Part shown: in pieces, positions 1 to 64,000 of the stretch | Layout: every line of letters begins with the position of its first letter | How positions within the stretch are numbered: the stretch's first letter is position 1 | Origin: Lytechinus pictus | Lineage: Eukaryota | Reading direction: 5' to 3' | DNA: 64,000 nucleotides | Assembly (NCBI RefSeq): GCF_037042905.1 | Contig: NC_087251.1 | Location: 42,348,001-42,412,000 of the forward strand | The notes under the pieces: model-generated | What the model saw: the letters and a program-made list of their open reading frames with translations, nothing else | The model's database searches: none | Told to the model about the DNA's origin: nothing | Position numbers and translations under genes: made by a program

Positions 1-290
1 CTGGAAGAAATTGTGTAATTGCTGAGAAATCAACAAATAAGCACAGGATTCGGGTAGAGCGTCGGGCCCGACGCTCAAAGCAATAATTATACACGGTCCC
101 ACGTGCGCTTATCTGTGTTGGGGGAGTTCAGTCTGAACATTTTTCAGCGTAGATTTCAAGATTTCACAAAGTTCAGTTTATGTAACTGTACCAGATCTAG
201 ATCCTCGATGATATACTGACAATTAAGCCTGGTTTTACAGACCTTCTCATGAAATCATTGTTTACTGCAACTACTGGAATTTCTCTTTAA
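1..290. mobile_element. Partial TTAA-flanked (Kolobok-like) non-autonomous DNA transposon end
   Basis: Ends ...GGAATTTCTCT-TTAA, the same terminal style as other TTAA elements in the window; the other end lies outside the window. Confidence 0.45.
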
Positions 291-482
291 AGGGAAATAA
301 TTCCACAAATCTGGAACAGCATGTGTAGTATCAGATTCTGATGTGATTTTGTTCATTTGGGCATACTCCGGAAACAAGGAGTATGTAAAGATCAAACAGG
401 AATGTACCAGTGTATTGAGAAGCAGATGTAGTAAACAAGACAAGATGGAAAAGAAAGAAAGACAGGAGGGGCAAGAAGGACA

Positions 483-836
483 CTTAGATCATTAACTCAA
501 CAACTCCTTCAAGTACCCAGACTAAGAACTAAGACGCATGGCGAAAGGTCCTTCTCCTACAGTGCCCCAACCCTTTGGAATTCCCTCCCCAGTACTCTCC
601 GATCACAAAATAATCTTGGACTTTTCAAATCCCAACTTAAAACATTTCTCTTTAATGAAGCATTCAAATAGACTTTTCCCAATACTTATGCCACATGTAA
701 CTGATTAATGTTGATGTTGTTTAAGTGTTATTCTAAGTAATTCCTTATGTTGTATAATTTTATTTCTGTAAAGTGCATTGAGAGTCCTTTCAGGTCTGAA
801 ATGCGCTATATACAGACTGCATTATTATTATTATTA
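483..836 (+). mobile_element. 5'-truncated L2/CR1-group LINE 3' end
   Basis: 483-671 reads LRSLTQQLLQVPRLRTKTHGERSFSYSAPTLWNSLPSTLRSQNNLGLFKSQLKTFLFNEAFK*, a typical L2 ORF2 C-terminus; followed by a GTAAAG..CATTGAG...GCGCTATA stem-loop tail and (ATT)n. Confidence 0.85.
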
Positions 837-962
837 CAAATGGGTTGCAGTTGTTGACTTGTAAACAAAAAGCTACTTCTGTTTCAAACAGTGTCAAAAA
901 TCTATAGCTTCTAATTTGTAGCTCTTTTCCATTACACCACATCACTATAGAATGATTGTACA

Positions 963-1219
963 TAGAGCTGCCAACATGATCAAGAACATTTCAGTATTTT
1001 AAAAGCTGAAAATCAGTATTTTGGTGAGGAAGTCAGTATTTTCAAAGAAATGCCATAGAACACATAAAACTGAAACTTTATATATCATTATTTCGCATGA
1101 ACCCATCAGGAGTGTGGAGTGAGTTGATTTTCAACTATGAAGGTCACACTATTACAGAAGAGGAGTAAATCATTTTTCATTAATAAATAACTGAAAATCA
1201 ATACGACTTTGCAGCCCTG
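963..1219. mobile_element. Degraded hAT-like MITE
   Basis: Imperfect TIRs TAGAGCTGCCAA / TTTGCAGCCCTG; no clean TSD. Confidence 0.4.
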
Positions 1220-1951
1220 TGTATATCCACTGTTTATAAGCAGAATGTTTTACTGGGACCATTGTATTTCTTCCCATTTGGAGGAAATACATTACACCTG
1301 TGAGAGTCGGCTACTATTCATTGAGCCATGTCTTCACTTTGTACGGTAGCAGCAAGAAATGAATGGTTTCTCCGAGTGTCAAATGGCTAGTTTGAGGGCA
1401 GGAGGAAATGGTTGATTTCCTGCTCTAGGTCCATGTACAATCATCAATGTTTCTTGATAGATAGATACCGTGACGGTTACTTCTCGCCTTCACCTAAGTG
1501 TGTCACGCAAACCACCCACATAAAAAAATTGTTATTTTACTCAAGTTGCATACAAGATTATTTCCTGTAAGACAAGATTGTTTAACACGGTTTCTTCTGA
1601 ATTAAATCTATTAAGAAATTAATCCTCTCGACGAGTAATCTAATTTACAAGTATATGATCAAGCAAGGACGGAGTATTCTTTCAAGTGCTTTTGTGGTTC
1701 ATAATGACCTCTCCTGTTTTTAGAACTTTACAACAGGTTCTTTTCCTGATCTCCAACCCCCATTAACTCTGCAAACTTGAAAAATATATCATATTATAAA
1801 TGATTAAATTCCAAATAAATTAAGGAAAAGTATATGGATTATATCGTCGGTAGGTATTAGTACGAGTTAGCATACTTTGCATGAATGGGTCAACAATGGA
1901 AATCTAGACACATCCAATAAACTGATTCAGATAAAAAATGAATGACCTTAC

Positions 1952-2063
1952 CTTGCGATCTACTCCTTATATTACAGCTATCGATGGTTGGCGAGCAGTT
2001 GGCATCAACCTCTACACAGGAGTGCTTGTGATGTGGTTGATTGGAGTTGCTTTCGGGATTAAA
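1952..2063 (-). CDS. FBXO11: FBXO11 exon 8
   Basis: TTTGTAG acceptor and GTAAGG donor, 112 nt; encodes FNPESNSNQPHHKHSCVEVDANCSPTIDSCNIRSRSQ. Confidence 0.95.
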
Positions 2064-5000
2064 CTACAAAGAGAATGACCCATCCAAGAATATACAGATT
2101 ATACAGATTTCAAGAAAAGGCAATACCAATTCATGTCTTGTTTCATCATGTTCACTCACTCTTGCACGATGTACATTGTCTATTTGGTTGGTTGTACGCC
2201 AGCAAATACGAGACTGATAACATTTTGAACAATGCACACTGAGGCCCGTATACTGAAGTCAGGTTTAACTTAGACCATGGTCTAACTCTGTGCTAAAATT
2301 ATGGGAAGCCAAAGGTGTCAAAATTTTTAATAAGTTGTATGTTTCTTATGTTTACTGTGCTCTTTCCTGATTCATCGATGGTGAAGACGATCTAGTTATA
2401 CTTCCTGGACAATCATGAATGACTTGAGAGCCAAATGAGCTGAAATATACTATCTCTACCAATAGTGATTTATGTAACAATTGGCTATCCATACTTAAAC
2501 CACAACTTTAAACCTGAGTTTAAGTTAAACCCGACTTCAGAATACAGGCCATAACGTCCACTTAAACTACCTCTAAAACTGCACTCTACCCTTTGGTGGA
2601 CCTATGAAGTCAATCATCTACAACATAATGAAAGTCTGATCAAATAAAGAACATTGAGAGGCTGTCACTGAGGATGACTTACTCCACCTAGATCGTGGTT
2701 ATTGATCATTGTTTGATTATTGATTATTTAACAATTATTCATAATCAATTACATGAAGCAAACTTGGGCAACCAGCATTTGCATATCATCATAATCTCCA
2801 AAATCAAACTCATCCTTACTGTTATCTTTTTTTATGGAGGCATCGTAGAGAGTAGATTGATTAAACAGAAAAAAGTAAAATGCAGAAGTGTTGTGTACAT
2901 GTACATCTGCATAAAAGGATTAACCATATTTCGACCATAATCCAGATGCATTACATAACCTTTCTCATTTTCATTTTCTTACACAATTAAAGAACTAATC
3001 AAAAGATGGATATTGATACGAATAGGCAAGCATAGAAGCAGGGTGCTACATAAGCACTTGCCCGATTGCCCGGGGCAAGTAAAAGTTAGAGTTGGGCAAG
3101 TGTTTTGAAGCAAAAGACCAAAACTACTTGCCCGAATTGGGCAAGCAAAATTCTCACGTAAAATGACAAAAATTAGGGTCGATATGATATTGACCCTAAT
3201 TTTGGTCATGGCAGGCAAGAAAAAATCACTTTGGAAAAAGAAATGCAATAACAAGGTAGATCAGTTCATGTCAAAAGAGAGAAAAAGGTCAATGGTTTAT
3301 AAAACCGCAATAGACCTACATGTATTTTCTTTTGAAGAGGTAAAACTTTATTTCAGGATTTTTTTCGGGCAAGTGAAACAGATTTTTGGGCAAGTATATT
3401 ACAACCATTTAAAAATTTACTTGCCCAACTGGGCAAGTGCTTCTAAAAAGTTATGTAGCACCCTGCATAGAAGAATAACATGAAGAATGCATGTTACTTA
3501 CCCTAATACTAATATAACCAAGATATGCATCTTCACATCCTTCAATGAACCTAAACGTAGACTCTTTACTGTTCTCTACAATCACACTGTCTGGAATGTG
3601 ACCAGGAGCTGGAAAAAAAAATAAAACAGATGAATATCAAGTTTACCATGGCGATCAGAAACGTCTTTAATAAAAGGGAATGGGGAGCTTAGAAAGGGTG
3701 ACAGAAGTGAAGGATCTGAGCATGCTCTGTCCAGTGGGAATTTCAGACTGAGCATGTGCAGAATGATTTTTTAAAAAGGAAATCTTACGTACCCAATGCC
3801 TTCCATTGTGAGCTTTAAAAAAAATCCTTTTCGTATCATTTCAAAGAACAGGACTCCGTCTTACAAAGAGTCACGATTGATTCCATCAATCTCGAGTATA
3901 TGGAAATCCATAAACATCACAATTTTTTCTTCAAGAAAACTATGAATGTATGAAAATACATCATATCTAGAAAATATTTTCAACAAACATACATTTTAGG
4001 TGTTGACGTTGCTTGATTGGGTTGTGGTTGATTGAATCTATCATAAGTCTTTGTATGATGGGGCCCAGGGGTCAACAGTAATGGTAGAACAGTTTCACAA
4101 AAATTTGCTGATTAGCATTTTGTTAAATATTTCGTTGTGTTGCCAATTAAGAGTGTGAAATGATTGGCTAAAATCATAATATATTCTTCAGAAAAATTTC
4201 TACACACTGCATTGGGGTTGGTATCAATTCTCAGCATATTTTTCTCTCTATAATCCCCAAGTAACTGTTAACATTAAAGGGTAATCAGGAACTGTACAAG
4301 TGTAAAAGGAGACACTTTACTGCTATGGGTTAACCCATCATCAATTATGGTCAATACATACCAGCTCCTAATATGCAGACAGGTGTGTCTATGTACAGCC
4401 ACTCTCCGGTATAAACACCCTCGTGAACCAATATCAGGGTGTATTCGTTACCCTCCACCGATGACAGCGCCTCGTCTATCGTGTCGTAGTACTGGATATC
4501 ACGGCCTTTGAATAGTTCAGGAGAATCATGCATGTAGGCGGCATAGCCTGGCTTGACGTGGACAGCTGAGTACTGAGAATCGGGTATAGAAAACATGGGA
4601 TAAATGGCTACTCACTCCTTTATCAATCCGTATAATGACATTGGCATTATAATCATTATTCACAAAATAATGTAAATGGTGTTAAGAGAAACATCCAAAT
4701 GAATCGTAGTATTTAATATAAAATATGAAATACTACGATACTAACAAAAATCAAACAATATATGTTAACTAAGGATATATTATATAAATATACCAGGCTT
4801 TGAGTAAGTATAGCGGGAATTATTCATCTGAGGTTGGACTGGCATTACTATTTTTTCCCAAGGGGCGAAGCCCTGAGGGAAAAAATAGTGATTATGCCAG
4901 TATAACCGAGGATGAATAATTCCCTCTATACTTTCGAAATAAAGGCCTGGTATATTTGTTTTATATCCTACTTTAATAAGTTATAGAAATAGATCTTTAT

Positions 5001-8000
5001 AATCTAGTTCTTATACTCTTAGTTCATCCTTTTTTCAATCTGAATCAAACCAGCTGCGCTGACTGACCTGCTTTTCCTGAAGCGCATTTTCTTCGGTGGG
5101 CGTTTCATTTTCGACATCATCGCAAAATAGTGAGAATATGTTTGATCACATGATGCTATTTAAACCAATCAGCATACAGGATTTAATTTATGTAGGATAT
5201 AAATGTGACTACGGCATACCTACCATTGGAATAAACAAAATTTCCACAAGAAGGTTTTAGCATGTGTTTAAACTGATAGCAGGAATACATGTATGACTCG
5301 TCTTCTCCATGTCAAATGCTATTAATTACATTCATGTTTGCCTCGGCAATTGGTCAAACTCCATCAATCAGATATCTTACTACATAATCATCAGCAGTAA
5401 CAAGAAAACCGATAAAGCTACTTTCATTTAATTAATAAATTTGCCAAATTACAGCAAATGAGCATGAAAACGATCAACTGAATAATAATAAAAACCTTGC
5501 TTCATAAAATTATATCTTATTCCACATTCTTTGAAAATACTTGCCCCAAACACAAGTAGTAATATTATTTGAGAAACATTATACTATCTCGCAGTTTCAC
5601 TTCACTTCACATGTACAAATAAAAATGCAACTTACATTGCGTGTCACCATTTACAACTGATCGTCATTCAGTAACTGTTATCTTATAGACCTTATGCACG
5701 ACATCATGATCTCATAGCGCCCTCCCTCAGAGGATATACGAATATGTGTAAACGGAGTTGTCAGAGATACACCAGGTAATGGTTTCAGCCTCTAAGATGG
5801 CGGTATGATGAAGTCAGTGGATCAAGGTCTATTACTCAACATCATACAACATGCAAAAATCCCTTTCAGTTAAAGGGCAATTTTTCAAAACACCCATTTT
5901 CTATGGCAACCTCAAAAAAACAGAAGCGAATGAAGACCAATGGAGTGTTAGCAAAATACGTATATACATACCAAAGTTTTAAAACTCTCTTTCCATATGT
6001 TTGGCACATCTAGCTTGTCTGGCTGGACAAATTTGAATTTGGTTGGCCCTGGTCGCAGAAGGGGAAGAGATAGCTCATATACAGACTGGTACAACCGTTT
6101 CCTACAATGAAAAAAAGAAACAAATTCACATGAACCGAATGGCTTCTTAATTCTCTCAGTTCCTGTGACTTTAAATATCAAGGGGCCTCCGGGGGGGGGG
6201 GGGGGGGCGGCGCTTGGAGGGGGTGTTTTACAAAGAGATAGGTATGACTTAAGAGTCGCACTTAAATATCCAGTTTCATGTGGTGGTATATAAGGAATCA
6301 CCGCATTGGTGAAATCAAGCTGAGAAGACTCACACTACTGCGTATTAATCAACACGATTACGTGTTACATATCATTTGCGCGTCGGCGTTTGAGCATGAC
6401 TCTGTGAAACACCCCCCGGGAGTCTTGGCTGCAGAAAACTAGAGTCCCAGTTTCCTGCGATAGTGAAAGCAAAAGAAAAATTCACGGAATCCAGGAAGAA
6501 TGCAGAATTCACAGAATTTCATGGAAAACGCTCATTTTCAGGCAAACAAATAATGACGAGAAATACAGTGAAAATCATGAAAATCAAAGCAAAATCAATT
6601 AAAAATATACACAATCTATGAGTGAAAAATCTGCTCATCATACCTGTTTGGAACGTTTTGTTTGTATTTGTTTGTCATGCTGTATATCCATTGGAACTTC
6701 ATTTTTCTTTTTTTATTATTTACTATAGTTTTGTACAAGTCATGAAAGAACACAGACTGTCATGTTAAGAACAATGAAATGCATTAAACTGGCATTTTAG
6801 AAAACGGGGAAACAGGGGTCTCTAGTGTAACAATGGTTTAAGGGGCTCAAATGTTATTTTATTATGAAGATGGTAATTATGGAGATGGCAAAGGTCTACA
6901 AGAACTTTGGAGTGTTTCATGAAGCATCCTGCCAGTGATTTTCACTGACTAATTTGCTCTCAGCCAATCAGATGCAAGGATTTCAGTAGCTTATAACATC
7001 CGTCAGTGAAAATCACAGAGCAATTGTTTTGTGAAATGCTCTCATGATGGTGTGATGGTCACGATAGTGATACATGAAATGGAAAAAGTACTTTTGAATT
7101 TTTATCAAGGGCATCTTTATGGTATTAAAGACTTTTTCTCACTCAAAAAGTGAAATGCTTTTAGCATCATTGCCTCTTAATAGTATTCTGAACTAAGGTT
7201 TGATTTAATCTCTAGTTTAAAATTGTGGTTTATCTGTTAAATGTCAAATGTGACACAAATCTCCAACAGTACACGTTTAATTCGTCAACTCATTTGACAC
7301 ACAAAGTATTAATAACTGTTGGGAAACAATAACTTAATTGTTTTTCTTCACTATTAAAGATTGAGGAAAGATGAAAGTAAACATTAAAAATAACAAACTG
7401 ACATTTTTTGGCTTCCCATAATTTTAGCAGAGAGTTAGTCCTTGGTCTAAAAAAAATGAAAGCAGACTTCAGAATACGGGCCTAGGTATTCGAATGCAAA
7501 TTGTTAAAAACTCCTCAAACTGGGCAGGATCCTAAAAAAAAAGTAGGTCACACAAACCTTGCTCTACCTTACTGTAAAATATTCAATCATGCCTTCCATT
7601 CATACTGTACAACATGAGTTCATAGTAGCCTGCAGCATTTCAGAGTTCTAAAGCCGCAGCTATGGGAATTCTCGCTCACTTTTCACATCATTCTTCATTT
7701 GATGGTATCAATCAAATGAAGACATGCCATTCTTATCAAGATTTGGCCAAGGGCCTTTTCACACATGAATCTTGAACCATTATTGTAATGATTGCAATTC
7801 GTCTTTCACACAGAAAATTTGTACCGTAATTTGAGTGAAACTGGAATTCACCTCTGGAGTAATACTTGAATACGTGATTGTGATTAGCATTCGTGATTCT
7901 AGTTTGTTTTCACACATGCTAAATATTTGTCATTAGCCTATTTTTCACTGGAAACAGCATTCAAATTATTTTTTTTTTACCGTGTGAAAGGGCGGATAGT

Positions 8001-11000
8001 CTCCTCACCTTAAGGTAGTATAATCAATATCACTGTAACCAGGTTAAAGGAGAATTAGAAAAACATGGTTATAAGGTGTTTGCTGGGGAAGTTGGCCCCT
8101 ATTCACACCTGAAATTTAAAGCTATTGTTAGAGCACTTATTGTCAAACATATAACACACGATCAAGTTACAGGTGTGCATGGGGAAGTAAATGGAACCAT
8201 TTATTAAAAAGGTATAGATGGTGTGCATATTGCCCACCTCGCTCTAAGATGATAATGACCCATTCCTGTTTCTAATAGGTAATACGGCATAATAATCGAG
8301 TCTACCCAAGACTACTTACAGTGATGTACCAACAATTATTAAAGCTGCTCTCTATTCATTTACGGTCTTAATATTCCACAACTAGGCTAGATTAGCTAAT
8401 ATTGTACCCCAAAATAAGTTCAGTTCAAGGCTGAACCAGATGTATTTCCCTACAAAGACATTCATGTGGCCCATCTGTGGACCATCTATGTGGAACATCT
8501 GTCTTTGTTTCATCCTATAGCTTTCACTTGAATAAAATTGAATATATCACTAAAGATGCCATAATTATTCCAAACAGTAGCTGTGTCGAGCTGGATATCA
8601 AACATTGAATGTAACAATGACACCAATGAATTGAACTGATTTCTACAATGATTTTTTTTTTCTTTATATGTAGCATTACAGGGATGCAAGACAGTTTTAC
8701 CCATTGGGCCTGAAGAAGAAAGAAGAAGAAAAAAAAAAGCCAAAACAAGCTAAAGCCTAGTACAGTTTGGCCCTTTTGAGGGGAAAACTGCTTTTTCTAA
8801 AGCCTTAACATAGGGAGACTCATCAAAACTACATACCCCCCATGCATATCCTTTTCAGTAGCAGCCAACACTGAAATAGATTGGCATGGGGGGGAGGGGG
8901 GTAATGTGGCACAATGTGAGTCTCCCTCTGTCTGTCTGGCTTTGGGTAATGTTGCTTCCCTCTCACAAGGGCCAAACTGGGCTAGCTAAAGCCCAATATG
9001 TGTTTTACAAAGTTGATCCTGAAAAAAACAAACATGAAAGGTGAAGCAGTCAGGGCCTAAAGTAAGTCAAAAACTTGAAGACTGACAGTTCGGAGTATCA
9101 CCACTTAGAGACATAGTAGTAATAAAGGACAAAGCTATGATTAGTGATATCTGGTAGGTCATTAAAATTTGTTTTCAATTAACATCTTAAAGGTCAAGTC
9201 CACCCCAGGTAAATGCTGATTTGAATAGATAGAGAAAAATAAAACTAGAATAGTGCTGAAAATTTCATCAAAATCGGATGTAAAATAAGAAAGTTATGAC
9301 ATTTTAAAGTTTCGCTTATTTTTTCACAAAACAGTGATACGCAGAACTAGGTGAGTCAGTCGATGATGTCCATCACTCACTAGTTCTTTTGTTTTTCATT
9401 GTTTGAATTATATAATATTTCATAATTTATAGATTTGACAATAAGGACCAACTTGACTGAACCATATAGTATTAAACAATGCTAATTCCACATGTTCAGG
9501 GAGGAATTAATCGTTGTATCACTTGCCAATGAGGAGAAAATTAGAATAGTTCAAATTTCATATGATAAAATACAAAAGAAATAGTGAGTGGATGATGTCA
9601 TAGTCTCCTCATTTGCATACCAGCCAGGATGTGCATATAACTGTTATGTGAAACTAAGCGAAGCTTTAAAATGTCATAACTTTCTTATGTTACATCAGAT
9701 TTTGATGAAATTTCAGTGTTATGCTTGTTGGATTTTTCTCTTTTTATTCAAATCAACTTTTTGTTGGGGTGGACTTGTCCTTTAAGCAGTATAGAGGGTG
9801 GGCTACGTACCATAGAGTGAGATCGCTGGCAAGGGTGTTGAACCTCTTACATACACATGCCACATTGCATAGATCCTTCTCTAGGAGGTAGGAAAGGATT
9901 TTGATGAGGATCTCATCTGGCATCAACGACTCCAGGAAATTGTCATCTCCTGTCGTCCCTACAAAAAGGTAAACAAAGACAAAGAAGGGCTGCTCACTCT
10001 TCTGTTCATTACTATCTTTCTATTGAGATATATCGAACACTCTGTTAAACCAGAAACTTGACATGAAACCTTCACAGAAATGATATTCAATGTCTATGGT
10101 CTGACAATGGAAAATCCATTACTGTATTTTGTTAGTTTTTTAAATTTCACGAAATAGTGGAAAATTCATACAAAAATGATAAGACTGGAAAAATCAACTT
10201 TAAAAATCAATTATATATTATTTGAACATCATGTTTGGTTTCTAGTTCTTACAAAACAGTAGCAATTCAGACAAAAAAATCATGAGACTAGAATAAGATA
10301 TCTATACCAAGGCTCCACGCTAACTTTTTTCTTGGTGGCCCGAATGGTCCACCAAAATTATCAATTTCACATTCTTGGTGGTCCGCAAGGCAAATTTGGT
10401 GGCCCTAAAACAATAGGAAACATTACAATTTATCAAAACTTTGGTAGCCCAACTGGACAACCAAGTGTGGGCTTTTGTAGAATTTTGGTGGCCCTACTCT
10501 CATTTTTGGTTGCCCCGGGCCACTGCTAATGTCAAGCCCTGTTTATACCCTTCCCTATCTACAGCTGTTTGGTTGGGCAAAGAGGTGGTCCAAGACTGAC
10601 TAGGGTTCCTATTACATTGAGGCTCGTTATAATAACAAATGCACAATTTCTATAGGAAATCTACTTTCAGCCAATCAGATTAGCAGATTTCAGTAGCTTT
10701 TGAATGTTATTGCAAATTGGTTAATATTATATTATGAAATTGGTCCCAGGGTGGACGTAAACTTCAGATTAGAAAGGGCACACAGCTTCAGCTGGACCTC
10801 ATCCGAAGGTCACGCTCACATGGCTACATGCAGCAGTTGGAACAGGTTTATAGGATGTAACAAATATTCATGACCAGTTACGTCATGATAAGACCAAATC
10901 TTGGTTAACATGGACAACTTGGATTGGGTAGATTTGGTCAGCCAAAATTTTGAGTTAAACGGGAAACAGGGAGGAGAAAGACAAGAAGAAGAACAAAGAA

Positions 11001-14000
11001 AGGATTTCAAGACAACAAATGGTAGGTTAAATACTGTACCTCCTGATGCTTGAGTGTCTGTATGACTGGAAAGCCTTGATCTCTTGGCTCTCGTCATGGG
11101 AGATGACCCAGGTGATGAACTCTGTAAAGACACAGACAATAGGATGAGATTAAAGATACCATACAAATGTCATACTTGATACCCAAAATGCTGTGTTCAT
11201 GTGACGTTTCATTCAAATCACATTCAGAGTCAGTCAATCAATGCTTTGTTGATCAAATACAAATGCAAGCGTGAAACATGAAATGTGGAAAAAAGGTGTG
11301 CTTAGGAGTAGGTACTAGAAGGGTGATTCCCCAGGCAAGAACCATGGATGTCAATAGTTGATCTTAGGAGAGATCTAAATTGTGATTCTACCATAGGCAG
11401 TCTTCGGTCACACAATCAAGGTCAAATGTCAGTTAGGGTTAATGAACATAGTACATTATCAAATGAATGGCGGATTTTGTACATAATTATTCTAGTCATT
11501 TTCAAAGTCAGCATTGCTGCTATATAATCATGTCATGCAGGCGGGACTGCCAGAGGCACTCCACTATTAAAAGCTATGCCCAAGTGTTTAATAATGCATG
11601 CATGCATCTTAACAGGATAATATCTGGGCCGCCTGAAATTCCGTTTTGCCACCCGAACCTCCATAGTCAAGTGGCCCGGCTGGCCACCTAAAAAAAAAAG
11701 TTAAAGGTTTCAAATTCCCGACCACAATTCCTAGTCTATGATTAAAGACCCTTGCTGATTAATTCACTTCATGGAATTTGAGAAAGAAGAATAGCACAAG
11801 ACCTGTCTAGTGCTATGTCAATGTGTTTGACCAACGTTTTGATAATCCTAATCATACATGTAGTAAACAAACCCAATTCACCTCTTTCTGGCTACTATTC
11901 AGAGTCGGTCCTGCAGTCAGTTTGTGTCTGTACATGTATGTACCTTCCATGCATTTACATGGGAAGATGTGGTTATTGGTACATACATGTACATGTAAAT
12001 GGATGCAGCGAATGGTTGGCATTGTGTGGAGAGCAGAAGTAAATCAGACTTTCCCAGAATGCACAAATTGGCAACTGTTTGACTGAATACTAGCCTTGGC
12101 CTTATTTCATCTGTTTATCACACCTGTCTCATCTCAATGGGCACATTCACACTAATATAAAGTGCATGATCTGTCATGTTATAATACTAATGGTGACTGA
12201 TGATGCAGATAGTAAAGTATATAAACTGGAGAAAAGGTAGATATTCATGTTTATTCCACTTTCAATATCAGAAGGGAATGTTCCAACTGGATTTTGTCGA
12301 ACACCCTTGTTCGTATCACACGAAGACCCCGTTCTCAACACAATTCTTAAAACTAGTTTACTGGAAACCGATTCAGAAAACCAGTTTGGAAGATCCCTTT
12401 GCTAGCGTTCCCACTCGATACCTGAAAGTGGTTTTCAAAAGCACTTCACGGTCGCTTCGCGGAAAGCGATCTTGTTGCTATGGGAACGCTCTCAGTGAGG
12501 TGACATGTTTCGTGCGAAATTCAAAACCGCAGCATCTACACACAGTGTGTGGAGTAGCACTTTCAAAATGTGCAAAGATCGCTTCCCGAAGAACAATTGT
12601 GTCCTCACTTACGCTAAAACCAGTTTAACAAGGCAAAGTGATCTTCAAAACTACATCGTGCGAGGTGGTTTTCTGAACCGGTTTGGAAGATCGCTTCCAA
12701 GACCGCTTTGACCGTTCTCATTACATGTTAAACTACATGTAGTTTCCAGTAAACTAGTTTTAGGACGGTAGTGAGAACGGTGTCTCTGTTGATTATCAAA
12801 ACTGACACTCCCCTTGTATGAATACTGAGAACTAAAGATATGTACATGTAGCATTTAAAGTCATAACAATACAACCTGTACATTCCAACTCTACATGTAG
12901 GCCTACATGTACATGTATGATGTACATGTATTTTGGCCTGGCAAGCAAATCAATCAACCAAGAATAATGTTTCTCCCCCCCCCCCTAATCAATATCATCT
13001 TGACTTCACTGAAATAGGCATACATGTAGATGCATACTGACCAGATTTTATATTTTTAAGCATAGGCCCTACTTATTCAGCAAGTAACAAAATAAGTAGG
13101 CCTACCCATTTACCCAGGGGGTGGGGGGGCATCCCCTTTTTCAGACCTAATTTTCAGTTCCCTAGATACTCCAAATGACAAAAGTTCCGTTCACAAGCCG
13201 CACGCCCCGCTCTCGAGACCAACGTTACGAAACATCTCAGTTCCCAAGCCCTGTCTAAATTGTACAGTGCGAGCATCGCAAAGCTTGCAGCTGCATGCAC
13301 GGCTTCATATTTCTTCTACATACATATACCACAAAATACAAATACTTATGCAGTCCATGTAATTTCATCAGTCCCAGGCACATTTGAATCAATATTTGAT
13401 ACGCAAGTTTGACTGGAGTCACTGGATTCCAACTTTTGGCTAAATAATATGGGTAACTGAAAAAGGAATTGGGATGAAATATTTGTACATATTAGCATAT
13501 AGATGCAGGCTCAGAGTAATTTCAGAATACCTCACATAGGCCAATATGTAAGACAAACATATAGGCCTATACAGAGTACATGTGTTGCTATCAGCTGCAT
13601 ATACATCATTCTTCTTGTCAATTAAATTCATTTTCTGAAACAGACGGGTTGAGAAGTCGACCAAACCTCTCTGGGAACAAGCATTGTCTGATGCATTCAC
13701 ACTGACCAAAATTACGTTGTCATTGCACTAGTTAATCAATGTAAAGTACATGTCGATCTTCTGCGGTATGAATGCACCCGAGAGCCTTCAACGACTATGA
13801 CTGATACTTCCCTCCCGTGCGCCATTCGATAGTAATCACAGACTTTCCTGTGTGTGCTTCCCAGCAAGTCAACCAATACAAGCAAAAGATGCCCCCCCCC
13901 CCCCACCTCTCCCCCTTCACAATTCTGACATCTTGTGGGGGAGGGGGATACAATCAGGTCTCCGTATTTTGATACTTGAAGGACAATTTCTATCAAAGGG

Positions 14001-17000
14001 CACATTTATATAGGCATAAATGTACAGCAAAATGGGGAAAAGAAGGGTAAAAAGGGGCACACAAAATATCCAAGGCCTATGCCTGGCTTGGGCATTGAGG
14101 TAAGTCAATAAGGCAATCCTGGCCATGGCCTTTGATAGCCTACATGTAAGACTAATTATTTAAGCCCTGGCAAACATGTGCAGTTTTTTTCTTCTTGAAA
14201 AATTTTATTTCAACTTTTAGGTCTACTACATGTATTTCCTGAAATAAATCAATGATTACACATACACATGTACATGTAGGGCCAGGAGAAAAAAACCAAA
14301 CAAATTCAATAATTTTATCAGATCTATGAGAAAATTTAATTTTCACAATTTCACACAATAAAACTGGTCTGAAGTACAGCCTTATATATTCATTTACATG
14401 TACATGTGAGCAATAGTATATTACATAGGCCTACAGATTTAGTTGATAAAACGATTATATTTCTTACACACAAATAACAAATAAAGCCTTCATGATTACA
14501 CATATGAATGTACATGTAGGGCCAGGAGATAATAACAAAACTCCAGGGGATACATTTTGAGCTCACTAACTAAAATTTGTATTATGATATACATTAGATG
14601 CTATGAGAATTTCCAGGGCCTTTTTCAGTTTTCTAGGGCTCTTTTGGGGTATTTCAGGGATTAGCCCCCCCCCCCTGTAATATTTTCCATCCGTTGGGCC
14701 TACACGAGAAATGAACTTTATAAATATAAACTCATTAGACTGCATAGTGTATTAGAGTACATGTGTGTAGATAAAGATCTACACACATGTACTCTAAAAC
14801 ATAATTACAAATTACTTGCACTTTCACAACCACCCCCCCCCAAAAAAAAGAAGAATTATCAGGACTGACAATGAGATTGTTTCTAAGATTTGCTGCTTTC
14901 TTTGTTCAGACCTTCATACAGAATGAAACTAAAGAGAAACTACATGATGAGCATGATCGGTTCATCACGGACGGACATTTGATAGATTTTGAAAACTTTA
15001 AAGGCTTGTAACAAATTAGGAATAAGATGAACATGGTTCCTTTGTGTTTTATAGTGAAGGGTAGGACAAAGTATGCTGAATGATGAAAAAAGTTTGTTGC
15101 CATGGTTACCTACAAACATAGGTAGCCACTAAATGTGCCATATCACGGACGGACATGATAGAAATGTGGTTTTCTGAATTTTTGAACATTTTTATGGTTT
15201 CTATCTAAATAGCTTAACTTTGACCAATAATTGTTAATGCAACCTATACTCAGGTATGTTAGCTTCTATGTTCAGCATATTGAATTCTTAACCAATATCA
15301 AACTTCTGAGAGAATTGCAAATATTTTCCATCTCGGACGGACATCTCGGACGGACATCACGGACGGACACAATTAAAATACATTGGAAGTACCTTGTAAG
15401 AAGTTCTTATTACTTGTTTGGGGGAACAAATGCTATTGAATTGATGATTTGTACATTTTTATATATGATTAAAAAATATTAGTTGCACAATCAAGTTGCT
15501 ACAACTTGATTTAAGTTGTAGCAACATGGTTTCTATGCTAGACACACAAAATAAGGCATATGATTGCTTTTAAACACAGTTCTTTTCAAAATCAAATATC
15601 CTAATGCACATTGTCTTCTTTTCAATTTAGAGAATAGTTGGTAGCAAATCAACATCCAGTGGATCAATGATCATGTTGATACTTTTTATGATATATCATG
15701 ATGATACATGTTCATACATTTTTAGGCATTCATTTTCAAAGAGCACATATTTTTTTTATGTCCATTAAGTAAATCCATAAGATTCACAGGTTGCTGATCA
15801 TTATGCTTGTTTGGTGGATCAAGTACAACCACAACACTTGTCCAGGCTCTCTTCAAATTCATCTTTTGTCCATATTAAAGTGGAGACACCCCTTCACATC
15901 AACAGTCCTCATGTATTTAGGCCCTGACCGAATCCAAAATTGAAATCAAATACCAATTAAACTTCTAAACACTGCAGTGCAAGCTTTATATGAATTGTAT
16001 GCATTTTCAGATTACCAGATCAGCAATTTGCTCAAAATTAGCTCAAAAATGGACTTTAAAAAAAGGAATTCTTGTACTTTTCACAAGCCTCAAGGACATG
16101 ATGCCATGTTCTGTTATACTCCTTTCATAAACACAATTATGCGGCTAATAGCAGCATAATTTGGTCGTAAAATCGTAGGAGGACCAGAGTTATCCGCACT
16201 ATTTTGATGCTGCTATTATCCGCATAATAGCGGCATCGGGACAAGATTTTGACTTTATGAACGCATTCCAAAGTAATGCGGATAATTGCCATGGTGCGGT
16301 CACAAGGTCACCCTTTCCAACACAGCCGCATCGGAGGGGGTGTGTGTGATTGCCATGACGATAATCCGCCTTTTTTCAGGACGGGCCTCGTACAAATAAT
16401 GCGGATAATTTTTGGAGTTTGTGAACGCAATTTTTATTGAATTATCCGCATTACTCTTAGGCGGCTAATTGGAGGATGGGTTTATGAAAAGGTTTTTAGA
16501 AGCATTGTGAATCCATAGGTTTGTACATGGAAAAAATACTTTCTTCTTTTCCATCACTTTCTGCAAGCTTCAATTGATGAAATATGTAGCTTTTGACTTA
16601 TTCTTGCTCTATTTCATTTCCTGCTTTTTGGCATACATGTAGCTTCCAACTCTATCTGCATTCCAATTATGTTTTAAAAAAAATTTCCTTACAACAATTA
16701 AGCCCCAATAACAGCCAAAGAAGGATTTCACAAAAATTGTAAAGAGTTGTAGGTTTCCATCCTTTTGAGTTCTGAATAATTCTCAGTACCATTTTTCACT
16801 GCAAATTGGAACTAAAATTAAATTCATAATCTGCTCAGTATTTGCTCATTGTCTGTCCGTGATGAATTTAATGTCCGTCTGCGATTATTTGATTGATTTA
16901 TAATATGGATAAAATGTATGGATTTTAGCTATATAAATTATGAAATGATGTACAGTGTCTAGTGAGATGCTTCTACACACTTTTATTTTTGTTTCTATTC

Positions 17001-20000
17001 TGATAAAGAATAAAAAGCTGAATCCATACATATTATCCATATCATAAACTCAATAAAAATGATCACGGACGGACATTAATTTCATCACGGACGGAAATTT
17101 CAAAATGGAATGTTAACATCTACCAGAAAAATTTACCTCCCATATTTTTCTACTAATTTATGTTTGATGATAGATTAATGTTCAGAGTACAAGGAAATCC
17201 AAACCAAATTGGAATTACTTTGAAAACAATAAAACTAGAGTGAATTGAATTTGAGTGAATTTACATTGTCCGTCCGTGATGAAATTAATGTCCGTCTGTG
17301 ATCATTTTTTATTGAGATTATGATATGGATAAAATGTATGGATTTCAGCTATGTTCAAATAAAATGATGTACAGTGTTTAGTGAGATACCTCTACACCTT
17401 TTTATTTTTTATTTCTATTCTGATAAAAAATAAAAAAACTTTTTATATTTTTTTTCATCACGGACGGAAATTTCAAAATGGAAATGTTCACACCTACCAA
17501 AAAAAAGTACTTCCCAATATTTTTTTCCTACTAATTTATGTTTGATAATAGATTAATGTTCAGAGTGCAAGAACATCCTAACCAAATTAGAATAACTTTA
17601 AAAACAATAAAACTAGAGAGAATTTAATTTAAGTAAAAATGTCCGTCCGTGATGAGAGGTAATAGCACCCCCACGAATAAAATGGACTATTCCAGTACTT
17701 TCGGATTTATCAATCTTCATGAAACTGAGTTCTTTGAAACCTGAGATATCAAAGACTATCTTAAAAGCAATTTTGATAGAAATATCTATAAAAAAAAATT
17801 TCACCTCAATGCTAACCCTTAACCGATCATGCTCTGTACTTGACCTAGAGGTTCTTGCCTCTAAATAAGAAGAGAGTATGCAAGTTTTGGCTTGATGAAG
17901 TATCGAGATAAGGAGTTTACACACACTGATTCACAGTGATTCAGCTTCTGGAATTCTTTCCTCTCCCATCACACCGTTTCCTCAAATGGTTGAGATCCTT
18001 CGCATCATTCTCAACATGCTGCCAAAATCATTTATTCTACAAGAGCAATTGGATCACACAATCTTGATGTGTGTTTACTTTTTATCAGAACAACAATTCA
18101 AACTGTTAACCTTGCAGAAACACCTCTTCCTCTACTGTTTTTTTGTGTGTGGCTATCATGTTAACTCTTAAATATTATAAACAATAAGACCCACCTTCAT
18201 ATATGTAATTTGCTTGGTTCCTTTGCTCCCTTGCTTGCAATGGGGGAAATTAATATGGGTTGTTGGTGAATTAGACCCTGAAATGCCCCTGAAGTATCCC
18301 ATAAAAGTTTGAAAATGACCCCCATAAATAGAAGGAAAAATAACTCCAATCCAAGTCCAACCTCAATTCAGAAAATTTGATTTCCCCCAAGAATGTATAA
18401 TTTGCATACGTGACGTATTACGCGTAGCAAATTACATGTACATGTGGCAAATTACATGTACAGGTACATGGGAACATGGATTGAGAAAACTATCTGGCAT
18501 ATATTCTGGATACATAAATTTAAGAGAACATACAGCAGGCCCATGAGAATCCCTTAGGCCCGAATTCACAAAGATTGTTTTGAAATCCCACGGTTGAGTC
18601 CATGGTTTATGCAGATTTCCTGTATGAATCAGGCTTATTTTACCACGTATATTAAAAAATGTCCAATGCTGATGAGCGCTTTTGTCAGAGTGTGCCAAAT
18701 TGACGCCTGTTGCCGTGGTTATCTACGCTCTTTCATTCATGAGTCCACTCTTCAAACAGTGGACTCATGAATAAATTAGCGTATCTAACCATGGTAACAG
18801 GCGTCAATTTGGCACACTCTGACAAAAGCGCTCATCAGCATTGGACATTTTTTTTACATGCGCCTGATACGCGCTAAATTAAGCGTAATTTATACAGGAA
18901 ATCTGCATAAACCATGGATTCAACCGTGGGTTTTCAAAACCACCTTTGTGAATTCGGGCCTTAATGTTCGCAATGTTAAAAGAGATGATCTGTCATGGCT
19001 GCTCAGCATGATTACATTATAATTTTAAGCGACATATCTTACATTCATCATGATCCAATGGTTTGTCTCCCTCTATCACTGCCCAGCAGGTATACCCTTT
19101 CACTTGCATTGCAATGTCATTTCATACATGCTATGCATGCTGTCAAGTGCAATCAACTGATCCGTAGCTTTCATTTAGGATGCTAATCTATCCTCAACCC
19201 ATGAGTTGAAGATTTGAAGGTGCTTTGTGCATGAAACATGGTACTGCGTCTATCACGTACAATGCAAATCATGCAACCATGATAAGTTTGAATTCTATGT
19301 CTGTCAAAAGCATCATTATATGTTACATCTCAATTGTTCTTGTAAATATACTACATGTGTGTGGATTTAGACTATTACAAGTATCCAGTGAAATTTTTTG
19401 TTAAAGAATCTACATGTACATGTACATTTACTTGACGTAACGTACATCATATCATATTTGGTGGTGCAATGAATTTGGTGCTGATACCTAGTATCAATAC
19501 CTGGGGAGCGTTTCATGAAAGGACTTGTCGGAAGATTTATCCGACAAGTCCTGTTTTATGATCCGACCATTACCGTAGTTACATTGCTTCTCAGCCAATC
19601 AAAATCAAGGAAGGTGTCGGACGATAATGCTGATGAAACACTCCCCAGGGGTTAATACATGTAACTGGGGCCATGTCTTAAAGATTTACAACTAAATACT
19701 ATGCTATTATGGCAACTACCATGGTAACAGGGCTCAGCAGCCAATCACAATCAAGGGTTTCATGGAAGTTACAATAATGGTAAATTTACAAATATGTCTT
19801 TAGGAAATGGGCCCCTGGTGTTCCTCAAAGCAGCGCTGAACTAGTGGGGAGAAACAAGAATCACAAATCAAAACATGGCTTCTTGTGCAGAGCTTTTGAT
19901 CACAGTAATGCCCTCTTTTTAAAGCCCACCCAACATACATCGCAGGATCAGTGAATATGATGCAAGAAGTATAGGTCAACCCTGAAGTGTATCCCATACA

Positions 20001-23000
20001 TGTCATAAATAAGAAGAAGTCCTGTGGTAAAATCATATTTGAGATCCCTGTTCCGTTCATTAGATTCCTAGCATCCATGGTTCTCCAGAATCAGCTTTAA
20101 AAAAATACAGGTCATGTCTGCTTTTGAAAGAAGTATATTTTTTTTCAACCGACGAAAGATTGACTGAACGCAACCGTGATTTGAACTAAACGTCTTTACA
20201 AAAAATAATTCTAGGATACAAATGTGTCAGTTGAATGCAGCCCAAATAGAGCATCATTAAACAGGCACAAAATAATTCTGAAAACTGCATCAACTATCAG
20301 ATGTAAAATATGAAAGATGCCGTAAAGTACTGATATCTTCAGGGATATGCTTGTCTCGTATTTCTCCTTTTTTTTTATATTTGACGTTCTAATTTGACGG
20401 ACTAAGTTCAATTAGTAAAAGAAGGGTAGGCTGACATAGGGGACATGTAACAATGATGGGGTTTACATGTAGCTTACCAAGTCCCATCTGCCAGAGCACA
20501 GAGTTGATGCCTTTCGCCTCAGGCTGTAGGGCTGCTGTGATTGGTCGTGGTGTGGGCAAGATGTGCGGATTTTGGAGTTGCTGCCTAATTCTGTGGACAA
20601 GGTAAAAGAGACATGCATATTAGTTCAGACATGTGTATTAAATTCACCTTGTATTTGATATATTCGACAAGATGATAATAATAACTTTCATTGACGCAGG
20701 GTAGCCACTTCAGCTGTTAGCTTCCTTCCAGCAATCCATTATTAACATTACCCTTCTCCATTATTTACATCAAGCGCCTGACAAGAAGGCAGATACCAAT
20801 TCGCATAGGATCTTGAAAACAGCATCTTGAGATGGTCTTGTGAGCAAGTTTAGAAGATCATTTCATCATGAGAAGGCGCCCTCGCCCACTTGAACATTCA
20901 GTCAAGTTAAATAAACCGATTGTCATGAAAAAGGTTTGGTGGAAACTGGTTCAAAAGACCGACAATGAACAGGGTCTTCCTTCAGTTAGAAAGAACAAAA
21001 GTCACTCACATATCACAGCAAAAGTGAATTTTTGTTGTGATAATGTTCTGTGTGTATTCCAATTATTCAGAGTGTTGTCATAATAAAAGGTGACTCTGTG
21101 GTGTTAAAGTTTTGCATTGCCAGGAATATGCTACAGCTAGGGAATGACGGTACAAAGTAAAAATCACGGTGTAAGAAAACAGATTTAAGAGAATGTAATT
21201 TTATAGTGCATGGACTGAAAGCTGTAATACGGTGTAAATGTTAATAGTCGTACGTAAGGAAACTGCGCAGTGGCGGAAACAGATGGGGGCAAACTCGCTT
21301 TCATTGGGACAGCCGGGTATCTTGTGAACGTGTTTTTCTTTGAATCAGACACAAGAGCTTGGGAATGAGATGTGTCAGGAGAGAGTAAGTACGAAGATGA
21401 GTGCATCTTATTCCTAGAGCAGCAGAATATTGAAACGTATGAGGCCAGTGATCAGAAACAGGGGTCATCAAAATGCACATCCCATAATGAATACATGCAC
21501 TTGATTGCTCCCACCATGGACCTAGTAGGTCCATGCTCCCACTTAAAATCTACTACACTGTATGTTACATCATAGTTTTTTTTTCTTTCAAATTGTTTAT
21601 ATTGCATAATAGTAAGACATGCTTTTGGCAAGGTCAGTCATATTGACCTCGTCAGAGGACAGAGTGATAAAAAACACCCAGCCTTGGCAATGCATGGAGC
21701 TAATGCATGAAAAATCTCAATACTGCCAGACCTCTGTTGGATGTACTTGTCCAGGTAGGATATGGCCACTAAGATCGTGCCTTGTGTTCCCTGCTGCAGT
21801 TTACACTCATTACAGTGCATGTACATGGTATACAGGCCTATATCATCCACAAGGTCAATGAACTGTACTTGCAAAATTATCTTTGGAAAGTGGAACACTA
21901 TTCTACATATCTTTCAAAATGAACTCAACAGTCATTGAAAATCAAACGAAATTAACTACATTTACTTCCAGTCCGGAAAATACATATTTTTAAGGGGGAT
22001 GGGTAATTTCAACATGTCACAACACTCAATGCCCCAAAAATCCCCCAAATAGCAATGCTTTGGGGTGACCACCTTTTCTGGGGTTGCCCAAAGATCGGGC
22101 ATAAACTATATTCAAGATTCATGAACATTCAGTACATCAATATTCTACATGTAAAAATTGTACATGAACATGTATGGTACAATTACAAAAAATCTGCATA
22201 ATTAAGAAGCTCTTCAAATGAAAGAAATAGCTCCCAAAATACAGCTATTGCCCAAATGTGAGAAATCCTAACTAAATATTTTATTTCTTGTCGTGTTTAC
22301 TGTTTTTTTATATAAATATTTGCCGTATATATGAAGGTCTGTATATATTTGTATGAGTACAATGTGTACCTTATAATTAAAATTCTCATAACTGTCATAG
22401 TATTAGTGCTATAATTCAATTCAATTCCTTATCACACTGTATTAGCCATCAATCCTCCTACATGGGGGGAGGTACAGACTACAGTCTCCCTCTAGACATA
22501 ATAACAATCTTCTTGGGAGCATGACAGGAGATTCCTGACAAATGAAAAAAAAAAAATCCACTGAGCAATACCCCCCCTGCCCCCCCCCCCCGGCATCCTT
22601 AACCTTCTCGTCTGTGTAAAATTTGATGACCTCTCCTTGTAAGATGACTCTTAGGTGTTTGCTAATTTACACCTCTTTTTCATTTTTTAGAAGATTTTTA
22701 GAAACCTGTATTGATGTATAATATCTTCCTAAGTAGTTTGCTTTCTCCTATCGAGTATTCACCAAAGTTGACAGCCCTGTATAATTATGTACCAACATAC
22801 ATGTCATGTATCTCAAAATAGTCTCTCTACTTTTTTCAAGATTTGCTTTGCATGTCAACACCGTACGTGTACTTTATGGTAATAATGTTATCAGAGAAAT
22901 ACACGTGAAGTGTAAGCCATCTTTTCCAATGTACATGTATCATGAATGATCACCCCCCTGGAACCATGAAAAAGAATTAGTGAATTCTCTTATCTGTGAA

Positions 23001-26000
23001 GATATTCAAAATACTTTGAGCTACTATGTATTTGTTTAAATAATATTCCATAGTTTATCTCAAAATACTTCTAATAGTAAGCCCCCACATTACCAACAAA
23101 CGCAAGGACAATCTGGTTATGTGTTTATGGCGATTGCCATGGTTACGACTGTTGTCATTACAGCTGCCAATAAGGAAGTACCAATAATCACTACCAACGT
23201 GTTTACACAAAAAATACAGTGATAATTACATGTTCATGTCTATTATACATGGACAAGCACGAAGTGTGAATTGTCTATTTGTTGTTGATGGCACGCCTTT
23301 TAATCTTAATTGTATTAAATTAAATGTATGTGGACATGTATGTTATAAGAAGTAAATAGATAACATCCTGCTGTTTGAGTTATCTTGGAAAGTCATTTTT
23401 TTGTTTTAAAGTATTCTTTTATTTCTTTTTCCGGTGAATACAAATATAAACTGGCTTCATAAATTTCATAAATGATACATCATAATAACTTCATAAATAA
23501 TACATCAAGGTACCAGTAAATAAGTAATTCCTAAGCATATACATAAATTTATAAATTAATCCATTCATTTTCCAATTCACTGAAAGAAATTAAAGGAAAA
23601 GTCCACCCCAACAAAAAGTTGATTCGAATAAAAAGAGAAAATCCAACAAGCATAACACTGAAAATTTCATCAAAATTGGATGTAAAATAAGAAAGTTATG
23701 ACATTTTAAAGTTTCTCTTGATTTCACGAAACAGTTATATTCACGTCCTTGTCGGTATGCAAATGAGGAGACTGATGACATCACTCACTCACTATTTCTT
23801 TTGTATTTTATTATATGAAATATTCAAATTTTCTCCCTGTTGTCGTGTGAAATAAAGATTAATTCCTCCCTGAACATGTGCAATTAGCATAGTTTAATTC
23901 TATATGGTTCAATCGAGTTGGTCTTTATTGTCAAATCTGTAAAAAATGAAATATTGTATTATTCAAACAATAAAAAACAAAAGAAATAGTGAGGGACATC
24001 ATCGACTGTCTCATTTGCATGTCACTGAGTTGTGCATATCACTGTTTTGTAAGAAATTAAGTGAAAATTTAAAATGTCATAAGTTTCTTATTTTACATCC
24101 GATTTTGATGAAATTTTCAGCATAATGCTTGTTTTATTTTCTTTATTTATTCAAATCAATATTTTTCTGGGGTGGACTTGTCCTTTAAGAAGTACAATAC
24201 AGAAAAAAAGTATGGTGTCCTACATATAATTGTAATGGCAATGCCTGCTACCCCCCCCCCCCCACACATGCCCTCCAGATTTGAATGACATACATTGTAG
24301 GCTACATATTCACCAAAATTATCAAAATATCTTGGCCTATACATATACTTTCATGTGCTATTATGCTTTGCGAGTTTTCAAAGAATCTGTGATTAAAGGT
24401 ACTGAAGTGGGGAAGGGGAGATAGAGGAATCAACTATAAAGATATTCTAGATTAAAAATGGACATGAAAAGGAAGGATAAACACAACCTGATGCAAGTAA
24501 CAAAGAACCAAATAATTTGGGCACACAGTCGACCGAATAGACTGGTACAATGTGTGAATATGGTGTGGAGTGGAGCAACACGCAAACTGTGCAAATGCAG
24601 AGTGCGTACGTACACGAAGGGCCGGCATACATGCATGCTAGCGCGGGCAACTTGGGATTCACCGCTCTACAGTACATACATGTACATGCCTGCTCATAGG
24701 CAGTAGTGTATTATGCATGATGCTCCCTTTCTCTCTCAGTATGCGGCTGCTGCGTGAAATATTCATGCAGGGGAGATGGATAAAAAGGAGCAAACGCTTG
24801 GACACCACCAATTAATAACATTAGTGGGTAGTCTGGCAAGCTCACCAAACCCAACACGCTTTTGTTCAACAAAGACGTTGCTGCACACCGAGCAGGTTTC
24901 ATGGAAGAAATCATGAGAAAATAAAGGATGATGTACATGACTTCAAGTGCCTGCAGATAGAGCGACAAGCCACCCCCTTGATATACATGTTATGATATAG
25001 GCTATATACATGTATCATTTTCAACGCTAAGAAGTCACAGGAGACAACACACACCAAGAGGAATACATGTATTCCCGTTACTTGCGTTAAAACAATAAAT
25101 GTAGGTCATTTACCGGTAATTATTTTGAAGTATAAAAAAAAAACATGTAAAAACACAAACAGCATTGATTAACTTCAAACGAGAAAAAAGGCCTAGATAG
25201 ATGTGTTTAATAGCTAAATGTAAGTCAACCACACACATGTACAATGGTGCCTACAAGACAAGTATGGTAAAATTGATATTTTTACTGGTAATATTGATAT
25301 CAAGACTTCAAAACAAGTGAAAGAAATGTTTACTTCTAAATCAATTATACTTGGCTCTGAATTGAATTAATTATCAACTTACATGTATTACATCTAGGCC
25401 TAATAACTAGTACAGATTGAAATTAAAGATATGCCAGTATTTTCCCACCACAAGTCTACACTTATTTTTTTCTTTCACACAAATACTGTAGCCTATTAAT
25501 TCGAAAAATTTACCCAATACTGTACTTTTTTAAATATGGAAAAAAAATCTCAAGGATTTTAAATATATTTGCTTTTGCAAAATAAAACCAAGTTTTAAAC
25601 ATACTAATAGTGCTTTAATATACATCGATGTTTATCAACAAGTATTAGTGATCGGGAAGGGTATTATTTATAAGAGGTATGTACATTTAGCCTAGGTAGG
25701 ACATGGCAAAGCACTATAGGCCTATAAATGATAACAGTATGTAGATTTAATAGCCACACACAGGCAGGTGTAGGTGGGACTAGACACAAAGAAAGCTCAG
25801 CAAGTGTAACTAACTGAATAGCACTTATGTAGATTGGCTTCCTAATCAACATTCACACATGAGTTTCACTGCTTCACTCCAATCAGGACAAAGGATGCTA
25901 TTACCGTGAATCAATGACAAAGGCATGTAGCCTACATATTGTCGGTGTTCGTCCAAACCGTCATATCAGTCAATTTTGGTTTTAAAAAATGATTTTGAGA

Positions 26001-29000
26001 TTTTTGCAGGTAATACAAATCCTAAAGTATAAGTAAATTTCTAGGCAGCAATTTATTTTAGTTTCTGAGATTTTCTCTGAAATGTGTTTCGCACTGTTGT
26101 ATCACGATACAACGGTTTGGATGACTGCCGCAATATATTTGTACAGTGTAGCTTCACTCATCATATCCTTCTTTTTTTCAGCTTGCCCAGAAGTACCTTT
26201 CAAGATGAACTGTTATTTGTTGCTTATGAATATCCACAAATCAACCTGTATATTAAATCATAATTTGTATAATAATATCAATGTGTGGTCATTTCAAGAT
26301 GACCTTTGATTTGAATATAGGCCTATAATTTTACATGGAGGCCAAAGTGTAAACATGCAACACTGTAAGAAAATGTACATTTTGTACAATATCGCAATTA
26401 TAGAACAGCATGTCTCCAGATGCTTCCATTTTATTGGAATTCCTTATGAGAGAAGTCTATTGTTGATTTGGGTGGAAGTATTCACTTTTCAAAAGAGAAA
26501 TGATTGCTATTCATTAGGCTCCTCTGCCTGATCTTAATGCAAAGGTCATTTGACACAAGGGCCAGCTACAAACTACCGCACAGCAACGTTGTTAGCGATG
26601 CTCTAACAGAGGCTGTTACAATTGGTATGTGGCAGCGATGCCTAATGTTACAACAATGCATTACGACACATTGAAATAAATGTTTTGACTGCACAATCTG
26701 AAAGATGTGACTGGGCTTAGGCCCCCATCACACTTATTCCGAATCAAGCAGAATTGGCCGGAATGAAAGGACTATTGTTCGACCACCAGTTGGTCATTTA
26801 AATATACTTCGAACACCATTCGAAAATACCCCTCGAATGTTTTGAACATGACCAAAACCTTCGGGACGGCCAAAAGAAATGACAAAAATATTTCGAAAGC
26901 ACTCAGAATGCAGTCAGAATATTTAGAAAGCGCCTAGAATGTCCAAGAATGTAGCACGAATTATCAATCTGACTCCATTGCGGTTCATTTTGACTAGTGT
27001 ATGATGATTCACCTGGTCAATTTACTGAATTTCAACTCCAGTTTGGTGAATTCATAAGTTCCTCCCAAAAATTTCCAGATTTTGGAATATTTTTTTCGTT
27101 CTAGCTTCTGCTTCATTCCTGCTGATTCCGAATAAGTGTGCTGGGGGCTTTACTGAAGCACTGGTCTATACTAGGCGTATTTAGACACCCTTGAATCACC
27201 AGAGTACCCGTTTAATTACGAGAACCTTTTAAAGCCTTAAAATACCCAATAATTATTTTCCGCATTCACAACGTCCTCAAGAATATCCTTTTTAAGTTCT
27301 CGAAGTTACATGTACAAGCATGCCCAATATGGTCCAATAAGCAGGCAAGGCGCGAGATTCAAAATCGCTAGCTCAGCGGCCACCCACGGCGACCGCACCC
27401 AACTACACGCTGGGCCAGGGAAGTTCTCATATACCTGCGACCTTGGAAAATAGGAGGAGCTTCTGACATTTGTATCTTATTTTCAATTGACCAGTAGCAA
27501 ATGTAAATTTCAAATTAAAATTCATACGGCCCTGCACAACATAGGAATAAATTTGTACATTTGAAAAAAAAAATCTTTATTTTCATTCACACTTGGTGTA
27601 TAAATTTAGAGAATTTATACTGGAGCATGTCAATTACATATGACGTGACAACAGTAAAATATACTTGGCAATGAGGTGCATCAATGCCATGAATGCCTTT
27701 CATCACAGCTTTTACAAGTCTATGGACACACAAACATTGACATGTTATAGATTACGATTGGCAACGCTCCCCACCCTTTCTAATATCCTCCATTCTGATG
27801 AATTTCAGAGATTAAATCATTCTGAAAATATGACAGATATCGATTCTAAAATCCACTTCTTTTTAATTGCTGAATTGACTCCTCCCACCAATTTGTCTCA
27901 CTACACTAATAGTAATACATGTAAAAAAATGAGAAAATGAAAATCCATAATTTATTGTTCGAAATAGACATGAAATGAAATAGTCCGAAAATTTGCTTTG
28001 CCCAATTGATCGTGGGCCCGGCAGCCGCTGTGCAGCGCCAGATCGACGAGGCTCTATCCCTTTAATCGTTGAACGCCAAACAGGGTAGCAGCAACTCCCA
28101 TCTTTAGATGTAGATGTATATTAGAATATTTCCAAGTGATAGTAAGTTCTGATGCTGTGTAATGTACATGCACTGAAGTACATCTGCAGAAGTGCATCCT
28201 TTTTTATGATTATACCACATTGTGTTTACGTTTGTGCTGTGGTTGTTGGGAACTTATTGAATAAATTTTGTTGGGATTTTGAAATCTATCAACATTGGAC
28301 TTTTTTCAAAATATATTTCACCTTTGATTACAGATGGAAAATCTATCAACATTGGACTTTTTTCAAAATATATTTCACCTTTGATTACAGATGGAAAACG
28401 ATAGGAAAATAAACAAAAACAAAATACAAGCATAGCTAGAGCTACACGTATGTATACCAACCAAGTAGGCCTACATGTACATTTACATGTACATGTAGCA
28501 TCTTCATGTAACCCAACATACATACATGTACATGTACATACCAAGCAACTATCAGGTTTTGTTTACAAATGAATAATTTATGCTTTGAATACATGTATGT
28601 ACATATTACATGTATAATCAGGGTTTATCCATAATGGACTTACACGCATATTTGACGTACATTAGCGTACACACATATGCAACATGACAGCGTTTTAAAA
28701 CATGAAAATAATGAAACCATATTCTGGCATACATTAGGGCTTTTGCATGCCATCATTGATACTAAAGCAGAGGTACTAGACAAATTCCCTGTGCACTGGG
28801 CCCCCATATATCTGTCACAAATACTCAATGCCGCAAGATCAAAGTTGACTAATACTCTCTCTCTCTCTCTCTGTACATGTCACTATACTCACCCCGAGCA
28901 GTTTTCTCTGAAGTAGATGATTTTCCCATTGCATTCCTTCGATGAGTTGATCAAACAAAAACCAAACCTGAGATTGTCAAAAATGTACATGTGTACCCAG

Positions 29001-32000
29001 TGGCATTATATATGTGCAAGAGGTACGCTGTCATGAGAAGTAATGCATGAAATAGAGAGAAAAATCCAACTCAAAATGGATGAAAGCCAAGCTCGCCGCC
29101 GCCGCCGAGTGAGGGAGAGAGAGAGGCAGTCAGCGTGAATACAGGGTTCCTGAACAAGTGCCAGACAGGGTCATATGAGGAGAGTTCCATTTTTTACTTA
29201 GAACTCTGTCTCTCTGCCCCTTTCATGTACACCATCGCACCATTCTACATATATATGTATGCAGTAAACCTGTTTTGATTTCAATGAGAGAGGACCAATG
29301 GGAACTGAGTGTTTGGAAAGCCTTGAACCTTGTCTGTACTTGGGGAATATCAAGACTTGGAATGATATGTATGGGCAAAAGTAAGCCAAAATACTGAGAA
29401 TTATATAGGATTTCTAGGAAGGCCTACATGTATACAAATTTCACACGTCAAGTATACTGTATAATGTATGTGGACAATGTTTGCGTAGGAGCAAAACATT
29501 ACACTGAACAGTCCAGAAAATAAACGCAGGCTACTTTTCACAATCTGCTCCCAAAATCTGGAACATTGGATAAGCTTTAACATTGCAGTGAATGAGGATT
29601 TTCTGGGGCTCTCTTGATCATTACGAGGACGAAATCGCCCAAGCCCCCTCGAAACTTTTCCCCTGATACAGTCACACATCAGCAGCAGAGCTCGTTCACG
29701 ATCAATTATTTATTTCAATAAGTGGCATACCCTTGAATATTTATTCCCTTTTCATACATCTTCAGAAAGTACTTAACCTTGTAATACTCAGAGAATTCGT
29801 ACGTTGTAATTCAATTTTAAATAAATGCATCTCTTCAACTTTCCAAAGTTAGTAAGGTGTTGACATCTCTTTTTTTTTATTAGTTACAAATATGCCTGAT
29901 CCAACAGACTAGCGGCAGAAAGACCTTTCATAGCAGAACAACTTGCTTCATTCCATCTTCATGGTCAATATCACGGAAAGTATGTAGGGTCACATAGGGT
30001 CACAGGTACAGGGTAAACAAAACACAACCCTGGCTCTTTTCACCAGGCTTTTTACAGCCTCTTCATTCAAATCAAATTGGAATAACAGTAAGGTTCAATT
30101 TATTCATGTCCTATATTACTTACTCCTCTCTCTCTCTCTCTCTCTCTTCATAGTCAGATATCCCTCCTCACATGCCTCTCCTGCTTTCTCCTCCTTTCTT
30201 GATCCTTTTCTTTATCCGGTCTCCTTCCTTTCTCCTTCGCTTATTTTCATTCTACTTTTCATAATTGTCTATCCCTTATTGTTCAAAATGTAGCTTAAAT
30301 TTTTTTTCCCCCCCCTGAACTGTCTTCATTTTCTCTGATCTCGAGTTTCAAACTTTGCCACGTTATCCCTGTTCAAGATAAGCCAATTAAGCACAGTAAT
30401 TACCCTTCTCCCTACAGTATTTCTATCTCATTCATTTTTAGAATCATTTTATAAAGCAATGAAATACCCACCTTTATTCCAATAACTTCACCTGCAGGCC
30501 CTTCCATTAAATGTGAATGCCCCTTCATTACAATCAGGCCAATTTTTTTTTTTCAATTTTGCAGTGCTTCTTTCACCAACTACCGTAAGGGCACTAGTAT
30601 TCAACCCGTTTGGAGAGTTTCTTCAAATATACAGAAATATGGAATTTACCTGAATTTCAGACCTGTCTTATTCCAAGAGCAAATGCTGGTTATTCTTTTC
30701 CCGTTATTTTTTTCTTCAACCGTCAACTGCGTGCGCAGGCGATCGAATTTTACGGCGACGGTTTTGGTACTAGTATTCAATCCGTCGATACTAGTATTCA
30801 ACCTAGTGATGAAAGATGGCCCTGTCTTTCAATCTGCCCTTGTCCCATCCGACTATGGACTAGACCATTTGAGATGAGATCAAACAGGGAATTAATCAAA
30901 GCCAGAGACTTCCATAGATCTAGATCTAATTTAGCAATCTAAACCCTTTTGAAATTTGCTTTCAATCCTCACTAGGTTGAATACTAGTGCCATTCAGTGC
31001 AAAAGGCCATCGCCGCATAATTCGATCCTCCGCGCATACAGTCGACAGATTGATAAAGAAAATACCGACGATAGATTACCCTGGAAATAACAAAGGTATG
31101 AAATTAAGGTAAATTCCCTATTTCTAAATATTTTGGGGAATATGTCAAAATCTTTGAATTATGCCGGGTTGAATACTAGTGCCCATACGGTACTGCCTAA
31201 ATATGCAACAAAAAAAGATAAACTTTACATGTAGCATTGCAGTGAATGGGGGATTTCCTGGGAATCTTTCAAGCACTTTGGGGGCAAAACCTCCCTGGAC
31301 CCTATTTTATTTTTTCCCTAGGTGGTTTCAGACTGCCTCGAAGTTCGTCAGTTCCAGGTATTCTCTGATCGGGAAATTTACCCCGATCAGAAAATACCAG
31401 GTATTTTGGTAATGTGAAAGCAAACTACGCGTAATTTCCCCGAAAGAAAATACCCGCTAAATAGTAGGTACTTGGCGAAATTACGAGAACTTTCGCGGGG
31501 ATTTTTCCAAGGTCGCAGGTATTTTGGCGATGTGAAAGCAAATTACGGGAACTTTTAGCCCAGCGTGTCGTTGGGTGCGGCGCCGTGGGTGGCTGCTGGG
31601 CTAGTAGTTTTGAATCTCGCGCCTTGCCTGCTTATTAGACCATACTGCGCATGCTCCTAACTTCAGGAATTTATCCCGAAGTGTATGTTTCGGGGCGGTC
31701 TGAATGCAGGAATAATTAACGGGTATTTTTTAGCCTAAAAATGTTCTCGTAATTTAACGGGGATTCTTGTGATCGAGGCGGTTTGAAACCACCTCCTGAT
31801 TACATTAAAATATCCATATTTTATCTTTCCTTCTGTCTTCTTCTGCATATATCTAAAGAGTTTTTTCAAAGCAAGCCATGGTGTTTTCATACTGTGCAAA
31901 TCTTTTTTTAAATATCATTATCATTAAATCTGGCTTTCTAGATTGTATTTTCATATTCACCATTTTCTAATGATTTTACTTTATTCTTCAGTCGAAGGCT

Positions 32001-33630
32001 GAAATTATACCAATACAAACAATTCCATTCAACGATACATGCCTAAAACTACAAATGGGTAAAAAGTATAACCACTGTAAATGTAGGCACAATACTGCAC
32101 ACAGACATATGTTGTATATCCTGACATTTTAGACAATATACATGTACTACATGTACATATATAGAAGGAGTGTCTTATAAAATGTCTGCTGAAATATACC
32201 TGTTCTTTATCCTGACGACATGTTTTGCACAAGGAGTACATTGAAGGCACAATCTGTTCATACATAGGTTGACCCTGGAGGGAAGGAATTTAGGCAAGGA
32301 TCTGCATGTCATGATGAGTCAAGGGGTGAACTTTACAACCCTCTTAGTTTAATGACTAGAATTTGCATTTTACTGGCTCATGCCATCTTGCAAAAAAAAA
32401 TGTCTGAATATAATCTAAACGATAGCTGTATCTTTAAAGGGAAGCTACTCTTGTGGAAAAGATTGAATCAATAATTGAGGTTTTCAAATTCTAGTATATC
32501 TATATGGAAAATGTTAAGACTATTATAGGAGAAGGGTTCGATTCAAATAATTATTTCTAAGATGCCCTTATATTCAAGCTATGGCTTAAAGGGGCTGAAG
32601 TATTTGGGCCAAACATTTGTGTGTCCTATTGCTATTGAGTATTTTTAGTGACAATTTTAAAGAACAAACGCTCAACGGCAATACCCTAAAATTCATCCAA
32701 GACTTTATTCAATTTTTTTTTTCAAAAAGGAGCTTAAAAGCATAGGTCTACATCAGAGATTCTGATGAATCCAAAAGATATACATGCCTGCAGAAATGAC
32801 AATCCCACGTAAATTTACAAGATTAGATTGTCATCTTGTCCCAGACTCCCATACAGGCCAACGTGTATATCGAAATCAAATTCAAGAAATAGATCTCTCA
32901 GAGTCAAGAAAGAAGGGAATATTTATAATTTACGTGGTAGTTAATGACTAAAATCAAACTAACATTGGCATTTGATACCAAATATATTCTTTAAGTTAAG
33001 GCAGACCTCGGCCTATTTTAGAATACTGTACTAGAATATATGATAATGTACATACATTACACACATGCACTTGTATTCAGGAGATCATGAAGTGGAGAAA
33101 AATCCACCAAATGTATGTCAGTATGACTTCCTTCTTACAGAAATACATTCTTCACACGGACATGTTACAGAATACATAAGGCTATAACTCTCGGATCCTC
33201 TATCAGCCTTGATCCTGTATTATCTTGACAGTTTGTTGCCTAGCTATACATTTCCCATTAGCCCCACAGAGGCTGTACCACAAATTACAGAGGATATTAT
33301 ACTCGGGCGCCAATATGGCCAGTTTCCTGCCAACGCACACAGAATCACTGCAAAATGTGGATCCCTGCCGAAAAAAGAGACATTTCAAACATACTTCACA
33401 GGGTATACTGCTTGAAGAATACTGTAAAGGGACTTTAAAATGTTGAAAGGCTTTTAAAAATTGCACTGAAGTAATGTACATGTATTTGCTTCTGTATGTA
33501 TATCAAATTAACTATATGTATTATGCCTCTCTTGGAAAAGATTTTATAAGTAGTAGTACTACCAAATAGTAATAGCAGCAGCAGCAGCAGTAGTAGAAGT
33601 TATAGTAGTAGTAGTAGTAGTAGTAGTAGC

Positions 33631-33662
<32 letters not shown>

Positions 33663-33707
33663 AAGTAGTTGTAGTAGTAGTCATAGTAGTATAGCAGTAG
33701 AAGCAGC

Positions 33708-33777
<70 letters not shown>

Positions 33778-33786
33778 TAAGTACAT

Positions 33787-33883
<97 letters not shown>

Positions 33884-33922
33884 GAGTAGTAGGAGTAGCA
33901 GTAGTAGAAGTAGTAGTAATAG

Positions 33923-34000
<78 letters not shown>

Positions 34001-37000
34001 AAGTAGTAGTAGTAAGTAGTAGTAGTAGTGGTGGTGGTGGTGGTGGTGGTGGTGGTGGTGGTGGTGGTGGTGGTAAACTGCCGATTCGTCCATTGCCAAC
34101 TTGTCCACTCATCACATGGTCTACCTTTAGTCATTCTAATGCCATTCCGTCCAACAGTTCTTCTCACAACCATTTGGTAGAATAATCACTTTGTCTTATC
34201 ACCACTTCATCTATGGCCATTTCGTCTAATACCCATTTTCTTTACATTTATTTCGCCCAGTTAACACTTATCCAATCCAATTAGACCAAATGGTTTATGG
34301 ACTAAATATCTAATGGACCAACTGGTTAATATATGAAATGGTGAGTGGATGAAATGGCACTTAGACCATGTGGATAGTGGACAAATTGATGAGAGACCAA
34401 ATGAGAGTAGACGAGTTGGTAATTAGACGAATTGGCATTAGACCAATTGGAAATAAACCCATGTACATGTAGTAGTAGGAGGAAGGGATAGTAGTAGGGA
34501 CAGTGATTTTCCGCGATCGCGGAAAACGGACGGAATTCACGGAAAGGGCCTTTTGAAACGGAAAGTGGCATTTCAAACGGAAAATCACAGAAAACATATT
34601 TTTCCTCAAAATACACAGAACAGCGACAGAAATTACTCCAAAATCTCTACAAAATATGAATATTAAATGGCCACAAAACCCCAGAAAACACGATCTCACT
34701 TCGCTACAATCATAACAATTCACACATCGTGACTGCACTCGACTTCATCACTCGACCGTACCCCTCGCCCGTCCCCGTATCCGGCCGAGCGCCGGGCAGG
34801 GTTGGGCTTTTAAAAAACATTCACATGCACACATCATTTGAACAACAAGGTCGTGTGTTGCTGCCCTCTACGTTTGAAGATGTAACAGCGCACAATATCG
34901 AGATCTTGAAATCCAAAATGGCGGATAGGCGAAAATCGTTGACTGCTGAAAACGATGTCCAAAAAAAAACCCCCAAAATTATCGATGAAATTTCATTTAA
35001 GTGTGAAATAATGCTAATAATGTGAAAGGTGAGGATGTATTCATGTTAAATGTGTTTGTCAAAACATTTTGTGTAGCTGCATAGATCCGATTAAAGCGGA
35101 TTCATTTGCGTTGTTGGTACAGTGGCAGATACAAATTTTGACCAGGGCGAGTGTTGTGATATTGCTATTCAATGGGTAAACGGAATTGTCACTTTTTAAT
35201 GTACACAAAGTCTATGGGGAAACAGAATTTCCGTTTTCTGACATGCTGAAACGGAATTTACGATTTTCTAAAACGGAAAAGGCAATTTTTTGAAACGGAA
35301 AATCACTGTCCCTACAGTAGTCATAGTACACTGTAGTAATATAGTAATACTAGTATAGGCCTAGTAGCAGTAGTAGTTGTAGCACTAGCAGTATGTAGCA
35401 GCATTGGGGGGGGGGGCACTTCCATTGACCATGGCGTTTCGAAAAGCACCCTAAACAAATATTTTCCATATTCTGAAAAAGTACCCCTTAACAAGTATTG
35501 GCATGTGAAACCCTATGCTTAACAAGTATTGGAAACAAAACGGTACCGTTGACAACTATTCCATGAATTGACCCCCTAAACAAGTACAGCGATATTTTTA
35601 TTATGTCACAGTGACAGACGTGATCATGGAAGTCGGCTTTACCTTTACTTACATTGGTTTTAGTACAGCCCGTTCTCCCACACCTCGCTCATATCGGACC
35701 CTAAACACGTAATGTTGGGGCAAAAAGTACATCCTTTATAAAGCATTTGTCTTTTTATAACATCGAATATTTGACCGTAAACACAGAGCTTTCCTAGCGA
35801 AATATACTTTTTTTCAGTATTTTAATGTTTTTTACACTCTTATTACTTTACGTACGTAATGTGCCCAATCTTGAAAAAGAGATCCTTTTTACACGTTTCT
35901 TTGGTCGCGACTGGTATCCACTCGTCAATGGAAGTGACCCCCCTGGGCAGCAGCAGCAGCAGGAGTAGTAGATATGCAATCAGGCTGATCTAATCTAATC
36001 AAGATGGAAAGTGCTCTAAACAAGTCTCATGTATTATTATCATCATTATTATTATCATTACTACTATTATTATTACTATTACTATTATTATTATTATTAT
36101 CTATTTAAGGAGAATCACATATCTATTCTTTTCATTTTTTCAGTCATTAACATACAAGGCACTGACAGCATCTTTCTGTTTACCTACATACATGTAGAAA
36201 CATATAAGGTCTTCATGTTTACTACTTTACTGTAGGCCTACATATAGAACATTAATACTGCATTACACTTACAGAGACAACATTTGTGTGAGAGAGAGAG
36301 AGAAAGGTCATTGTATCAGAATTGTATTCTAACAAGAACAGAACCCCGAGGCCCAAACAGACCTGGATGGCTACATGTATTGACATGATGAAGGCAAAGA
36401 TCATAGACCTACTCGGAGCAAATAATCTGCATGCATGCAAAGAGCAATACCGGTATGCCTATGCTGTCTGGGTCCTATGAACATGTACCACATGCACAAC
36501 AGGGTGCATAGGAAATCGCTGAACATTGCAAACAAAAAACTAGCCAAAGAAATTCAGCTCCAACTTCTTTATTGCTTCAACATCAGCACCTCCGATGATA
36601 TAACAAGAGGCATTTAAATACAGAGTATGAGAATTACAATTCAGTTCTGATTATAATACAAGTATGCTATTCTGCTTAAACTAAAGTTCGAGAGCAGATT
36701 TCCATCTGGAGTCACATGTATGAAAACGGATAATGAAAAAGATTCAATATACTGTACATGTAAGCGCTAAAATTCTATCGCTAGATCTATCTGAAGATCT
36801 GAGCACTATGCTGCATGTACATGTAACATTAGTACATGTAAAAGTCCTGGATATTGTATTGTCTACACAAACAATAGCGCCATACAAGTCAACTGTATAG
36901 ACTACGTACATGCACATGCAAATGCAATTAATACACTTTAAAAAAAAAGAACATACAGGTGGAATCACCGGGACAACAAAGCCCCCACATCTCACATTTT

Positions 37001-40000
37001 AAAGGAAATCAGCTTCTTTCTTAAAAGGTCAAGTCCACCCCAGAAAATTGTTGATTTGAATCGATAGAGAAAAATCAAACAAACATAACGCTGCAAATTT
37101 TATCGAAATCGGATGTAAAAAAAGAAAGTTATGACATTTTTAAGTTTCACTTATTTTTCACAAAACAGTTAAATGCACAACTCAGTGATATGCAAATGAG
37201 AGAGTCAATGATGTCCATCACTCACTATTTCTTTTGTTTTTTATTGTTTGAATAATACAATATTTCAATCTTTACAGATTTGACAAGAAGGACCAACTTA
37301 ACTTAACCATAAACTGTTAAAATAATGGTAATTCCACATGTTCAGGGAGAAAAGCAACTTTGTTTCACTTGACAAGGAGGAGAAAATTAAAATGTTTCAT
37401 ATGTCATATAATAAAATACAAAAGAAATAGTGAGTGGGTGACGTCATCAGTCTGCCAATTTGCATACCGACCAGGATGTGCATATAACTGTTTTGTGAAA
37501 TTAAGCGAAACTTTAAAATGTCATAACTTTCTTATTTTACATCCGATTTTGATGAAATTTTCAGTGTTTTGCTTGTTAGATTTTTCTCCTTTTTTCAAAT
37601 CAACTTTTTGTTGGGGTGGACTTGTCCTTTAAATGTCTGGATAAAGTTTTGATAAATCTAAAGGTTATTGAAGGCCATGTCTTTGTCTACCCCAACAAGT
37701 TGATCAAAAATAGCACCGATTTTTTAAAATTGGAAACACATGCAGGGCTCGCACAGTATAAAATAAGTGACCTTTAGTGGCCAGCAAAATATCAGGGTGG
37801 ACAATTTTTTTTTATAATTGACTGACCGTATTATACCCAAGAATGGCAGTGGCATCATCAACTGACCGTATTTTACCCAAGAAAAACGATGGCGTGCTGT
37901 ACACACAATAACGCATATTGAATTGACAAGATAATGCAAAACAAAATATTGACATTGTCCAACTCTTCAAATGTTATATTGGATTGCTTGAGCCTAAGTT
38001 TTTTTTCAATCACTTTACTGCTACAGTACATGTACATGCATGACAATTTTTTTTTTCATTACATGTATGCTGCATTTAGACAGGCTCCCATTGAGGACAA
38101 TGTGCACTCAACAATCTAATCTTGAGTCTTTCTCTGTCCTTAAACAAAGACTTCCAAGTTTAGTAAGGCAGCTGTTGATTAGTCAAGCTTGCTCATTGTA
38201 ATGGAGATACATGTATGCACAACAAAGCAAGTCAACATGTACACACTGACAAAAGCAGAGTCAATTGAGTCAGTACCCGGTTTGACTCTGCAAGAACTGG
38301 TGCACTGAAGACAAATTGTTTTAAAAAACCTACATGTAAATTGGTTTAGATCTCAGAAATTTTACTTAATAGTACTACACATGACATTAAATTTCAAACT
38401 TTAAATAAATCCATTACGGTAGCTACTTAGGTTGCGATATTTGAGGTTAAAACATTCACCCGGAGATGGCACTAAAGCTAAGCTTACTGCCCAGTTTGAC
38501 CAAGGAATCATAGATCACATTAAAGTATAGAGCAGTTCAATAGCTGGCATAGAAGCTTATGAGCTCCATTGTGCTCAAGAAATTTTTACCAAAACTGCAG
38601 AATACAAATAACAATGCTGTTTTTAAGCATTTCTTCTTTGAGTTTTTAAAGAAATTCATTTTCATGAATTATCTTGGACAAGATTGGTGATGAACAAGAC
38701 ATTTAAAATTCAACATCTTTGGATTTGAATTTCTTGGGAGAATGTCTGATTTAGCCGCACGAATGACAGTAAATCGTGTTTCACCTTGTCACCTACATGT
38801 ACATTCGGCCTCCATATCAATCAATTGAAGTTGCATGTGAATTTCTGCGTGTTCATTTCCTACACCCACACTAATAGTGCAAGGACACATGTAAATGTCA
38901 ATGAAAGGAATGTATTCACAGCACCCCTCTGCCCACTCATCACAGGACAATGCCAGTAATACTAGATCCAACTGAGGGGAACCCACATACATGTAGGCCT
39001 ATATGTAAATGTACAAAAAAAGCATACTATGTAGATCTTCTTCAAACTTGCTCAAGCCTAAAGATACACCAAAGTGGGTGTCCTGATCCCCATTCGGCAA
39101 ACATGGTAATACCATTCTGGGAGAGTCACCAGAAACATGACAATACCCCTCCACTCCTACACAATAACATCAATGGCAACAGGGACAGAGCTCTAAACCT
39201 TTATGGGCACATGCTGGCAGTAGAGCTCAGGAAGAGAGAGAGAGGCTGTGGAAGAAAAGTTCACCAAAGGGACGTCCCCTTGAACATCAAGTTTGTGCTT
39301 CCTGTCACAAAATCTGAGCTAATTACATTTTTTTCCATATACATGTACATCATGTATGCCAGGAGAAATATTGCTAGTCTAAATACCCTGACATTTAAAA
39401 TATTCTCTGAAATCAAAGGCATGAACTGTTTCAGACATGATGAACATGTACACGTAGGCCTACACAACAAAGTGAGTGCTAAATGCACACACAGTAAAAC
39501 ATAATAATGTTCATTACAGTTTTGATCAGACCCCACAAATGAGTTTTTTGCCTTTTACATGTATAGCTGGTCAGAAGCAACTCATGCAAAGAAGTATAAT
39601 TCTACACTAAAGAAAAAAAAATCGTCCTCATAATCCTCACTGAGAAAAAAAAATTAAAGGAGAGATGAAATAGTCTAATTCTGATAATATTAATCATCTG
39701 GCCAAATATATTTAATAAATTCAAGTAAAACTGATGAGAGATCACACTGACTGCAGAGATTGAACAAAGCACTGCAGTATTGCATGTCGTGCATTTTAGT
39801 AAAAAGTTACCATCGCATCATACATTGCACTCATCTGTTAAAGAAATTCCAGAAATACATGTACACAGAAATTCAGGTTATTGTGAAAAAAGAAATTAAG
39901 ATGATATTCAAGGCAGATAATAATTTATAGTTTAAATTCAATCAGTTTCAATCATTCCAGTCTGCTTTTGCATCCAACAATGGAAATGAACTACTGTGTA

Positions 40001-43000
40001 TGTACATGTATCTGTAGGCCTACTCCATGTTTGTAGGTCCTTTGATTTTTAGTTGAACTTGAAAGCTAATTTGAAGGGTAGGGGAAGGCGGGGTAAGTTG
40101 AGCATAGGGGCAAGTTGAGCCACCACCCCCAGGCCAATAATGAATGAGTCAGACATTGTGGTGGTGTCATGTATTGATAACCCATTACATAACCCTTAAC
40201 CCCACCATATTGTTTTCAACTTTGAAACTAAAAGTACTTTTTAGAGGGAAAATTTTCAGCCAAAAAAGTAAAAAAGGGTGTGAAATAGATCAGTGCTTTT
40301 TACCCACACACGTCTTTGAATATAATAAAGAAATAAGAACATTATTGTTAGTCCAGGTATGGATTCTCATTCTTGTCATAGTCTTTTACATTATAGATGC
40401 ATAAGAAATGTGTGGATGTGAAAATATCGCATTAAGTTCGGACTGGGGTGTTTTGAGCCAGCCAACATGGGGCAAGTTGAGCCATGGTAATTCTTATGGT
40501 AATGTATAATAATAATTAAAAAAAACCTTTAAAAGCCATTGATATGCAGCCAGAAAGGAGCAAGTTCATATGACAGTTCTTTTACTTTCAGAGGATGTTA
40601 TTATTTACAGAGAATTAGCAAGTGAAAAGACTTTAAATGAAAAATTGACATGCGGGTTGTTCCCGCATACATTTTGTACATAGTTTTTGTGGCTCAACTT
40701 ACGCCAGAATGTGGCACAACTTACCCCACAGATGGGGCAAGTTGAACCATTTGACATTGTTTTTTCAAAGGTCACAGTGACTTTCAGTGTGGGGATAGAA
40801 AGTTATATATAGGTGAAAAATATTTCCCCAAGAATCAAATTAAAAGGCAAGGTACTTATTTCTACAATATTATTAATCATATCAATTCTAACATGCAAAA
40901 TGCAAAAAGTGTCACAACTTACCCCGCCTTCCCCTATACATGTAACTGTGGGTATTGCATATGGAATGACATTGTGTAGGGGATTTTAAGTATTCAAGAG
41001 TCCAGACATGGCAACGTTTGTCTTTTGCCATTTGATCCTGAACTTGCATAATATTGCTTAATTTGACCAATACAACAAGCCTTACATTATCTCAGAATGG
41101 TAAATTGGTAAATAGTGCTCATCAGCACAGAGCATCAAGCTTGATCAACTATGTTATACATACATTTATGACATTTGACCTTGATCATGTGACCTAAGAC
41201 TTGTCAATGATACATGTACATGTACTTGATTACCCCTATCCATAAACTTTGAAAGTTATGACAGCAATTTAATAATTACCTCCAACATGGCCAAAGTTCA
41301 TTGACCTTAATTACCTTTGACCTTGGTCATGTGACCTGAAAGTAGCACAGGACGTTCAGTGATACTTGACTACTCTTATTTCCAAGTTTTATGAACTAGA
41401 CCAATATAATTTCAGAGTTATGGTAATTCAAAAAATACCCCCAAAATTGCCAAAGTTCATTGACCTTAAATTACCTTTGACCTTGGTCATGTGACCAGAA
41501 ACTTGCACAGGATGTTCAGTGATACTTGATTACTCTCATGTCTAAGTTTCATGAATCAGATCCATAAACTTTTAAAGTTATGATGGTAATTCAACAAATA
41601 CCCCTAACTTGACCAAAGTTCATTGACCTTAAAGAACCTTTGACCTTGGTCATGTGACCTGAAACTCGCACGGGATGTTCAGTGATACTTGATTACTCTG
41701 ATGTCTAGTTTTTATGAATCAGATCCATAAACTTTCAAAGTATGATAATAATTCAACAAATATGATTGTAATTCAACAAATACCCCCAACTTGGCCAAAG
41801 TTCATTGACCTTAGACCTTGGTCATGTGACCTGAAACTCAACAGGCTGTTTAGTAATATTTAATTACAAATGTACCCTTATGGCCAAGTTTCATGAACTA
41901 GGTCCATATACATTCAAAGTTATGACATTTCAAAAACTTCACTTTAAGATTTCGATATTAACTCCAACATGGTCTAGGTTCATCGACCCTAAATGACCTT
42001 TGACCTTCATCATGTGACCTGAAACTCAGGCAGGAAGTTCAGTAATATTTAATTAACCTTATGTCCAAGTGTAATGAACTAGGTCCATATACTTATTAAG
42101 TTATGCTGTCATTTCAAAAACTTGACCTTCGGTTAAGATTTGATGTCGACGCCGCCGTCACCATCGGAAAAGAGGCGCATATAGACTAACTCTGCTATGC
42201 AGGTAAGACAAAAACAGTGATTTAAAGCCCATAGCTATATCTTCGCATGTTCTAAATTCTCCACTTAAAAAAAAATCAGTGGCTGCGGCGATACTTGCAA
42301 TTGCGATGTTTTCGAATTCGCAGTGAATTTATAATGTGCGAAGGTATAAGTATACATGTAGGCTTGAATTCACTGATTTTGATACTGATAGAAGTATGGA
42401 CATGTCATGGAGTGAAACAGTTGCCAAATACTAAAGTACATCTTACAGATTCCTGATAAGTTCATATTTTTGCACCACTTATTTGACTAGACCCCATAAA
42501 AATCCCACATTTATGAATCAGTATGTCAATACCTATAGATTGACCCTGATGGTTCATGTAGTGTAGCATAGTGTAGCCGTAGTGAAGTGTAGTGGAGCAG
42601 ACATGAACCGTCTCCATGATCACCCAAGGAAACTTTGACCCAATATCAACATCTAATATATCGTTGGCGGTCATCCAAATCGACGTATCCACATACAACG
42701 GTTCAAACCCATTTTAGAGAAAATCAACTTCAAAGTTAACCATAATTTTCACACTTATTTCTCCAGCCTTCCAAAATATTCATTGCTAGAAAAATACATG
42801 GTTGGAAAGACCAAGACATTTTGCTTGACAATGGTATCCTTATTTTTACACAAAACCAAGGATCGGAGAAAATATCGCTAAAGAGCTCCATGCTTGTTAT
42901 TTTGGTTTGAGCGGTTTAGATTTCCACTGTACAAAAACGCCATAGGGGATACAACAACTCTGACCGCGATTCAATGCGCGCGGTCAGTCAAAACGTCATA

Positions 43001-46000
43001 TCGCTTTTCACGTGCAAAGTCAATGCAGTGCAGATGGCCGATACGACAGTTTGGCTGACCATGCGCATTGAAATCGCAGGGTTTGAATGAATGCCGACGA
43101 TATGTTTCATGACCTCTTATTACATCTACATTTACAGCAAAAATCAAGAAAAGATCCAATTTGGCTTGAATTTCCAGCACTGCAAATTTTCAGTCTTTTT
43201 GTTTTCATTACATTTTTATATCAACTGAAGGTAGCAGTAGGACTGTGTGGCTAGATGCACATGCATTCAAAATCGCCTGTTTGCATGAGATTTGATTGCT
43301 ACATGCATCTTCACCCCATGTCGTGACGTCATAATAAAATGACAAAGCCCGACTCTGAGTTTGAACTTTGTCTTTGGATAGCGTCAAAATTGAAGCCAAA
43401 ACAGATATATTCCTGACCATGCCCATGCAGCTTAGACTCAGTTGATCAATAATTAAGAAATTTTCATATTGATTAACGAGCCGGCCAACCTGGACATTAA
43501 CTGAGCTAGTAAAAATATGCAAAAAAAAATTGAATTAAAAATGGGCAAAAAATGGATTTGGGCTGGCTATAGACTGATAAATAGGTCTATTTCTGTCAGG
43601 GATATATGCTCCACTGAGACTTAGTCTGGCTCGGCGGCATCCCCTCCATCATAGACCGATGACGGCCATTGGGCTGGTATTGGTGGAGCAAACAACTGCC
43701 GCTTAACTACAGCGTCTATGGAGAAAGGGTGCGCTTTTGCACCCTCCTCGATTACTCCTAAATTTTGCTTTTTGACAGGGCAAAAGGGAAGAAATAATAA
43801 AGATAAATTTATATTAAAGGAGAATGAAACTCTTGGAGCAAGTTAGCTTTTGTGAAAGCAGAAAAATCAAAAAATAAGATCAACAAAAGTTTGAGTAAAA
43901 TAGGACTAGCAATAAAAGAGTTATGAGCATTTGAATGTCGAGATCACTAATGCTATGGAGATCCTCCCATTGGCAATGCGACCAAGATCTGTGATGTCAC
44001 ACACGTACAACTCTCCCATTTGGACACTGAAAATATACCCCAAAACATTTCTTTTTGCTCATTCTAATCATATGACAAACGATTCATCAATGATATAATG
44101 TTGTGAAACTTCTGTACTTGTCATCTCATAAAGAGAACACCTCACCTTGTGATAGACTCTATAAAAGTGAGAATATAAGTGAAATAAGTACTAAAGTAAT
44201 GAGGGAGTTGTACGTGTGTGATATCACAGATCTTGGTCGCATTGCCGATGGGAGGATCTACATGGCACTAGTGATCTCAATATTCAAATGCTTATAACTT
44301 TCTTATTATTCATTCAATCTTCCTCAAACTTTCAACAATGTGTTCCTTTGATTTTTCTCTTTGATATGGATTCAGCTGGTTTCAAGGGTTTCATTCTCCT
44401 TTAAATACATTCAGCCTACCACCTTTCCGAAAAATATGCCGGAAAATAGCGAATTTTGATGATAAACAGATCAGGATCAGCCAGGTTCTTCTTTGATCGC
44501 TCGATCGCCATCAGCGCAGCTACAGCTGAGCGTGTGAATGTGCCAGCCGATCCGCTGGCGCGTCTGTTCGCTCAGCTGTACCTGACGGAGATCAAAGATG
44601 AACCTGGCTGATCCCGATCAGTTTGTCATCAAAATTCACTTTTTTCCAGCATATCTTTCAGAAAGATGATTGTATTTGATATAATTATCTTTATTGATAT
44701 TATATCCCACAGACTAGACCAGTTGAAGCGGGATTTAGCATTGAGGTGAGATTCATGATATTTATCAGCCAATGCATGTATCTTTTATCTAGCACTGCTC
44801 ATGATGTTGCCGCCCTCTACACGTGTCTTGTAGCTAGGCTAACAAAGACGGCAAGATGGCGACAATAATATCTGTGAGTAACTTCTATGATTTTTCTCAA
44901 CTTTGATATGAATTTTCTTGGAAATGTACTTTCCATTGGAGGGGGGAATTAAGTTGTAGCCCATTTACATGACTTAGGGCAAGAAATCTTAAAGAGAAGT
45001 TGGGTTTTTGAGGATGTTTAATCGTGGGAATAATGACAGTGTGTGTACATGAATGGTTGTTTTTATGTTAAGTTTAAGTTATATTAATGACAAATGTTTT
45101 CTTTCTGTAAGCCCCTATGTTTCTTTGTTTTGATGATGATCCTTCAATGTCAGGATTTTTATATCAATAAACTTTTTTCATTGGGGTGCAGTTGCAGTCC
45201 TAGACCAAAAAAGCTTCGGTCTCTGTTATATTGGTTGTTCCACTGAACTCTGTTGGCTCCACTCACAAATTACAGAGACCGAAGTTTTAACTCGATCTGT
45301 ATAGGGACTTAATGACCATATGTTTATGTATTAAATTTGGATAAACCAGGGAAGTGTGAGTTGCGCGACAGACAAGGTAATCACTGTTTTTTCTCTTTTT
45401 TCAAGTTTATATTTTCCCCGTTTTGGTGCATATCAAGCCAAAACAGAATAATAATCTTTATTTTGGTCCAGTTCTTTTCACTTATTTTTATGGAATAAGG
45501 ACAAAAATCGTTGGGCCCCATCAGGGGGATTTTGCATTGTTAACCCCCTAATGGCGGCTGCACAATCGCAAGCCATCTTATATTTTAAAATATGTTTAAA
45601 AAAATAAAAACTCCTCGAAACAGACAGCTGCCAGCTGCAGCCATCGCAGTCCCTGGCTTCGAGCTTCGTGGAGATTAAGCACGATAGTGGAATGACTTTA
45701 ATCTCTAGGAGCGCAGCCTACTGGCTTGGGCAGAGTGAGTCTGGCAGAGACACAGCCCCCCCCCCCCCATTTTTTGGCATTGCCGGTGCAAATAGAAATA
45801 CAATTTCATTTTCAATTGAATTTACCGCCCCAAACCCTCTTGTTCATGCTGTTCGTCCGTTACATACGACCAAGAAATACTAGTTTTGATACACAATCCC
45901 AAAGAGGATGCATGATTTGTGTCAAACATTTCTTACATTAGAATTTCGCTGCTTGTTACTGTTAATGTAGATCCTAAATTTTATTTTTAATTATTGTTTG

Positions 46001-46166
46001 AGGATCGAGAATTAGGAACGCACACAGATTGATTAGTTAGGAATGAATGGGCACCAAACAGACAAAGAGCCTTACCATTCGACAAAGAACTGCTTGGTTT
46101 CTTCTCAATCAATCGTGCTGATCTTCTCACTGTAGTTCCAGATGATCTTTTCTCAGGCGTCGACAT
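1952..46166 (-). CDS. FBXO11: F-box only protein 11 (SCF substrate receptor), 5' part; 8 coding exons, continues beyond the left edge of the window
   Basis: Exons 46166-46076, 20590-20478, 11121-11040, 9958-9811, 6101-5972, 4572-4362, 3608-3502 and 2063-1952 join in frame (994 nt) with GT/AG ends. The product contains PYSLRRK, RAKRSRLS, the F-box [42 protein letters not shown], then WKESF, [37 protein letters not shown] and NCSPTID, all recognisable from FBXO11. Confidence 0.95.
2243..2550. mobile_element. PIF/Harbinger-like MITE
   Basis: TIR GGCCCGTATACTGAAGTCAGGTTTAACTT / AAGTTAAACCCGACTTCAGAATACAGGCC; a diverged inverted copy lies at about 7182-7482. Confidence 0.75.
3039..3465. mobile_element. 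hAT MITE
   Basis: Perfect 15-bp TIR CAGGGTGCTACATAA, perfect 8-bp TSD CATAGAAG, subterminal CTTGCCC/GGGCAAG repeats. Confidence 0.92.
3502..3608 (-). CDS. FBXO11: FBXO11 exon 7
   Basis: Poly-T-CAG acceptor and GTAAGT donor, 107 nt; encodes [36 protein letters not shown]. Confidence 0.96.
3852..4065. mobile_element. Harbinger-like MITE (CAG flanks)
   Basis: Imperfect TIRs (..CGTCTTACAAAGA / TCTTTGTATGATG..); same family as the interrupted copy at about 59799-61864. Confidence 0.6.
4362..4572 (-). CDS. FBXO11: FBXO11 exon 6
   Basis: CAG acceptor and GTATGT donor, 211 nt; encodes YSAVHVKPGYAAY...YYDTIDEAL...HEGVYTGEWLYIDTPVCILGA. Confidence 0.96.
4772..5203. mobile_element. Crypton-like non-autonomous palindromic element
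   Basis: About 200-bp hairpin (4772-4970) centred on GGGGCGAAGCCC, plus a third inverted copy of the terminal motif (GTAGGATATAAA) at about 5192-5203. Confidence 0.55.
5685..5832. mobile_element. Small MITE with ATAGACCT...AGGTCTAT termini
   Basis: TIR ATAGACCTT / AAGGTCTAT. Confidence 0.55.
5972..6101 (-). CDS. FBXO11: FBXO11 exon 5
   Basis: TAG acceptor and GTATGT donor, 130 nt; encodes KRLYQSVYELSLPLLRPGPTKFKFVQPDKLDVPNIWKESFKTL. Confidence 0.95.
7182..7482. mobile_element. Diverged copy of the 2243-2550 MITE
   Basis: Ends GACTTCAGAATACGGGCC; shares TTTTGGCTTCCCATAATTTTAGCA with the 2243 copy in reverse orientation. Confidence 0.6.
7751..7995. mobile_element. Harbinger-like MITE
   Basis: TIR GCCTTTTCACACA / CGTGTGAAAGGGC, with internal TTTCACAC repeats. 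Confidence 0.5.
8758..8984. mobile_element. MITE with TAG..CTA termini and 9-bp TSD (AcademH- or MULE-like)
   Basis: TIR TAGTACAGTTTGGCCCTTTTGAG / CTCACAAGGGCCAAACTGGGCTA; perfect TSD GCTAAAGCC at 8749-8757 and 8985-8993. Confidence 0.8.
9187..9785 (+). mobile_element. Kolobok-like MITE family A, copy 1
   Basis: TTAA-AGGTCAAGTCCACCCC ... GGGGTGGACTTGTCCT-TTAA, about 600 bp with long internal inverted repeats. Confidence 0.85.
9811..9958 (-). CDS. FBXO11: FBXO11 exon 4, F-box domain
   Basis: TTTTTGTAG acceptor and GTACGT donor, 148 nt; encodes [49 protein letters not shown]. Confidence 0.96.
10308..10541. mobile_element. hAT-like MITE
   Basis: CAAGGCT.../...AGCCCTG termini, near-TSD TCTATAC/TTTATAC, internal TTGGTGGCCC repeats. 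Confidence 0.55.
11040..11121 (-). CDS. FBXO11: FBXO11 exon 3
   Basis: TTTACAG acceptor and GTACAGT donor, 82 nt; encodes SSSPGSSPMTRAKRSRLSSHTDTQASG (compare RAKRARVS). Confidence 0.88.
12325..12784. mobile_element. Harbinger-like MITE
   Basis: TIR GACCCCGTTCTCA / TGAGAACGGTGTC and subterminal AAAACTAGTTTACTGGAAAC / GTTTCCAGTAAACTAGTTTT. Confidence 0.7.
14960..17655. repeat. Decayed element with many (CA)TCACGGACGGACA motifs and a ~400-bp tandem duplication
   Basis: Motif occurs on the + strand at about 14965, 15143 and 15340-15370, and in both orientations at 16850-17655; the units 16851-17267 and 17268-17640 are direct duplicates. Confidence 0.6.
16117..16495. mobile_element. PIF/Harbinger MITE
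   Basis: TIR ..CCTTTCATAAAC / GTTTATGAAAAGG.., TTA flanks, internal TTATCCGCA / TGCGGATAA repeats. Confidence 0.7.
18557..18960. mobile_element. PIF/Harbinger (Tourist-like) palindromic MITE
   Basis: TIR GGCCCGAATTCACAAAG, TTA TSD on both sides; near-complete fold-back along its length. Confidence 0.92.
19503..19646. mobile_element. Harbinger-like MITE family B (CWG flanks)
   Basis: GGGAGCGTTTCATGAAAGGACTTGTCGGA...GATGAAACACTCCC; same family as 49714, 49940 and 53827; decayed relatives at about 6908-7043, 10601-10750 and 57665-57822. Confidence 0.8.
20478..20590 (-). CDS. FBXO11: FBXO11 exon 2
   Basis: CAG acceptor and GTAAG donor, 113 nt; encodes ELGSNSKIRTSCPHHDQSQQPYSLRRKASTLCSGRWDL (compare vertebrate SPYQLRRK). 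Confidence 0.85.
23590..24188 (-). mobile_element. Kolobok-like MITE family A, copy 2 (reverse)
   Basis: TTAA-AGGAAAAGTCCACCCC ... GGGGTGGACTTGTCCT-TTAA; reverse complement of the 9187 copy. Confidence 0.85.
26720..27149. mobile_element. PIF/Harbinger MITE
   Basis: TIR GCCCCCATCACACTTATTC / GAATAAGTGTGCTGGGGGC, TTA TSD. Confidence 0.8.
27173..27450 (-). mobile_element. Truncated reverse copy of the 31320-31794 MITE
   Basis: Shares GCAGGCAAGGCGCGAGATTCAAAA and CCTGCGACCTTGGAAAA with the 31320 element in reverse orientation. Confidence 0.7.
28282..28398. repeat. Perfect 57-bp tandem duplication
   Basis: AAATCTATCAACATTGGAC...GATTACAGATGGA present twice. Confidence 0.9.
30583..31190. mobile_element. 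Tc1/mariner-pogo type MITE (CCGT termini)
   Basis: TA|CCGTAAGGGCACTAGTATTCAACCCG ... CGGGTTGAATACTAGTGCCCATACGG|TA; internal ACTAGTATTCAA repeats. Confidence 0.85.
31320..31794. mobile_element. PIF/Harbinger MITE
   Basis: TIR AGGTGGTTTCAGACTGCCTCGA / TCGAGGCGGTTTGAAACCACCT, 3-bp TSD CCT. Confidence 0.85.
33549..34073. repeat. Compound microsatellite (AGT)n with (AGC)n and (GGT)n
   Basis: About 520 bp of trinucleotide repeat; explains the poly-L/Y/T ORFs. Confidence 0.98.
34072..34460. mobile_element. Fold-back repeat with TCGTCTAA/TTAGACCA subrepeats
   Basis: Left half has ttcgtcc/ggtcta motifs, right half has the inverted tagacca/agacga motifs; GGT..ACC ends. Confidence 0.5.
34495..35314. 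mobile_element. hAT-like non-autonomous transposon
   Basis: Perfect 19-bp TIR TAGGGACAGTGATTTTCCG, subterminal ACGGAA repeats; TSD obscured by flanking AGT repeats. Confidence 0.85.
35406..35943. mobile_element. MITE with poly-G/poly-C termini
   Basis: GGGGGGCACTTCCATTGAC / GTCAATGGAAGTGACCCCCC; internal CCCTAAACA repeats. Confidence 0.7.
36032..36100. repeat. (ATT/ACT)n microsatellite
   Basis: Seen directly in the sequence. Confidence 0.9.
37021..37632 (+). mobile_element. Kolobok-like MITE family A, copy 3
   Basis: AGGTCAAGTCCACCCC ... GGGGTGGACTTGTCCT-TTAA, colinear with the 9187 copy. Confidence 0.85.
40081..40934. mobile_element. Tc1/mariner-pogo type MITE (GGGG termini)
   Basis: TA|GGGGAAGGCGGGGTAAGTTG ... 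CAACTTACCCCGCCTTCCCC|TA, a perfect 20-bp TIR; internal GGGGCAAGTTGAGC repeats. Confidence 0.9.
41172..42214 (+). mobile_element. Helitron/Helentron-like non-autonomous element with ~160-bp tandem units
   Basis: About 6 units containing TTGACCTTAAATTACCTTTGACCTTGGTCATGTGACCTGAAA; 3' end with a short hairpin-like segment followed by ACAAAAA. Confidence 0.65.
43814..44404. mobile_element. Kolobok-like MITE family C
   Basis: TTAA-AGGAGAATGAAACTCTTG ... CAAGGGTTTCATTCTCCT-TTAA; long internal inverted repeats. Confidence 0.85.
44405..44697. repeat. Long palindromic element (left arm continues at about 43793-43813)
   Basis: Arms GAATTTTGATGATAAACAGATCAGGATCAGCCAGGTTC / GAACCTGGCTGATCCCGATCAGTTTGTCATCAAAATTC. 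Confidence 0.75.
46076..46166 (-). CDS. FBXO11: FBXO11 putative first coding exon (MSTPEKRSSGTTVRRSARLIEKKPSSSLSN)
   Basis: ATG at 46166, donor G|GTAAG at 46075; phase 1 fits exon 2; lies in a CpG-rich promoter-like zone; basic VRRS motif. Sequence conservation is weak, so this exon is less certain. Confidence 0.7.
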
Positions 46167-46420
46167 CGTCAGAAAGAAGAAAAAAAGCAAATTTCTCACG
46201 TAATTTTGACGAAAATCTCCTCCTTACCAGGCATCATTCGGAAGGTCACCCTGTTAAGCCTAGCCTGCGCTGCGCCAGCGTACCGGTTCCTTATACACTC
46301 TCTCTACGTTACACACGCGTATCCGTACCCGCACAGCTTTAATACGGTACCGTACCGTACATAAACAATAGACAATTCAAGCTGCTCATGCACTGCAAAT
46401 CTATCTGCGCAGCTTGAAAA
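46167..46420 (-). promoter_or_regulatory. Putative FBXO11 5'UTR/promoter (CpG-rich)
   Basis: Local CpG enrichment immediately upstream of the exon 1 ATG, against CpG-poor introns. Confidence 0.45.
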
Positions 46421-46851
46421 TGCGTTGTACACACAAATTCTGCATAATAATTCCTTTTTATACAACGATAGTTGGCAGCATACACATTCTCCTTCTGCTT
46501 CAAGTTGAAAACCCTCATTCATGGAGAATTGGGGTTATTCGGAAAATACCAAGGTTTATTTTCTTCTTTTCTTATAGTGCCCCTTGCTCTTGGAGGCATT
46601 TGTAGACCTATTAATAGTTACATGGGGGCTAGGGGACTTCGGCTCTTTTTCAATTAACATGTACAAAATTATCATCATTATGCGACCCCTGAAAAGTTTT
46701 TCTTGTTGTGACATTGTAGATTGGGAGTTTGAATTCTGTACTCTAGCTGTATTGCCATCACATTTTCCGTTAAATCCCTGCATCAAAACTCCTGATTGTT
46801 GCGGACTGGTTTTTTAGTAAGTCATGGACATTATTTATGATAGGTCCATGT

Positions 46852-47163
46852 CAGTGGCTTACCTAGGATTTCCCAAACGGGGGAAAAATTCGTCCGCCAA
46901 AAAATTTGCCAAGCAAAAAAAAAAAAAAAAAAAAAAAGGTCTTCAACCGCAAGTAAGACATTTCGCACCAAAAAAAAAAATTGACAAGCAAAAAAAAAAA
47001 AAAAAAAATCTTTAAGTTCAGGAGGGGGCCACTTGTGGCTCGTCAGGGATCAGTTTTGACTCGTCATGCAGGGGGGGGGCATGGATACGTCCTTTGCATG
47101 AGTTGTGACTCGTCAGGGGGGGGGGCAGTCTGCCCCCCCCCCCCTTAGGTACGCTATATAGTG
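46852..47163. mobile_element. hAT-like MITE
   Basis: CAGTGGCTTACCTAGG ... CCTTAGGTACGC..AGTG, 7/8 TSD GTCCATGT/GTCCATGG. Confidence 0.65.
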
Positions 47164-47249
47164 GTCCATGGTAATATTTTCCAGCATTATTCATAAAAAA
47201 ATAAGCGTCCCCCTAAATTTCAGGAGGAGAGGACAGTCCCTCCTAAAAA

Positions 47250-47395
47250 TAAAAAAAGAGAGAAAGAAAGACAAAAGGAAAGGAAGGAAGAAAGAAAGGA
47301 AGGAGGAAAGGAAGGAAGGAAGGAAGGAAGGGAGGAAGAAAGCAAGAAATAAATAAAAAAGAAAGACAAAAAAGAAAGGCGAAGAAAAGAAGAAA
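47250..47395. repeat. Purine-rich (GAAG/GAAA)n simple repeat
   Basis: Seen directly in the sequence. Confidence 0.85.
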
Positions 47396-47592
47396 CTTGT
47401 TATCTTTTTCCTTTTCCTTTCTTCAAGAAAGGAAAAGGAAAAGGATAAAGATTTTTTCCAATAACGTAAAAAAAAGCTTATCACATTCCACATGTTCATT
47501 CAAACGTGAATGTTTAATTCAACGCATTTGAATCATTGAAGCATGTTAATTGGTCATGAACATAACGAAAAAAAGTTGAGAAAAGATCAACT

Positions 47593-48085
47593 AAAACCAA
47601 CTATATATACGGTTACAGATCCTTCTCCGTTATTGCCCCGAAGCTCTGGAACAATCTCCCCATTAATGTACGTGAGGCATCATCGTTAGAATAATATTGT
47701 TTAAGTCCCTCCTTAAAACCCACCTCTTTTAATAAGTTTCACTTGCCTATTTTTCGCTTCTTTTGTGTTCTGTATGAAATTATCCCCCTTAGTTAATTTG
47801 CATTATCATATTGTGTTCAGATATTTTAAGTCGGATTGTAAGCTTATTTATTAGGATTATTTAAATTTACATACATGATTATCGACCCGTTATATTTAAG
47901 TTGTGTATTCACCGATTATCTCTTTATTTGTACGTATAATTAATTTTTCGTAATGGTGTTTTCACTTTCAGTTCCTTTGTTGTTCTTTTTCTGAGATATC
48001 TTGTATTTTCCCCCCTTCTTTCTTATAGCGCTTTGAAACTTTTGTATAAAGCGCTTTATAAATTTTGTATATTATTATTATTATT
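47593..48085 (+). mobile_element. Decayed L2-type LINE 3' end
   Basis: Reads YGYRSFSVIAPKLWNNLPINVREASSL then FKSLLKTHLF after a disruption; tail AGCGCTTTG...AAAGCGCTTTATA followed by (ATT)n. Confidence 0.8.
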
Positions 48086-49059
48086 TCAGTTACTAAATGA
48101 AACAATACTTGCCTATGATATTTGAAATTCATATTTTTGCTTTCATTAAATGTTCATTGATCCGTGAAACGATGAATAATGTTGAAGATAATCTTCCCAA
48201 AAATAACTGTCATCATATTCGATCATTAATTTTTATCGATAGAAATGTGTGAAAATCAAATTATATATAGCAGAATTTAACTTGTGTTTATTCAACCGTG
48301 AAATTTAGCCAATAAACTTGTATCGTCTTTAATAAAGTACCTTTTACAAGCCTTCTGACTATTTTTCATGATGAGAATGTGGAATTCGTTCCAATAAAGT
48401 GGAATCAAAATCATAATACTTGGCTTGTGACTTTTGAAAAGTGACAATTTTGCCTTCTGGCGGTGCTCACTGAAGCATGACATAAAACACGTTCATAACA
48501 TTTACTCAGAGGGTAGCTTATAAAATTACCTACACGCTTATGTAAAAATATATTAAAAACTCGCTTTGGTTCGGAAATTATAGATGTTTGTTTAAGGGGG
48601 GACTTACTTTTTTTGTTGTGTATAGAACAATAAAAATTGCAGTTTTTACTATGGAATATACACATATTTTGAACTTACTCCCAATGCGATTTTGTTTAGA
48701 AAAAAATTGACAAATCTCTCCATGATAATAAGTACCCATTTCTATAAACATCTTGGCGGTGACTCAACACCCATGCTTCCCAGGGCGAACGGGATTTATT
48801 TACTAACTTCATAATACAATGCGGTAAGAATAACAATTAACGTTGCTTATATATATAGCGCATAATTATAATGATTATAATCATGTCTCTATCGCTTTAG
48901 AAAGAAGAATAGACAGATGGAGAAGAAAGAAAAGAAAGAAAAGCCTGTTCACAGAGGAGCAAATATATAATCAATTAATAGGTACATGTATATCTTATTT
49001 TACAAAGAGGAATGTCTTCAAGTGTTACCATTTCGAGTCAGTATATCACTTATATTTTT

Positions 49060-49650
49060 CATCTCTCTCCTCGATCGCATCGATTGTTAGTTAAATGACC
49101 ATCCTGTGTATCGTTTCAAAAAGTGCTTAGAATCCGAGCTTTTGGGTCAAAATATAATATTTTATGCTCGCATCAATAAATTGTTAAAATATACCCATCC
49201 TGTTCATGGCCCCAAAATTGCTTAGAATGTCAAAATGTTAGGTTATAATACAAAAAATTTCTGCTCGCGCTTTGCGCTCGCATCAATAATTTTAGATATA
49301 TAACGATCCTGCTCGTGGTCACAAAAGTGCTTATAAATTCTAAATTTTAGGCCAGGATGTCAAAAATTTTCAGCGAGCGCGAAGCGCGAGCTGCAATTGT
49401 TTGGATAGATAGGCCTACCCATCCCGTTTATGGTAAAAAAAAGTGTTTTAATAGAATGTCCAGTTTTGTGTTGTAATAACAAAAAAAAAATCAGGTCGCG
49501 TTACGTGTTCGCATAAATTTTTAGTTAAAATATACCCATCCTGCTTTGACTGAAAGTGCTTAGAATGTCAAAATTTTGGGTCAGACTATAATTTTTTTAG
49601 CTCGCGCTTTGCGTTCGCATAAAATGTTTGTTTAGATACCAATCCTGTTC
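49060..49650. repeat. ~120-bp diverged tandem units with GCTCGCGCTTTGCGCTCGC core
   Basis: Repeated GCTCGC..., ATACCCATCCTG and AAAAGTGCTTAGAATGTC blocks; related units at about 51320-51660. Confidence 0.6.
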
Positions 49651-49713
49651 ATCATTCATGTTCATGGGAGGCGCCATTTTCCGAAAAGTATACATGAAGG
49701 GCGCCAAAATCTG

Positions 49714-49870
49714 GGGGGCGTTTCATGAAAGGACTTGTCGGACGTATTATCCGACAAGTCCCATTTCATCCGACAGTTACCATAGTAACAGTACCTCTCA
49801 GCCAATCAACATCAGAGAAAGATGTCAGATCTGACAACTTGTCGGATGAAAATGTTGATGAAACACTCCC
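49714..49870 (+). mobile_element. Harbinger-like MITE family B
   Basis: CTG|GGGGGCGTTTCAT...ATGAAACACTCCC|CAG. Confidence 0.85.
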
Positions 49871-49939
49871 CAGGTCCACGGGGTGCTGCTCGTGCCTTAT
49901 TAGATATCTCACCTTGTTTGTAAGGAAAACCAAGAAGTA

Positions 49940-50096
49940 GGGAGTGTTTCATCAACATTTTCATCCGACAAGTTGTCAGATCTGACATCTTTCTCTGATG
50001 TTGATTGGCTGAGTGGTACTGTTACTATGGTAACTGTCGGATAAAGTGGGACTTGTCGGATAAAACGTCCGACAAGTCCTTTCATGAAACGCCCTC
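49940..50096 (-). mobile_element. Harbinger-like MITE family B (reverse)
   Basis: Near-identical reverse complement of the 49714 copy. Confidence 0.85.
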
Positions 50097-50328
50097 CAGA
50101 CTTTAGTGTGGACTATACCCCGTAAATATAAACAAAATAAGCTTTTAGCAGCCGACTGGGAAAATGGAGGTGAAAATATTTTTTCCGCCCCCACCCCCTA
50201 AATTCTTATGCTTCCGCCGCCATGTTTGACACAGGCCTACTGACCTGAAAAAGAGGTAATTTCAAAGAGCTGTTCTGAATTAGAGAAGAGTAAGCCTACA
50301 CATAGGACCCTAGCTATCTCGCTGTATA

Positions 50329-51145
50329 CAGTGCGTCCCACAAAAAACGAAACCGAGATTTATCGATGATTTATCATAACTTAATCACAAATACAATAGA
50401 CAAATGACCTACCATCTTAAAGCTTAGAATCTCTTCTTTCATCTGGTATTACTTAGATAATTCCTCATTCACGCATGAGTGAGCAAAAACAATTTGAAGA
50501 AAGAATACAAAAAACTCATTTGGCGGGCCGTATCTGGGTTTTAAAAAGAAAACCACATGACTAAAAAGTTCAATATCTGCTCTTTAATTTGATACCTCAA
50601 TTACAGAAAATGGTCAAGAAATAACAAAGTTCTGGTTATTTGAAATAAGGCTTGAATTTCAATAATTTCATAAAATGAAGAGGTTTTACAGGCTAGCGTT
50701 CAAACTCTCTCGACATTCCGTTTTGTTGACGATCAGCCATGCAAAGTCTTTTGTTACCGTGCGATAGCTTCTGTGGGAAGCCAGTGAAAACACGTTTATT
50801 TAATGAAATTATGGAAATACAAGCATTGTTTCGAGGGATCATAACTTTTTTAATTCTTGACCATTTTCTGTGATTAAGGTATCAAATAAAAGAGCAGATA
50901 TTGAACTTTTCAGTCATGTGATTTTCTCTTTGAAATTCAGATACCCCCCGCCAAATGAGTTTTTGGTATCCTTTCTTCAAATTGTTTTTGCTCACTCATG
51001 CGTGAATGAGGAATTATCTAAGTAATATCAGATGAAAGAAGAGATTCTAAGCTTTACATTGGTAGGTCATTTGTATATTTTATTCATGATTAAGTTATGA
51101 TAAATCATCGCTAAATCTCGGTTTCGTTTTTTCTGGGACGCACTG
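50329..51145. mobile_element. Tc1/mariner MITE (CAGTG termini, long TIRs)
   Basis: TA|CAGTGCGTCCCA..AAAAAACGAAACCGAGA ... TCTCGGTTTCGTTTTTTCTGGGACGCACTG|TA; inverted arms longer than 300 bp. Confidence 0.93.
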
Positions 51146-53219
51146 TATAGTCAAACATTTTTTCATATTCGGCAACTTTTCATTATCATGAACAGGATAG
51201 GGCCTACAAATCTCGCTGAATAAAAACCAATGAAACCCAAGTCGCGGGCATGACTTAATTGGAACGAGATATTTTAAGTCCTCTGTTCTTGAGAATGCAG
51301 ATTAGGTAAAGTGAGGGCCGCCGAAGCGCGAGCGATTTTAATTTAGGTTCAAATAATGACATGAAAGTTATTTTCCAATTATTCCCCTCCCTTTGAATTT
51401 GAATTTATTAACAAACTTCATTCACTTTTCGCAATTCTTTTCAGCCTGCGCTTAGCGCTCGCAACGTTCGTTTATTACGATATTACCGGGCGATATTACA
51501 TACCTCGAAAAAAAAAATCGCGCTTGTATTATAGTATGTAGACCTGCTTTGTTAAAAACATGTTTAGCTCGCATGATTTTTTTTTAGTTAAGTTCTCATC
51601 CTGTTCGTGGTTCAATAAGCTTCGCGCTTGCATTTATGATTGCATGAAATGTGTATAATGTGCATAATATTATTATGATTTTTTTTTCAAGTTGTCAAAA
51701 CTTTGGGGGGAGCAAATCGATATGGTTGCCCCCCCCCATATAATTATTCATGGGGTCGTTCATCCCCCTGCCCCCGGATCGACATCTCTGTCACCATCAT
51801 TACGATAATTAACATCATCATCAGGGATGGGGGGGGGGGGGGGGTTAGATATCTCATCTCATCAAGAAGCCGCCTCTTGCGTCTCTAGTCAACTCTAATA
51901 TTGACTGCTATAGCTGTGATTAAAAAAAATTGTATTTGAAAGAAATTTTGAGCGCCCTCAAAATGGGAAAAGACTGAAGAATTTGAAATAATTCCTCTTA
52001 CTGCGAGAAGCGCGGAAGCTTAAAACGTTTTATGAAAATAGAGAACAGAAATGATACAATTATGCCTACCTTGTTCACATCAGATTTTATTGTAAAAAAG
52101 TTTATCCACATTAAATTTCGTTAACTCGATCAAGTAGCCAAACAGAGTAGTAGACGGGTATATACAGGAAAGAAATATGCCCTATTCCTTCCCGCGAATG
52201 GCGTTGTTCGAAGGTCTGACTTTTAGAAATTTCTCCGAAACTTTAACCTGTTTTAATTTCTTAGAGTATATATAACTCGATTAAGAAGAAAAACGAGCTC
52301 AGAAGTGAAAGGGATGATGCAAGCTAGAAGAAAGACTTTTTCTTCCTCATATACTCGCGAAGCACGGAAACCTTTGTGATTTATTCTAGGTTTTTTATTA
52401 TTTTGACCCCAAAAAAAGGGGATAAAACAACAACAAAGCTATCCCTTTTCTCCTTTCGTTTTTCTTTTTCTCCCTTTCCCCTTCTTTTTTTTCAAGTTCT
52501 TTTTGGGAGTGATTTTTTTTTTTTTTTTTTGGGGGGGGGGGGGGCCACAGCCCCCACCGCCCCCTGGCTACGTACGCGCCTGCATCGTCACCAATTCACC
52601 ATCATTATGCCCCTTTAGCAGCCCATGCATATCATCATCACCATTCGCTGCCACTCGCGGGTCAGGGAGTTTTTAATGGGGTGCGTTTCGCCTTCCCCCC
52701 AAAATGGGGGGAAAAAAGGAAGAAAAAGAAATAGATCACTAAAAAGAAAGGTCGTTTGGTCTCCATAAGAATTGAATGACAAAAAAATCAATCAATCAAT
52801 TAGGTTTGTAAGACTCCTGTCAATATAGAAAAAGATTAAGACTATTTCATTATGCGACTCTTGAATATAAACAAATGCAGTAGCAAGATTACATAATGAT
52901 ATTGGCCTATATATGCAAACAACGGATTCACGATCACCCCGTTATGTGCCCATCTACCTTTCCAAAAAAAAATAAGTGTGTGTAGTCCCGTGTGTAGTTG
53001 AGTTTTATTCGTGATGAACTTTTATAAAAAAAAAAAAGGAAGATTATATATTGTTGGGAATTCTTGATGTGCCTAAGTTATAAATGAGTCAAGTGCATAT
53101 TCATTATCTTTTATACGAGAAATAGTTTACATTTTCTTCTTTTGATTTAATATACGAGAAAGTCCCAAGGGGGGGGGGGGGGGGTAAAGGGACTCCACGA
53201 AAGAAAGCTGATTTCAGGG

Positions 53220-53415
53220 TAACCCCCTTATTTCCCTTGACCGACACGGCCCGGTACCCGACGCGACGGACGTGCGTGACACATGGTGCTGATCGTCTTT
53301 GGTGCTGATTCATATAACACGTGGGAATACCGGTGCGCGGTATTAAATCTGCTACAGTGCAGTTTACGCGACAGTACCGGTACGAGTGGTGAATAGCGGT
53401 TTCCGAGACTGAAAA
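53220..53415 (+). promoter_or_regulatory. Putative methyltransferase promoter/5'UTR (CpG-rich)
   Basis: Dense CpGs, a CACGTG E-box and TGAC/ACGT motifs directly before the ATG at 53416. Confidence 0.45.
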
Positions 53416-53709
53416 ATGGCTCAATTTCTCAACACTTTTACCAGTAACCGCCACTATTTTGTGGGAGCTGCATTATTAGCAACGTCGAGCATTGCTGCTT
53501 ATTCAACCTACAAACTCTTGAGTCATGATGACAGTCGTTTAGAAGTAGAAAATAAGTATGAAACTGAAAAACTTGTCAACGAATATTTAGTATTTCATTA
53601 CGGGGCTCCCGATGAGTTGCTTCGCTACAGTGTCGGCCCCAGGGATGCCCTGGACTTCCCTCGCAGAGTTGCGGACGAAGCCCTGCACGGCCTTCTCACA
53701 ACAGACAAG
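53416..53709 (+). CDS. Methyltransferase exon 1 (hydrophobic N-terminal segment plus YET...FHYG motif)
   Basis: AAAATGG start, AAG|GTAAAT donor, 98 codons. Confidence 0.9.
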
Positions 53710-56700
53710 GTAAATAAAAATCTTATAACAAATCATGAAAAGGTGCCATATTGTTCACAATATTCGACCTAAAATAGTATAATTTTTTCAGTGCTGAATT
53801 AAATTTTGAATGAATACCTGGTCCAGGGGGGGGGTGTTTCATCAACATTTTCATCCGACAAGTTGTCAGATCTGACATCTTTCTCTAATGTTGATTGGCT
53901 GAGAGGTACTGTTACTATGGTAACTGTCGGATAAAATGGGACTTGTCGGATAAAACGTCCGACAAGTCCTTTCATGAAACGCCCCCCTGGTCGGGCCGCA
54001 TATTTTTTATTTACAAATTACACCATTGGCATGATTGGCATTGCTCCGCCAAACGGCTCGAGGGCAAGTCTAATCTGTGCTCAAGCAAAGCTCTCGGATC
54101 GTTCTCGCGTGAGATTTTGGCTAAGTTCTCAGTGTATGAAGTTGAATATCCTTCTTCTTCCGTTGAGTACAGTCCTCTTTACAGAGTACCGTATAGTCGT
54201 ACTTGGCTGAGGCCGCAATCACAAAAACATATGACATTTGGTGCAGTTGAACAAAACTTACCTCGAGCGATGTTCGTGCAGGCTCCACTCCACTTCTCTA
54301 CCGCTACACTACGCTCCACCTGCCCGAACATCGGGACGGTGAACCAGTTTGGATATATACCGAGTGATAAAGGTGGGATCAAATTCTATGAAATTCTACG
54401 AATCAGTGGAATATTTCCCCAATCTCTTGGAATATTTCTGGTAATTTTCTGAGCCATCCAATATAATCATGCTGTTTGACCAGCGACCCTGGCATGCGAT
54501 GTTTTGATTTTTGAAATCGGCCGTGAAAAATTACATGTGAGGAATTAGATACTCGCCTAAAATCACCAATTTTGAGGATAACCGGAGGATGGACACGGAG
54601 TGAAATAAGGGTGAAGAGTAAGAAATAAAGCTATTTTTCTTTCTCGTTATATTTTTTTCTATAATTTTTACAATAAACCACCATTTGATCCCACCTTTGT
54701 CACTCGGTATATCCGAACTGGTTCACCATCCCGATGGACTCTTGCACTTGGACTCGGAGTTGGACTTCTTAAATCATTGCTCCCTATTTTTAATAATTTT
54801 TTATGAAACCATAGACTGTATGATAGTCTAGAATTAGATCTTGCAGATTTTTCTGAAGAATTATTGCGAGCACAAAGTTTTGAAGGTATAAAGATGAAGG
54901 AAAAATAAATTATTCCAGTTGAAATTAGAATAGATCTAATTGTAATAAATTTTTGTGCAAAGGGTTAAATTAACTTCACTCAGCTTAGTCACAAAGAAAG
55001 TTGACTTATTAAACCTTTGTATGGTCAGTTCCCCCATGTCTGCGCGGTCTCCCAAGTCTGCGCACCCGCGTATCTGCGCGATTCTAGTAAAAGAAGATAC
55101 GCAACGAGCATGAACTTTACACATGCAATACATAGACAGGTATTCATAAAAAAATCCAACTCAAAATGGTGGAAAAATAATGAATTCAGGGCATTTCATG
55201 TGACGACCTCAAAATGCAGCCTTTGTCATCAAAATCCCCGAATCGTGTGCAAAGTGAATGAGTGCGCAGACATGGGGTACCATTTTTTTTTCAATCTGAA
55301 AATGACTGCCCAAAGGTTTTTTCAAGAAAATCTTATATTTTCTTTGATTTTTTAATGAGAAATTAGGTACACTTATTCTTAATAATATAAGGAACACTAT
55401 TAACCAAAAGATTTTGTGAAATAAGAAGAAATTCATGTTAAATCTTAACTCAAATTGTTAGGTGCGCAGACTTGGGGCCCACCATCATAATATACTGCAT
55501 GTCTGTAATAAAATAATAGTAAAAAGGAATGAATTTATTGAATTGTGGTTTGGACAATCTTTTGACAGCAGGTGCCTGTTTTATGAACTTTTTCAAACTG
55601 CATTATAATTATCAGTAAGTAATCAATTGATTATATTGGCTAATGGCATGGTAAACTTGTTATTTGTTTTTCAAACAGGGCTTTATGAAACGGGACCCAG
55701 GAATCAAATTAACAATGCACATTGAAATATCTATTTCATTTTGATTGCAGAGCACAATCCCAAACAGAGCTCTTGACATCGGCTGTGCTGTTGGAAGGAC
55801 CTCTTTTGAGCTGGCGAGAGAATTTGAGCAAGTTGTTGGTATTGATTTCAGTCATGCCTTCATAGAAACATGTAATCTTCTCAAGGATCATGGTTCTTTG
55901 CAGTACTCTGTCACGGATGAGGGAGACCTATGCACGAACCTGACTGCTGTCGTAGATTCAACAATAGTAAGTAGTCCACCCTTTATTTGATTTGGGAAAG
56001 TTCATTCGAGGACCGTATGGGAAACCAAAACAACTCAAAGATATGAAGAAACGGAATGCAACAATACAATCTGTGTACCTGAATTTCAGAATTTCCGATT
56101 GTTTTGTCTAACATAGCAGCAATACCCGCATGAGAGGCGAACAAAGAAATCAGTAAAATATGGCTAAGAGCTGGTTCACATAAATCTAAATATTTCTCTC
56201 TGCAAAATTCCTGACCTATACTGGTAGGCTATTCCAGAGTCTGAGGACTGCAAAACCAATATTCCCCTTTTCTTTCCCAACATTCCCTTTTTCGAGTGAG
56301 CACTGCATTGAAGACCATTCGACTGGAGAGTAGACCAACTTATTACTGGTATTATATTTGTATACATTTTGAATATTGTGTTCTGTAATCCTCTAAGTAT
56401 TTCTGAATACATTTGAGCCCCCCCCCCAATCAGTTGTCAGATAATCATGTACTAAGAATATTTTTCCATACTGCACTTTGACAGAGTATGTAACGCCTGC
56501 TTTTACAAACTTTGCTCATTCTCCTGCAGACGACAAGAACACACTTATCGAAACGTCCAAATTGGGTGGTCCTTTTCAGGACCAACACTTGCGCCCAAGA
56601 AAGATACATGGTGTACCGTGAAACCTACTGCACTATTCTTCTTCGCCGTGGAAACCTTCAGAATTTACATTATTTTTCTCATATTCAATCTAGGATCGAA

Positions 56701-58230
56701 AAAGATGTCACTTTCAGCAAGGCGATGCTTGCAACCTTCCCCTAGATTTGGGCTTGTTTGGTTGTGTGGTGGCGGCTAACCTTATATGTAGATTACCAGA
56801 TCCGATGGACTTTCTGAACAGGGTTCCCGGTCTTGTTGCTTCCGGAGGTTTACTAGTACTCACGACACCAGCTTCCTGGGACACTGAATTTACACCAAAG
56901 GTATAGGATTTCAGCTAGTCCTCGTATCTTTTTTTCCATCATTATCTTCCCTGAAAACCTTACTCTTCTACAAAGCATACGACATTCCATATATTAAGTA
57001 AGGACTACATATTCTTTTTCTTCTCTCTCTGTGCACTGAAAAGATAATACAAATGCATAAAATCACTATTATTTTACATTATTAAAACTCTGAGCAGTTT
57101 GAGTTTGAGATCTGGAGATAAGTCAATGTAAATCCATTCTGATTTTCTTGAGCTTTTTGCAATACCTCATAATTCAAAATTGTTTCCCTTTCTAATGCTC
57201 CCTACAGGCCTCTACAAATTTTTTTTTCATCATTTGCCCGAAAGGGCAAGTGATGAAAATATTTGCTTGCCCGATAGAAAAAACTGCTTGCCCAATTTGT
57301 TTTATTATTTTCTTTCATTATTTTTTTATGACTACTATTATTTTTGAAGGTCATATAAAATAAAAACAATTGAAAATCATGTACAGTAAAGAACACACAT
57401 TTATAAGTTTATTTTCAGCAAAGTAGGCCTGAGTCATTACGTGTATTTTGAAGAAAAAAAATACTATACTAGTAGATCTAAATGGGCGTTTAAGGAAAAG
57501 AAAAAAAAACCTTCACCAAAAGTTGCTAAAATTTCATATTTTGCATCTGTAAATCCATGAATGGTCATCTGTTTGCCAAATTTCCTTGGAATTGTTTTGA
57601 TTTAGTTGGAAATTATTAAGAAAATGAAGAATATTCAGTTCAATGTGAAGTATAACTTAAATGAACTGGGTTCTCTTTCATAAGGACTTGTTAAATAACA
57701 ACAAATGCAAAAAATTCTATATCAAATTTACTATCAGCCATTAATATCAAATAATTTTAGTAGCTTTAAACTGTTACTACAAATTTGTTATATTAGAATA
57801 CGTTTTATGAAACCTGCCCCTGAAAAAGTTTCAGTCTGAAATTGTGATTTTCCCTTTGCGAGCGTGCTAAAATGCATGCTGGTTAGATATGTATGAATAG
57901 CAATTTGCACAGACCTCAACTTGAGATGATACCCGTTTTAACTATGTTTTTAGTGTATATAGAAAAGTATTTATAACACAAAAATATTCAAAAACATTGT
58001 TTTATTCTAGACTGAATTATGATCGTACTTTGAACTCTGAACAGGCCAAGTGGCTTGGAGGCTACAGGGACAAAGATGGCAAACCTGTTACCACTTTGGA
58101 CTCGTTAAAAAGGATTCTAGGGCCCGATTTCACTCTGATGGATGACAGAGGTCTACCCATGTTCATCCGGGAAACCGCGAGGAAAAACCAATGGACAGTG
58201 CCGCAACTTAGCGTCTGGAGACGGAAATGA
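53416..58230 (+). CDS. Stand-alone class I SAM-dependent methyltransferase, OvoA C-terminal-like (putative 5-thio/mercaptohistidine N-methyltransferase family), 300 aa, 4 exons
   Basis: Exons 53416-53709, 55751-55966, 56694-56900 and 58045-58230, all phase 0 GT-AG, from ATG to TGA. Motifs YETEKLVNEYLVFHYG, RALDIGCAVGRTSFELAR (SAM motif I), VVGIDFS, FQQGDACNL, AANLICRL, WLGG, FIRETARKNQ and W-RRK are characteristic of the OvoA methyltransferase domain. Confidence 0.9.
53827..53986 (-). mobile_element. Harbinger-like MITE family B in methyltransferase intron 1
   Basis: Near-identical to the 49940 copy; CAG/CTG flanks. Confidence 0.85.
54329..54736. mobile_element. MITE with ~55-bp TIR
   Basis: CATCGGGACGGTGAACCAGTTTGGATATA..CCGAGTGATAAAGGTGGGATCAAAT and its inverse at about 54684-54736. 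Confidence 0.75.
55020..55489. mobile_element. TA-flanked MITE with GTCTGCGC subrepeats
   Basis: CCCCATGTCTGCGC and CCCAAGTCTGCGCACC on the left; GTGCGCAGACATGGGG and GGTGCGCAGACTTGGGG on the right. Confidence 0.6.
55751..55966 (+). CDS. Methyltransferase exon 2 (SAM-binding motif I)
   Basis: TTGCAG acceptor and GTAAGT donor; encodes STIPNRALDIGCAVGRTSFELAREFEQVVGIDFS... Confidence 0.93.
56694..56900 (+). CDS. Methyltransferase exon 3
   Basis: TAG acceptor and AAG|GTATAG donor; encodes DRKRCHFQQGDACNLPLDLGLFGCVVAANLICRLPDPMDFLNRVPGLVASGGLLVLTTPASWDTEFTPK (absent from the ORF track). Confidence 0.93.
58045..58230 (+). CDS. Methyltransferase exon 4 (terminal)
   Basis: ACAG acceptor; encodes AKWLGGYRDKDGKPVTTLDSLKRILGPDF...FIRETARKNQWTVPQLSVWRRK-stop. 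Confidence 0.92.
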   Translation, partial: AKWLGGYRDKDGKPVTTLDSLKRILGPDFTLMDDRGLPMFIRETARKNQWTVPQLSVWRRK

Positions 58231-59598
58231 TGTCTACGATCCTTCCCGATGATGTTCTGATTTTTGGCGTGTATCAAGGAATATACCTTTCCTAGTATCA
58301 AGTCCCATCGCATCCGTTCTCCTTTCCTTTCCATCTGAGAGCTTCATATAGAAAGTCAAGTTTCTTTCTGCATCTGATTTGACTTTGCTCAATTCTCTGA
58401 TTAAACAGCTTCATTTCAGTTAGTTAGGAGTCAAAAGTTTTAAATCTGGTTTGTCCCTGTTGAATGGGAGTGGCTGGATTCACCTTACACATGTAGTAAT
58501 CACCCTCACCCCCTTCCTCTACCTTGCAAGATTCAGTGCGTCCTCCATCTTAAAACCAACTCCCTAACTTTTCTTCTTTGGCTGTCCTGTTCTCTCTGAA
58601 ACATTTTTATTGGTATTGATACAAGTTAACAGTGTGTAACCACCACTTCCAATTCACATGATTGCATGGTTGATGGGTAAGATCACGAGGAAGAGGGAGG
58701 GGGGGGGGGTGCTGCTGTGTATAAACTGAGAATAGCATCCAGTCAATACAGTCGTAAACATAGGTTTCAATGTTTGTAGTTAAAAAAAATCAAATTATTA
58801 ACTCTTCATCTCTCACCCTGCAGTGTAACATGTGGTGGTAATAGTCTATTTTTGTGGTTTGAGACTCTAAGTCTATGTTTAGGAAAATGTCTATAATAGA
58901 GTTTTTAACTTTCTCCAGGAGTAAATTATTGAACTAGATTTTCAATGTATTATTTATATTTTTTCTGTACACGATAGATAAATGTACGAAGAACTTAAAA
59001 ATTCATGTTCATTTAGAGAAGTGTCCATCCATATTATAATGTGATCTACAGTAATTACTTTAATTAAAGATTAATTGACTTGTATGTTGATAGTCTTTTG
59101 TTTTCTTAAATGATGAATTAAGAATATTATGCAAGTGACATTACAGTGTGTGAGTTAAATTGTTAGTTTTCATTTACTTTATTAATTGGAGACCAAAATT
59201 AAACACTTAAGGCATTTCCTATACTTGGTAATGGTTTGGTCTGAAGTGTGGATGGAAATTGATTGAGCTGAATTTAGTACCTGTCATCAAATTTTAGCAG
59301 TGGGACTATTTATTTTACAAGTGTGACTGTATTTCATATTGCTGAGAATCATGATTTATTCAGAATTTAGTAATGAAGTAATGATCAGTAGATCATATAT
59401 CCTTTTCAAATTGGCAACATTGGTAAGAAGCACCTTGTGGCTGGATTGGTACCACGTAAGTTGGAACCATCACTCACAAGCATTGTTGAATAAATCTATT
59501 GCTATAGTGAAAGTATAGTCACACTGAAACTGACTTCAAAGTTTCAAACCGACCAATGATACGCAATTCAAAATAATGTAATTGCTTTGCTTGATCTG

Positions 59599-59748
59599 GG
59601 CCCTGTTGCAGAAAGAGTCGCGTTTAACGAAAGTAAAAATATCAAGAGAAAGTTCCGAATATCGGTACGGGTGCATCATTGGCTGAAAATCAAGCTGCGC
59701 AAGATTTTTTGAGTTGCGTTAGATCGCAACTCTTTCTGCAATGAGCCC
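59599..59748. mobile_element. Harbinger-like MITE
   Basis: GGCCCTGTTGCAGAAAGAG / CTCTTTCTGCAATGAGCCC. Confidence 0.65.
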
Positions 59749-60031
59749 TGTCTTACAAAGAGATACGATTGATCTGATCGCAACTCTTTCTGCAATGAGC
59801 CCTGTCTTACAAAGAGATACGATTGATCTGATCAACCTCAACTATGGAAAGCCAGCAACGCCCACATCTAAAACTACATGTTTGTTCAAAATATTTTCTT
59901 GATATGATGTATATTCATACATTCACTGTTTTCTTGGCAATTCAGTATGCTTCTCATTGTTTTCAAAGGACATTGAACAGATTTCCTAAAGAAAAAAATT
60001 ATGACATTGATGGATTTCCATATACTTGAGA

Positions 60032-61825
60032 TTAAGCCTGAGTCGAATCGATTTTAAAATCGGTGTTCGATCGATGTCATCGAGCGCCGGTGCAGATTTT
60101 GCAAAATCGGTGCATCGAAAAAAAAAAGAAAAAAAATACATCGGCCGGCAGATTTGTTTGATTCACACAATCAATCATCAAAATAAACAGAAATGTCCAA
60201 CTTGACTACTAGTACTACTTACTTGATTTGTATTCCCCCCAAAATGAAACCGATTGTGTAATTATGATGCCTATTCACCATTAATTTGAAGTTTATTTCG
60301 ATCATAGTTCGAGTCTTACTCGTCTGCTCGTGCCGAGATAATTTATGCACGATGAATTCATGAATGGAAATCATCGATTGTGCAGCGCATGCGCTGTACT
60401 GTGCTTTAATCAAAACAGAAAATGGCCGGAAAATTGACGCAATCAACGTAAAATAAACCTTGCTATCATGAACAATATTAATATCATGACCATAGAACAT
60501 TATTTAATCGTAATATTTGACAATAATTTGCATATGATAATCATTAATATGAATTTAGAGCTTGATGTGAAACGTTTGTATTTCGTTTCAATTTTCAATG
60601 ACGGACATCACATGACGATCGACTTGAGCGAGAACACTTGTCAAAAAAAAAAAATTATCACGTCAGGATTGATTCTCGAACATAATTGTCAACATGCAGA
60701 AACTTTTTCAAGATCGTAATATCTCCATATAATAACATTTTACATCATGTAACATGACAAAACAGAGTAAATTGCGTGATATTTTTTTTCCATCAATTTG
60801 AAGCTAATTTGTGCCCAACTTCGAGCTCTGATTTTCATTAATGGAAAATATGTCCTACGTCAACGAACGCGCATGCGCATTGTGCTTCTTTTTCTCGGAG
60901 CTAGCTAGCTAGCTCCGGAGACGTCCAGGCCAGAGATGGAATTAAAATAAAAAATAATGCCAGTATATTAAATACTATAAATACTTCCATATGAACATGA
61001 AATGCTTTGCTGACATTGTCATTATCTTTAATATGGCCATAAAATCTTATTAAATCGTAATTACTTAACATCCAATAATAATTCATATGAATTTAGTGCT
61101 CGATCCGAGACATATTTATTTCGATTGCATGCTCTTGTCTTGACGTGTCTAAAATTAAAAAAATATGGATTATCATATCAGGATTAATTCTCGAACATCG
61201 TCATTACTCATATTCCACAATCTTTCCTCACAATCGTTATATCAGCATTGAATACCAATTCAAATGACCATCCAGAGAAAATTACGTATTTATTCCCGTC
61301 AATTTGGAGCTCATTTTGGATCTAACTACACAATCTCAGGCAAGTTACAGTGCTCCCGCTGGTTGCACTTTTTTGCTGGCGATGGCCGGGGCTGCGGGCG
61401 GGGGTGGTGTGTGCGAGTCTGGACCGCGAATGCTAGTTGACCGAGAATCGTTCGGATCGACTCTGCGTGATTCATGTCTTTGATATTGTTTCATTTTAAA
61501 CTTATATATTGTCATCTGCAAATATCATTGTTGATGATATTTTGGGAAGAATTCTGCATTGGTCCCGGCTTTTTTGTGTTTTGTGATCATGGAAAATACA
61601 AACGAACTTTGCTCTGTCATCTGCTTGTGCAACGCTCACCCAGCCAGCGCATACCGTCAGTGCATGCAATGCGTGCATAGTGCATCGACGACGCGACGGC
61701 CGGAGCAAAAAAAATATTGACTCGATTTTCCCCGCCGCGCCTTCAAAATTCGATTCATCGATGTTCGATCGAATTAAAGCTGTCGAACACCGGTTTTCAA
61801 AATAATCGATATGACTCAGGCTTAA
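60032..61825. mobile_element. 1.8-kb non-autonomous DNA transposon nested in a Harbinger-like MITE
   Basis: TTAAGCCTGAGTCGAATCGATTTTAAAATCGGTGTTCGA ... TCGAACACCGGTTTTCAAAATAATCGATATGACTCAGGCTTAA; CpG-rich, with no transposase ORF. Confidence 0.8.
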
Positions 61826-62430
61826 ATTGATCGGATCAATCATAACTCTTTGTTAGGAGTCGGTTTCGTTGGTGTGATTGTAGCACAAAGGATTTTTTAA
61901 AAGGAAATATGTTTGAAGTGATGGGAGACTTTTGCAAACTAATGAATCATGAAAGAATGCACCTGGCTTCCTGTTGCGTAAAACTTATTACCATAAAAAA
62001 AAAAAGTGTGGTAAGGATTAAAAACTTGGTTAAATAGTGCTCACGCTTCTGCCATTGACTTTCAATAGATGGAAAAAGATGGTAAAAATTTACCTGTATT
62101 TCTCATGTAAAAGGTTTCATGCAACAGGGCCCTAGGCCTTGTAAGGTTTAGGGATTGATCTTTGAGCCGATTTCTACAATTGATTGTGTTGATTCATTGT
62201 TATAATCAATCACTTAGCTTTATTTGTATGTTACAGCACCAATGTGTGTTTGTGTTTACCCGAGTTAAAGCTAGTGGTAATCAAACAATCTAACTTGGAA
62301 TGATGTGCACCCTTACATGTATAACAATTGGATAGAATCAACTCATCAAGTTGTTTTTTTAATCAGTATTCTGTTTTGCATTGCACAATGTATTTATGCC
62401 TATGTTCTTAGTAATGACTCTGAATCGGTG

Positions 62431-62880
62431 TTAAAGGGGTACTCTAGCCTGAAATTTATTTGGATTGAGTAAATGGAGTACCGTAGTATAAACAAGCAAA
62501 ACACAATTTTATTGAAATTTGTATGAAAAAGAAGGAATTATGGCATTTTAGAATTTTCAGATATTTGTAATAATGTAATATCCCCACTTTATTAATGAAA
62601 TTTAAAATAGGGTTTTTGTTTTGTGTATGATTATTATTTTGCTAAATGAACAATTAAAATTTGATACCGGTAAGTTACAGAATAAAAAGTATGGTGGTAA
62701 CTGTATCATCATCATCTTTATCATTGTATATTCATGACGATATTACTCACAAAAATGATGTAAAACTTGAAATTCTTTAACTTCATTACTTTGCATCTGA
62801 TTTCAGTGAAATTTCCTGTTTTGCATTTTTATTGGACCATTTTCTCATACATTTTACTTTCAGGGAAGAGTATACCCCTT
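62431..62880. mobile_element. Decayed Kolobok-like MITE
   Basis: TTAA-AGGGGTACTCT..CCTGAA / TTCAGG..AGAGTATACCCCTT. Confidence 0.55.
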
Positions 62881-63411
62881 CAGGAAAGCAGGTATTCAAC
62901 TATATGTATGATGGAAACTGTAATACGAGCAATAAATATATATAGATATAATGAAAACATTCATTGTGCATTTGGTGCTGATCATGTACATGTTAATGTA
63001 GTTAGAAAAAAAATTCTAGTGAGGCCTGAAGTTTTTAGTGCAAAAAAAGTTCTTTAACAAATTTGTTAGAGCCCATCTTAGTTTAGTTAAAGCACATGAA
63101 AGTAAATGCAAATGAGCTCATTCAGCAGTAATGTTCAGTGTGGGGATTTAAAGTTTAAACTTTTTTTGGTGGGTGTTAATTGGTACCTAAGGTTAAAGAT
63201 GGTATTTCTTTATGGTCAAATATTGATGCGTCTGGAGAGCCCCTCATGTAAAGTTTCATCAGTGCTTTTCACAGACTTCATGTACACCCATCGGATGAAT
63301 ATTATGGTGCAGTTACTGCAGTCATATTTCCTACGGCAACGAAAACGGCCGTTTTATTCATTTTTATCCAAACCACAGATATGTAGCTGATACAAAAAAT
63401 GTTAAAAACCT

Positions 63412-64000
63412 GGGGCTGTATTCTGAGGTCATTTTATCTTTAAAATATTTTATTTTATCTCTTAAGATGAAATTGGTATTCTGAGATGACATTTTATCTC
63501 TCAGATAAAATTTACAAATTTATCTTGCGTATAAATTTTATCTTGCGTATCTATGATGATACGCAACAGAGCAGTGACTGCGTAGACATACCCATCGCGT
63601 ATCTGGCCATTGAAACGCGGGTGATGTGCTTGCGCCCAAGTTACTTTGAAAAAAAAAATAAGATAAATTTAAAAGAGGGTAGGGGCTATTTTATCTCCGC
63701 GACGTTGATTTCGCCAATATTTTTAGGTGAATTAACTCCAAATGTTGGCATGAAAATTAAGAAAAATGATATATACATTGAGAACAACACCTTAAAGTTA
63801 TTCCTGTACAATCGGGAAGTATTTCATAAGACTTTTCTTGACTAATATTGTCTTTGAAATGATGCTTGAAAAGATGCGAAATAGACTTCGAAAAAAAGAT
63901 GAGAGTATTGTCAGTTTTGTTAGAAAGAAATCTCTGAAAGACGTGCAAGCGTATTTTAAGTCAATAAATTGACGCAATCTCACTCCTTCGCCACACCTCC
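63412..64000. mobile_element. Left part of a Harbinger-like element
   Basis: Starts GGGGCTGTATTCTGAG with repeated TTTTATCT/AGATAAA motifs; the right end was not identified in the window. Confidence 0.4.

Follow-up and report, generated by a model that had tools for sequence, protein, structure and literature searches.

The 5' introns of a minus-strand F-box gene carry eight-letter words in which a palindromic four-base core stands between two TA dinucleotides, and their recurrence raises the question of what wrote them there. The initial annotation had proposed that TACATGTA, TAGGCCTA and TACCGGTA accumulated through repeated insertion and excision of TA-targeting transposons. Judging from the sequence comparisons below, the words are probably end-joining excision scars of TA-targeting transposons of the IS630-Tc1-mariner/pogo group, which were re-hit at their own TAs. 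Coordinates are collected in Table 1.

Table 1. Words, chains, elements and gene features discussed in the text.
Feature	Position	Strand	Basis or context
Open frame with F-box exon	9756–10019	minus	Pfam PF12937, E 7e-16
Upstream coding exon, F-box gene	20478–20590	minus	In-frame join to exon starting at 11121
Dense patch	11855–42360		75/81 TACATGTA/TAGGCCTA outside microsatellites
High-copy repeat hosting the 12734 word	12280–12785		Depth; inverted arms 12348–12762
TACATGTA inside high-copy repeat; best-polarised insertion site	12734–12741		Related contigs six letters shorter
TACATGTA, 11 of the 15 words in 12843–14518	12843, 12892, 12904, 12910, 12923, 13021, 14141, 14227, 14271, 14395, 14511		
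TAGGCCTA, 4 of the 15 words in 12843–14518	12898, 13097, 13562, 14426		
Mixed chain, four units: CATG, GGCC, CATG, CATG	12892–12917		Sequence
TACCGGTA	25111–25118; also 36448, 53375, 62665		Sequence
TACATGTA	27307–27314		Inverted paralogue near 31600–31718 with clean 6-base gap
Three neighbouring chains: GGCC+CATG; CATG+CATG; CA+CATG+CATG+CA	28466–28540		Sequence
MITE, CCGTA ends; candidate CC..GG source	30583–31190		TA both sides
Second GG..CC element, absent from the initial annotation	34497–35312		17/20 terminal bases pair; outer flanks unpaired
Mixed chain CATG+GGCC, decayed or half units	38988–39007		Sequence
MITE, GGGG..CCCC ends	40081–40934		TA both sides; right TA adjoins TACATGTA at 40937
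Two CATG units, 163-base tandem repeat	41211–41224		Probably +12 at TA, ambiguous (second gap needed)
TACATGTA, last word of dense patch	42353–42360		Clean 6-base gap in inverted arm 42209–42259
TAGGCCTA in 109-base repeat	49410–49417		5/5 sister units without GGCC
MITE, CAGTG ends, 363-base arms; candidate CA..TG source	50329–51145		TA both sides; scar-poor region

Counts and grammar of the words

In the window, that is, the whole 64-kb stretch analysed, TACATGTA was found 69 times, TAGGCCTA 14 times and TACCGGTA four times, compared with means of 1.5, 0.52 and 0.29 (maxima of 5, 3 and 2) in 200 dinucleotide-preserving shuffles, none of which attained the observed count for any of the three words. 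The expectation of a third-order Markov model was 6.2, 0.55 and 0.27 copies, respectively. The reported recurrence of the first two words in the introns of the F-box gene was thus borne out, and the positions given for TACCGGTA were all correct. The interval 12841–14530 contained 11 copies of TACATGTA, four of TAGGCCTA and none of TACCGGTA; the words at 14271 and 14511 are both contained in a local 50-base duplicate and therefore probably reflect one event. Counts of TAGATCTA and TACTAGTA were raised as well.

TA came directly after 138 of 227 occurrences of TACATG (both strands), 28 of 48 of TAGGCC and 8 of 13 of TACCGG, which corresponds to duplication of the TA on either side of the core in 58–62% of cases against a background of 7.8%, and the comparison core TATGCA was followed by TA in 0 of 57. 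Half scars with GG or CC ends were not enriched (TAGGTA plus TACCTA, 20 versus ~26 expected), and the flanks of words standing alone showed no target-site consensus. One-off variants of the words were in excess (80 versus 36), with decay touching all eight positions, and the words were scarcer in recognisable repeats (5 per 694 TA versus 74 per 2588 TA, p = 4e-4, in a test that took in all repeats); this scarcity and this excess are both expected under slow build-up and decay. Words chained on shared TAs were present as quoted in the initial annotation at 12892 and 28466. Mixed chains numbered four versus ~1 from local density, about fourfold, and the overall chain excess over local density was modest (p = 0.01–0.03).

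Gene setting and the dense patch

The interval 12841–14530 is intronic in the F-box gene, putatively FBXO11 after the human protein, and one TACATGTA begins at intron position +7, directly past the donor of the exon at 20478–20590. An Atlas search on the gene returned "F-box" only, the frame at 4354–4611 had no match among solved structures, and Rfam gave zero matches in the window.

Word density reached 29–40 per 1000 TA within a patch at about 11.7–42.4 kb, whose boundaries were picked post hoc from the same data, compared with 2–3 outside. It spans the gene's 5' introns and not the whole gene, a refinement of the earlier placement of the words in FBXO11 introns. Positions 1–11.7 kb, with a CpG observed/expected ratio of 0.46, are as CpG-poor as the patch and yet hold three words, and CpG depletion alone is therefore insufficient to explain the patch. 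Within 0–42 kb, the correlation of word density with CpG observed/expected was not significant (p = 0.13). Methylation-stimulated excision, as described in the abstract of PMC3680223, was considered as an origin of the patch but is insufficient on the same grounds.

Evidence of insertion at single sites

Contigs of four runs were compared over 11750–14900 (3.15 kb), with indels taken from the best 12 of 104 rows; run X7 covered the repeats only. Depth at the 12734 word was ~39,000–50,000 versus 30–100 in unique sequence. Paralogous contigs omitted six letters of this word in run X1 (31 contigs), X2 (28) and X4 (38), and the loose ends flanking it on either side ran on as the single-TA form. 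Across ~12760–13100, the relatives' contigs were a net 13–16 letters shorter. Substitutions at 13023 and 13027 represent either a shifted six-base gap or two true changes, and the word at 13021 was left uncounted. A full-element allele at a word site was found in none of the rows listed for the four runs over this interval.

At four sites overall, related copies of the repeat lacked the word, whereas a clean six-base gap of their own was present at 0 of 58 TA-N4-TA control sites. A strict indel filter, which missed 27307 and 42353, kept 197 clean indels, four of which were six-base gaps, with one of these four at a word. The GGCC at 49410, missed by the automated scored indel test, was +6 relative to one sister unit, +4 relative to three and unclear relative to one. 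At 41211/41217, some repeat comparisons pointed to +12 at a TA, but MAFFT alignment and the scored test did not support it, and the site was scored against the cut form. None of the four copies of TACCGGTA had a paralogue in the window, and this word has no indel support. Indel support in this genome amounts to three clean sites for CATG and a single fair one for GGCC.

The initial annotation had suggested checking for six-base insertions at an ancestral TA. On paralogous copies, such gaps were recovered for TACATGTA at 12734, 27307 and 42353, where the comparisons clearly point to insertion at TA and not to a product of substitution. There is a fair case that TAGGCCTA arose likewise at 49410, where the absence of GGCC from the sister units agrees with the proposal but the length of the insertion, +6 or +4, depends on the unit.

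Metagenome contigs of animal-like and alga-like character contained the same chains; their word use varied by lineage, with a recurrent vocabulary of CATG, CCGG, GATC and GGCC. The chains were nearly absent from prokaryote genomes, and the chain pattern had 0 matches in viral contigs. Mixed chains were present in 86 of 120 metagenome loci; among all 120, the core between two TACATGTA was GGCC in 62, CCGG in 24, CGCG in 4 and GCGC in 0. Compared with L041, locus L054 had gained 12 bases at a TA, L058 carried an added CATGTA on either TA of an older unit, and L056 was +6 relative to L063; in the latter pair, a 12-base gap over TACCGGTA was not clean. Because the same core was found despite different flanks at 12734, 27307, 42353, L054 and L058, the insert was not copied from the flanks.

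TA-flanked elements in the window

The three MITEs of the initial annotation were confirmed at their ends, with TA on both sides, and its claim that the cores equal the terminal bases of such elements agreed with CA, CC and two GG elements for CATG, CCGG and GGCC. In all, four TA-flanked elements have ends that correspond to the three cores with the strongest enrichment. The MITEs at 30583, 40081 and 50329 are short, have terminal inverted repeats and lack a long open frame; each is single copy in the window, and the 30583 element has a 114-aa frame without a Pfam match. The flanking TA is presumably the target duplication. Neither a transposase nor a TA-flanked GA..TC or CT..AG element, which would match GATC or CTAG words, was found in the window. 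The supplement of PMC7386202, as far as it was available, assigns CAGTG/TA ends to pogoR elements and shows CCGTA/TA ends to be typical of Passer within the pogo superfamily; a GGGGT end with TA/TA occurs once in its pogo list. The accessible part of PMC7325037 makes no mention of element ends. Some 75 words and 0 intact CA..TG elements with TA on both sides lie in the dense patch, such that, were the words scars, almost all insertions must have left again.

Proposed mechanism and comparison with known systems

An element would insert at a TA, which is thereby duplicated, as established for the group. Transposase would then cut two bases inside each 5' end, as established for some members, including ISY100 (PMC2170065), and the first two element bases would remain as 3' overhangs on the flanks. 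End joining would fill and ligate these overhangs into TA, two bases, their complement and TA, a net six-base insertion such as that found for CATG and, less firmly, for GGCC, with the core naming the family end (CA, GG or CC). Later elements could land on the two TAs of each scar, which would yield the mixed chains and stepwise additions observed, and point mutation would subsequently erode the inherited scars. Since the scars would be inherited, precise soma-type repair would have to act in the germ lineage. The proposed cycle of insertion, excision and re-targeting of footprints thus agrees with the TA insertions, the fourfold chains and the two-sided addition in L058, but the excision model leaves the 31-kb patch unaccounted for, as TA-flanked MITEs, including the CA..TG element, also occur in the scar-poor part.

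The somatic Tc1 footprint of Caenorhabditis elegans shares the TA target and the form of TA, four bases and TA, and arises by non-homologous end joining (extracts of PMC13148408, citing Eide and Anderson 1988); the +4 scar is typical there (78%). This scar is somatic, and the worm germline is restored by homologous repair or carries varied polymerase-theta products (PMC13148408, PMC4490562, both in extract), whereas the window would hold uniform inherited scars of at least three cores, at ~2.5 per kb. In the C. elegans germline, 26 products were described among 103 revertants, with varied inherited scars (PMC4490562), and in rice, 8 of 94 excisions were perfect (PMC4423477). As a counterpoint, inherited scars in C. 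elegans and rice are varied and the window words uniform.

The Sleeping Beauty footprint, TACAGTA/TACTGTA, likewise has terminal element bases between two TAs, but three of them instead of four (PMC6943129, in extract); with 17 copies of the two forms in the window versus 8–15 expected according to the model chosen, it is not the dominant scar. Passer/pogoR elements have TA/TA with CCGTA or CAGTG ends, like the MITEs at 30583 and 50329 (PMC7386202, available part), and Passer, which in human cells prefers genes and their 5' regions, leaves 0–4 bp upon excision (PMC9976928, available part). The accessible portions of these two papers describe no genomic build-up of scars, and the window MITEs have no transposase by which to place them. 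Extracts of PMC1925063 report, for Stowaway in a Triticeae beta-amylase intron, inherited TA-bounded footprints and insertion of a new element into a TA belonging to an earlier footprint; that case concerns one site with varied footprints, whereas the window shows a region-wide field of uniform words. In Phytophthora, motif-1/AM-20 equals TACATGTA and is similarly very abundant in non-coding DNA, but was interpreted as a transcription-factor site (extracts of PMC3520976 and PMC11134190); in the former, a 2012 paper, the idea of a Tc1 footprint was raised and dropped over abundance and conservation.

Alternative explanations

Host repair or recombination might write TA plus a palindromic 4-mer at a TA without a transposon, for instance by copying a unit into a break. 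This would fit the sharp bounds of the patch, the words far outnumbering intact elements, the lack of a full-element allele among the rows listed over 11750–14900, and a vocabulary shared across animal-like and alga-like contigs that includes GATC without a matching element. We consider it unlikely, as the TA is duplicated, the palindromic cores are selective (see the 120 metagenome loci above), and the flank-independent insert at 12734, 42353 and L054 is not a hairpin copy of the flanks. We know of no host enzyme that writes TA-palindrome units at TA.

Slippage, by which a TACATG or TAGGCC seed arising by chance is tandemly duplicated and chains are young six-base microsatellites, had been named as an outcome that would overturn the excision proposal. 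CAT does flank TACATGTA in 32 of 132 flanks versus 4.6 expected, with another CATG unit in 12, and pure runs can grow in this way and may add to homotypic chains. However, most words are isolated, mixed chains are beyond its reach, both here and in the metagenome loci, and the related copies at 12734, 27307 and 42353 hold no CATG to duplicate. These isolated insertions at seedless TA sites refute slippage as the origin, which makes it very improbable as a general account, albeit possible for chain extension.

That the words are selected transcription-factor binding sites, an idea put forward for TACATGTA in the promoters of Phytophthora, where it is abundant (PMC3520976, in extract) and bound by a MYB-related protein (PMC11134190, in extract), would suit a patch spanning the 5' introns of one gene. 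Selection does not create a site through a six-base insertion, though, and the words arise by insertion even within repeats, decay at all eight positions and obey one TA grammar common to three cores, all of which renders this origin most improbable; later adoption of scars by a transcription factor is possible.

CpG deamination of CG-rich precursors in a methylated gene body, the other outcome named in advance, is refuted by the counts: word density does drop as CpG observed/expected rises (Spearman -0.36, 1/63 shifts as low), but decay of TACGCGTA predicts four equal products and the counts were 69, 0, 4 and 1, with 0 copies of TATGCATA, GGCC and length changes lie outside its scope, the CpG-poor 1–11.7 kb holds three words, and the metagenome loci L008 and L064 are word-rich without CpG depletion.

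Implications

How often and where DNA transposons excise in the germline is difficult to gauge, since excisions are usually hidden by repair or leave irregular marks. If the words are excision scars, they constitute a readable record of jumps that otherwise leave little trace, and each such genome would hold excision events that can be counted, assigned to families and roughly dated, from which assemblies alone could address the share of insertions that leave, the repair path in the germ lineage and the chromatin visited. We tentatively suggest, as something short of a probable conclusion, that many non-model eukaryotes may hold a dense inherited excision archive with the vocabulary TA-(XY-Y'X')-TA, in which the word equals the family end, use is lineage-specific and density is found at the 5' introns of particular genes. 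Were this archive real, germline excisions in these lineages would be repaired by precise soma-type end joining, most insertions would be hit-and-run, and abundant "regulatory" words, such as the Phytophthora TACATGTA, may be scars adopted by transcription factors. Motif finding would then call for caution, since the top "regulatory" palindrome in introns or promoters may be a mutational product.

Word counts and distribution

Palindromic words of the form TA-core-TA were counted in the window and compared with 200 dinucleotide-preserving shuffles. The counts were 69 for TACATGTA (core CATG), 14 for TAGGCCTA (GGCC) and 4 for TACCGGTA (CCGG), against shuffle means of 1.5, 0.52 and 0.29, and the observed counts were reached in 0/200 shuffles. 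A TAG microsatellite aside, TACATGTA was the most over-represented complex 8-mer. All words were located where the initial annotation had placed them, and 12841–14530 held 11 TACATGTA and 4 TAGGCCTA. Among 13 other TA-palindrome-TA words, TACTAGTA (6 versus 0.7 expected, 2 of them within one MITE) and TAGATCTA (5 versus 1.0 expected, with 5 reached in 2/200 shuffles) were mildly raised. The 8-mer behaves as one unit: with both strands counted, TA followed TACATG in 138/227 cases, TAGGCC in 28/48 and TACCGG in 8/13, compared with a TA frequency of 7.8%, and it followed TATGCA in 0/57. One-off variants were in excess (CATG, 80 versus 36; GGCC, 16 versus 9) and recognisable repeats were poorer in words (5/694 TA versus 74/2588 TA), which together point to a long and continuing build-up. 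A TACATGTA (33782) lies inside a 460-base TAG microsatellite (33567–34074), and a further TAG run (35330–35410) contains a TAGGCCTA.

The range 12841–14530 is intronic in a minus-strand F-box gene (F-box by Pfam), which we take from the human protein to be FBXO11; the exons flanking this intron, 20478–20590 and 11121, join in frame. Immediately past the splice donor of exon 20478–20590, a TACATGTA starts at intron position +7 (20464–20477). With microsatellites excluded, 75/81 CATG/GGCC words fell within 11.7–42.4 kb, limits set after inspecting the data, at 29–40 per 1000 TA, compared with 3.3 in 1–11.7 kb and 1.9 past 42.4 kb. The upstream introns of this F-box gene fall within the dense patch, which stops where CpG levels increase. 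Methylation alone is nonetheless insufficient to explain it, because the coding part of the gene is equally CpG-poor yet has 3 words. On the plus strand, 44853–44882 carries a YY1-like word overlapping an ATG, followed by a donor-like GTGAGT. It could be a first exon for the gene downstream; a promoter acting in both directions would then lie close to the patch boundary. One lead to the cause of the patch is the preference of the transposon Passer, in human cells, for the 5' portions of genes that are expressed (PMC9976928).

Insertion at word sites

The initial annotation had proposed testing whether the words are 6-bp insertions at TA, and for this the related copies of a repeat served as the outgroup. 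At 12734 the word lies in a repeat whose depth is several hundred-fold above unique DNA. Contigs of a diverged relative (0.14 share of words) omitted exactly the six letters, 31, 28 and 38 of them in the three runs, corresponding to 18%, 8% and 9% of depth, the number of word-carrying contigs not being given; more records break off on each side of the word and continue with a single TA. Within the window, a scored test drew on the sites that have a paralogue, 6 of them words and 58 of them TA-N4-TA controls. A clean 6-base gap was present at 27307 and 42353 (2 of the 6), the duplicate of 14271 at 14511 also has the word, and the match at 32148 was short and spurious and was rejected. At 41211 and 41217, the scored test went against the cut form; by eye, +12 with a second gap fits. 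Seven of the 58 controls scored better cut, of which 2 overlap the 42353 gap and 5 are without a clean 6-base gap. When the 109-base repeat that holds the GGCC word at 49410 was compared by hand, 5/5 other units lacked GGCC, one of them giving an offset of +6, three +4 and the fifth an unclear one. The proposal held for CATG at 12734, 27307 and 42353 and, less firmly and by hand, for GGCC at 49410 (+6/+4), with an ambiguous picture at 41211/41217; an insertion origin is shown at a few sites.

Adjacent words form chains on shared TAs. CATG–CATG pairs numbered 6 versus 1.8–2.4 expected and CATG–GGCC joins 4 versus 0.9–1.1, local density included (p 0.01–0.03). Slippage may lengthen pure runs but is unable to produce mixed chains. 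CpG deamination, named by the initial annotation as evidence that would count against excision, was rejected as a source: decay of TACGCGTA would give four products, of which the window holds 69, 0, 4 and 1 copies. Hairpin copying of the flank is excluded because the core is identical whatever the flanks.

At 41865–41874, an 8-base insertion relative to sister units of a 163-base repeat is bounded by TA, has two extra bases between CA and TG, and may be an imprecise scar. Inverted 280-base repeats at 27173–27450 and 31519–31800, 4 kb apart, may be separate copies or may together form the arms of a single large element.

Element ends

Elements and genes with their coordinates in the window
Feature	Position	Strand	Remarks
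CA..TG MITE	50329–51145		TA both sides; ends CAGTG
GG..CC MITE	40081–40934		TA both sides; ends GGGG
CC..GG MITE	30583–31190		TA both sides; ends CCGTA
Second GG..CC element	34497–35312		from an unbiased scan
MITE with GGCC ends	18556–18961		TTA both sides; relatives at 2243–2550 and 7183–7483
TTAA-flanked inverted-repeat elements, one family	9186–9786, 23590–24188, 37021–37633		copies ~85% identical
Further TTAA-flanked inverted-repeat elements	43814–44404, 60032–61825		
Methyltransferase gene	53413–58230	plus	Pfam methyltransferase; nearly devoid of words

The termini of the three MITEs named by the initial annotation were confirmed and match all three cores, and we infer that their TA flanks are target duplications. 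In the pogo table of PMC7386202 (supplement 3), CAGTG appears 110 times, CCGTA 150 and GGGGT 2, with TA/TA flanks among the matches listed (first 11 places per end). The GG..CC MITE abuts a TACATGTA at 40937, the expected state preceding a mixed chain. Against the TA-flanked elements as sources stands the TTA-flanked MITE, a possible second source of GGCC. We take this MITE to be PIF/Harbinger-like. That no transposase was found in the window also counts against them. No words were found inside the five TTAA-flanked elements. CTAG and GATC chains on shared TAs occur at 57465–57480, in a scar-poor region, and at 30915–30928, inside a MITE; as a further point against, no TA-flanked element ending in GA..TC or CT..AG was found in the window.

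Metagenome and prokaryote comparison

Metagenome contigs were scanned for two TACATGTA flanking any four G/C letters, yielding at least 120 loci. Among the 120 listed, the middle core was GGCC in 62, CCGG in 24, CGCG in 4 and GCGC in 0; with near-identical flanks merged, GGCC accounted for 57 and CCGG for 22 of 102 loci (from at least 120 matches). The same pattern in prokaryote genomes gave 16 loci, with GGCC in 1 and CCGG in 0 (p 5e-7). By our reading of their genes, the 120 listed loci include animal-like, alga-like and some bacterial contigs. The selected word excluded and duplicate loci kept in, the listed GGCC-centred loci held 44 CATG, 51 GGCC and 1 CCGG words, and the CCGG-centred loci 98 CATG, 17 CCGG, 20 GATC and 2 GGCC, with expectations of 0.8–4.2 each. 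Lineages therefore differ in word use. Of two such loci, L054 differs from L041 by +12 at a TA; a third, L058, has a tandem copy with CATGTA added at both TAs of the older unit. The alga-like contig L008 (1–10005), without CpG depletion, has 38 TACATGTA and 16 TACCGGTA in 10 kb, with none in four long open frames and long mixed CATG/CCGG/GATC chains in intergenic DNA. CTAG and GATC words are very common in L008 and the alga-like loci L031 and L064. Contig L007 carries CATG and GGCC words together with a TA-flanked element of 934 bases (1715–2648) whose ends are CAGTG.

Origin of the words

Tc1/mariner elements duplicate TA and leave 3' overhangs, and end joining places 2–4 terminal bases between two TAs (PMC6943129; PMC2874221); in ISY100 the 5' cut lies two bases within the element at each end (PMC2170065). 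The somatic Tc1 footprint is typically +4 (78%; PMC13148408), Tc1 excision in the worm germline is described as masked or varied in its products (PMC13148408; PMC4490562), and rice excisions are mostly irregular (PMC4423477). Stowaway re-insertion at the TA of a footprint is reported (PMC1925063). The single scar is already known, since the +4 footprint, end-joining scars and re-insertion are published. In Phytophthora, TACATGTA is abundant in promoters; the idea that it began there as a footprint was put forward and then set aside (PMC3520976), and a binding protein was found later (PMC11134190). The literature covered, chiefly outside subscription papers, yielded no description of such scars on the scale of an animal genome, and no full-element allele was seen at a word site among the matches listed (one 3.15-kb stretch). 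The word pattern is real, and a transposon is its likely cause. What is unusual here is the uniformity, density, inheritance and several-word vocabulary of the putative scars.

What the first reader, a model, noticed from the sequence alone, without database searches (positions are those of the whole stretch)
53416..58230. Stand-alone animal homolog of the OvoA thiohistidine methyltransferase: candidate second enzyme of ovothiol metabolism
Seen: an intact 4-exon, 300-aa gene with YET..EYL.FHYG, RALDIGCAVGR.SFELAR, QGDACNL, AANL.CRL, W.GG and FIRETARK. It has its own ATG and CpG-rich promoter, and the 7 kb upstream holds only repeats and the divergent FBXO11. Established: in OvoA this domain is fused C-terminal to the DinB and FGE-like sulfoxide synthase and methylates the imidazole of 5-thiohistidine; echinoderm eggs are rich in ovothiols, and ovothiols B/C carry extra alpha-amino methyls. 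Inference: this paralog could methylate dietary or recycled 5-thiohistidine, add the alpha-N methyls, or act on another imidazole metabolite.
Basis: partly seen in the sequence, partly recalled or inferred. Interest (0 to 1): 0.8.

Follow-up and report, generated by a model that had tools for sequence, protein, structure and literature searches.

The report
Animal stand-alone ovothiol methyltransferase gene
This sea-urchin gene encodes a membrane-anchored, free-standing copy of the enzyme that puts the final methyl group on the antioxidant ovothiol, and it, rather than the much-altered methyltransferase tail of the animal OvoA enzyme, is probably what finishes ovothiol in animals.

Summary
Window 53416-58230 (+) is an intact 4-exon, 300-aa gene with GT/AG introns. 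All three introns are confirmed by RNA reads, and a 1490-nt transcript contig starts at 53287 with no upstream splice.

The protein is a full member of the OvoM/OvsM/OvoA-C-terminal family of thio/selenohistidine N-pi-methyltransferases:
- Its 97.7%-identical ortholog scores 231.5 bits on TIGR04345, cut-off 170.
- It keeps 44 of 44 family-conserved columns.
- The model fits OvsM and OvoM at TM 0.93.

The fused ovoA lies on another contig.

The new point concerns the fused domain. All 12 animal OvoA proteins tested fail the TIGR04345 cut-off for their own C-terminal domain (48.9-111.4 bits). They lack the family motifs and a segment of about 23 residues. The stand-alone gene evolves as slowly as the OvoA sulfoxide-synthase module and is found in the same animal groups.

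I therefore read it as the animal ovothiol A methyltransferase, not an accessory paralog. No enzymology exists. I found no paper on the animal gene, and the key OvoM paper was not readable.

The parts
53200..53420 (.). CpG-rich promoter patch and likely transcription start zone
   Evidence: G+C 0.52 and CpG obs/exp 1.35, against 0.37 and 0.61 for the window. Molecule ends pile up at 53168 and 53389 in run X20, and the transcript contig starts at 53287.
53287..53415 (+). 5' UTR (minimum extent)
   Evidence: X1 contig record 3 begins at 53287 with 0 differences. An in-frame TGA lies two codons before the ATG.
53416..53709 (+). Exon 1 coding part, residues 1-98. It holds the N-terminal extension with the hydrophobic anchor and the YET..EYL.FHYG helix.
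   Evidence: ATG at 53416 and donor GTAAAT at 53710. The joint 53707>55749 (cut +2) is seen in 11 and 13 RNA reads.
53458..53508 (+). Codons for the hydrophobic segment, residues 15-31: predicted N-terminal membrane anchor
   Evidence: Kyte-Doolittle 17-residue maximum of 1.33 here. All 30 animal orthologs examined have such a segment (1.18-2.34) followed by K/R. The bacterial relatives aligned begin about at the YET motif. The model shows one helix over residues 12-45.
53710..55750 (+). Intron 1. It holds interspersed repeats.
   Evidence: GT..AG joint in RNA reads and contigs. Very high two-strand depth in the bin 53576-54009.
55751..55966 (+). Exon 2, residues 99-170. It holds the SAM-binding motif I (LDIGCAVGR, 55772-55798) and the beta-2 acid D130.
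   Evidence: TIGR04345 83.1 bits on profile positions 43-103. Methyltransf_25/31/11/12. Splice joints on both sides.
55967..56693 (+). Intron 2
   Evidence: Joint 55966>56694, GT..AG, in 10 and 8 reads.
56694..56900 (+). Exon 3, residues 171-239, with QGDACNL and AANLICRL
   Evidence: TIGR04345 64.9 bits on profile positions 115-182.
56901..58044 (+). Intron 3
   Evidence: Joint 56898>58043 (cut +2), GT..AG, in 5 and 5 reads.
58045..58230 (+). Exon 4 coding part, residues 240-300 plus the TGA stop, with WLGG and FIRETARK
   Evidence: TIGR04345 50.3 bits on profile positions 184-242.
58231..58688 (+). 3' UTR (minimum extent). It may run on to about 59.5 kb.
   Evidence: The contig runs to 58688. 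One-direction RNA depth continues to about 59650. An AATAAA lies at 59489.

Best explanation
The gene encodes a SAM-dependent, class I (Rossmann-fold) N-pi-methyltransferase of the OvoM/OvsM type.

Residues about 13-35 form an N-terminal membrane anchor that bacterial relatives lack. Which membrane it sits in is unknown. Residues 45-300 are the catalytic domain. That domain should take 5-thiohistidine and transfer a methyl group from SAM to the imidazole N-pi, giving ovothiol A. The 5-thiohistidine comes from the OvoA sulfoxide synthase, encoded on another chromosome, followed by a C-S lyase not yet identified in animals.

[quoted passage not shown] The fused domain is a folded but heavily remodelled relative that has lost the family's substrate-side motifs.

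Shown here: the gene structure, its expression, family membership by sequence and fold, the divergence of the fused domain, and the matching evolutionary rates.

Inferred: the substrate, the regiochemistry, membrane anchoring, and that the fused domain no longer does this reaction.
For: 1. Family membership.
- Exons 2-4 hit TIGR04345 at 83.1, 64.9 and 50.3 bits.
- All 6 animal stand-alone orthologs tested score 231-248 bits over profile positions 1-242, cut-off 170.
- The best solved relatives are OvsM 9bxh (E 1.4e-61), OvoA_Th2 8khq (2.3e-51) and OvoM 9bxl (7.9e-49).
- The AlphaFold model (pLDDT 94.2) matches 9bxk, 9bxl and 9bxn at TM 0.93, rmsd 1.9, 39-45% identity. The next family follows only at E 2e-10.

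2. Conserved residues. The window protein keeps 44 of the 44 columns that are at least 85% conserved in 166 canonical family rows.

3. The fused domain of animals has diverged.
- All 12 animal OvoA proteins pass TIGR04344 (517-660 bits, cut-off 400).
- The same 12 fail TIGR04345 (48.9-111.4 bits), and the match ends at profile position 164-179. Two bacterial fused OvoA score 341 and 347 bits.
- Of 49 named animal OvoA, 48 score 29.6-92.5 bits on a local family HMM and one has no hit. Seven bacterial fused OvoA score 305-362 bits.
- None of the 12 keeps Y57, D181, A182, L200, P229, T237, W242 or Q288, and a segment of about 23 residues is deleted.

4. Constraint. Over 21 species pairs the mean identity is 58.4% for the stand-alone enzyme, 59.7% for the OvoA N-terminal module and 33.8% for the OvoA C-terminal domain.

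5. Vertical descent. An IQ-TREE clade (SH-aLRT 96) holds all 25 animal rows, 2 other opisthokont rows and 2 unnamed rows.

6. Same taxa.
- By my reading of the listings, 26 species appear in both the stand-alone and the OvoA top-120 lists.
- No named row is a bony vertebrate, insect or nematode. These are the groups in which Castellano 2016 found no OvoA (PMC4768315, passages).

7. One pathway in this genome. TIGR04344 exons occur only at the C11 ovoA locus, and no second canonical TIGR04345 gene is found.

8. Relatives' chemistry. OvsM methylates 5-selenohistidine at N-pi and does not methylate histidine (PMC11030361, passages).

9. No conflicting assay. For an animal OvoA I found only the sulfoxide-synthase activity assayed (ConA). 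That paper calls the later steps 'convergent and/or unknown' (PMC7954447, passages).
Against: - No enzyme assay exists for this protein or for any animal OvoA C-terminal domain, so substrate and regiochemistry are inferred.
- The fused domain is not junk:
  - It is confidently folded, with block pLDDT of 80-96 over residues 541-640.
  - Structurally it is closest to OvoM and OvsM (Z 24.9 and 23.9, against about 17 for generic methyltransferases).
  - It keeps most of the glycine-rich loop and a beta-2 D/E in all 12.
  - It has its own invariant motif, FKQlTW.pnE / AWL.Rl.
  It may therefore still bind SAM and be active.
- Castellano 2016 state that the SAM-site residues of urchin OvoA are conserved.
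- The co-occurrence rests on two truncated top-120 listings, many of whose rows carry no name.
- The closest solved relative is the selenium enzyme OvsM, not OvoM.
- My local HMM was built partly from animal stand-alone sequences, which inflates their scores.
- The tissue of the RNA runs is unknown and the depth is modest.
- Ireland et al. 2025 (Structure 33:528), which defines OvoM and its contact residues, could not be read. It may already mention eukaryotic members.
Confidence: 0.5

Rival explanations
1. Same chemistry but redundant or compartment-specific. The OvoA C-terminal domain is still an active 5-thiohistidine N-pi-methyltransferase. This membrane-anchored enzyme is a second isozyme, for example for another compartment or tissue, or for salvage of free or dietary 5-thiohistidine.
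For: The fused domain is folded, closest in structure to OvoM, and keeps the glycine loop and the beta-2 acid. The stand-alone form carries an animal-specific N-terminal anchor, which suggests a distinct location. The literature treats animal OvoA as bifunctional (PMC4768315; PMC8623360; passages).
Against: None of 12 fused domains keeps eight of the family-conserved positions, and the segment of about 23 residues between beta-5 and the following helix is deleted in all. The fused domain evolves about twice as fast. No assay of an animal fused domain was found in the papers I could search.
Confidence: 0.2
2. It is the missing alpha-N-methyltransferase that turns ovothiol A into ovothiol B and C.
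For: That enzyme is unknown (PMC12631010; PMC8623360; passages). Urchins and molluscs hold ovothiol B or C (PMC9890322, passages). If the fused domain is active, the stand-alone enzyme would need another job.
Against: All 44 family-conserved columns are kept, which argues for the same substrate pose as OvoM and OvsM. No similarity to EgtD-type alpha-N-methyltransferases was seen; Pfam gave only Methyltransf_11/12/25/31. The gene is equally conserved from placozoans to sharks, whereas ovothiol B and C are described as rare (PMC8433421, passage).
Confidence: 0.1
3. It acts on another substrate: 5-selenohistidine, which would give an animal ovoselenol, or some other imidazole or thiol metabolite.
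For: The closest solved relative is OvsM (E 1.4e-61; 45% identity). S and Se substrates differ little.
Against: Only one sulfoxide/selenoxide-synthase locus is found in this genome, and it scores as OvoA. OvsM does not take histidine (PMC11030361). The phyletic pattern follows OvoA.
Confidence: 0.08

Closest known systems
OvoM, the stand-alone 5-thiohistidine N-methyltransferase of Sulfuricurvum sp. STB_99 (PDB 9bxl, 9bxm, 9bxn)
   Same: Free-standing enzyme of about 250 catalytic residues with the same fold (TM 0.93, rmsd 1.9, 39% identity). Sequence match E 7.9e-49 over residues 44-298. Works beside a separate sulfoxide synthase.
   Different: OvoM is bacterial and has no N-terminal anchor. 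The animal protein adds 34-53 residues with a hydrophobic segment. It also coexists with an OvoA that still carries a remodelled methyltransferase-like domain. From recall, and unverified, OvoM hosts have an OvoA without that domain.
OvsM, the 5-selenohistidine N-pi-methyltransferase of the ovoselenol pathway (PDB 9bxh, 9bxj, 9bxk; assayed from Halomonas utahensis)
   Same: Best sequence and fold match: E 1.4e-61, 45% identity, TM 0.93. Stand-alone. Single methyl transfer to the imidazole N-pi, and histidine is not accepted (PMC11030361, passages).
   Different: OvsM works with OvsA, SenB and SenC on selenium. This genome shows only an OvoA-type synthase. OvsM has no membrane anchor.
C-terminal methyltransferase domain of bacterial OvoA (TIGR04345; OvoA_Th2, PDB 8khq; also called OvoC)
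   Same: Same family model, passed over its full length. 40% identity to 8khq. All family motifs are shared.
   Different: In bacterial OvoA the domain is fused behind the DinB/FGE sulfoxide synthase, and in OvoA_Th2 it forms the dimer core (PMC10696552, section 'Overall Structure'). Here it is a separate gene on another chromosome.
C-terminal domain of animal OvoA (e.g. S. purpuratus, P. lividus, Diadema)
   Same: Distant homolog in the same organisms. Same basic fold (Z 24.9 to OvoM). Glycine-rich loop retained.
   Different: Only 22-32% identity to the stand-alone enzyme of the same species. Fails the TIGR04345 cut-off in all 12 tested. Lacks YET..FHYG, GDA, NL..RL, the W.GG segment and FIRETARK.
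Vestigial methyltransferase domain of AshA (actinothioneine pathway)
   Same: [quoted passage not shown] It parallels my reading of the animal OvoA tail.
   Different: AshA is bacterial and belongs to a 2-thiohistidine dipeptide pathway. It bears on the fused domain, not on the gene in this window.

Membership tests
Thio/selenoimidazole N-pi-methyltransferases (TIGR04345 ovoA_Cterm; OvoM, OvsM, OvoA C-terminal domain) | Scores over the curated cut-off (170 bits) of TIGR04345 along the whole model | tested here: met
   The 97.7%-identical ortholog P0001 scores 231.5 bits over profile positions 1-242. The window's exons 2-4 score 83.1, 64.9 and 50.3 bits, tiling positions 43-242. The spliced window protein itself could not be handed to that tool.
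Thio/selenoimidazole N-pi-methyltransferases (TIGR04345 ovoA_Cterm; OvoM, OvsM, OvoA C-terminal domain) | Family fold as in the solved OvsM and OvoM structures | tested here: met
   The model has pLDDT 94.2 and pTM 0.84. Foldseek gives 9bxk E 1.1e-33 and TM 0.93, and 9bxl_A TM 0.93. The next family is at E 2.3e-10.
Thio/selenoimidazole N-pi-methyltransferases (TIGR04345 ovoA_Cterm; OvoM, OvsM, OvoA C-terminal domain) | Family-conserved residues: SAM loop G109/G113, D130, D181-A182, N199-L200, R203, Y48/Y57/H61, T237/W242, R281-E282..R285-K286..Q288 | tested here: met
   44 of 44 columns that are at least 85% conserved among 166 canonical rows are kept. Which of them touch the substrate I could not check, because Ireland 2025 is not held.
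Thio/selenoimidazole N-pi-methyltransferases (TIGR04345 ovoA_Cterm; OvoM, OvsM, OvoA C-terminal domain) | SAM-dependent methylation of 5-thio- or 5-selenohistidine at N-pi | not testable with these tools
   Needs recombinant enzyme, LC-MS and NMR.
Thio/selenoimidazole N-pi-methyltransferases (TIGR04345 ovoA_Cterm; OvoM, OvsM, OvoA C-terminal domain) | Occurs together with a 5-position histidine sulfoxide/selenoxide synthase (OvoA or OvsA) | tested here: met
   ovoA lies at C11:34595856-34649041 of the same genome. 26 species appear in both top-120 listings (my own count). The lists are truncated, so absences are weak evidence.
Bifunctional fused OvoA | Methyltransferase domain translated in one chain behind the DinB/FGE sulfoxide synthase | tested here: not met
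   The transcript contig starts at 53287. RNA reads and contigs show no canonical GT..AG joint into exon 1 from 47500-53400; the one joint reaching upstream (48052>56593) is GC..GC with 17 inserted letters and looks repeat-derived. An in-frame stop precedes the ATG. TIGR04344 exons occur only on contig C11.
EgtD-type histidine alpha-N-methyltransferases | Sequence match to the EgtD-type family | tested here: not met
   Pfam at E up to 1 lists only generic Methyltransf_11/12/23/25/31 and similar for the four exons. NCBIfam lists no EgtD model.

The most novel reading that the evidence does not exclude
Animals run a split ovothiol pathway that the field has not recognised.
- The methyltransferase-like tail of animal OvoA is a repurposed, non-canonical domain that no longer methylates 5-thiohistidine. 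It may be structural or regulatory.
- The final N-pi methylation has been done since before the cnidarian-bilaterian split by this separate, membrane-anchored OvoM ortholog.
- That ortholog was lost together with OvoA in bony vertebrates, insects and nematodes.
- Ovothiol A levels in eggs would then depend on a gene that every genome record I saw lists as 'uncharacterized'.
Probability: 0.45. Interest if true: 0.75.

Novelty: new member of a known kind. Interest (0 to 1): 0.62.

Why it matters
Ovothiol is a major egg and larval antioxidant of marine animals and is of pharmacological interest. In animals only its first enzyme, OvoA, has been assigned, and every paper I could read treats animal OvoA as doing the methylation too.

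If the stand-alone gene is the real methyltransferase, several things follow:
- The animal pathway gains its second named enzyme.
- Knock-down, expression and biomarker studies that follow ovoA alone miss a step.
- Heterologous production of ovothiol A from animal genes would need this gene.
- The conserved but remodelled OvoA tail becomes an open question of its own.

The proposal can be tested directly with one recombinant enzyme assay and one knock-down.

Tried and rejected
- **Complex prediction.** I tested Diadema OvoA residues 535-772 against the Diadema stand-alone enzyme residues 40-297, asking whether the remodelled tail docks the free enzyme. The verdict was 'no answer', score 0.00. 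This is no evidence either way.
- **Run index.** No RNA holder was listed. The raw RNA runs laid afterwards did give evidence.
- **A fused transcript.** Rejected. Every TIGR04344 exon hit in the genome search lies on contig C11, none on the window's contig C7, and there is no canonical upstream splice. The joint 48052>56593 has GC..GC ends, 17 inserted letters and a 21-letter side, so it looks repeat-derived.
- **tblastn behind ovoA.** With a bacterial OvoA and the stand-alone protein as queries, only the motif-I exon was found in the 20 kb behind ovoA. With S. purpuratus OvoA as query, all C-terminal exons were found.
- **FBXO11 as the divergent neighbour.** Only one F-box exon was found, at 9756-10019 (-). 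Nothing else appeared in the 150 longest other ORFs or in 37 short minus-strand ORFs of 1-9300. The identity is left open.
- **Placing the animal fused domain on the tree.** It forms one long-stemmed clade outside all 166 canonical rows in FastTree. This is a long-branch situation, so I draw no origin from it.
- **Paper searches.** Searches were badly specified and returned noise. 'OvoM' with 'ovothiol' gave 0 papers. Six LOC identifiers of animal orthologs gave 0 papers. 'ovothiol' with 'standalone' gave 8 papers (6 listed). From the listing and the passages read, none concerns the animal gene.
- **Papers not held.** Ireland 2025, Kayrouz 2024 final version and Gerdol 2019.
- **Scan index.** No note on this gene or this genome.

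Full report
**1. The observation**

Window 53416-58230 (+) holds a four-exon gene: 53416-53709, 55751-55966, 56694-56900 and 58045-58230. Every exon ends in phase 0 and each of the three introns is GT..AG. A TGA lies in frame two codons before the ATG. The product is 300 aa.

The spliced protein is 293/300 identical, without gaps, to 'uncharacterized protein LOC121418274' of Lytechinus variegatus. The window therefore comes from a close relative of that urchin.

The 220 bases before the ATG have G+C 0.52 and CpG obs/exp 1.35, against 0.37 and 0.61 for the window.

**2. Expression and independence**

I laid two raw RNA-seq runs carrying the same species label as the best holders of this stretch, and two sets of assembled contigs, on window 47500-60500.

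| Joint | Reads in the two raw runs |
|---|---|
| 53707>55749 | 11 and 13 |
| 55966>56694 | 10 and 8 |
| 56898>58043 | 5 and 5 |

- All three joints are GT..AG and all come from one read direction.
- Exon bins have depth 5-9 in that direction and 0-1 in the other.
- A 1490-nt contig covers 53287-53707, 55749-55966, 56694-56898 and 58043-58688 with no difference from the window.
- No canonical joint enters exon 1 from upstream. The one long joint (48052>56593) has GC..GC ends and 17 foreign letters, and looks repeat-derived.

The window is C7:42348001-42412000 of an 812-Mb assembly. In the search of that whole assembly, exons matching the sulfoxide-synthase model TIGR04344 were reported only on contig C11. 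With S. purpuratus OvoA as query, the whole ovoA gene, including its C-terminal exons, maps to C11:34595856-34649041. The gene therefore stands alone, and the fused ovoA lies elsewhere.

**3. What the protein is**

- **Family model.** NCBIfam TIGR04345 ('putative 4-mercaptohistidine N1-methyltransferase', ovoA_Cterm) matches exons 2, 3 and 4 at 83.1, 64.9 and 50.3 bits, tiling profile positions 43-242. The near-identical ortholog scores 231.5 bits over positions 1-242, cut-off 170.
- **Solved structures by sequence.** The best are OvsM (5-selenohistidine N-methyltransferase, 9bxh, E 1.4e-61), OvoA_Th2 (8khq, 2.3e-51) and OvoM (5-thiohistidine N-methyltransferase, 9bxl, 7.9e-49). The next hit is at 7.5e-07.
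- **Fold.** An AlphaFold model built on 50 relatives has pLDDT 94.2 and pTM 0.84. It superposes on OvsM and OvoM at TM 0.93 and rmsd 1.9 with 39-45% identity. Other methyltransferases follow only at E 2e-10.
- **Conserved columns.** The window protein keeps all 44 columns that are at least 85% conserved among 166 canonical family rows, stand-alone and fused.
- **Copy number.** The genome shows no second canonical copy. The other four TIGR04345 hits score 30-32 bits on the SAM-loop region only, and one of them is ovoA.

**4. An animal-specific addition**

All 30 animal sequences examined carry 34-53 residues before the YET motif. In each, this extension has a 17-residue stretch of Kyte-Doolittle mean 1.18-2.34, rich in Ala, Gly, Ser and Thr, usually ending in Tyr and followed by 1-5 Lys/Arg in the next ten residues. 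Two other opisthokont sequences show the same. A third non-animal eukaryotic sequence has only 8 residues before the motif, and the bacterial relatives aligned begin about at the YET motif.

The model draws residues 12-45 as one helix. I read this as an N-terminal membrane anchor. No dedicated predictor was available and the membrane is unknown. The diatom OvoA is reported to be mitochondrial (PMC9890322, title and passages). That is a lead only.

**5. Distribution and descent**

The 120 best relatives of 165-525 aa include about 63 named animal species (my count). They cover echinoderms, hemichordates, amphioxus, tunicates, sharks, rays and chimaera, a lamprey, molluscs, annelids, a brachiopod, a nemertean, cnidarians and Trichoplax. 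Nearly all are named only 'uncharacterized', 'hypothetical' or generic methyltransferase-domain protein (one 'ubiquinone biosynthesis O-methyltransferase-like'). No named row is a bony vertebrate, insect or nematode, although rank 120 still has E 9e-74.

Castellano et al. 2016 found no OvoA in bony vertebrates, nor in nematodes and (at least terrestrial) arthropods (PMC4768315, passages). By my reading, 26 species occur both in this listing and in the top-120 listing for OvoA. Both lists are truncated, so absences are soft evidence.

An IQ-TREE (quick search, LG+C20) of 69 rows puts all 25 animal rows, two other opisthokont rows and two unnamed rows in one clade (SH-aLRT 96). Its inner order is roughly that of the animal phyla. 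In the rest of the family, fused and free forms are intermixed.

**6. The unexpected part: the fused domain of animals**

I scored 12 animal OvoA proteins from urchins, a hemichordate, tunicates, a shark, molluscs, a brachiopod and cnidarians.

| Group tested | n | TIGR04345 (cut-off 170) | Profile coverage |
|---|---|---|---|
| Animal fused OvoA | 12 | 48.9-111.4 bits, all fail | ends at position 164-179 of 242 |
| Bacterial fused OvoA | 2 | 341 and 347 bits | full |
| Bacterial free forms | 2 | 249 and 293 bits | full |
| Animal free forms | 6 | 231-248 bits | full |

All 12 animal OvoA pass TIGR04344 (517-660 bits, cut-off 400).

With a local family HMM, 48 of 49 named animal OvoA of at least 650 aa score 29.6-92.5 bits and end by position 190 of 255, and one has no hit. 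Seven bacterial fused OvoA score 305-362 bits. That HMM was partly built from animal free forms, so their 350-425 bits are inflated.

The alignment shows why. In all animal OvoA:
- the YET..EYL.FHYG helix is unrecognisable;
- QGDACNL is replaced by KQ-(L/F)TW.PNE;
- the N-L of AANLI.RL is lost;
- a segment of about 23 residues (YTW..EFTPK..WLGG..) is deleted;
- FIRETARK is gone.

None of the 12 keeps Y57, D181, A182, L200, P229, T237, W242 or Q288. On average they keep 44% of the 44 conserved columns, mainly the glycine loop, the beta-2 acid, R203, G222 and two Trp.

By the ranges, the deleted segment corresponds to OvoA_Th2 residues about 638-663. In that crystal structure this stretch forms a hairpin and flanks that contact the other monomer's N-terminal domain. 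The methyltransferase domains form the dimer core (PMC10696552, section 'Overall Structure').

**7. The fused domain is remodelled, not decayed**

- In 36 animal OvoA, 18 of 212 C-terminal positions are at least 90% conserved, against 191 of 481 N-terminal ones. The 18 form a motif set of their own: G.G.G, FKQlTW.pnE and ldR..npkAWL.Rl.
- A model of Diadema OvoA folds this domain confidently, with block pLDDT of 80-96 over residues 541-640.
- Its best structural matches are OvoM (Z 24.9, 211 aligned, 18% identity) and OvsM (Z 23.9, 21%), about 8 Z above generic methyltransferases.

It is therefore a true but distant homolog that may still bind SAM. What it does is open. A precedent for a divergent OvoA-like tail with no detectable activity exists in bacterial AshA (PMC13674229, passages).

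**8. Rates**

For seven species that have both genes (21 pairs), the mean identity is 58.4% for the stand-alone enzyme, 59.7% for the OvoA N-terminal module and 33.8% for the OvoA C-terminal domain. Within one species, the free enzyme and the OvoA tail share 22-32%. The free enzyme is thus as constrained as the catalytic heart of OvoA.

**9. Mechanism proposed**

- **Shown:** an expressed, intact, single-copy, canonical family member, in a genome whose only sulfoxide synthase found is OvoA.
- **Established for relatives:** OvsM adds one methyl to N-pi of 5-selenohistidine and rejects histidine (PMC11030361, passages). OvoM and OvsM were crystallised with 5-thio- or 5-selenohistidine (PDB titles). 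Bacterial OvoA's fused domain methylates 5-thiohistidine (Naowarojna 2018, seen only as a citation).
- **Inferred:** this enzyme, tethered to a membrane by its N-terminus, binds SAM through LDIGCAVGR, D130 and D181. It methylates N-pi of 5-thiohistidine that comes from OvoA plus an unidentified lyase, giving ovothiol A.
- **Further inferred, about 50%:** it is the main or only enzyme for this step in animals.

**10. Rivals**

- Both enzymes are active on the same step, about 0.2.
- Alpha-N-methylation to ovothiol B and C, whose enzyme is unknown (PMC12631010, PMC8623360), about 0.1.
- Selenium or another substrate, about 0.08.

A test of whether the free enzyme docks on the OvoA tail gave no answer.

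**11. What is in print**

- The papers I could read treat animal OvoA as bifunctional. One calls the later steps in animals 'convergent and/or unknown' and assayed only the sulfoxide synthase of a cone-snail OvoA (PMC7954447, passages).
- Searches for 'OvoM' with 'ovothiol' and for six LOC identifiers gave 0 papers. 'ovothiol' with 'standalone' gave 8 papers (6 listed); from the listing and the passages read, none concerns the animal gene.
- The paper that defines OvoM (Ireland et al. 2025, Structure 33:528; reference seen) is not held. From recall, it describes these enzymes as prevalent in prokaryotes. It may bear on novelty. Gerdol et al. 2019 is not held either. Supplements were not consulted.
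- The scan's own index has no note on this gene. That would fit the idea that a canonical methyltransferase is needed one way or another, but I did not test it.

**12. Verdict**

- The gene is a new animal member of the known OvoM/OvsM kind, with an added membrane anchor.
Its 'accessory paralog' reading is probably the wrong way round.

Noticed in passing
window 9756-10019 (-): An F-box exon (PF12937 E 7.1e-16; PF00646 E 5e-11). It is the only Pfam-recognisable coding piece outside the gene among the 150 longest other ORFs. This fits an F-box gene on the minus strand, but its identity as FBXO11 and the place of its first exon were not established.
   Followed up: partly
P0241 residues 561-772 (Diadema OvoA). 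In this genome, C11:34637075-34649041 (L016, L017): The C-terminal domain of animal OvoA has its own conserved motif set (G.G.G, FKQlTW.pnE, ldR..npkAWL.Rl). T673, W674, E678 and R692 are invariant in 36 sequences, while only 18 of 212 positions are at least 90% conserved. It is a folded, OvoM-like domain of unknown role.
   Followed up: partly
window 53576-54009, 49670-50103, 59652-60085: These bins have very high RNA and contig depth on both strands and many loose read ends. They look like transcribed interspersed repeats, one inside intron 1. Inverted-repeat pairs are visible by eye at about 53830-53990 and 54350-54722.
   Followed up: no
window 53437 and 58249: Both RNA runs read G instead of T at 53437 in every read (12/12 and 22/22). 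This changes codon 8 from Phe to Val, in the N-terminal extension. Most reads carry a 5-base insertion behind 58249 in the 3' UTR. These are probably differences between individuals.
   Followed up: no
window 33500-34200: A long low-complexity block reads as homopolymeric codon runs (Leu, Tyr, Thr, Val, Pro, His) in several frames on both strands.
   Followed up: no
proteins P0016/P0143, P0166/P0189, P0122/P0178, P0195/P0202: Several animals list two different stand-alone proteins: Ptychodera flava, Styela clava, Mya arenaria and Elysia marginata. These may be lineage-specific duplicates, isoforms or haplotypes.
   Followed up: no
window 46050-46450, 34500-35000, 31300-31800: Further CpG-rich patches (obs/exp 1.2-1.5) lie upstream.
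   Followed up: no
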